This document shows positions 1 to 64,000 of a DNA stretch of 64,000 nucleotides, one piece after another. This DNA is from Macrostomum lignano (Eukaryota), in assembly GCA_002269645.1 (NCBI GenBank), contig NIVC01000933.1, positions 62,001 through 126,000 on the forward strand, in the 5' to 3' direction. The notes beneath the pieces were generated by a model. It was not told where the DNA came from, made no database searches, and saw only the letters and a program-made list of their open reading frames with translations. The position numbers were made by a program, and so were the translations under genes. Each line of letters begins with the position of its first letter. The stretch's first letter is position 1.

Positions 1-3865
<3,865 letters not shown>

Positions 3866-4269
3866 TAGCGACTGACATATTTCTCTCTTAAAAAAGCGGA
3901 TTCTTCTTGATCAAATTTGTCTATGGCCAAACCCCCATTCAGAGCGCTCTATGCCTTCTCTTGAACCAAGGAGTTCTATAATTAGCAATCTCATGGAGCA
4001 CTGAATGTCTATGGCACTGTCTGACTCTGTCTATGCTAGTCTGGCCTCATGAGGTAAAACTGAAAAACTCGTTTCCACTCCAGGTGATAATTTTAGTACT
4101 CCTTGTCTAGAACGGACGAAATGCACCACTAGCGATGCGACAAATATAAGTTGCTTACCGGAATCCTGCATTTCTAAGAAAACCGAGTGTAGCAAGCGTC
4201 TTCTACTAGAGGGTGGAGGGGTTCACAAACGCGAAATTCCATAACTTTTAAAAGCACTTGTTTTCAAAA

Positions 4270-4650
4270 CGCGAAGCTTCACAAACGCGAAACTCCACAA
4301 ACCCGAAATTTCACAAATGCGAAACTTTAACAATCCCGAAACTTCACAACCCTGTTACTTTACAATCCCGAAACTTCACAAACCCGAAACTTCACAAACC
4401 CGAAACTTCACAAACCCGAAACTTCACAAACCCGAAACTTCACAAGCCCGAAACTTCACAAACCCGAAACTTCACAAACCCGAAACTTTACAAACCCGAA
4501 ACTTCACAAACCCGAAACTTTACAAACCCGAAACTTCACAAACCCGAAACTTCACAAACCCGAAACTTCACAAACCCGAAACTTCACAAACCCAAAACTT
4601 CACAAACCCGAAACTTCACAAACGTGACACTTCACGAACCCGAAACTTCA
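4270..4650. repeat. 16-bp minisatellite (CGAAACTTCACAAACC), ~22 copies
   Basis: Direct reading; ends approximate. Confidence 0.95.
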
Positions 4651-5343
4651 GAATAGCTACAATTGTGAAGTTTCACGAAACTTTGCGGTTGTGAAAGAAG
4701 ATTAAATTTTACTTTTGTGAAAACAACTATAATCCGTCAGATACAAATGTAGAGCTCTTGAACCACCCTTGTGCGAAACATCAACTTCAGATACTTTTTA
4801 ACAACCTAATGTTGCTGATACTAAATTTATCAATTTACAAACATCAATCAAAGATGTTTTTACATCTTTGAAGATCAGTAGACTGGTGATTTTCTTTGAG
4901 TGCTGATGTATTTGACATCCCGAAATTTCTGTCATAGTCAGTTACCATCTCAAGTTGCACACCATTTAATGCATTGCCGTTAACTTTCTATATTTACATG
5001 TATACATGCAGAAATTATTTTTACAATACTCAAAGTAGTCTGAACGCTCGTGACTAGAATATTACCAGTGGTCTTTTAAAATATCAGCTAATTTAAACAT
5101 CGTATTTATCTGATAGCAAATAAATGCAAAAAGGTATCTTTTTTCAAACGGTTTAATTTTTCACACAGACGTACAAAGTTCCGACACGAATAGGCCATAA
5201 AATCAAGCAAAAAAGTAGAATGCAGCAGAATGAAATTTTCAACATCATTTCCACCATCTTTTCTCACTGAAAAAAACAATATGGAGACGATTTCTTCGAA
5301 GGTGACTTGCTGGCTAAAACAAAAAGTCACCGCGACTCAAAGA

Positions 5344-8312
5344 TCAGATTTGGGTCGATTCGACTTCACTTCCAAGTTTGGCGTCCGCTGTTACACCCTG
5401 ACTGCTGCTGTCATTGTCCTGCTGCAGGTCAGAGTTGGCGCTGAAAAATAAGTATGCTATTTCTAGCAGTTCGAACAGAGTGAGCACGCACATGCCGAGC
5501 CAGAGACCGCACACGCCACCGATCTGATTGGGGGAGAAGAATTGAGTTCGATTGAGCTGCTGACGTGCCAGCCCTCATTGGAGCAGAATGGATTGCTAAT
5601 CTATAGCCATATCTGCTGGGTGAAGGTACAGAATGGATTGCTAATCTATAGCCATATCTGCTGGATGAAGGAACAGAATGGATTGCTAATCTATAGCCAT
5701 ATCTGCTGGGTGAAGGAACAGAATGGATTGCTAATCTATAGCCATATCTGCTGGGTGAAGGAACAGAATGGATTGCTAATCTATAGCCATATCTGCTGGG
5801 TGAAGGAACAGAATGGATTGCTAATCTATAGCCATATCTGCTGGGTGAAGGAACAGAATGGATTGCTAATCTATAGCCATATCTGCTGGGTGAAGGTACA
5901 GAATGGATTGCTAATCTATAGCCATATCTGCTGGGTGAAGGAACAGAATGGATTGCTAATCTATAGCCATATCTGCTGGGTGAAGGAACAGAATGGATTG
6001 CTAATCTATAGCCATATCTGCTGGACGAAGGAACAGAATGGATTGCTAATCTGTAGCCGTATCTGCTGGATGAAGGAACAGAATGGATTGCTAAAGTATA
6101 TCCCATATTCATAAAAAATATAAAATTTGAAACTCGCCTCAGATAGGGCCTCGGGATAGAGAAAGCTGGGGTGCTCCTGTATAAGCTTGGACTTTGTCTT
6201 CATTAACCTGATGTTTAGTCTCAGCAGGTTCGATGTTAGCCTTGTGTTATTAACCAGTCTCCAGCTGCTCCGGCTGAATTTCCCTGCACCATGAAAAAGC
6301 TGCTGGAGTGTCGCTGTCTGTCTGCTGACGATTTTGTCTTTTCCAACGAGCCGGACAATGTCTGGATCAGAAAAGTTCAAAATAGAGTGGTGCTCGCCGT
6401 CACCTGGCAGCAGGTCTGTGCGCTCGTACAGCGTCTCCAACACGTATTTGTTAACTACGCTAGGTAGGTCCTCAGTTTTCGGCCACTCATACACGTTGTT
6501 GAAGAAGTCTAACTTAGCTGACCTGCACGGCTCGAACTTCGAGTACTTTCTCAACAGTTGATACGTGTCCTTGTCGACTTCCGCTACCACTCTGTCGTGA
6601 CAGTTGATCCGTTGCATGACCTCCTTCGTGGGGGTTCGCTTCACCGAATCCGGCACGTGATAGCACAAGGTCTCCATGCCGGATTCGAATGGATACTTGT
6701 GCGAGTAGCAGCCGCACTGACTCATCAGTTCTTCCTGCTTTTTCTGAATCACCTGCTCGTCCTGCTGTTTATCGTAGCTGCGATATTCGAGTTTGCCCCG
6801 ATTGTCAAAGTTTGTGACGTAGCGGACCTGCTCGAAGGGCTTCTTGATGCAATCCGATACGCCGAGTCTTTGCTGACGAATGACAAACATCTGGCCGATG
6901 TTAACCGCAGCAGACACGCCCGCCTCGAACTCGAGACTATCCAAGCCTGAAAGTGCGGAGCGTGTTGTGCAAGCGTGAGTGCACTCTATAAAGAGTTGCC
7001 ATACTACTATCGAGAGTGTACATGTCTGGCCGATTGGAATGTCGGCTGAATGAAGAACTGAATGAAGAATATACTCGTACAAGACATCTAGTAAAGTCTA
7101 CGATTAGCCACTTGGTTGAAAATATCCCAACTTATCAACGCACGCAGACTTCAATAGATCGCGTGCCCCATCGCAGGCTATTGTAAACAATTTGTCAGCC
7201 TAAAAACTATTATTCACTCATCCAAGCGTTGGTTTAAAGCTACTTGGACTTACTTGTTGGACATTGGCTGTGTCAAGAACCTCAATAGCCACAGACTTTA
7301 TGCATGCTCTGATTAAAGCACTGCTTGTGTGTCTCTTCCCATCAAAATTTCAAAAAGTCTTATTTATTTGAAAATAGAAATGCAATCCCACCGAAAGCCG
7401 AACTAAACTTATCAAGCGAAACTTACTCATCATCGGGTGAGTTCCAGAGTCGTGCAATATCACTCGAAAGCCATTGGACTGGGTGATTATTGGCTCAGCA
7501 ATTTGGTTAAGCGATCGCCAATGCGTATTTAGAAAAAACTCTAACGAATTCCAATCGGACATGTTCTCTGAGCCGTGAATCTTAACATCGCGACCGTAAA
7601 ACTGAACAATGGTGCCTTCGAAAACAGGATGATAGAAGCTGGTGTCAGTGAACAGATCGAGTTTCAGGCCTTCGGTGCCAACCGCGACATCCCCACTGGG
7701 AGAGAAGCTGTAGCAATACCAACCATCGGGATCCCGGATCAGGCTGAAATTCCTGTGATCACACTTTTGACCCTCGTAGCTACAAGAAAGCAACGCCGAA
7801 TCGATAAACATGCCGAGGTCTCTGAAGTCCTCCGAGGCCCAGACGATCTTCATGAACTTTTCGAAGATAACAGACAGCCGATGTTTGTAAGCGATGTTGC
7901 TTTCATTTGGTTTCTGCATTCGCTCTTCTTTGAACCAGTTGTTGAAATAGGACCACTTTGTATCGAAGTACCTGTCCAAAACCTTGTCGTAGTGGATCAG
8001 CAGCGACTCACTGAATGGCTTCACCCTGCACAGCGTGATATCCGGGAACTCGGCTGGGACGGCCTCGTCCTGGATCTGAACAAAGGTGTCCATAGCGCTG
8101 TACCGCTTAATAGACATGACCGTGTGGTACACACCCGCAGTGGTGGCAGCTAGCAAGACAATAAGCCAGAACGCCCGTCGCGTCATATCCTTAGATTGGA
8201 ACAGGTGGTACAGACCGTGCAGAGACGAGTTCTTGCCGTAGATTTCCAGCACGAAATACGCTGTGCGAGCTCCGCGCCTCACCTTGGAGGCCCCTGAGGA
8301 CTTGCGGGTCAT
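5344..8312 (-). CDS. DEG/ENaC (amiloride-sensitive/ASIC-like) sodium channel subunit, 3 exons, 624 aa
   Basis: Exons 7427..8312, 6138..6946, 5344..5523 total 1875 nt and stay in frame. Motifs: pre-TM1 SSLHGL, TM1 RRAFWLIVLLAATTAGVYH, FPDITLC, GFRVILHDSGTHP, Cys-rich CGC region, TM2 ALSE|IGGVCGLWLGMCVLTLFELLE. Intron 2 is GC-AG (GAG|GCGAGT...AATCAG|ATC). Confidence 0.93.
5583..6100. repeat. 45-bp minisatellite (GAACAGAATGGATTGCTAATCTATAGCCATATCTGCTGGGTGAAG), ~11.5 copies, copy 1
   Basis: Direct reading; inside ENaC intron 5524..6137. Same family as 48984..49540. Confidence 0.97.
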
Positions 8313-8564
8313 GGCTGTAGATAATGAATGAGGCAATAAACAGAGGTTCCGTTAGGCTTCGACGGCACAATACAGATTAAGGAAAAAGGGCTGCGCACTA
8401 GTACGTATGCCATAAGTGCAAACTCTGTCTTGCTTACTGGATTGATATGGGGATGCATTCAAATCTCACGAAAGATGTACCACAGACAGTTTTGGTCAAT
8501 AATTATTTGTCTGATAGCTGATATAATATGATAATGACTGACTGTTTAGAAAATAATAGTACAT

Positions 8565-8685
8565 TAATACCCATGCTTTAAGGGCGTTAATGGGAAAATC
8601 GCTTCGCTCGCATTTTTTTCTATGCCACTTACTGGCTCATCGTCCCCTCTGATTTTCCCATTAACGCCTTAAAGCATGGGTATTA
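8565..8685. repeat. ~36-bp inverted repeat pair (MITE-like/hairpin)
   Basis: TAATACCCATGCTTTAAGGGCGTTAATGGGAAAATC (8565..8600) matches the reverse complement of 8651..8685 with one indel. Confidence 0.8.
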
Positions 8686-8729
8686 CTATTATTGTGCCAT
8701 AGACATTTCTGTCCTTGACAAAGTGGGAC

Positions 8730-8772
8730 AAAATTAGCGGGCAGTTAATGACATTAACTGCCCGATAATTTT
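8730..8772. repeat. Near-perfect palindrome (21-bp arms, 1-nt loop)
   Basis: AAAATTAGCGGGCAGTTAATG-A-CATTAACTGCCCGATAATTTT, one mismatch. Confidence 0.85.
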
Positions 8773-8848
8773 CATTAAAGTAAGTTTGACATAGACAATC
8801 GGGCGTTAAATTTCATTGCATTGCCCGCTAATTTGCATTAAAGTGGTA

Positions 8849-9656
8849 CTGCAAGCTTTCAATTTAATCATAGATACGGAAATCAGGCTTGCGAGACTGA
8901 AAACTTTGTCTATGGTCGACACTGGCATAGCGGAGTTCAATTTAATCCTGGGGGCATCAATTTGATCATTCTATGCATTCAATGCACATTTTTACTGTTA
9001 GTGAAACCTGTTTTTAACTTGTTTTTACATCATATGATCCTCTGAGAGACTATGACGGCAGTCAGGTACCAGAAGTTCATCAATGATCTGGTGCAAAGCG
9101 TGACCAGTCGTGGTGTACCTGATGGCGAGGAGTCTGCGTGATCATGGATGACGCCCGTTTTCATCATGGAGTGACAATCCCAGATCAATTTCAGCCCGCT
9201 TGGCGCCTGGTGACATTGCCTCCATACTCGCCATTCCTCAATCCTGTGGAGAACGCGCACGCCTGCCTGAAGGCAGCCATCAAGAGCCAGCTGGCTCAAC
9301 CACAACTGCAAGAAGAGCTGGACACTCCGCCTGCTGGTCATTCGCTACGAGAGTGGCGAATCCTTGTCCTACAGAGGGTTGCAGAGGACCCAACCCGTGA
9401 AGTGACCGTTGCAAAATGCGGAGGCTGGTACCCGCAGATGCTGACGTTTATTCCAGCCTGACTCGACGACGTCCGACGCTAAAGCTTTTATTTGTTTATT
9501 GTATTGTTCTGTTTTAGATTTTCTTTTCTTTTCAGAAATTGATGCCCCCAGGATTAAATTGAAATCCGCTATGCCAGCGAGTGTCGAGCATAGAGAGAAA
9601 ATTTTCAGTCTCGCAAGTCTGATTTCCGTATCTATGATTAAATTGAAAGCTTGCAG
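8849..9656 (+). mobile_element. Internally deleted Tc1/IS630-superfamily DNA transposon
   Basis: Imperfect TIRs of ~125 bp (CTGCAAGCTTTCAATTTAATC... / ...GATTAAATTGAAAGCTTGCAG) flanked by TA at 8847-8848 and 9657-9658. Carries a C-terminal DDE fragment. Confidence 0.88.
9050..9461 (+). pseudogene. Truncated, frameshifted DDE_3-type transposase (C-terminal catalytic part)
   Basis: VIMDDARFH...LPPYSPFLNPVE...KAAIK motif (D-x33-E). Upstream segment MTAVRYQKFINDLV is in another frame (shift near 9120-9135); N-terminus and first catalytic Asp absent. Confidence 0.85.
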
Positions 9657-10107
9657 TACCAACTAGGCCGCAAAAAGGAATATTGGAAAAATAAATTTAA
9701 CTTTTCTTATTCGCTAGTTAAAAAAATTGGTGCTAAAAATATGATTCGGTGACTTATAGCTCGTATCAATGGCGGAGTTGTGAAAGAGCCTTTACGGTTG
9801 TGAGAGATTTAATTTAGACTGCTGAGAACAGCAGACGAACAACAATTTTTATCGGAAAATCTCCCGCATAGCCCATAGAAGAAATCGCAGCAAAAAAGAA
9901 ACGTCTGTACACCACAGGGTGGTGGGAGAGAACGGTGAGGGGCAGTGGCTGACTGAAGAAAGCAAAACAAGCCAGAAACCGGTCATCTCAAGGGCTTTCT
10001 CACAGTTACGAATCGTTCGTTACAGCAACGGGCTACAGCAAATTGTGCGCAGCAACCCAGACAACCTCATTTTCTAGCCAAAAAAAAAGAATAAAAGCTT
10101 CTTATAT

Positions 10108-11350
<1,243 letters not shown>

Positions 11351-11459
11351 TTTTAGTAGACAGACAGTTTTGGGATAGTTTACAGATGATAAATTCCAAA
11401 AATCCTCAGTTAGTCGTTAGTAAACATTCAATTAAGATCCTATTCGCTCCATCCGGCAG

Positions 11460-12849
11460 GTTCGCCTGGCGCAATTACGTCAAATATTGCGCCCGTCCCT
11501 ACACGGGCAACGACCTCGATCCCATCAAGCGGGCCTGCTCCCCGGTGCCCGACGTCCTTCTCGGACCTCGCCAGCTGGTGACAGCCGTGGACGCGCTTGA
11601 CACTTTCGCTCTGATGGAAATGCACGAGGAGTTCGAGGAGGCCCGCCAGATGGTGACGGGAGGTAAGCGAGCAGCCTTGTCGAACGTCACTGTGAGCGTG
11701 TTCGAGACCTGCATCCGACTGCTCGGCGGCTACCTCGGTGCGTACAGCTTCACTCAAGACTCAAGATTGTTAGCTGAGGCGGTGGCAGTTGCTGACAGGC
11801 TGGCTGAGTCTTTCAGCGATATGAGATCTCTGAATCGCAATGACTTGGTGCTGTTAAAAAAAACCTCACCAAGACCAAATTCTACTATCGACAATGAAAC
11901 AAAACTGCTAGCAGCGACTGGAACTTTGTACCTGGAGTTCGCCTATCTGTCCCATATAACTGGTGACAAGAAGTATGAGCAGTGGGTGACAAGGAACCAT
12001 GAGCTCCTGATGAAGGCACCGAATGTACAAGGACTGTACCCGATGGAGATGACCCCAAAAGGCATGCCTTTGACCCCGGATCCTGTTTACTCAGCCGGCG
12101 GTGAGGGTGACTCATTCTACGAGTATCTGGTCAAAAAGTGTCTGTACAGCAAGAACCCGGACCCGAAATGCACCAGAGACTATACAGCAGCTCTCGATAG
12201 CATCATGAAGTGCATGACTGTACAAGTCAGTCCAGGGTCTGACCTCTTGTGCGTTGTCAACGTAAAGAAGCCTTGCAACGCAAAGCAGCAGCTCAACGCG
12301 ACTTGCACTATGGAGCACCTGACCTGCTTCTTGGGCGGCACCTACGCGCTCGCCTACATGATGAACCCGCATCGCACTGACTGGCTTGGATTTGCAGAGA
12401 GAATCACTCACACATGCTATCTGTCATATTTCCATTCTCCAATCGGCTTGGGTCCGGAGATTTTCAAGTACAATGCCACGTCGAGAAAGTTCGAAGCCGA
12501 TCCGGACAGGGACTTCTACATATTGAGACCGGAGACTATCGAGTCCATCTACTACCTGCACTACGTCACTGGGCACAAAAAGTACCGATATTGGGGAAAG
12601 AAAATCCTGCTTGTCATCAACGCCAGCACGAGAACTCCAACCGGCTTCAGCGGTGTCCACAAAATCCTGTCGAACAAAACGATCTTCAACAACACGCAAC
12701 AGTCGTTCTTCCTGGCCGAGACGCTCAAGTACTTGTACCTACTGTTTCAGCCGAATAGTCGATTATCATTGGACCAGTGGGTGCTGAGCACGGAGGCCCA
12801 CCTGTTTCCTACCGGTATAAACCCGCTGCGAAGCCGGATGCACGGATAG
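11460..12849 (+). CDS. Glycoside hydrolase family 47 (class I alpha-1,2-mannosidase) catalytic domain; single large exon, upstream exon(s) not located
   Basis: GH47 motifs FAWRNY, DALDT, VFETCIRLLGG, GDSFYEYLVK, HLTCFLGG, GLGPE, YILRPETIES, QQSFFLAETLKYLYLLF, STEAH. Likely acceptor CCGGCAG|G at 11459/11460. ORF opens at 11386 but no TM anchor is visible. Confidence 0.92.
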
Positions 12850-14036
12850 ATCTGCTGCATGTTGCTTGATCGATGCTGAATCTGATTGGTGATGGAACAA
12901 GGATGTTTGCTTAACTTAGCTCTTATAAGTCTTAACGCTCTTGCTTTTGTACGTGATCAGTTTTAAGGACGAATTGGGGTGTTCTGTCTTTTAATGTTTC
13001 TTCTAGAATCGATGCTTGTTGCAAGCGACTCTTAAAAATTAGTTAAATTTAATAATAATGCATTCTTTAGTTATAATTCATGTTTGCAGAAGACATTCAG
13101 TCCGCTCAAATGTCTCATTTCACAACAACTAATTGTTTGAAATATAAAACTTTCTGCTTTGCTTTAATTGTTATCACATTTAACTAAAATTGTCCCGCTG
13201 CTATTCGAACAAAATTCGGCGTAAAAATACTTGAAGGAACTTTTAAAGTTCATTTATTTTAACTACAATTTGCACTTCAGTTCGCTTTAAAAAGTACGTG
13301 TATACAACGTACATTTGTATTATACAGCTAATTTGACCTTCCGTGGCGAAAATTTCGCTCTCATTGAGTGCCAAGGATTTGGATCAAAGATTTAATACTT
13401 ACTTAAATGGCGGAACTAAAGAGAACTACATTAAGAGAACTGCATTAAGAACGTGTGGCAAATTACATAGACGCATCGTATCCATGAAGCCTTTCAGAAT
13501 TTTTCATGTGAACAACATTCTATTTTAGGTAATTTGAACTCCCTGTTTCCGGAAAATTCCCAAAACTCTAGAATTTTCTATAAAACTTATCTATAAATAA
13601 AAGGCACCGGGAACTGCGTACTCAAGCCTACCTCTTCCATACGAAAAACCAGCTGTTAAACAAAATTAGTGAACCAAGAACCAAGGCCGCCTTTCCGTCT
13701 CATTCATTTTAATAAGGTAGTTTAGTGTTAGGCGTCGCACTGTTGTCAGCAGTTTTTCTCGCCCTTGCCCTCGCCCTGGGTTGCTGTCTGCCGCTGGGCA
13801 GCCTCCCTCCTTTTTTCTGCCTGTTCTCTGTCGCCCCCTCTTCTCTGCTGTGGTCTGCTTTTCGTTTCGCTCCAGTCTTGAGGTCACGATTTGTGGCCTG
13901 TTTTTCCTTTTTACGTGAGCAAGTCACATGACAAGCCATACTTTCCTGGAGTCTAAAGTGCAATAAGCATGTTTACTGCGCTCGCTCGCTGGGGAATCAC
14001 GTATTCCAGAACTCCGGCTTTCTCTGAGGCGGGAGA

Positions 14037-14155
14037 TGACGTCAGTTCTAAAAATAGATACTGAGTCACGCGATCTGGTGCACACTGCCCGAGGATCCCC
14101 TGCCTTTTATAAGATCGGAGCTGGTGACGTCAGTTTTAAAAATAGATCTGAGTCA
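14037..14155. promoter_or_regulatory. Duplicated CRE + AP-1 module with an intervening TATA-like motif, within the LTR-like segment
   Basis: TGACGTCA at 14037..14044 and 14125..14132; TGAGTCA at 14062..14068 and 14149..14155, inside a ~34-bp direct repeat; TTTTATAAG at ~14105. Confidence 0.55.
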
Positions 14156-14512
14156 CGCGGTCTTGCGCTCACCGGCACTTTGGCGCAATAGGTATTTCCA
14201 GCCTATACGTACCGGCCCCCTCACCCTTGTTTCCGTCAAGGAGTTTCAGTTTCTTAGCTTTCAGTTCTTCTGCTACCCTGTTTCGGCCGTCTGTAATTGC
14301 CTGACTGAACCAGACGCCCAAGCCTAAAGGAGGCTAAAACCGCTTTCCCAACCACCCACTGAGCCCGATGGGATCTGCTGACCAGACGCCTTGTTCGTTA
14401 GTCTTCAAATCTGCCTGCTGTGGTGAATTCGTTTGACTTGTATATTTCGTTCCGACGAGAAGTTCACCTCATCGAAGGCCGAGACCTGAAACAACTGGTG
14501 ACAGCAAACTAC

Positions 14513-15325
14513 TGTGACGTTGTCAGTTTAAGGTGGTCCCGAAAAGGGCCGCTGGACTATATTTTCCCTTGTAATTTCTCATATTAATTTCTCCAATAGT
14601 TTATTTTAACGTTTACTTATAGTAGCGTGCAAATAATTTTTATCAACTGCTAATTCACTGTGTATTGGATAGACCTTGCGCCCGTCTGTAAATTTTGGCA
14701 CGATCGATAATTTTAAGTTCTCTCGCCAGCCAATGAAAACCACTCGTGCTTCGCGCTACCCCCCTCTGCGCTCCTTTATTAAACCCCCCCGCCTGGCGGC
14801 GGGCACTCCACCTTCCTCTCTCCTCTCTTTCTTATCTGTTCTTCCGTCCCATTTTGCGTTCTTGTCTGGCTGCCTCGAGCCTCCTTATTTCTCGCCACGG
14901 CCCCTCTGTCTGGGCCGGCCTACTCACACACTTACTTGACTGCCTCACGCCACGACTGACGCCAACTTCGCCACTGCTCAATGCTCATCTGCCTACTACG
15001 TCTCACTGCCACTGTTGTACTCATCGCCGTTACTCACCACGTTGCATCGTCTTGCATCACTCGCCTACCACTCGACTACAATCTCTAACTCACCTTCAAT
15101 TCAAAACCATTGTTGCAGCCGCCAGTGCCCCAAAGCGCAATAAGTTCTATATTGATATTAACCGCATCGAATATTGATCTCAACAATAATAACCAACTAC
15201 GGCCAGTTCCCGGCCTTGTATGCCAAGTGCTCCGCTACACAAATCCGCTATCAAGACTTGACTCGATTCATTTGGGACTAAAACGGCCCTTTTAAGGGTC
15301 ACGGACAACATCAAATAACGTGACA
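14513..15325 (+). mobile_element. Solo LTR (813 bp) with 4-bp TSD CTAC
   Basis: Ends TGTGACGTT...AACGTGACA (8/9 inverted match); CTAC at 14509..14512 and 15326..15329. Confidence 0.65.
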
Positions 15326-15421
15326 CTACCTACGCTACGACAAGGCTTACAAGAAGAGGCGCGAGACTTCAGGTAGAACTTGAGTGCCTGTAAATTTGGA
15401 AGCTAAAGCTATGTACTTCAC

Positions 15422-15439
15422 TGGTGGCAGCGGTGGGAT
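15422..15439 (+). other. Primer-binding site complementary to tRNA-Leu 3' end
   Basis: TGGTGGCAGCGGTGGGAT is the reverse complement of ATCCCACCGCTGCCA+CCA, the 3' end of eukaryotic tRNA-Leu(AAG/CAG-type). It sits 1 nt after a CA terminus. Confidence 0.85.
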
Positions 15440-16634
15440 ACTGAAGACCGCTAACAAACCACCCAAGCGCAAAGCCTACACTTTAATAGCAACATTTTTA
15501 AAATGTAGCATTTACGTTAAAACATAAATAGTAGTAGCATGTAAATTGAAAATCATATTATTATAACACCTAGTCAACAACTAATAACTTTGCGTTAGCA
15601 CTTTGCAGTGACAACGTGACAGTCTATAAAGATAATAGCTATATCTATTTTTTATTTTTAACATATTGTACTTGTTTCGACAGTATATACGGATTGGGTT
15701 TAAACTAGCAAATCCTATGAATTATGATATTGGCAATGCAGCTATTGACTTTTCTTAAAGAGGCAACTGGATTAAAAAATCAAGACAATAAGGCCTCGTG
15801 CCGCGCAAATTTAATCACGGATAGTGTCGAGGGAAACAGGTAGCTAGTAAGCATTTTGATTTATTATTTTAATGGGCTCAAGCTTTTGAAAAACAATTGG
15901 CACTATAGAAGGATATTAAGTCGTTCGAATGCCTATGGAAATTCAGTGACAGCCTAGAGGGAATGTTACCAATACTTTTTAATTTATTTAATTACGTCTT
16001 TAGGCGCTTGAAAAAAAGCAATCAAAAGCTGCTATATTCAGCTCAAATAAAAAGCAGAATACACAGCAGCTAGAAAATGAAAAAAGATTTTTCTGATTGA
16101 CAAAAGAGAGTTTGTTCCATCTTAGATTATAGTGTGACACAGTAATTCACTATAGTTACTCGGTATTAAGAGACGCGTAAGAACAAATAAAAGAAGAGGC
16201 AAAAGGCAAAAAGACCATACAAAAAGCCGCGTAACAGAAACAAATAAAAGTTCAAGACACAAAAATAACCACAAATACAACCGTAATAAACAAGGAGTAA
16301 ATTTTCAACAACTTAAATACAATGAGACTATTTAGCAACATTTAAACAAAAACTTTAAATAGACCAATAATAAAGAGATTCCAAATAAAAGGAAACACTA
16401 CGAGCTATGCTGTGACTAAATAAAAAATTGTAAAATGAAGTCAAAGGAAATCTAAGAATCGAATGAACTATTGCACTTTTGCTTGGAGATAACAAAAAAT
16501 ACGGAATATTGCAAGTTTAAGTGACAATATCTCTCGCTAAGTAACTTTCTATTGACCTGCACAGCTGATGAATGACTTCTGTTTAAAAGCAAATTTGTAT
16601 TTCCGCGTTTAAAATCAAACTTTTTATGCACGTT

Positions 16635-18911
16635 TTACAGCTCGGACTTTTTCCGATCGGTCTGACCAACGGTCAGACAGTTGCCAGTAAGCTGCTGCCC
16701 CTTGTTCCGGCAGAGAAAGTCTTCAAGCTTCTGTCGGCTTGTCGGGTGCTTTAGAAACTCTTCGTAAAGTTCCTCTTCACCAATTTCGCCTCGGAATTGG
16801 TGGCACAGGTTCCGCATTCTGAGGAAGGAAAATGTTAATTAAACTCATAGCTCAGCTATACTTGTAGTTCAATTTGCCGTATTCAGCAATTGATTTCCTA
16901 AGAGCGTCACGTGATCTTTCAAGATTATGAAGTTTACTGTGTTCGGCGACGTGAAATTTCGTCTTTGCGATTTCTACGTCAACATGCCTGACAATGAGAA
17001 AGTCAGACTTGATGTAAACCTGACCATGCAATGACCAAGTGTACGTACCTGACAATGAGAAAGTCAGACTTGATGTACACATGACCAAGTGTACATGCCT
17101 GACAATGAGAAAGTCAAACTTGATGTACACATGACCAAGTGTACATGCCTGACAATGAGAAAGTCAGACTTGATGTACAACCTGACCAAGTGTACATGCT
17201 TGACAATGAGAAAGTCAGACTTGATGTACAACCTGACCAATGACCAAGTGTACATGCCTGACAATGAGAAAGTCAGACTTGATGTACAACCTGACCAAGT
17301 GTACATGCTTGACAATGAGAAAGTCAGACTTGATGTACAACCTAACCAATGACCAAGTGTACATGCCTGACAATGAGAAAGTCAGACTTGATGTACACCT
17401 GACCAATGACCAAGTGTACATGCCTGACAATGAGAAAGTCAGACTTGATGTACAACCTGACCAAGTGTACATGCTTGACAATGAGAAAGTCAGACTTGAT
17501 GTACAACCTGACCAAGTGTACATGCCTGACAATGAGAAAATCAGACTTGATGTTCAACCTGACCAAGTGTACATGCCTGACAATGAGAAAATCAGACTTG
17601 ATGTACACCTGACCAATGACGATGTGTACATGCGTGACAATGAGAAATTCAGAGCCAATGTACACTAAAGGGCGCCAGCACAGGGGCGTCAGCACCCAAG
17701 AGGCGCCAGTCTGGATATGAAGATCGAACTCGTTAATCTTACCTGGCAGGCATTTTTCCACCACCCTGAATGATGCCAGGCTCGTCCTGTCTCAGATTCA
17801 GGCCTGGACCAACCATTCTCAGAGAGCCGCCTACCTCCTTTACAGCATAGCTGAAAGTCAACATTGTGAGTTAAGGAGTTTTTCATTTTGATACTTAAAA
17901 CAAACAAAAAATCAAAGTGTTTTCACTTATATGCAAACAGAAACTCACTCATCATTCTTGGCACTGCAAACTCCTTCAAAAGCGTCTAGTAAATCCGACT
18001 CTTTTACTCTGCCCTGTGATTTGGCCTTGTATTTTTCATATAGGTTGAAGAACTTTGTGTAGATCTGCAGGGTTGTTATGAGTGAGATGAATAAGGCAAT
18101 TGAATGAATTGAAAATTAATGACCTAATCAAATCAAAACTAGCAGTTAGAAGTATTTGTTATTAAAGCTAAAAGAATATATTGAAGCAATTAGGTTGAGT
18201 TAACATCAAACTGAGTATTCTTTATTTTAATTTAAGTATCTGACCTAGCATATCCTAAATCAACATCTATAATTTGTTTTGATTTGTTGTTGCTTATAAT
18301 TATGAGATAGGCCAGGTTTTATAAAGAGAATTAAGGTTAAAATATGAATTTATTTCTGACTAAGACTAATGTGGTTCTTCATACAAATAATATATTTTAT
18401 ATTAAAAATACATTTACAATATTACAATATGTAATCTCTAAGATCCTTAATTATACTATCTCTTTATCTTTATAAAATACTGATTTTAGCATGCTATAAT
18501 ATCAATAATTATTAGAATATATGGAAAATGTAAGAGGCAATATGATTTAAGCAAAAAACAAATTAAAATGTCTGTCTCAAATCATGATATAATTATAATA
18601 GATACTAATTTCGAGATAAAAAATTAAACAAGTAGTGACAGCATCAGACTGGGTCTTACTTGATAAGAAACGGCTATGCAGCCATCACATTTCAAAGACT
18701 GGGGAAAGAAAAGTGACTCCTGCTCTTCTTCTGACAGTTGCGGTGTCTTGAAAGAAAATTTCTTTAGTCCGGGTGGCACATTTGTTGGGTCCATTCCCTC
18801 TGGAAGCTCATCTGGACTGACGTCACTTTCTTCCATTTCACACATGACCATGGGTGCAAATAGGACTAAGCTTATCAGAATGACTTCAAAAGAAAAATTG
18901 ATAAGTTCCAT
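16635..18911 (-). CDS. MZB1: MZB1/pERp1-like ER-luminal saposin-fold (canopy-related) protein, 4 exons, 219 aa
   Basis: Exons 18660..18911, 17949..18064, 17743..17850, 16635..16818 total 660 nt (phases 0, 2, 2). Signal peptide; LKCDGCIAVSYQ; DAFEGVC; DYAVKEVGGSLRMVGPGL; GGGKMPARMRNLCHQFRGEIGEEELYE; EDFLC; C-terminal KSEL. These parallel recalled human MZB1 motifs LRCDACRAVAYQ, DYGVREV...LTGPGL, GGPWPTRLSRTC, GEDQIYE, EALLC and REEL. Confidence 0.85.
16975..17665. repeat. 51-bp minisatellite (CAAGTGTACATGCCTGACAATGAGAAAGTCAGACTTGATGTACAACCTGAC, some units with extra TGACCAA)
   Basis: Direct reading; inside MZB1-like intron 16819..17742. Confidence 0.95.
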
Positions 18912-19878
18912 TGTTAGAGACGTACGTTTCTTATAGCACGAAAAATTATGTGACTACGCAATAATTATCGAAAATACCAATACGCAGATTGGACTTAGGC
19001 TATTAAAGTTAATTTAATAGACAATTAAAATTACAAATTGAATCCCAATGAAGGGTCATTAGAGCTGGCAAAACGCTAGTGGACAGGCTTTAGTGTTGTG
19101 AAAATTTCATAAATAAATTAAAATAGAAACATTATTTTAAGCTCTTGAAACTTTGGGTTCATTATTGTAGCCTTCAGAAGGAAATAATACAATTGTTTTG
19201 TAAAACTTTGTTTTATATTTTAGGGAGATTAACAAATGAACCCGAGAAAGTATATGAATGTATATGAAAATCATGATATTATATGATATTTTAGCTCAGC
19301 TCAGCCTCAGAGTAAATATTTGCAGCCTTTGTTACCTTGATAATTTCAGCTTTAATACTTAGTCATCGAAGATTTTTTCAAAGTCTAATGAACAACCAAT
19401 ATCTTCGTAAAGAAAATACTACATTTGTGACTGTACATGCAATTTAACATATGTTTATTACTACTACGTACGATAGGCGATAGCTATTTATTAAATGTAG
19501 AGCCTACATGTAGATTCTGACGCCTTGACTTGTGCATTTGGTTGGGTTACTAGGTAACGGGTTTGTTGATAACGGGTCACAAGGTTGGAGGAACGAAAGC
19601 ATTAATTGGTAAATCCCCCATAGCTTTTACTGGGGGGGACAAGTTCCCCCCTCCCCCCCCCTGGTGGCGACGCCCCTGGTCCATCAACCAATTAATAGTT
19701 AAGGATGGTAGAAAATGCTTTACTACACTATCTACTACATATCCATGTACATATGTACGAGTACATGTACAGCTGTACACATGTACATGCACATGTAGCT
19801 ACAGAAAAAACTGCACTGTACATGCACATGAATAAAATAGGATATTTTGAATATTTGATATACACATAAACTAACTAT

Positions 19879-22800
19879 TGTAGCGTACGCACGGTATGCT
19901 AGCCCAACGTGTACGCCCGGGCGGTCTGATTGGCTGCAGAGCGGGGTGGGAACCGCCCACCCCAATTCTAGCTCTACGCTCATAAATATAGATGTGTGCC
20001 CAGCACGGCGAGAGTGTAAGAGTTTCGGCTACACAGCAAACACGGCCTCTGTCCCAGTTACTACAATGGCGTCGCAAGAACCGAACCCTTGAAATCATGA
20101 CTCAGCAAATCACACTCACGCCACCCGGCCCGTTTACAATCGATAGTGATTGCCACTCCACTGCATAGCGCTGGACTGCATGGACTCGTCGCTTCGCCAC
20201 GTACCTCAATGCAGCTGGAATTACTGACAAGGTCCAAGGGCAGCAGCTGCTGCTGTACGCCGCAGGAGAGGAGCTGCAGGCTGTTGTCGAAGAGAACGCG
20301 ATTGTCTCTGGAGAGGACCACAACAGCGTCGCGGAAAACATCCAGGCGTACTGGGACGGAAAAAAAAAACATTGTGTTCCTGCGTTTCAAGTTTGAGACC
20401 TGCAGACGACAGCAGCCTGGCGAGCCGATCGACCAGTGGTATCAGCGTCTGCGCAAGGCGGCGGAGCCGTGCGAGTTCGGGACCCTCATAGAGACTCGCT
20501 GATCCGGGACAAAATCGTCGCCTATTGCGAGTCCGAGAGACTTAGGAGAGACTTCTTGCAGACCAACAACATCTCCCTGGCGAGGGCGAAAGAAGCCGCG
20601 GAGCAGCAGACCACCGCTATGGAGAGCGACAGACCCGGAGAACCGCAGCAGCTCGCAGCAGTCAGAAGAGACTGACAGCCGCCAAGACCACAGGCACCGA
20701 CGCAGCGCGTATCCTGCGATCGCTGCGGCAGATCGGGGCACCCTACGTGCACCGCAGCGCAGGGCAAGAGCTGCAGAAAGTGCGGGAAGCCGGGCCACTT
20801 CGCACGAGCCTGCAGATCCAGGCAGGACGCCCCGCAGAGCGGCGCCAACGCCGTCGCAACGCTGCAAGGCGGGACCAGCTACCAGAAGGTGGACGACCCG
20901 GACTCCGGCGTATTCGAAGTCGACCAGGGTGAGCAGTCGGCCCACACAGTAGCCGAGATCAACGGCTCTAGACTCTCGGTGTTGATTGACAGCGGCGCGG
21001 CTCGAAATGTAATCAACCGGGCCCCGTTCGAGAGCCTGAGACAGCGGCCACCTGCAGACCACCTCGGACAGGCTGTTCGCGTACGGGTCGGACCAGCCGA
21101 TGCATCTGCTGGGCAAGGCGGCGATGGCTGTCCGCATTTTCGGTCGGCAGGCAGTCGCCACGTTCCAAGTTGTCGAAGGGAGAGCCATCACCATCATCGG
21201 CAGGCAGATAGCCACTCAGATGGACATCCTGCGTGTAGGACCACCACCGACTGCCGGCCAGCAGGTGCTGCAGGTCGCTGAAGCGGAGGCGGCGGTCGAC
21301 ACCCTCCTCAGCGGCACGAGATCCAGCGGAATACCTCAAGAACACGTAGAGTACATTGGCAGGGTACTGCGCAAGCACGCCAGCGTGCTCAGCGGCATTG
21401 ACTGCTTCACCGCGGGCCGCCTGTCGACATCCACCTCACCGACTGGCAGTGGGGCGCCGACCAGGCCAGAGCCTTTAAGCAGCTGAAGCGCAGCATCGCG
21501 GAGCCGACAACGCTAGCTTTCTACGACAAGCGGCTGAGCACGCAGCTGATCGTGGACGCGGGGCCGACCGGACTGGGCGCCATCCTGGCACAGGTGCAGC
21601 GCGACGGCAGCTCGAGGCCGGTCGCATACGCCAGCCGAACCCTATCCGACGTCGAGCGGCGATACTCGCAAACCGAGAAGGGGGCACTGGCCGTGAAGTT
21701 CGGCTGCCTGAAGTTCGAGTACTACCTGCATGGATCGCCCGAGTTCAGTGTGGTCTCCGATCACAAGCCGCTGACGGCCATGTTCGCGCCTGGGTCGCGG
21801 ACGCCTCCACGAGTCGAGCGAATGGCGCTGAGGATCCAGCACCTAGTGTTCAAGGTCGAGTATCAGCCGGGAGCCTCCAATGCTGCAGACGTGCTCAGCA
21901 GGCAACCCCTAAGCGCGCATGGTGGAAGTTTTGGCGAACAGCGGAGGGAGGCCTATATCAACGGGATGGCGCAGGCGGCTGTGCCGATGGCGCTGACGCT
22001 CAAGGACATCCGCAAGAGCTCTGCCAGCGACCCAGTCATCCGGGCGGCGATAGCGGCGACGCAAGGCGGCCGGTGGGATCGCTCGAACGCCGAGATACGT
22101 TCACTCCACGCGCTGCAGGGTCCTCCTTCGGCACCAGCGAATCGTTGTGCCAGCTGAGTTGCAGCAGCCAGATGCTCGAACTGGCGCACCAAGGACACCA
22201 GTGCTCACAGAAGACGATCGCGAGGCTCGCCATGAAGGTCTGGTGGCCGAGGATGGCAACTCAAGTGGAGTAATTCGTCAGTCGATGCCGCAGCTGCGCC
22301 GTCACGTCGCACACCAGCCGTCCGGGCGATGCCTCTGCAGCCGACGCCGATCCCCGCGGGCGCCTGGCTGTCGATCGGCGCCGATTTCGTGGGACCCATC
22401 AACAACAACATGCTGCTGGTGCTCGTGGACCGCTATTCGAGGTTCCCGGAGGTGCAGCTCATGCAGACGACGACGGCTGAGGCACTGTTTCCCCGCCTAC
22501 CTACGGGAGATGTTCGCTCGCTTCGGGATCCCGCAGGAGCTCGTGACAGACAATGGACCGCCCTTCTCGTCCAAGGAGTTCGGCCGGTTCCTGGCGAGCT
22601 ACGGGATCAAGCACCGCCTCATCATGCCCTACTAGCCAGCGGCCAACGGCATTACGGAGCGGCTGAACCGCTCCATCAACAAAGTCGTGCGCACAGCCAT
22701 CGAGGAGCGGCGGGCACGGACTACTTAAGTAAACGACAATTAAGTAGTCCGTGGCGGCGGGACTGGAAAGATGCTCTGGAAGAGTGGCTGCTGGCCTACA

Positions 22801-23631
22801 AGAACACGCCGCACACGGCTGCCGGGCGCGCACCAGCCGAGCTGCCGATGGGCCGGCGGCCAAACGACGTCATTCCCGCCGCCCGGCCGTCCCAGCGAGT
22901 CCGCATCAACGAGCAGCGGCTGAGAGACGCGGACGCCGGCGCCAAGGCGGCGATGAAGCAGCACGCAGACGCAAAAAGGCGACCACGGCGGCACGACGTC
23001 CAGGTCGGCGACTCGGTGCTACGACGGCGGGTCGGTGCCAGCAAGACGCAGACGCCGTTCGAGAGCGGTGCCTGGACGGTCCAGCGGGTGGCCGGCAACT
23101 CGCTGCTGCTACGCCGGGATGGCACAACCTGCTGGCGGCACTGCACGGCGGTCAAGGTCGTCAGCCCCGGCTTGGCCGACGCCGTCGCCCAGCCGCAAAC
23201 CACTGCACCGAGAGCTCCAGGCGAGGCCAACCGAGACCCACCCGCCTCCCCGGTGGCGCTGCGCCCGCACCCCCGCGCTGCTCGGGGCGGCGTGAAAATC
23301 TACAAGGACTGAATTTTGAATCCAGTGACTGAAATTAACTGACTCTTTCCTGAAATATGCGGACTAACGTTTTTTTAAATATTTTCGCTGTTGCATTCGA
23401 TTCAAGTCTTTTATTTCTTCAATGTTTAAATCTCCGTTTTTAATGCGCATCATCGGTGTTTCGAGTTTTGTATTTTCGAGTTTTGTATTTTCAAGTTACG
23501 TTTAAATCGATTTTAACCCCACCCCAATTCTAGCTCTACGCTCGTAAATATAGATGTGTGCCCAGCGCGGCGAGAGTGTAAGAGTTTCGGCTACACAGCA
23601 AACACGGCCTCTGTCCCATGCAGTTACTACA
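19879..23631 (+). mobile_element. Decayed Ty3/Gypsy LTR retrotransposon (Mag-like), RT domain deleted
   Basis: 5' LTR 19879..20065 (TGTAG...CTACA); 5'-truncated 3' LTR ~23518..23631; 5-bp TSD ACTAT (19874..19878, 23632..23636); PBS-like TGGCGTCGC at 20067. Gag double knuckle CDRCGRSGH..CRKCGKPGHFARAC; protease LIDSGA; RNase H IVDAGPTGLGAIL...YSQTEKGALA...SDHKPL; integrase AHQGH..WWP, ADFVGP, TDNGPPF, NGITERLNRS. Multiple frameshifts and stops. Confidence 0.93.
22715..22753. mobile_element. 39-bp TIR micro-element (hAT- or P-type) with 8-bp TSD, inserted in Gypsy integrase
   Basis: Perfect 14-bp TIRs CACGGACTACTTAA / TTAAGTAGTCCGTG around an 11-bp spacer; GCGGCGGG at 22707..22714 and 22754..22761. 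Removing it restores integrase ...IEERRDWKDALEEW. Confidence 0.85.
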
Positions 23632-23749
23632 ACTATAAGGTCTATAAACTAATAAAGTAAATCCATGTGTGGCTGTCACAAACAAACTGTCACCCCAAGG
23701 CTTGCTGATCCACATGCAGCCTCCTTTGTTGCACTGCCCAAAGCCTCTC

Positions 23750-24065
23750 CAGTCCCCCACAGCCTCCCTATCACCCCACAGTCTCACCAATTACACCACA
23801 GTCTCCCAGTCACTCCACAGTCCCTCTATCACCCCACAGCCTCCCCAGTTACCCCACAGTCCCCCTATCATCGAACAGCCTCTCCAATCACATAAAAGTC
23901 TCTCCAATAACCCCACAGCCAGCCCCCACAATCACCCACAGCCTCTCCAATCACCTCACAGCCTCCACATCACCCACAGCCTCTCCAATCACCTCACAGC
24001 CTCCACAACCACCCACAGCCTCCTCAATCACCCCGACAGTCGCCCCTAAGACCGCACAGCCTCCT
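23750..24065. repeat. Degenerate C/A-rich tandem repeat (CCACAGCCTC(T)CCAATCAC-like)
   Basis: Direct reading; irregular units of ~20 bp. Confidence 0.75.
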
Positions 24066-24741
24066 ATAGAATTTTGTACAGGACAGCACTAAACAACCCT
24101 TATGTATTTTTACATGCATCATTCAAACTTTCATTAATTCAACCAATGCAAGATGTTGCGCATGTATCCTTAAATGTATCCTTAAACGATAGTTTACGCG
24201 AGAATTTATTAGCTGAAAATTTCACAAGAATCATACTTTAAATATAAGCTACATTTAGTTATTACTATTTATACAAACTGGTCAGTTACACAACCAATTT
24301 ATTAACACACTGCAGTCCGATGAGTTTAATAGATTAAAACTCACACATTTCGCAAAAGTATAGCCACGTTAACACATGCTGTCAGCTCCTACTTATTGTA
24401 AGCGACCCACTTCCTGTGGCAACAAACACTTCTGGCCATTTCAAAGCGGCGTTCAGTGCCGAAGCAGGAAACTCTCATTTGCCTGTATTATTCACGTTGC
24501 AGCCAAAGTCAAAACCCACCACGCTTTCATTCTGCAATGCGGATTGGCTTGGAAGCAGGACACGAAAATTCTGTGAAGAGGTGGGCGGGCAGAAACGATT
24601 CACTTCAATCAAGTTGTCAAAGGTAGATAAGTATGAATATAAATTTACTAGCCGTAATTTAAACTTCATTCAAAGCCGTTCAGCAAATTGAGACTGTATT
24701 ATAGTTTTTGTTAAGCAATTCCAATTAGTAATTTACAAAAA

Positions 24742-25647
24742 ATGTCTGCCGAATTCCAAGTGGGTCTTCTTGGTTGCTTCAACGATTGCGGTAATAATCT
24801 TATTAACTATTTTACAAGTATGATTTCTTAGAAATAATCTCATTCAACTAAGCCATTCGGAAGAAGAAATCTATATACACAGAATGTTTTGTTTAATTGC
24901 ACACATTCACGTAGATTAAGACTGGGGGCTGCGATTGAGGTGGTTTAGCTGCAATGTACGCACTCGCGTTAATAGTTAATTGCTCGCGTAGATTTAGTCT
25001 AGGGCTGTGATTAAAGTGGTTGAACTGCAATGTACATACTCGGGCTAGTCAATTGTTCGCGTAGATTAAGACCATGGGGGACTTTGATTGAAGTGGTTTA
25101 GCTGCAATGTACGCAATCGCGCTAATAGTTAATTGCTCGCGTAGATTTAGTCCAGGGCTGTGATTGAAGTGGTTTAGCTGCAATTTACGCACTTGCGCTA
25201 GTCAATTGTTCGCGTAGATTAAGACCATGGGGGACTTTGATTGAAGTGGTTTAGCTGCAATGTACGCACTCGCGCTAGTCAATTGTTCGCGTAAAGTAAG
25301 GTCCGAAAGCTGGTTTGAACTGTCATGCACACTCGCACAGACCCGTTTTTTACTCGCTCATTGTAGGCCTTTGCGTCCTGACCTACTTTGTTCCTTGCTA
25401 TACTTTCGGCAAGAACGCGGAAGCCGTTGGGGAGAACTGCATCCTGTGCGGCTTCGGGATCTGCTGCGGTCTAAGCTTCATTCTGGGTCCGATCGTGCGC
25501 GGAAAAATTCGCGAGAAGCAAAATATTCCTGGCAGCTTCATCACTGACTATTGCATCTGGTTTTTCTGCGCATTCTGCGCCTTGGTGCAGGAGGCTCAGG
25601 AGGTAAAAAGCTTCGGCGGATACGGCATGGCTGTCGAGAGAGAGTAA
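24742..25647 (+). CDS. PLAC8/cornifelin-family cysteine-rich protein, paralogue A (109 aa)
   Basis: Exons 24742..24790 (MSAEFQVGLLGCFNDCG) and 25367..25647 (LCVLTYFVPCYTFGKNAE...RGKIREKQNIPGSFITDYCIWFFCAFCALVQEAQE); phase-1 GT-AG intron. Confidence 0.9.
24905..25295. repeat. ~75-bp tandem repeat with alternating A/B monomers (~153-bp dimer)
   Basis: Units starting GTAGATTAAGAC and GTAGATTTAGTC alternate as ABABA, inside the PLAC8-A intron. Confidence 0.85.
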
Positions 25648-25934
25648 AATTAAGCGGCAATCGTTTATAACTGCAACTAATAATATGACACACAGTTAAT
25701 ATTTCATTATTATGCTACTGTTTCTATAAAAGAAGTAGTGCAGGTTGTGTTTAAGCAAAAAATCTATAAAAATTTCACAAATAAACACATCTAATAATGA
25801 CACGAATCGATGCAAAAAAGCATTGAAACCGAGTTTCTCAATACTAATTAAATTACAGCGACTTTTTCAAATTGTGGCCATTGGGACAGCAGCGATACTC
25901 TAATTTGCGAATTATTGTACTCGGCGCCCGCCAA

Positions 25935-26220
25935 GAGACAAATGGGCCCCACCAAGAGACAGGGGCGCCCACCAAGACACAGGGGCGCCCACCGAGAGAC
26001 AGGGGCGCCCACCAAGAGACAGGGGCACCCACCAAGACACAGGGGCACCCAACAAGAGACAGGAGCACCCAACAAGAGACAGGAGCACCCAACAAAAGAC
26101 AGGGACGCCCACCAAGAGACAGGTTCCACCCACCAAGAAACAGGGACGCCCACCAAGACACAGGGGCGCCCACCAAGACACATGGGCGTCCACCAAGACA
26201 CAGGGGCACCCACCAAGACC
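25935..26220. repeat. ~20-bp minisatellite (GGGGCGCCCACCAAGAGACA)
   Basis: Direct reading. Confidence 0.9.
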
Positions 26221-26418
26221 CCATCCTGTCAGCACACAGGCAAGCCAGTCTCTGCCAAATACCCACCTTTATCTTGGCAAAGAGTCACTCTACGCTTTGG
26301 TTAAAGAATTTTGCTACATAATTAGAAGAGACATGAGTAACAGCAGCGGAGACGAAATTTAATTGTGTTGCTGACTGACTGTACACTAAATGTGCATTAG
26401 TAGCTGACTCCACTCCAG

Positions 26419-28041
<1,623 letters not shown>

Positions 28042-28316
28042 TGATATGTAGTTAAGCCCAGATCTCTGGTTAAGATCTCCATGCCCAGTTCAATGCTGGG
28101 CCAGCTCGATGGCACACGCCACCTCTTCATTACAGAAAGAAAGCAAAATTCTAAACGGGGCTTTCAGAGGCGGCCTGCATGCAGAGTCGCAGGGTTTGAG
28201 TCAGGTGAGTAAGGGACCTGACTGAGATTGTATAATATTCAAGCTCGGTTAGCCCAGGCGCTCAAAGCAGTTTAAAATTTCGACAGCCGTAAGTTTCTCG
28301 CATCTGTCTCGCAGAC

Positions 28317-29309
28317 ATGAATGTGCCGACAAAAGAGTTTCAGCACGGCCTGTGCGGCTGCCTGGATGACTGCTGTAAGCTCGCACATTTACCTGCAGAT
28401 TTCTAGACACATTAAGGTATCTAGATTGATGTCTAGATACAATTAGATATATAGATTGGTGTCTAGATGCACAATTAGATATATAGATCGGTGTCTAGAT
28501 GCACAATTAGATATATAGATTGGTGTCTAGATGCACAATTAGATATATAGATTGGTGTCTAGATGCACAATTAGATATATAGATTGGTGTCTAGATGCAC
28601 AATTAGATATATAGATTGGTGTCTAGATGCACAATTAGATATATAGATCGGTGTCTAGATGCACAATCAGATATATAGATCGGTGTCTAGATGCACAATT
28701 AGATATATAGATCGGTGTCTAGATGCACAATTAGATATATAGATTGGTGTCTAGATGCACAATTAGATATATAGATTGGTGTCTAGATGCACAATTAGAT
28801 ATATAGATTGGTGTCTAGATGCACAATTAGATATATAGATTGGTGTCTAGATGCACAATTAGATATATAGATTAGTTCTCTAGATAGATTCCCAATTACG
28901 AGTACAGGTAAATGCCTGGCTTTATGCCTAGTTGAATGTCTAGACATAGAGATAAATGCATGTAGATTTCTATTATTAGCTACATGTAGATCTAAAAACA
29001 TCCCTAAAGCAACCGCACCCCAATGCAGCCCTCTGCATCATCACCTATTTCTGCCCCTGCTACACCTTCGGCCGCAACGCTGAGGCTGTTGGCAGCAGCT
29101 GCTGCCTCTGTGGCGTCGGCCTCATTCTCGGCTTCGGCTGCATCATCGGGCCGATGATTCGCGGAAAAATTCGCGAGCGTCAGGGCATCGATGGCAGCTT
29201 CTGCAAGGACTGGTGCATCTGGCTCTTCTGCGGCTTCTGCGCTCTCGTGCAGGAGGCTCAGGAGGTCAAATCCTTCGCCATCAGGGCTCAAAGCATCGAG
29301 CGAGAATGA
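28317..29309 (+). CDS. PLAC8/cornifelin-family protein, paralogue B (112 aa)
   Basis: Exons 28317..28374 (MNVPTKEFQHGLCGCLDDC) and 29029..29309 (LCIITYFCPCYTFGRNAE...RGKIRERQGIDGSFCKDWCIWLFCGFCALVQEAQE). Same intron position and phase, and same 281-nt exon 2, as paralogue A. Confidence 0.9.
28420..28875. repeat. 32-bp minisatellite (TAGATGCACAATTAGATATATAGATTGGTGTC)
   Basis: Direct reading; inside the PLAC8-B intron. Confidence 0.95.
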
Positions 29310-30009
29310 GCGGACATTTAGTGAAAAAAACTCCCTGCTTCATTTTAATTGAAAAGTTTATATGAAATTTAAATTCGCGCCAAACTGATGATCTAGCTAG
29401 AGAACTTCCTTTCCTTAAGTTTGCGTTGCGCGAATTCAAACTATAAATCATTAATATGTTTACTGGGAAGCCTTTTATTAAGTGACCAACTTTATTTCAC
29501 CCATTACTGTACGTCTATTTTTTATAGCAAGTTCATGCATTATTATTAAAATAATAATTATTACAATATTATTTGTTAAAATACTGAGGATAGCGACTGT
29601 TTTAGGTTGAAATGTATAGTAATCAAAAGCGTGATTTTTAGCCTTTAGCCTTTAGAACGATATTGAAACGGTTCAATATCCAATTATTATTCTCAATTTA
29701 ATGATAAATGCTTGTTTAAAAAGCAACTGTTGTAGCTGTTCGTATTTCTTGAACTAAAAGTGTTTTGCCATCAGTAATGGACACATTATATAGGCTATAC
29801 CGTATTGCAAAAGTTTGTTTCATACCTGTCCTTGAGAGGCAAATAACACCATTTTTGATTCTATAATAATGCTTTTCAATTCTCAATCTTTTATCAGCTG
29901 ATTGTCAGGGGGGAAATTTAATGATCAATTATAGCTATATCAGTATCAATTAGGTCGACTACCTTTCGTTAAATTTGTGTCTATCAGTCAAATGATCCTA
30001 ATTAAATAC

Positions 30010-30345
30010 ACCCCACGCCAATACATCCATAAATGGTCTTACACCCGTGTCTATCAGGTTAATGATCCTAATTACACCCGTGTTTCTCAGGTGAATGGTC
30101 ATAATTACACCCGTGTCTATCAGGTGAATGGTCCTAATTAAAAACACCATGCCAATACATCCATAAATGGTCTTACACCTATGTCTATCAGGTGAATGGT
30201 CATAATTACACCCGTGTTTATCAGGTGAATGGTCATAATTACACCCGTGTCTATCAGGTGAATGGTCATAATTACACCCGTGTCTATCAGGTGAATGGTC
30301 ATAATTACACCCGCGTCTATCAGGTGAATGCTCATAATTACACCC
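30010..30345. repeat. 33-bp minisatellite (CAGGTGAATGGTCATAATTACACCCGTGTCTAT)
   Basis: Direct reading; ends degenerate. Confidence 0.88.
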
Positions 30346-30606
30346 GCACCTACATGTACATGAATCATGTGAAAGAACTTTAATTTAAACTGCGCTTAGC
30401 ACAGGAAAATGTAATTAAATCCAAAAACCTTTTGAACCGAGAAAAATAGAAAAGTTACCTTTGAACTACTTGACTGCACTAAACAACAAACGAGTGCAAT
30501 TGTTCATCTCAGCGGCCATTTTATCCCCAAATCCTCTTTAATTAGTGTCGTCAAAACCCCATTGGCTGAGATGCGACACCAGGACGCCAGGGCAAGAGTC
30601 TATAAA

Positions 30607-31298
30607 ATGAGCACTTTAATCAATCATGCATTGTTGCCCTGCGAGCCAACTTCTGTAATGCGATATTCAAAAATCATCATGTCTACAGCTACAGATACAA
30701 GCTTTAAAAACGTTACCATAGCAACCAGTGATCAAGTTTTAAGCGAAGTAACAGCGAATCTATTCATAGCGTGGCTAAGCGTAGCCATGGCGATTGGCGT
30801 CGTTAGCAACCTGATAGTCTTAGCAACGATTCTGGCCTCCAAGAGCTCGTCGATTCGCACTGCCAGTGGATTTGCATTCGTGGCAAGCCAGGCCATTGTG
30901 GACCTGCTGGTGCTGGTCATTGCTGCTCCCGAGATGGCAGTCTGCTTGTCGCGCGACTGTCTCGTCGAGCTGGGAGGCGGCGCTGGAATGTCAGGTTGCC
31001 AGGCTCTGGGATTCGCTGTGATGCAGCTGCTGGAGTGCAGCCTGTGCGGCACCGCTCTGCAGGCTGTCAGTCGCTACCTGCTGATTGCTGGCAGCGCTGG
31101 CGGCGGGCAGCGGACGTTCCTGAAAGTGTTCGGCAGTCGTCGGGCTCTGGCTGGTTGGCTGGCCGCGGTCTGGTTGCTGCCGGCTGGGCTTGCAGCGCCT
31201 CCCCTGCTGGGATTCGGGAGGTTCGATCTGCTTTGTGTCCTGTTTGTGTGGGGAGTTCTTAGCTGAACTACTGATGGGGAATCGCGTTGAGGGATAGC

Positions 31299-31373
<75 letters not shown>

Positions 31374-32381
31374 GAGACAGAGAGAGAGGTAAGGATAGTG
31401 GTAGGTGACGGACAGAGGTAGACAAGGATAGAGAGAGGTTGCGATAGTGGTAGGTGACAGAGATAGAGAAGGACAGAGAGAGGTTGGGATAGTGGTAGTG
31501 ATGGAGGTAGACAAGGATAGAGAGAGAGAGGTAGGGATATTGGTAGGTGACGAACGGAGGTAGACAGGGATAGAGAGAGAGGTAGGGATAATGATAACTG
31601 ATGGAGGTAGACAAGGATAGCGAGAGGTAGGTAGCTTGGATATTGGTAGTTGGTAGGTGACGGAGGTAGACAAGAATAGAGAGAGAGGTAGGGATAGTGG
31701 TAGGTGACGGAGGTAGACAAGGATAGAGAGAGAGGTAGGGATAGTGGTAGGTGACGGAAGTAAACAAGGATAGAGAGAGAAAGGTAGGGATAGTGAGTTG
31801 ACAGAGGTAGACAAGGATAGAGAGAGACGTAGAGATGTGGAGAGGCAGAGAATCGATAGAAAGAGAAGACCACGGTGAAGCAACTCCAGTAAAGAATATC
31901 TAACAAGCAGAACGCCGAAAATTCATACAGGTACGCGTACAACTCAGCATTCGGCACCTGCTTGTTCGCCTGGGCAGACAAACTGAGCTACTATTACGTA
32001 CTGGTATTCGGCTGTCTGGCCGTCGGTTTGCCCTCAATCGCGACTTCCCTCGGTAGCTATGTGGGGATTTTCCTCACGTTCCATCGGTCCAGAATGAGAT
32101 CGATGGAAACTGGAAATAATGCTTCATCAAACGAATCCAGTCGTCTAGCCCGCAGTCTGTTCGTCACCTGGTGCTGCTTTCCAATTCTGTGGGGTCCGGT
32201 GATTCTGGTCACCCTGATTGGCGGTCTGGGGCAGCCTGCTGTACCTGTGCCTGTTACCCGAGCTCTGTTTCTCATGGCCCTCAGCAACAGCGCCGCTAAT
32301 CCGGCTATTCTGCTGGCGATGAACAGCAGACTGAGAGACGAATTCTTAGCGCTGATCGGCCGGTCAGGGACTGCACGATGA
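30607..32381 (+). CDS. Orphan rhodopsin-like (class A) GPCR, loosely melatonin-receptor-like
   Basis: Exons 30607 (or ATG at 30679)..31220 and 31931..32381; phase-2 intron AG|GTTCGA...TACAG|G. Seven hydrophobic segments: TM1 GVVSNLIV, TM2 AIVDLL, TM3 C...SRY, TM4 W, ECL2 Cys, TM6 CCFPILWGP, TM7 SNSAANPAIL. Confidence 0.85.
31297..31830. repeat. (GA)n run followed by a degenerate ~47-bp purine-rich repeat
   Basis: Direct reading; inside the GPCR intron. Confidence 0.88.
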
Positions 32382-32547
32382 GCTATCTATTTATGATCTG
32401 TCCGTGATCTAAATTACAACGCTAGACGGAGACTGAGAGGGTAGAAAGAGAGAGAGGGAGAGAGGAAGATACTAGAGACAAAACAGATGCACAAGAGATG
32501 GGAGAGACTGGAGAGAAACAACAAAGAAATCTACGAGTGTCAGACTC

Positions 32548-33690
32548 TAAAGAGAGGCAAATTTGAGTAGAGACACAGTGAGATTTGAGTAGAGACACAG
32601 TGAGATTTGAGTAGAGACACAGTGAGATTTGAGTAGAGACACAGTGAGATTTGAGTAGAGACACAGTGAGACTTGAGTAGAGACACAGTGAGACTTGAGT
32701 AGAGAGACAGTGAGATTTGAGTAGAGACACAGTGAGATTTGAGTAGACAGTGAGACTTGAGTAGAGACACAGTGAGATTTGAGTAGAGACACAGTGAGAC
32801 TTGAGTAGAGACACAGTGAGACTTGAGTAGAGAGACAGTGAGATTTGAGTAGAGACACAGTGAGATTTGAGTAGACAGTGAGACTTGAGTAGAGACACAG
32901 TGAGATTTGAGTAGAGACACAGTGAGACTTGAGTAGAGACACAGTGAGACTTGAGTAGAGAGACAGTGGATTTGAGTAGAGACACAGTGAGATTTGAGTA
33001 GACAGTGAGATTTGAGTAGAGACACAGTGAGATTTGAGTAGAGATACAGTGAGATTTGAGTAGACAGTGAGATTTGAGTAGACAGTGAGATTTGAGTAGA
33101 GACACAGTGAGATTTGAGTAGAGACACAGTGAGATTTGAGTAGACAGTGAGATTTGAGTAGAGACACAGTGAGATTTGAGTAGAGATACAGTGAGATTTG
33201 AGTAGACAGTGAGATTTGAGTAGAGACACAGTGAGATTTGAGTAGAGACACAGTGAGACTTGAGTAGAGACACAGTGAGACTTGAGTAGAGAGACAGTGG
33301 ATTTGAGTAGAGACACAGTGAGATTTGAGTAGACAGTGAGATTTGAGTAGAGACACAGTGAGATTTGAGTAGAGATACAGTGAGATTTGAGTAGACAGTG
33401 AGATTTGAGTAGAGACACAGTGAGATTTGAGTAGACAGTGAGATTTGAGTAGAGACACAGTGAGATTTGAGTAGACAGTGAGATTTGAGTAGAGACACAG
33501 TGAGATTTGAGTAGACAGTGAGATTTGAGTAGAGACACAGTGAGATTTGAGTAGAGACACAGTGAGACTTGAGTAGAGACACAGTGAGACTTGAGTAGAG
33601 ACACAGTGAGACTTGAGTAGAGACACAGTGAGACTTGAGTAGAGACTGCAGTGAGATTTGACTACAAAGTGAGATTTGAGTAAAGAAACA
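32548..33690. repeat. 22/18-bp minisatellite (GAGTAGAGACACAGTGAGATTT and a shorter variant)
   Basis: Direct reading. Confidence 0.96.
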
Positions 33691-34171
33691 GTTAGAGTTG
33701 TCACAGACGCATAGAGAGAAGCTTAAAAGGTTGCATTACCATATTTGAAAGAGCAGGTAAATTTGGGCTAACAATTTTGCGAGCGACACAACTTGTGTCA
33801 GACACACGAGCTAGGCTGGGTGAGGAATGATGGAAAAAGGAGTACGTGAGGCTGTATGGACTTAACGCTGCTCTTCATCTACACACAGACACATACACAC
33901 ACCATTGTTTGCAAATCAACATTTTTTAATCTTTTTCACAACAAAAAACGGTTAAAATGTGCATCTAAGCTACTGAACTTTGACCAATGTGAGTAGGAAC
34001 TTCCGTTTATTTTCGGCACTAATATGAAGCGTCAAGAGCAGTTGCATTCTAGCAATTGTGTCATGTCCTTTTGATGAAATTTGCTTGAATTGAGTAACTT
34101 TGTGGGATGTCTCGCTGTACGATCGGAACGTACAATAACAGAAGGTAAGAAATTCTCATTGAGGACTTCTA

Positions 34172-34956
34172 CACCTTTTTACCTTCTATTTTTAAAATCT
34201 GCACTCAATATTGACATTTTTGCATTCAATTTTGACAGTCTGTGGCATCGATGATCAGTTTGCCAAGTTGTATTACGTTCTGTATGGCAGGTCCGCGATT
34301 CAACGCCAAAGTTAGCGACGACGACAGGAAGCCGGTTAACCCAGTAATTAACCGGTTAATATTACTGCCCATGAGAATGGTGGTGAATTTTTTCACCTGG
34401 CTCGTACCTTGTGGATCAAAAGAACCACAGCGTATGCCGTTGTTAGGAGTGGACGAGTAGAAAAGCTGCCAAATGGAAATCAGACGTTCGATCAGCTCGT
34501 TCAGATCAGATTCAATCAGGACATGCTGGCGTTCATGAAGAACTCGATTGAGACAAATCCCAATATTGCTCTGGCAAGGACCTGGGATCAGCGAACACTC
34601 GCCGGGGCGATTGGCCAGGATCTGAGCTATAGTTGCCACTTTTGGATGCACTCAGTCAAAAATGGATGCACATGCAAGTTTTGTTCCATAGACGGCGAGA
34701 CAAAGGCACTATTTTGTAACCCAGTGTCAAAATTGAATGCACTTTGTCAAAATTGGTTGTTTAATTGTTTAATAATTGTAAAATTGTTTAATAAAGGTTG
34801 GAGCTCGTCATTTTCGGTTGAAATTTGTCACTATTGCATTTGGGTTTGTCAAAATAGGTTGAACATTTCTACAAGCGATGGCACAGACTGTCAAAATTGA
34901 ATGCCAAGATGTCAATATTGAGTGCAGATTTAAAAAAAAATAGAAGGTAAAAGGTG
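34172..34956 (+). mobile_element. Internally deleted Tc1/IS630-type element carrying an N-terminal transposase fragment
   Basis: ~80-bp TIRs (CACCTTTT(T)ACCTTCTATTTTT...GACAGTCTGTGGCATCG) with TA flanks at 34170-34171 and 34957-34958. Internal peptides KVSDDDR and RTTAYAVVRSGRVEKLP...DMLAFMKNSIETNPNI resemble HTH regions of IS630/Tc1 transposases (family assignment is inference). Confidence 0.78.
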
Positions 34957-36214
34957 TAGTGGTGCTTGCAGGTCGTGGTGACAGCAGTCCGCATCTGACT
35001 CAGTTTTGATGCCTTATTAGCCAGACAAGGACGCTGCTCTGGGTTTTCTTAGAAATGAGCTGTCGTATCACATTTAGTATGCTGACTAGCCATTTAGCCC
35101 CCCCCCCCGGGTCAAGAAAAATTCTGGAGATCATGAGAAATGCACCGCTTACGAAATTTGAAATTAGAATACGAAAAATTCTCGACATTTGCGCACTGAC
35201 CCTTGAAATCATTATTCATGCAGTGCAATAAATAACACATAGAACGTTTAACAAAAGACTCACTAGTAGAGCCAGTAGAGGACGCACATCTATAATGCGA
35301 TATTTCTGATGCGCGTTCCTTTCGAAGAAGTCCAGTTGTCCTTTGAAGAGGTCCAGTTACTGAAATACAAATCAAGCCTCGTAGCGCCCTGTACGAAGCG
35401 TGATTTACAAGCTTAAATAACCGGCGTTACGTTCGTTACTACGAGTATAAGCAGAACGGAACGATCAATTGACGGAGGTGGCCTCTCTTGTCCTATCGAA
35501 TAAAATTCAGTAAAAAGGCTGCTCAAACCGTCAAACTCGAGAAAATGGAGCAAATTTGCCTTTTTTCAGCTGTCTCTATAATACGAGCCAGATTTTTCTT
35601 GTCTCAAAATTGTCTGCGTTAAAAATTCTTCGTGTTACGAACTTTATTGCATCATTAGACGCCGGAATTGTACATGGGATTATCGAATTTTTTACTCGGC
35701 ATCAAAATTTTTAGGAGGCTCTTTGTTCTAAACTGCAATTGTTTTGCATGTGTTTTTCAAAAAGTTAAGACTACATAAACTCATAAGACATCATTGCCAA
35801 TTGCCTGCGACAAAGTCGGTGCATGATTAATTCAGGACATTGTCGCGTCCTTAATTTGTTAATTTATTGGTCAAAGTCGAACAGAGGTTGCCTCGATACT
35901 CAATAGTGCAAGCAAAAAGTGCAAGCAGCTCTTTAGTTTCCGACTCTATTGGTTTGCTCAAAGACAGATCTAAGCTGGTATTGGTTTGAACTCTTGGAAT
36001 TGGGATAGGCGCTGGGAACACAAAATATTCTTGGGACTCTGTGATATTTTTTTTGACTCGATTTGACTTGAAGCGCTGCAGAACCAACAAAAATTCTGGA
36101 CAAAAAACTTTACTGAGAATTGGATAAAACACTTTGCAAAGTCTAGACAACTGCAGCGATTCTGGGACTTGTTAATTCGATACGTGAGTCCAGTATTGCG
36201 TTCGAGTGAGCTGC

Positions 36215-38848
36215 TCAAAACTCGATGAAGTCCTCCGGCTGGTCAGCGTAGAACTCGTTGGCCTCGTCCTCGAATCCGGGCATGTCGATCCCGCTGGCGG
36301 CTCGCTCGCCGTTCAAAAGCATCTGGTTCATCATGCGGTCCATGCGGTCCATCTCGCGGTTCATCTCGCGGAACACTCGTTCTGTGCCGGGCACGGTAGC
36401 AGAGGCGGCCATCACGCTAGACGGGGCCAGGTCCCACAGCTCACCGCTGGTGTAGCACATCCTGCTGCCGTCCTTGCCGACGTCGTCAGCTCGAATCCAG
36501 TACATCATGTAGAAGTTGCACATCTCGTCCTTCTGGGTAGCGCCGATGCTCACGTCCTTGTCGCCGGTGTTCTCCATGACGCACTTGGCCGCCAGCATGT
36601 CGCCAGGCCTGATGACGCCGCTGCCGTTCACCGGGTAGAACATTTGGGGCATCTGCGGATTGGCCGAACCGATGAGGCTCCAGTGGCCGTCGCGGACGCG
36701 GTAGCCGCTCACCACGCGACCGTGACTGTGCGTGTGCGTGCGGAAAGCGAACGGGTGCAGTGTGGTCTGGCCGTCGTAACTGCAGCTCGTCTCCATGTGC
36801 GTCACCGAGTGCGCCGGGATGACACCGTCAGTTAGTGAGATGTGTACACCGCCGAGTTTCGGCGACGGAGTTGTCTGGTAGGTCATTTTCACGCCGGAGT
36901 TGTCCTTCAGGCTGGGGTTCTTGACGAAATCGGAGGCCTGCGTTTGGGGATAGGTTGATTTTTTCTCATACTTGATGTCTCTCTTATCTCTGAATAGTGT
37001 TCCTCCATGATCTTTGATGCGTCCCTCTACAATCCTTGATGCGTCCCTCTACGATCTTTGATGTGTCCTTCTACGATCCTTGATGCGTCCCTCTACGATC
37101 TTTGATGTGTCCTTTTACAATCCTTGATGCGTCCCTCTACGATCTTTGATGTGTCCTTCTACAATCCTTGATGCGTCCCTCTACGATCTTTGATGTGTCC
37201 TTCTACGATCTTGGATGTGTCCTTCTACGATCTTGGATGTGTCCCTCTACATCTTTGATGCGTCCCTCTACGATCATTGATGTGTCCCTCTACGATATTT
37301 GATGTGTCCTTCTACAATCCTTGATGCGTCCCTCTACGATCTTGGATGTGTCCCTTCTACGATCTTTGATGTGTCCCTCTACGATCTTGAATGTGTCCCT
37401 TCTACGATATTTGATGAGTCCCTCTACAATCCTTGATGCGTCCCTCTACGATCTTTGATGTGTCCCTCTAAGATATTTGTTGTGTCCCTCTACGATCTTT
37501 GATGTGTCCCTCTACGATCTTTGATGTGTCCCTCTACGATCTTGAGGTGTCCCTCTACGATCTTTGATGTGGCCCTCTACGATCTTGATGTGTCCCTCTA
37601 CGATCTTGATGTGTCCCTCTACGATCTTGATGTGTCCCTCTACGATCTTGATGTGTCCCCCTACGATCTTTGATGTGTCCCTCTACGATCTTGGATGTGT
37701 CCCTCTACGATCTTTGATGTGTCCCTCTACGATCTTGAATGTGTCCCTTCTACGATATTTAATGAGTCCCTCTACAATCCTTGATGCGTCCCTCTACGAT
37801 ATTTGATGTGTCCCTCTACGATCTTTGATGTGTCCCTCTACGATCTTTGATGTGTCCCTCTACGATCTTAATGTGTTTCTCTACGATCTTGGATGTGTCC
37901 CTCTACGATCTTTGATGTGTCCATCTACGATCTTGATGCGTCCCTCTACGATCTTTGATGTGTCCCTCTACGATCTTTGATGTGTCCCTCTACGATATTT
38001 GTTGTGTCCCTCTACGATCTTGATGTGTCCCTCTACGATCTTTGATGTGGCCCTCTACGATCTTGATGTGTCCCTCTACGATCTTGATGTGTCCCTCTAC
38101 GATCTTGATGTGTCCCTCTACGATCTTTGATGTGTCCCTCTACGATCTTGATGTGTCCCTCTACGATCTTGATGCGTCCCTCTACGATCTTTGATGTGTC
38201 CCTCTACGATCTTGGATGTGTCCCTCTACATCTTTGATGCGTCCCTCTACGATCTTGATAAGTTTCTTTACTCAGATTTTAATCTTTTCTCTTTGATGTG
38301 TGTCTTAACGATCTTCGACATTTGCTTTCTAACGTCGAATAACATTTCAAAAGACTCACCTTCTTATAGTGCACCTGCACGACTAGCCAGGGCAGGTCGA
38401 AGCCGGGCCCAACGCCAAAAGTCACACCGTCGGGCAGCTGCAGAGCTGGAGCGTCCATGGCGTAGGCGTAGATGATGCGGGTGTCGCTGGCGCACTGAGG
38501 CGCCTGCTTGTAGGTTTTACCGCCGGTAGCTCCCTCCGACTTGGTGAGCATCTCGCCGCAGCTCCAGACTTTCTCGGTGGCCGAGCCGGGCTCCTTGCAG
38601 GCGGTCAGGATGATGTGGTGAGCGTGTCCGGACTGATGCTGCGGATTGAAGGCCCGGATGTAGCGGTTCTTGTCCAGTTTCACAGCCGTGCACAGGTAGG
38701 TGTCCTCCTGCTTGGGCGACACGCCCGGCATCAGAAGGTCCATGACGCTGCTGTCGCTGGCGGCCGGTGCCGAAGCCACCGAGGTCAGCACCAGCGGCAT
38801 CGCCAGCAGCGAGCACACGGCCGCAATGTTCACTAGTAGAGGCGTCAT
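36215..38848 (-). CDS. PHM: Peptidylglycine alpha-hydroxylating monooxygenase (monofunctional PHM), 403 aa
   Basis: Exons 38360..38848 and 36215..36937 (phase 0). Signal peptide; DTYLC; CuH ligands AHH and VHY; CuM ligands RTHTH and DEMCNFY. Stop follows the catalytic core; no PAL domain. Confidence 0.95.
37010..38258. repeat. 22-23-bp minisatellite (TTGATGTGTCCCTCTACGATCT)
   Basis: Direct reading; fills most of the PHM intron 36938..38359. Confidence 0.96.
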
Positions 38849-40656
38849 GCGCAAGGTAATTGGCCTCTGTAATATGTTGGGCCGTGTGTGTAATGTTAGA
38901 TAAGTGCTGCAATATATAGAGTTTTATACAGCCGTATTTATCTTCAACTGTAGCGTCTTATCAGCTGACTCCATAGACAGATAGAAATGTAGATTCCTAC
39001 ATGCGCTCGCGAGATTAAAAGCTTACCTTCTAAAAACTTTATGTTCAAGTTCCGACTTCAGCAGTAGGAAACAATCGGAGCGGTAGGTGCGCGCTGTGCT
39101 CTCAAGCAGAAACCTGTACAGTCGGTTTCAGCTGAAAAATTTCGGAATAGAATTAAGCAGCGGATAAGCGAAGGGAAGGGCAACTCCTGGTGCAGCGGCT
39201 TTTGTGGATTTTGGCGGGGTTGGCTCGGGTGGAGAGGATGCTTGCACAGCGTATGCCTCTTCGACAGTGAGGAGCTCCCAGTATTGAGAGAGGGGGGAGA
39301 AGCACTGAGTGAGCTCCTTCTCCTTTGCCTCCTGCATCCCAGTCCAGCTTCCCAAATCTCTCTCCGGCCTCAGATCGATAAATTTCTCTTATCTCGGGAT
39401 GTGGGGGGGGGGGGAGAAGGGAGGAGCCGCGACTGCAGGGACTTCCGCCGACGGCGGGAGGGCAGGGACGGGGGGCGATTGACACGAACGGCCTTAGTAG
39501 CATGGGAGAACTTCGCCCGATCGGGATGGGATGGGAAGACTTGGGGATTGAGGATGAGAATGGAATGAGGAAGGCTGTTCTCCTCTCGGCTCTCTCTTTC
39601 TCTCTGCCCCTCCTCTGCGTCCCTGGGGAGCAGTTGCCACGCCAACCTTTCGGCCTCATCTCCCACAGCCTCCTCTCCTTCATCACCTAACTCTCGCCCC
39701 GTCCCGAGTGCTCCGCTCTCTCTCTCCCCCCACTCTTCCCGTGTCTCTCATCTCAGCCCAAATATGGAGAACAAAAAATGGAAAGTAATGTAACAGGAGA
39801 GGCATGGCGGGGTTCCGCCCAAAAATCTACCTAGCAACCATATAGATAATTTGCGAGGCAAGCAACGAGGATTAGAGACGAGTCGTATTTGATGTGCTCT
39901 CGGTTCTCTAGCACACGCTCATGGACTTCTAAGCCTAGAGCTTGGAGAGGAAATCTAGTATTCAAAATCATGTATTCAAGAATATTTGTTAGTCAAGACA
40001 GAAAATCAATAAGAATGAAGCCAGAAAAAAGCCCAAGGAGTTTGAAAGTTCTAGGAATCTGGCGATGCTCTAGTCTAACTATCATGGTGTACTAAAATTA
40101 GACTCTGGAAAGGGTTCTCTTCATATTTCTATTCCGAAATGCTACCCGAAAAGACCCCGATCCCGAATCATAGAATTTCTTGACCTGGAGTTGTCCAGCG
40201 CAAAGAATTAGCTTTTGAAAACCCTCTTTGAAAGGTTCTAAAGATGAAACCAGCTAATTACAACTATATAAGTTGGCTAAGCGGGACACAGAAAAATGAA
40301 ATAAAATGAATATGATTTATGATTTTGTAGAAAAAAATCTTTGAAGAAGTAATAAGTTTCGTAGAAAAAATTAAACAAAAAACAATACAAAATTATAAGT
40401 GAACAAAGGATGTAGGCAACATCGCAACAATAATATCACAGTAATATCACAAAAAATAGAAAATAAAACTCGATAAATTTTTCTACAGTTGCTACTTACA
40501 GTAAGCAGAATGAATATCTTTAATACCAACAAGAACGCAAAAAAGTGCTGCATAGGTATTCAACTCACCAAAATCGCATGCCGCAAACTAAAAGTACATT
40601 TTATCACCTTTATTAAAAATATAATCGATCGGTCCAATTTTCTGACCTTAGGAATA

Positions 40657-43600
40657 TTACAGCTCGCTTTCCTGTAACTCAGGTGTTATCTCTTCATACC
40701 CGCCGCCAGCTTGCCTTTCATTTTCGGCTTCGTTTGAAGTTGCCGCCGCAGACGCCGCCGCCAACTCTTGATCGTTTGAAGTTGCCGCCGCAGACGCCGC
40801 CGCCAACTCTTGATCGTTTGAAGTTGCCGCCGCCCGATGCTCCACAAGCCGTTTCGGCGGCAGCGGCGGCGCCCTGAACACTGGCGGCGACTCGCGACCG
40901 ATCACGTTGTTGTAGGTGTCCTCATTGCCGTTTCTAGGCAGCGACTGCACCTGATTTATTATGACAGTATCACTAGTAATCTTAGGTCCCGTTGGCAACA
41001 AATAAAGCTAAAATCTCTTCTATAAAAAAGTTTTTAACGCAAGAAGCCTTGTAAAATCTCCATTGTTGTTTCTTAGAAATTAGAAAAGGCGTCAAGTTGG
41101 CTCGTATCTTGTCTAAGACATCCGCATCTCTATTGAGCCATGGCATCTCAGCAACTCCCCATTGAGCCATGGAATCTCAGCAACTCCCCATTGAGCCATG
41201 GCATCTCAGCAACTCCCCATTGAGCCATGGCATCTCAGCAACTCCCCATTGAGCCAATTGGCAGCTCAGCAACTCCCCATTGAATCAATTGGCATCTCAG
41301 CAACTCCCCATTGAGCCATGGCATCTCAGCAACTCCCCATTGAGCCAATTGGCAGCTCAGCAACTCCCCATTGAGCCAATTGGCAGCTCAGCAACTCCCC
41401 GTTGTGAGCCAATTGGCAGCTCAGCAACTCCCCATTGAGCCATTGAGCCATGGCATCTCAGCAACTCCCCATTGAGCCAATTGGCAGCTCAGCAACTCCC
41501 CATTGAGCCAATTGGCAGCTCAGCAACTCCCCGTTGTGAGCCAATTGGCAGCTCAGCAACTCCCCATTGAGCCATTGAGCCATGGCATCTCAGCAACTCC
41601 CCATTGAGCCAATTGGCAGCTCAGCAACTCCCCATTGAGCCAATTGGCAGCTCAGCAACTCCCCGTTGTGAGCCAATTGGCAGCTCAGCAACTCCCCATT
41701 GAGCCATTGAGCCATGGCATCTCAGCAACTCCCCATTGAGCCATTGAGCCATGGCATCTCAGCAACTCCCCATTGAGCCATTGAGCCATGGCATCTCAGC
41801 AACTCCCCATTGAGTCATTGAGCCATGGCATCTCAGCAACTCCCCATTGAGCCATTGAGCCATGGCATCTCAGCAACTCCCCATTGAGCCATTGAGCCAT
41901 GGCATCTCAGCAACTCCCCATTGAGCCATGGCATCTCAGCAACTCCCCATTGAGCCAATTGGCAGCTCAGCAACTCCCATTGAGCCAATTGGCATCTCAG
42001 CAACTCCCCATTGAGCCATTGAGCCATGGCATCTCAGCAACTCCCCATTGAGCCATTGAGCCATGGCATCTCAGCAACTCCCCATTGAGCCATTGAGCCA
42101 TGGCATCTCAGCAACTCTCCATTGAGCCATTGAGCCATGGCATCTCAGCAACTCCCCATTGAGCCATTGAGCCATGGCATCTCAGCAACTCCCCATTGAG
42201 CCAATTGGCAGCTCAGCAATTAAACCTCGAAGCTCTCACAAGAATTTGGTTACTTGCTCAACTATCTAATTTGTTCTGGGCTAAGTGAGACTCAGTCAAA
42301 TCAAAACACAAACCTTGGCATATTGCGCCTCAGCGTCCTCATACGGACAATCCGCTCCAGAACCGCTGTGCAAGCCGGCAACGGAGTAAGCGTACGAGGC
42401 ATTGTCAATGCTGATCGCTGACGAGTGCCCGGTTCGGGTCGATTGAGTCAGATGGTCAACGCTACGACCCTCGGCGGCTTGGTGACGACGGCTCCTGATC
42501 AACCGGTAAGCAAAGAAGACCACCACGGCAGCAATGGCCAGCAGCAGAGCGGGCACAAGCAGCCCAACCAGCAATCGGTTGTTATTGGCAGCTGACAGTT
42601 CCGCTTCCGTCTGGTAGCGCGAGGTGCAATTGACACCGGACCAGCCCATGGTGCACAGACAGGTGAAACTGCCGTGCAGGTTGCGGCATACCTGACTGCC
42701 GTCGGTTTTGCAGGGTCCGTCTGTACTGGCTGAGCACTCGTCGATGTCCTGCTCACAACGGGGTCCGCGAAATCCTTTTGCGCACTGGCAGGTGAAGTTA
42801 CCTGAGAAAGAAATTGATGCTTGATCTGAATGGCAAGAAGTTTCATCTAAGGTACTTTTTCCGAGACTGTTGCAACACTTTGCAGGTGATTCTGAGGCTA
42901 CATGTTTCATGTTGTTGCATCGACTTGCGGGAGGTTTCTGAGGCTACATGTTTCATGTTGTTGCATCGACTTGCAGGAGGTTTCTGAGGCTACATGTTTC
43001 ATGTTGTTGCATCGACTTGCGGGAGGTTTCTGAGGCTACATGTTTCATGTTGTTGCATCGACTTGCGGGAGGTTTCTGAGGCCACATGTTTCATGTTGTT
43101 GCATCGACTTGCGGGAGGTTTCTGAGGCCACATGTTTCATGTTGTTGCATCGACTTGCGGGAGGTTTCTGAGGCCACATGGTGAATGATTGTTGTACCAT
43201 TCTGAGCCTATATGCTACACTACCTTCGTATGTACATGCATTTAAGATCTAGATTTCATCAGGTTTGCATTAGCCTACCTGGAGGCGAGTTCACACAGGT
43301 GCCACCATTGAAGCAAGCGTTGGTGAGCTTGCATTCGTCAACATCCTCAGTGCAGTTTTTTCCCGTCCATCCAGCCAAGCAGTGGCAGCTGTAGGTGCCG
43401 AACTGGTTGCGACAGGCGCTGGCATGTTGGCAAACTGGCGGCGAGGCCGCGCACTCGTCGATGTCCGACTCGCAGAAGGTGCCGTTGAACCCGGGGGTGC
43501 AGCTGCAACCTCCGGCGCCTGTGCCGGGAATGCAGGTACCGTTGTTGCGACACGGAGTATCTAGCGAGTCGCAGGCTGACAGTTTTGTCTCGCATGTTGG

Positions 43601-46600
43601 GCCTAATTTTAGGCGAAGTATGAGAAAATCAACTCAAATGCCATTGTGCTACTATCAGTAATATGCACCAAACTTGCTCACCTCCCCACAGACCAACGCA
43701 TTCGCAAGCGAATCCCGAGTCCAAGTTGGCGCACGTGCCGTTATTTTTGCAGGGAGTTCGGCTGGCGCAGTAGGTCTGACGGCACGAGCTGACTGGATCG
43801 TAGGCTGCAGAATCATTGAGTTGTAATAATGATATTTTCTGTAATTTGTGCGTGCTCACAGATTCTGGTGTGTGCTCACAGATTCCAGTGTGTGCTCACA
43901 GATTCCGGTGTGTGCTCACAGATTCCGGTGTGTGCTCACAGATTCTGATGTGTGCTCACAGATTCTGGTGTGTACTGACACGTTCTGGTGTGTGCTCACA
44001 GATTCTGGTGTGTACTGACACGTTCTGGTGTGTGCTCACAGATTCTGATATGTGCTCACAGATTCTGGTGTGTGCTCACAGATTCTGATGCTTGCTCACA
44101 GATTCTGGTGTGTGCTCACAGATTCTGGTGTGTGCTCACAGATTCTGGTGTGTGCTCACAGATTCAGATATGTGCTCACAGATACTGGTGTGTGCTCACA
44201 GATTCTGATATGTGCTCACAGATACTGGTGTGTGCTCACAGATTCTGATATGTTCTCACAGATTCTGATGTGTGCTCACAGATACTGATATGTGCTCACA
44301 GATACTGATATGTGCTCACAGATACTGGTGTGTGCTCACAGATACTGATATGTGCTCACAGATACTGATATGTGCTCACAGATTCCGGTATGTGCTCACA
44401 GATTCTGTTGTGCTCACAGATTCTGGTGTGTGCTCACAGATTCTGGTGTGTGCTCACAGATTCTGATATGTGCTCACAGATACTGGTGTGTGCTCACAGA
44501 TTCTGGTGTGTGCTCACAGATTCTGGTGTGTGTTCACAGATTCTGATGTGTGCTCACAGATTCTGATATGTGCTCACAGATTCTGTTGTGCTCACAGATT
44601 CTGATATGTGCTCACAGATACTGGTGTGTGCTCACAGATACTGATATGTGCTCACAGATACTGGTGTGTGCTCACAGATTCTGATATGTGCTCACAGATA
44701 CTGGTGTGTGCTCACAGATACTGATATGTGCTCACAGATACTGATATGTGCTCACAGATTCCGGTATGTGCTCACAGATTCTGATATGTGCTCACAGATT
44801 CTGTTGTGCTCACAGATTCTGAGATGTGCTCACAGATTCTGTTGTGCTCACAGATTCCGATATGTGCTCACAGATTCTGATGTGTGCTCACAGATTCTGA
44901 TATGTGCTCACAGATTCTGATGTGTGCTCACAGATTCCGATATGTGCTCACAGATACTGATATGTGCTCACAGATTCAGATATGTGCTCACAGATACTGA
45001 TATGTGCTCACAGATACTGATGTGTGCTCATAGATTCTGATATGTTCTCACAGATTCTGATGTGTGCTCACAGATACTGATATGTGCTCACAGATACTGA
45101 TATGTGCTCACAGATACTGGTGTGTGCTCACAGATTCTGTTGTGCTCACAGATTCTGAGATGTGCTCACAGATTCTGTTGTGCTCACAGATTCTGGTGTG
45201 TGCTCACAGATTCTGGTGTGTGCTCACAGATTCTGATATGTGCTCACAGATACTGGTGTGTGCTCACAGATTCTGGTGTGTGCTCACAGATTCTGGTGTG
45301 TGTTCACAGATTCTGATGTGTGCTCACAGATTCTGATATGTGCTCACAGATTCTGTTGTGCTCACAGATTCTGATATGTGCTCACAGATACTGGTGTGTG
45401 CTCACAGATACTGATATGTGCTCACAGATACTGGTGTGTGCTCACAGATTCTGATATGTGCTCACAGATACTGGTGTGTGCTCACAGATACTGATATGTG
45501 CTCACAGATACTGATATGTGCTCACAGATACTGATATGTGCTCACAGATTCTGTTGTGCTCACAGATTCCGATATGTGCTCACAGATTCTGATGTGTGCT
45601 CACAGATTCTGATGTGTGCTCACAGATTCCGATATGTGCTCACAGATACTGATATGTGCTCACAGATACTGATATGTGCTCACAGATACTGATATGTGCT
45701 CACAGATTCTGTTGTGCTCACAGATTCCGATATGTGCTCACAGATTCTGATGTGTGCTCACAGATTCTGATGTGTGCTCACAGATTCCGATATGTGCTCA
45801 CAGATACTGATATGTGCTCACAGATACTGATATGTGCTCACAGATACTGGTGTGTGCTCACAGATACTGATATGTGCTCACAGATACTGATATGTGCTCA
45901 CAGATTCTGTTGTGCTCACAGATACTGGTGTGTGCTCACAGCAGAGCACAGACTTTGCCAGCCGGAAAGGCAAGGACTACTCAAGTAGAAGTAGGAAAAT
46001 TTGAGGAGGCAGGTTTTTTCCGAAAAATACACTACAGAGATAGGAGGTTCTTATTTTTTAGCACAAAAATTAATTACTGCTTTCGATAGGAGGCCGACCC
46101 AATGTTTTCATCTTTTGATATTTTTGCCTTAGTTATACTTTTAGATTTACTAATATTCAAAGAGTTTTCGGATTCAGATTTTGGAAAATTATAGGATTCA
46201 ATGTTAATTACATGTATCTCTGTGTTTGTCTCTGTGTTTGCTGCAACAGACAGGCTGCCACCAACTCACTTGGTAGACAGAGCTTGCCACCGGCAGGGCT
46301 GCAGGTGTCGTGTCCCGACGAACCGTCATTGCCTGCCACGCAGTACTTGGTACAATCGGTTGAGTAGAAATTTTCTAAACAGGCCACAGATATTTGCAGT
46401 GTAAGCCTGCGTCGAAGAAAGAGAAGAGGTCTTAGTTAGTAAGGTATGTTGCCTGTCGGAATACAGAAACTACGCTAGTACAAGCGCAATATTAGCTGTC
46501 TGCAGTCAATTCAAATCTCAAAATGCATTTTTGGTCTTGGCTTTGCACTGAGCATTCTGCATACAACTTATTGCTTACTGTGGAGAGAATTATGCTGAAA

Positions 46601-49600
46601 AGGACTTGCTTTGCCATAGTCTATGGTACAGCCAAGGAGTATTGAGGTCGCCTAGTATAGAGTGCCAATAAGGATAAAAATCTATAGGCGACCTCAATAC
46701 TTTGGGTACAGCCCATTCGAGAAACTGCGAGAGATGCTGGCGCCCCGGTGCTAAAGCCTCTGGTGCTAAAACCTCTGATGCTAAATCCCCTGGTGCTAAA
46801 GCCCTCGGTGCTAAAGCCACTGATGCTAAAGCCCCTGGTGCTAAAGCCACTGATGCTAAAGCCCTTGGTGCTAAAGCCACTGATGCTAAAGCCCCTGGTG
46901 CTAAAGCCCCTGGTGCTAAAGCCCCTGATGCTAAATCCCCTGGTGCTAAAGCCCTTGGTGCTAAAGCCACTGATGCTAAAGCCCCTGGTGCTAAAGCCCC
47001 TGATGCTAAAGCCCCTGGTGCTAAAGCCCCTGGTGCTAAAGCCACTGATGCTAAAGCCCCTGGTGCTAAAGCCCCTGGTGCTAAAGCCACTGATGCTAAA
47101 GCCCCTGGTGCTAAAGCCCCTGATGCTAAATCCCCTGGTGCTAAAGCCCCTGGTGCTAAAACCCTTGATGCTAAACCCCCTGGTGCTAAAGCCCCTGGTG
47201 CTAAAGCCCTTGGTGCTAAAGCCACTGATGCTAAAGCCCCTGGTGCTAAAACCCCTGGTGCTAAAGCCCCTGTTGCTAAAGCCACTGATGCTAAAGCCCC
47301 TGGTGCTAAAGCCACTGATGCTAAAGCCCCTGGTGCGGTGCTAAAGCCACTGATGCTAAAGCCTCTGGTGCTAAAGCCTCTGGTGCTAAAGCCTCTGGTG
47401 ATAAAGCCCCTGATGCTAAATCCCCTGGTGCTAAAGCCCTTGGTGCTAAAGCCACTGATGCTAAAGCCTCTGGTGATAAAGCCTCTGGTGATAAAGCCTC
47501 TGGTGCTAAAGCCTCTGGTGATAAAGCCTCTGGTGATAAAGCCTCTGGTGATAAAGCCTCTGGTGATAAAGCCTCTGGTGATAAAGCTCCTGGTGCTAAA
47601 GCCCCTGGTGCTAAAGCCCCTGGTGCTAAAGCCACTGATGCTAAAGCCCCTGGTGCTAAAGCCCCTGATGCTAAATCCCCTGGTGCTAAAGCCCCTGGTG
47701 CTAAAACCCCTGATGCTAAACCCCCTGGTGCTAAAGCCCCTGGTGCTAAAGCCCTTGGTGCTAAAGCCACTGATGCTAAAGCCCCTGGTGCTAAAACCCC
47801 TGGTGCTAAAGCCCCTGTTGCTAAAGCCACTGATGCTAAAGCCCCTGGTGCTAAAGCCACTGATGCTAAAGCCCCTGGTGCGGTGCTAAAGCCACTGATG
47901 CTAAAGCCTCTGGTGCTAAAGCCTCTGGTGCTAAAGCCTCTGGTGCTAAAGCCTCTGGTGCTAAAGCCCCTGATGCTAAATCCCCTGGTGCTAAAGCCCT
48001 TGGTGCTAAAGCCACTGATGCTAAAGCCCCTGGTGCTAAAGCCCCTGGTGCTAAAGCCCCTGATGCTAAAGCCCCTGATGCTAAATCCCCTGGTGCTAAA
48101 GCCCTTGGTGCTAAAGCCACTGATGCTAAAGCCTCTGGTGATAAAGCCTCTGGTGATAAAGCCTCTGGTGCTAAAGCCTCTGGTGATAAAGCCTCTGGTG
48201 ATAAAGCCTCTGGTGATAAAGCCTCTGGTGATAAAGCCTCTGGTGATAAAGCCTCTGGTGATAAAGCCTCTGGTGATAAAGTCTCTGGTGATAAAGCCTC
48301 TGGTGATAAAGCCTCTGGTGCTAAAGCCTCTGGTGATAAAGCCTCTGGTGATAAAGCCTCTGGTGATAAAGCCTCTGGTGCTAAAGCCTCTGGTGATAAA
48401 GCCTCTGGTGATAAAGCTCCTGGTGCTAAAGCCCCTGGTGCTAAAGCCCACTGGCCTTTACCCAAGCGGAGCTTCTGGACCTTCAACAGGTGGCTCCAAA
48501 TGATTATGGGCAATGGACACCCTGTTGCAAATTTCCCTGATGTTTCTGGTCAAGCCTCAACTGCTGGGCATCCTCAGCAAGTCTGTCATCACCACGACGC
48601 CGTCGGCTCCTTCAACGTGTGACGCCAAGGTGCTATGAATACACTCGACGGAGGCTTTTTATCGTACACACCCTAAACATTTTTGACCCGAAGAGGAAAA
48701 TATTTTAATATTATGAATACTCTTAAAAGTATTAGTATGTTAGTTGGCAAGATGCTTAGTTGATTAAACTATAAAATTGAATTAAAACTAAAAGGCAAAC
48801 TCACGTAGCTCCGGACAAGCCGTCAGGATTCAGTCGGACTTCTTTGACATTTCGGAAGTCTCCATTGAGTCCGGCAGTTCCCACGAACGTGTACACGAAT
48901 GTGCCCATGTAGTCCCAGGCGCCTATTGGGTCGAAATCGTCCACCTTCACATGGATTGTGAACCGGCCCTGTAGCGGTGACAGTGGATTGCTAATCTATA
49001 GCCATATCTGCTGGGTGAAGGAACAGAATGGATTGCTAATCTATAGCCATATCTGCTGGATGAAGGAACAGAATGGATTGCTAATCTATAGCCATATCTG
49101 CTGGGTGAAGGAACAGAATGGATTGCTAATCTATAGCCATATCTGCTGGGTGAAGGAACAGAATGGATTGCTAATCTATAGCCATATCTGCTGGGTGAAG
49201 GAACAGAATGGATTGCTAATCTATAGCCATATCTGCTGGGTGAAGGAACAGAATGGATTGCTAATCTATAGCCATATCTGCTGGGTGAAGGAACAGAATG
49301 GATTGCTAATCTATAGCCATATCTGCTGGGTGAAGGAACAGAATGGATTGCTAATCTATAGCCATATCTGCTGGGTGAAGGAACAGAATGGATTGCTAAT
49401 CTATAGCCATATCTGCTGGGTGAAGGAACAGAATGGATTGCTAATCTATAGCCATATCTGCTGGGTGAAGGAACAGAATGGATTGCTAATCTATAGCCAT
49501 ATCTGCTGGGTGAAGGAACAGAATGGATTGCTAATCTATACTCCGGACTCTGGCAGCTCACATCATATTTGTCTCGTTGGATCTCAAGCGGGTTGGCAAC

Positions 49601-51142
49601 ATCGACCACTTTGTTGCCGAAGTATACGTCATTTTGATCGAGGCGCGGTCAGTCGTCCAGGAGTTCGAACGGCTGCAGGTGTTTGGATCAATTTAGACAG
49701 CTGCCTTCTGCATCTACTCAAGCAGGCATGAGTTGCTACTCAACTTTGTGCAGCTCTTCTAGTGTTTCCTCTGAGCTACTCTTTTGCACTCTGGAGAGTA
49801 CTCTACTCTACTCTACTCTACTCTACTCTACTCTACTCTACTCTACTCTACTCTACTCTACTCTACTCTACTCTGCTCTACTCTACTCTACTCTAATCTC
49901 CTCTACTCTACTCTACTCTACTCTACTCTACTCTACTCTAATCTCCTCTACTCTACTCTACTCTACTCTACTCTACTCTACTCTACTCTACTCTACTCTA
50001 CTCTACTCTACTCTACTCTACTCTACTCTACTCTACTCTACTCTACTCTACTCTACTCTACTCTACTCTACTCTACTCTACTCTACTCTACTCTACTCTG
50101 CTCTACTCTACTCTACTCTAATCTCCTCTACTCTACTCTACGCTACTCTACTCTACTCTACTCTACTCTACGCTACTCTACTCTACTTTACGCTACTCTA
50201 CTCTACTCTACTCTAATATACTCTACTCTACTCTACGCTACTCTACTCTACTCTACTCTACTCTACGCTACTCTACTCTACTTTACGCTACTCTACTCTA
50301 CTCTACTCTAATATACTCTACTCTACTCTACTCTATTCAACTCTCTATCCCTCATCCAGTTTCACCCACCGATCGGGAGATGAGATAGTGATGGAGAACT
50401 TAGGATCGCAGGCGTTATTCCAGGGATCGCAGTCAGCTCCAGCTGCATCCCTGCCATTGGGATTCGAATAGCTGATGAAGAGGACTCGGATTTTGACGCC
50501 AGCTGAGACGCCTGAAAACAAAGACTGGGGGAGCGAAAGAGGTCTTTTATAGTTTCAATAAAACTGCTTTTGAAAGACTTAGGCTACGAGCGTACTTGTT
50601 TTATTAATTTTTTAGTTATTTAGAATCACTCTAGGATTCACTCTGGGATTCACTCTGGGATTCACTCTGGGATTCACTCTGGGATTCACTCTGGGATTCA
50701 CTCTGGGATTCACTCCGGGATTCACTCTGGGATTCACTCTGGGATTCACTCTGGGATTCACTCTGGGATTCACTCTGGGATTCACTCTGGGATTCACTCT
50801 GGGATTCACTCTGGGATTCACTCTGGGATTCACTCTGGGATTCACTCTGGGATTCACTCTGGGATTCACTCTGGGATTCACTCTGGGATTCACTCTGGGA
50901 TTCACTCTGGGATTCACTCTGGGATTCACTCTGGGATTCACTCTGGGATTCACTCTGGGATTCATTCTAATAAAACTCACTCTGGACTTTTGTACTGAAA
51001 GCACTTTACCCAAGAAAGTTAAATCTAAATTTATAATTCAAATCAAAGTAGCATTTACAACACTTACAAAAACTGTAACTATGATGAAGACGAAGACTAT
51101 AGATTTCGCTGTCCGTGCAGGTATGAGAAATCTGTTAGACAT
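40657..51142 (-). CDS. Delta/DSL-family Notch ligand-like membrane protein (SP - C2/MNNL - DSL - 5 EGF - TM - tail); exon 3 has an unresolved lesion
   Basis: Exons 51068..51142, 50370..50524, 49562..49672, 48805..48968, 46270..46406, 43682..43804, 43279..43602, 42314..42801, 40657..40950. N-terminus YSNPNG...DCD...CDPKF; NPL...GRFTIHVKVDDFD; DSL CLENFYSTDCTKYC...GHDTC...GGKLC; EGF units including DIDEC Ca-binding type; TM LLVGLLVPALLLAIAAVVVFFAY; C-terminal ESEL. All junctions are phase-compatible except around exon 3. Confidence 0.85.
41133..42218. repeat. ~28-bp minisatellite (CCCCATTGAGCCATGGCATCTCAGCAACT and variants)
   Basis: Direct reading; DSL intron 8. Confidence 0.95.
42885..43180. 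repeat. 46-bp minisatellite (GAGGTTTCTGAGGCTACATGTTTCATGTTGTTGCATCGACTTGCGG)
   Basis: Direct reading; DSL intron 7. Confidence 0.95.
43848..45940. repeat. 20-bp minisatellite (TGTGCTCACAGATTCTGATG/A variants), ~105 copies
   Basis: Direct reading; DSL intron 5. Confidence 0.97.
46745..48450. repeat. 15-bp minisatellite (GCCCCTGGTGCTAAA variants) with higher-order duplication
   Basis: Direct reading; DSL intron 4. Confidence 0.97.
48984..49540. repeat. 45-bp minisatellite, copy 2 (~12 units), same family as 5583..6100
   Basis: Direct reading; fills DSL intron 3 (48969..49561). Confidence 0.97.
49797..50335. repeat. (CTCTA)n pentanucleotide microsatellite
   Basis: Direct reading; DSL intron 2. 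Confidence 0.97.
50632..50965. repeat. 12-bp minisatellite (CTCTGGGATTCA)
   Basis: Direct reading; DSL intron 1. Confidence 0.97.
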
Positions 51143-51562
51143 GCTCACTAAGTATCAAAGGTGTTGATACTTCAGTCTTGTATAAAGCAACAACTTAGCT
51201 AGCTAAAGTAAATAGAGATGGCTTGTGGGACTCATGCCAAGTGAGTTTCTTTACACACACAACCAAGCAGAGACACTATAAATAATGCTTTGCTGAGGAG
51301 CGCGTGTTTCAGTTGAGGCTGCAATGAACATCCAGCAATGTACATTGATGAGGCGAACGCGTGCCGACTCTGTTTACCGCTGCGGAAAATACGAGCGCAG
51401 TTGTGTGCTTTTTATTAGCATTTGATGACCGCGTGTGCGAGGGGCAACGCGCTGCGTTTGTTCTTGTCTTTGCGTTGCCTGTCTGTTCCTGTTTGACCAC
51501 CCCACTGCCCTGCCTGCTCGTTTCAGATGCACCCTCACATCTTGCTTTTCAGCTGTGCTCAC

Positions 51563-52201
<639 letters not shown>

Positions 52202-52942
52202 CTCTCTCTTTTAATAAATATAATGCGCATTAAAAGGCTATGAGTCCTACTAAGTGTAAGTAATACATCTTGTATCCGACGCTATTATATTTTAATGCAG
52301 AAAGAAATATTAAAGTATAAACTAAGCGCATTCAACGAAAATTTCTGACTCTTTTGTTAAGTCTTATTGGACTACTCTAAAGAAAATTAAATATCATAAT
52401 GCTGGTACTGATTAGCAAGAACGCATCCCGATCGCCACGAGGAAAAAATTCACAACTCCGCTACAAGGCATTAAGACCAGAATCTTTATCTTAAAAAAAC
52501 ACAGAGTGAAAAACTGACCTAAACTCAGTGAGCAGCGAGAGGGTTAGACCGTGCCAAGCGAGTGAGCACTTGCTAGATTCTGATGAATAGCGAGCAAGGT
52601 TGAGAAATTGAAAACGGACTGACAGAGAGAGGCTCAGGTCGGGCAGAGAGGAGAGAACAGAGGCGAGAAGGCGAAGGTGCGTCAGGTGGCCGAGCGCACA
52701 GAAAATACCAGGGCAAGTACGCATACTGGCTGGCAGCAAAAAACGCACGGACTGGTCTAATTGATGATAGAAAAATGAAGTGTAAAGCGCTGCAAAGCGA
52801 GGTGCCAACCTTGATAAGTTGAGCTTCAGGTATAGTGTGCCAATGCAGTCCGGGGGCATTGAGCCATAGGAATTATGATTTTCTAGCTAATCAAAATAGC
52901 ATCATCAAATCTTTGTCATGGACATTTTTGCTTATTTAAAAG

Positions 52943-63064
<10,122 letters not shown>

Positions 63065-63776
63065 GTAAGCAACAAAACTGATATTCTATTTTGGATTAGA
63101 ATTTTCAATTAAAGGCCCCAGAGACCGCCCACATCGAGTGGCAAACAGATTTCGGATGAGTAGTCTACTCGGATAAGTCTTATGACAACAGTAATTTTAG
63201 TCACGTAGCACACACTCTCTTGAAAAAAGGTAAACAACTTCTAGAATAATATGAAAAATAATCAAGATTCAAAACGCTGTGGCTCGAAAAGGACAGTGAG
63301 GTGATATTGTATCAGTATGCATCTGCACGCAGCTGAAGACAGAGGCAGAGAGCGGGAGAGGCGGTCAGATGGCTGTGCAAGGGTGGGGCCATCAGATGGC
63401 TACTCTATTGTGGCTTTCCTCTGTTAAAACGCCTATTTGCCAATTGTTCTTTTGGCGAGTAAGTCCAGCCCGAGAATGAAAGCATGCAGCTTTGCAAGTT
63501 GAACCTACAAAAAACCTTTGCTCAGAGCACCTGCACTGACCCCGAAGCCCTGAGTTGCTCTCAAAATTATTGTAGAGCAACCAGCAGATCAAAATCTGTC
63601 AGAAATTGTCAAAGAAGGCTGTTTATGCGGCTATTTTTTTCATAATCGTGGCCTTGTCACTCAGTTTGATGCTATTTTAAGTTAATTGCTCAAATAATTT
63701 GCTTCCATTTCAGTCGCTGACTTCCAACCGAGCCTCGTCTCGCGATGCTGGTAAATTTTGTCTTTTATTATAACTA

Positions 63777-63811
<35 letters not shown>

Positions 63812-64000
63812 ACAAACAAAGCTGAGGCAACAGGCAACCATATTGCCTCAGCACTTATACAATCGCCTGTAAGCCTAGCATTCTACTCACATAGCAGATT
63901 CCAACCACAAAACCGCCAATCAAGACACTGTTTCCTCGGCAACTCGTGCTCAACCAGTCTCAGCAGCCCCAAAAACAGTTTCAAGTGACAGGGAAATTTC

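What the first reader, a model, noticed from the sequence alone, without database searches (positions are those of the whole stretch)
22707..22761. A 39-bp complete TIR element with an 8-bp target duplication, close to the minimal possible transposon
Seen: CACGGACTACTTAA-gtaaacgacaa-TTAAGTAGTCCGTG flanked by GCGGCGGG on both sides. It is AT-rich within GC-rich integrase sequence, and excising it plus one TSD restores IEERRDW. Established: 8-bp TSDs typify hAT and P superfamilies, and CACGG fits the CANRG terminus of P-type elements. Inference: either an ultra-short MITE mobilised as a 39-mer or an abortive-gap-repair remnant of a larger element.
Basis: partly seen in the sequence, partly recalled or inferred. 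Interest (0 to 1): 0.72.

Follow-up and report, generated by a model that had tools for sequence, protein, structure and literature searches.

The report
Transposon excision scar in dead retroelement
A 39-base palindromic insert flanked by an 8-base duplication, sitting in a decayed Gypsy-type retrotransposon of a Macrostomum flatworm, is real, and is most likely the ordinary scar left when a larger cut-and-paste transposon jumped out, not a working "minimal transposon".

Summary
GCGGCGGG (22707-22714) is followed by CACGGACTACTTAA-GTAAACGACAA-TTAAGTAGTCCGTG (22715-22753) and then GCGGCGGG (22754-22761). It is the only TIR+TSD structure of its kind in the window.

The host is a broken, RT-less Ty3/Gypsy LTR element (19879-23631, 5-bp TSD ACTAT). 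That element is absent from the homologous Macrostomum lignano locus. An intact relative (Logan unitig L001) reads ...AIDERK|DWKAAL... straight across the site, and the window has exactly 47 extra bases (39 + 8). So a TIR element did insert here.

I found no second copy of the TIR in the window, in 161 kb of fetched Macrostomum loci, or in the metagenome, prokaryote and viral collections. The rest of the Macrostomum genome could not be searched.

The layout is TSD, up to 17 nt of one end, a few filler bases, up to 17 nt of the other end, TSD (17+5+17 = 39). This matches experimentally sequenced P-element excision junctions. The GC-rich target fits P better than hAT.

Best reading: an immobile excision or failed-repair scar of a larger 8-bp-TSD, probably P-like, transposon. 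A mobile 39-mer is unsupported but not excluded. Ordinary; low interest.

The parts
22707..22714 (.). Left copy of the 8-bp target-site duplication, GCGGCGGG
   Evidence: It is identical to 22754-22761. The target sequence occurs only once in the restored reading frame (..GAG CGG CGG GAC..).
22715..22728 (+). Left terminal inverted repeat, CACGGACTACTTAA (14 bp)
   Evidence: It is perfectly complementary to 22740-22753.
22729..22739 (.). 11-bp asymmetric centre, GTAAACGACAA. Under the footprint model it is bases 15-17 of the left end (GTA), 5 filler bases (AACGA) and bases 17-15 of the right end (CAA).
   Evidence: One search gives the sequence; the partition is inference. A 7-mer, AAACGAC, recurs 108 bp downstream at 22862, but that is not significant (p about 0.14).
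22740..22753 (-). Right terminal inverted repeat, TTAAGTAGTCCGTG
22754..22761 (.). Right copy of the 8-bp target-site duplication, GCGGCGGG
19879..23631 (+). Host: a degenerate Ty3/Gypsy-type LTR retrotransposon (TGTAG...CTACA). It has a gag CCHC knuckle, protease, RNase H and integrase, but no RT domain. It carries several frameshifts and a stop in the PY*PAANG motif. It is flanked by a 5-bp TSD, ACTAT (19874-19878 and 23632-23636).
   Evidence: Three-frame translation. Pfam RT_RNaseH and Asp_protease hits. The direct repeat 19956-20056 / 23518-23618 is 98% identical. The whole element is absent from M. lignano locus L002, which carries a clean unoccupied target AACTAT|AAGG.

Best explanation
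The 39 bp are an immobile scar, not a working element.

Proposed sequence of events:
1. A larger cut-and-paste DNA transposon with 14-bp TIRs (CACGGACTACTTAA) inserted into the integrase-coding part of an already dead Ty3/Gypsy copy. This duplicated the 8-bp target GCGGCGGG. (Shown: TIRs, TSD and an empty site in relatives.)
2. The element later excised, or was lost during failed gap repair.
3. The break was closed by end joining. Both TSD copies, the outermost bases of each transposon end and a few filler bases were kept. (Inferred.)

The most likely parent is a P-like (THAP9-type) element. Its transposase cuts 17 nt inside each end, so up to 17 nt per end remain on the donor flanks. On that reading 39 = 17 (CACGGACTACTTAAGTA) + 5 filler (AACGA) + 17 (CAATTAAGTAGTCCGTG).

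The scar does nothing today except add a +2 frameshift to a pseudogene.

My confidence that it is an in-situ remnant of a larger 8-bp-TSD element is about 0.7. My confidence that the parent was specifically P-like and the scar a 17-nt-overhang end-joining product is about 0.45. The confidence field gives the broad claim.
For: (1) A real insertion with an empty site.
- The intact relative L001 (gag-PR-RT-RH-IN; circular unitig) reads ...NKVVRAAIDERK|DWKAAL...
- The DNA alignment shows exactly 47 extra bp in the window.
- Four relatives are colinear, with no gap at the site.

(2) The architecture matches sequenced P{wa} excision junctions in Drosophila. One example is acccagac-CATGATGAAATAACATA-TATACCG-TATGTTATTTCATCATG-acccagac, which is 8 + 17 + 7 + 17 + 8. 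Fillers in those tables range from 0 to more than 40 nt (PMC2895639 tables). The 17-nt staggered cut and the 8-bp TSD are established for P elements (PMC7776569).

(3) Short TIRs are normal for P-type elements. Zebrafish Pdre2 has 13-bp TIRs and an 8-bp TSD.

(4) The GC-rich target GCGGCGGG fits the GC-rich P preference (GGCCAGAC / GTCCGGAC core). It does not fit the hAT consensus NTNNNNAN.

(5) In hAT elements and in the MULE Muta1 (PMC5499845 as listed, plus my own knowledge) excision forms hairpins on the flanking DNA. Their end-joining footprints therefore do not normally retain TIR bases.

(6) Transposons with 8-bp TSDs and CAYGG ends do live in Macrostomum. L004:1099-1469 is a 371-bp foldback MITE with ends CATGGATGAATGAATA and TSD GTTAATGG. 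It shares 9 of 14 terminal bases with this TIR, and its end resembles the Drosophila P end.

(7) No second copy of the 39-mer or its TIR was found anywhere I could search.
Against: - No parent element or transposase with this TIR was found, so the superfamily rests on TSD length, target composition and layout alone.
- 39 bp exceeds 2 x 17 = 34, so 5 filler bases must be assumed. No significant template for them was found.
- The eukaryotic genome itself could not be searched, so a multi-copy 39-mer family is not excluded.
- The window sequence could not be checked against reads.
- An 8-bp TSD also occurs in hAT, and (my own knowledge) in some MULEs, Merlin and Zisupton.
Confidence: 0.7

Rival explanations
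1. Mobile ultra-short MITE. The 39-mer itself was excised from elsewhere and integrated here by a transposase acting in trans. On this reading it is a complete, minimal non-autonomous element.
For: It has perfect 14-bp TIRs and a perfect 8-bp TSD. TIR-spacer-TIR MITEs do exist: Made1 is 2 x 37 bp of TIR plus 6 bp, 80 bp in total (PMC1784062). The genome could not be searched, so copy number is unknown.
Against: No second copy was found in 64 kb of window plus 161 kb of Macrostomum loci, nor in the public collections; this is weak evidence because the sample is small. At 39 bp it is half the size of Made1, the smallest MITE I know of. P elements carry internal transposase-binding sites and subterminal repeats outside the terminal repeat, for which 39 bp has no room (PMC7776569). 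Pairing two ends that lie 11 bp apart on stiff duplex DNA is physically implausible (inference).
Confidence: 0.08
2. In-situ remnant of a transposon that is not P-like (hAT, MULE, Merlin, Zisupton or another 8-bp-TSD family). It would have been produced by abortive gap repair or internal deletion that removed all but about 39 bp, rather than by joining of 17-nt overhangs.
For: An 8-bp TSD is typical of hAT. Abortive gap repair is the accepted origin of Ds-type deletion derivatives (Rubin and Levy 1997, cited in PMC3878927). The 11-bp centre could simply be subterminal sequence from the two ends.
Against: The target GCGGCGGG violates NTNNNNAN at both diagnostic positions. The terminus CACGG has C at position 3, where hAT ends have a purine (YARNG; my own knowledge). 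Deletion derivatives this small are not described. The size falls in the 34-45 bp range of P footprints.
Confidence: 0.15
3. Not transposon-derived. Either a palindromic insertion with a flanking duplication created by error-prone break repair or replication slippage, or an assembly or sequencing artefact.
For: Polymerase-theta end joining creates templated insertions of up to tens of bases. Reads were not available to me. The window is extremely repeat-rich.
Against: The 14-mer arms have no template anywhere in the window. Snap-back synthesis would invert the flank, giving CCCGCCGC, rather than duplicating it directly (read). The insert is AT-rich foreign sequence within 59-62% G+C DNA. I do not recognise it as a common adapter or transposase mosaic end (my own knowledge). 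There is no Rfam match.
Confidence: 0.07

Closest known systems
P-element excision footprints (Drosophila P{wa} end-joining junctions; Beall & Rio 17-nt staggered cleavage)
   Same: Both 8-bp TSD copies are retained. Up to 17 nt of each inverted-repeat end is kept. A short non-parental filler sits between them. Total remnant size is roughly 34-45 bp, and the target is GC-rich.
   Different: The TIR sequence is unrelated in detail (CACGG..., against CATGATG...). The perfect inverted repeat is only 14 bp. No transposase, parent element or cleavage data exist for this family. The host is a flatworm, where I know of no described P-type elements.
Zebrafish Pdre2 / THAP9 P-like transposons
   Same: Short TIRs (13 bp, against 14 bp here) and an 8-bp TSD. 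Internally deleted copies exist.
   Different: Pdre copies keep 12-bp subterminal repeats and hundreds of bp of internal sequence. The 39-mer has neither. The termini differ (CATACC...).
Made1 / MiHsmar1 80-bp palindromic MITE
   Same: The TIR, tiny spacer, TIR layout forms a near-perfect hairpin.
   Different: Made1 is a Tc1/mariner derivative with a TA TSD and 37-bp TIRs that hold the whole transposase-binding site. It is twice as long. As I recall it is present in thousands of copies in the human genome; the paper read here does not give a copy number. Here only one copy is seen, with an 8-bp TSD.
hAT footprints and Ds-type abortive-gap-repair derivatives
   Same: An 8-bp TSD, and the remnant of a larger element left at the donor site.
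   Different: hAT excision hairpins the flanks, so its footprints lack TIR bases. The hAT target consensus NTNNNNAN and terminus YARNG are not met (my own knowledge).

Membership tests
Transposon excision footprint (donor-site scar) | Two copies of the TSD flank a few remaining transposon-end bases (definition in PMC3408717) | tested here: met
   8-bp repeats flank 14-bp inverted ends and an 11-bp centre.
Transposon excision footprint (donor-site scar) | The site is uninterrupted in related or ancestral sequence | tested here: met
   L001 shows exactly 47 bp fewer. P0001 and P0003 are colinear.
Transposon excision footprint (donor-site scar) | A longer parent element with the same ends exists in the genome | not testable with these tools
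   No eukaryotic genome DNA search is available. None was found in 225 kb.
P superfamily (P element / THAP9-type) | 8-bp target-site duplication | tested here: met
   reference PMC7776569.
P superfamily (P element / THAP9-type) | 17-nt staggered end cleavage, leaving up to 17 nt of each end at the donor site | tested here: inconclusive
   39 = 17+5+17 is compatible and matches the Drosophila junction tables. The cut positions cannot be read from a single scar.
P superfamily (P element / THAP9-type) | Partner element encoding a THAP-domain, GTP-binding, RNase-H-fold transposase with the same TIRs | not testable with these tools
   No transposase ORF turned up among the 10 of 49 long window ORFs (>=150 aa) scanned against Pfam. 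The genome is not searchable.
P superfamily (P element / THAP9-type) | Subterminal transposase-binding sites and internal inverted repeats, as carried by mobile copies | tested here: not met
   Only 11 bp lie between the TIRs. It is therefore not a mobile P element; at most it is a remnant of one.
hAT superfamily | 8-bp TSD matching NTNNNNAN (or nnnTAnnn, from my own knowledge) | tested here: not met
   The TSD GCGGCGGG has C at position 2 and G at position 7. The consensus is from PMC3878927.
hAT superfamily | Termini 5'-YARNG | tested here: not met
   CACGG has C at position 3. The rule is from my own knowledge and was not checked in a paper.
MITE (mobile non-autonomous TIR element) | TIRs plus TSD, with no coding capacity | tested here: met
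MITE (mobile non-autonomous TIR element) | Several to many homogeneous copies at unrelated sites, each with its own TSD | tested here: inconclusive
   Only one copy in the window plus 161 kb of loci, and none in the metagenome, prokaryote or viral collections. The sample is far too small: a bona fide 371-bp MITE is also single-copy in it.

The most novel reading that the evidence does not exclude
The 39-mer is a complete, mobilisable element. It would be the smallest eukaryotic cut-and-paste transposon known, with a transposase that needs nothing beyond a 14-bp terminal repeat and can synapse ends only 11 bp apart (for example on an extruded cruciform, or using ends from sister duplexes).
Probability: 0.07. 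Interest if true: 0.6.

Novelty: new member of a known kind. Interest (0 to 1): 0.2.

Why it matters
As a scar it matters only locally. It records that an uncharacterised DNA transposon with an 8-bp TSD and a CACGG terminus, probably P-like, was once active in a Macrostomum genome after this Gypsy copy had inserted. It also supplies a 14-bp probe for finding that family. If the parent proves to be a THAP9/P-type element, the scar would be natural evidence for a long, roughly 17-nt staggered cut outside Drosophila. Only if many 39-mers with different TSDs exist would it bear on the general question of the minimum cis-requirements for transposition.

Tried and rejected
1. Searching for other 39-mers through their translation (TDYLSKRQLSSP / TDYLIVVYLSSP) in the 5.8-billion-protein set. 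This was impossible: the query must be at least 40 aa and E at most 10.
2. Exact look-up of the window ORF that spans the insert (22329-23312). It is not on record.
3. Pattern scans for TIR-N(0-30)-TIR in the metagenome, prokaryotic-genome and viral collections, plus the left 20-mer in metagenomes. All returned zero hits. These collections do not hold flatworm genomes, so the result only rules out a widespread, vector or bacterial origin.
4. A TIR search at up to 3 mismatches in the window, L001 and L002, and at up to 2 mismatches in L001-L008. No credible copies.
5. A literature check of 'CANRG'. No transposon paper appears among the ten listed of the 44 papers that hold the term. Papers on Macrostomum transposons gave nothing on DNA transposons. 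Staveley et al. 1995 is not held.
6. Filler templated from the flanks. The best match is a 7-mer 108 bp away, p about 0.14, so I rejected it as evidence.
7. Snap-back or fold-back synthesis. Rejected because the flank is duplicated directly rather than inverted, and there is no priming microhomology (reading).
8. A piggyBac-type reading of the inner TTAA...TTAA. Rejected as a trivial consequence of palindromic arm ends.
9. A structured RNA. No Rfam hit.
10. I ran no further search on a P-transposase query. Only the best 120 hits are listed, and insect and vertebrate homologues would crowd out any flatworm hit.

A note on method: I joined longer flanks than needed (19801-22714 + 22762-23600) and printed their three-frame translation. 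That copy is RT-less and broken, and nothing else in it was altered. Afterwards I used only short stretches.

Full report
**What is there.**
- An 8-bp direct repeat, GCGGCGGG, sits at 22707-22714 and again at 22754-22761.
- Between the two copies is a 39-bp insert made of two perfectly complementary 14-bp arms (CACGGACTACTTAA and TTAAGTAGTCCGTG) around an asymmetric 11-bp centre (GTAAACGACAA).
- The repeat cannot be extended by a base on either side, so the duplication is 8 bp.
- The insert is 41% G+C, in DNA of 59-62% G+C.
- It is the only structure in the 64-kb window with perfect inverted arms of at least 10 bp and a non-palindromic 8-bp flanking repeat. My own arithmetic puts the chance expectation near 2e-7.
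- As single-stranded DNA it forms a 14-bp hairpin (-19.8 kcal/mol, z = -7.4).
- It matches no Rfam family.

**Where it sits.** The window comes from a Macrostomum flatworm.
- A GH47 mannosidase ORF (11386-12849) is 92% identical in protein to M. lignano BOX15_Mlig003946g1.
- Window DNA is 88-98% identical to M. lignano contig NIVC01001581.1 (L002) over long colinear blocks. The window is therefore an allele, a homeologue or a sister-species locus.
- The insert lies in the integrase-coding part of a Ty3/Gypsy-type LTR element, 19879-23631 (TGTAG...CTACA), flanked by a 5-bp TSD, ACTAT.
- That element has a gag zinc knuckle, protease, RNase H and integrase. It has no RT domain, and it carries several frameshifts and a stop in the conserved PY*PAANG motif.
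- The whole LTR element is missing from L002, which shows the unoccupied target ...AACTAT|AAGG....
- Its LTR-like repeats are 98% identical over 101 bp.
- So the host is a relatively young but already dead retroelement copy.

**The empty site.** The closest relative available is a 4.4-kb Logan unitig (L001, run SRR31628392).
- Its two ends overlap by 30 bases, so it represents an LTR-collapsed element.
- It encodes an uninterrupted PR-RT-RNaseH-IN polyprotein.
- Across the site it reads ...NRSINKVVRAAIDERK|DWKAALQEW..., against the window's ...NRSINKVVRTAIEERR[47 bp]DWKDALEEW...
- The DNA alignment shows exactly 47 surplus bases in the window, which is 39 + 8.
- Two more distant integrases are also gap-free at this point.
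- This establishes an insertion that duplicated its 8-bp target, which is the signature of a DDE-type cut-and-paste transposon.

**Is it a family?** I found no second copy of the TIR.
- None in the window at up to 3 mismatches.
- None in 161 kb of fetched loci, of which 157 kb are M. lignano.
- The 39-mer pattern and the left 20-mer are absent from the metagenome, prokaryote-genome and viral collections.
- These negatives are weak, because the Macrostomum genome itself cannot be searched with the tools I had.
- As a control, a clear 371-bp foldback MITE found in L004 (8-bp TSD GTTAATGG) is also single-copy in the same sample.
- Copy number therefore remains unknown.

[quoted passage not shown] How many bases remain depends on the transposase.
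- Tc1/mariner leaves 2-3 nt per end.
- piggyBac leaves nothing.
- hAT and the MULE Muta1 (PMC5499845 as listed, plus my own knowledge) form hairpins on the flanks, so they leave no TIR bases.
- P-element transposase cuts 17 nt inside each end, leaving 17-nt 3' tails of transposon sequence on the donor flanks (PMC7776569).
- Sequenced P{wa} excision junctions in Drosophila have exactly this form. One example is acccagac-CATGATGAAATAACATA-TATACCG-TATGTTATTTCATCATG-acccagac, which is 8 + 17 + 7 + 17 + 8. Fillers run from 0 to more than 40 nt (PMC2895639).

The flatworm insert can be parsed the same way: 8 + 17 (CACGGACTACTTAAGTA) + 5 (AACGA) + 17 (CAATTAAGTAGTCCGTG) + 8. That implies a parent TIR perfect for 14 bp, which is comparable to the 13-bp TIRs of zebrafish Pdre2.

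The GC-rich target agrees with the P preference and violates the hAT NTNNNNAN consensus.

I therefore read the 39-mer as an excision scar of a larger, probably P-like, element. I cannot separate pure end joining from abortive gap repair that copied a few extra bases from a sister copy. Both give an immobile in-situ remnant.

A possible template for the filler (AAACGAC, 108 bp downstream) is not significant (p about 0.14).

**Why not a mobile 39-mer.** Nothing excludes it formally, but three things count against it.
- It would be half the length of Made1 (80 bp: 2 x 37-bp TIR + 6 bp; PMC1784062), the smallest MITE I know of.
- It has no room for the subterminal binding sites that P-type elements carry.
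- It would require synapsis of two ends 11 bp apart on duplex DNA (inference).

I give it about 0.07-0.08.

**Superfamily caveats.**
The Drosophila and zebrafish P ends do not obey it.
- An 8-bp TSD is not unique to P and hAT (my own knowledge).
- In support of a local P-like lineage, the L004 MITE has CATGGATGAATGAATA ends. It shares 9 of 14 terminal bases with this TIR; my binomial estimate is p about 0.002 for that single post-hoc comparison. With one gap its end also resembles the Drosophila P end, CATGATGAAATAACATA.
- This is a lead, not a test.

**Verdict.** It is an ordinary, known kind of feature, a transposon footprint, from an uncharacterised family. It is of low general interest, but it gives a usable probe for finding that family.

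**Method note.** I built no repaired or consensus copy of the host retroelement. One search joined longer flanks than necessary and printed their translation. Later comparisons used short local stretches only.

Noticed in passing
window 19874-23636 (element 19879-23631): The host Ty3/Gypsy-type LTR element is an insertion polymorphism. It is absent from the homologous M. lignano contig NIVC01001581.1 and has a 5-bp TSD, ACTAT. It is about 60% G+C in a genome of about 45%. It lacks RT. Its right LTR shares only the last ~115 bp with the 187-bp left LTR. A possible primer-binding site, TGGCG, starts at 20067.
   Followed up: partly
L004:1099-1469 (M. lignano NIVC01000073.1): A 371-bp foldback MITE-like element. 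Its arms are about 143 bp and 96% identical, its ends are CATGGATGAATGAATA, and its 8-bp TSD GTTAATGG is non-palindromic. The end resembles the Drosophila P-element terminus and shares 9 of 14 bases with the 39-mer TIR.
   Followed up: partly
window 5580-6094 and 48984-49540: Two arrays of the same 45-bp minisatellite. Its unit matches about 31 bp of the subterminal arm of the L004 MITE at about 90% identity, which suggests a MITE-derived satellite.
   Followed up: no
whole window (e.g. 10108-11350, 26417-28046, 43852-45941, 46742-48454, 58282-59410): Tandem repeats are unusually dense: the tandem-repeat finder returned 48 rows, corresponding to roughly 30-40 distinct arrays, in 64 kb. They include kilobase-long TAGA/AGAT and GACA/TCTG tetranucleotide tracts and many 15-50-bp minisatellites. 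Many of the long 'ORFs' in the window are these repeats.
   Followed up: no
L002:4646-6213 and 10441-13087, against window 11349-14076: The M. lignano contig carries two mannosidase (GH47) copies where the window has one. This is either a tandem duplication or an assembly difference. A third, paralogous locus with the same gene order (mannosidase, 219-aa gene, PLAC8) is L004.
   Followed up: no
L001 (Logan SRR31628392 unitig, 4432 bp): The two ends of the unitig overlap by 30 bases. It is a circularly assembled, apparently intact relative of the host retroelement (77% protein identity in the integrase C-terminus). The source organism of the run is unknown to me.
   Followed up: partly
window 7350-8336(-), 11386-12849(+), 25315-25647(+), 30562-31266(+), 36215-36892(-) and 38279-38854(-), 42296-42910(-): Cellular gene fragments in the window: an amiloride-sensitive sodium channel, a GH47 alpha-mannosidase, a PLAC8-family protein, a weak (below Pfam's gathering score) rhodopsin-type GPCR match, the two domains of a copper type II monooxygenase (PHM-like), and an EGF-domain membrane protein.
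   Followed up: partly
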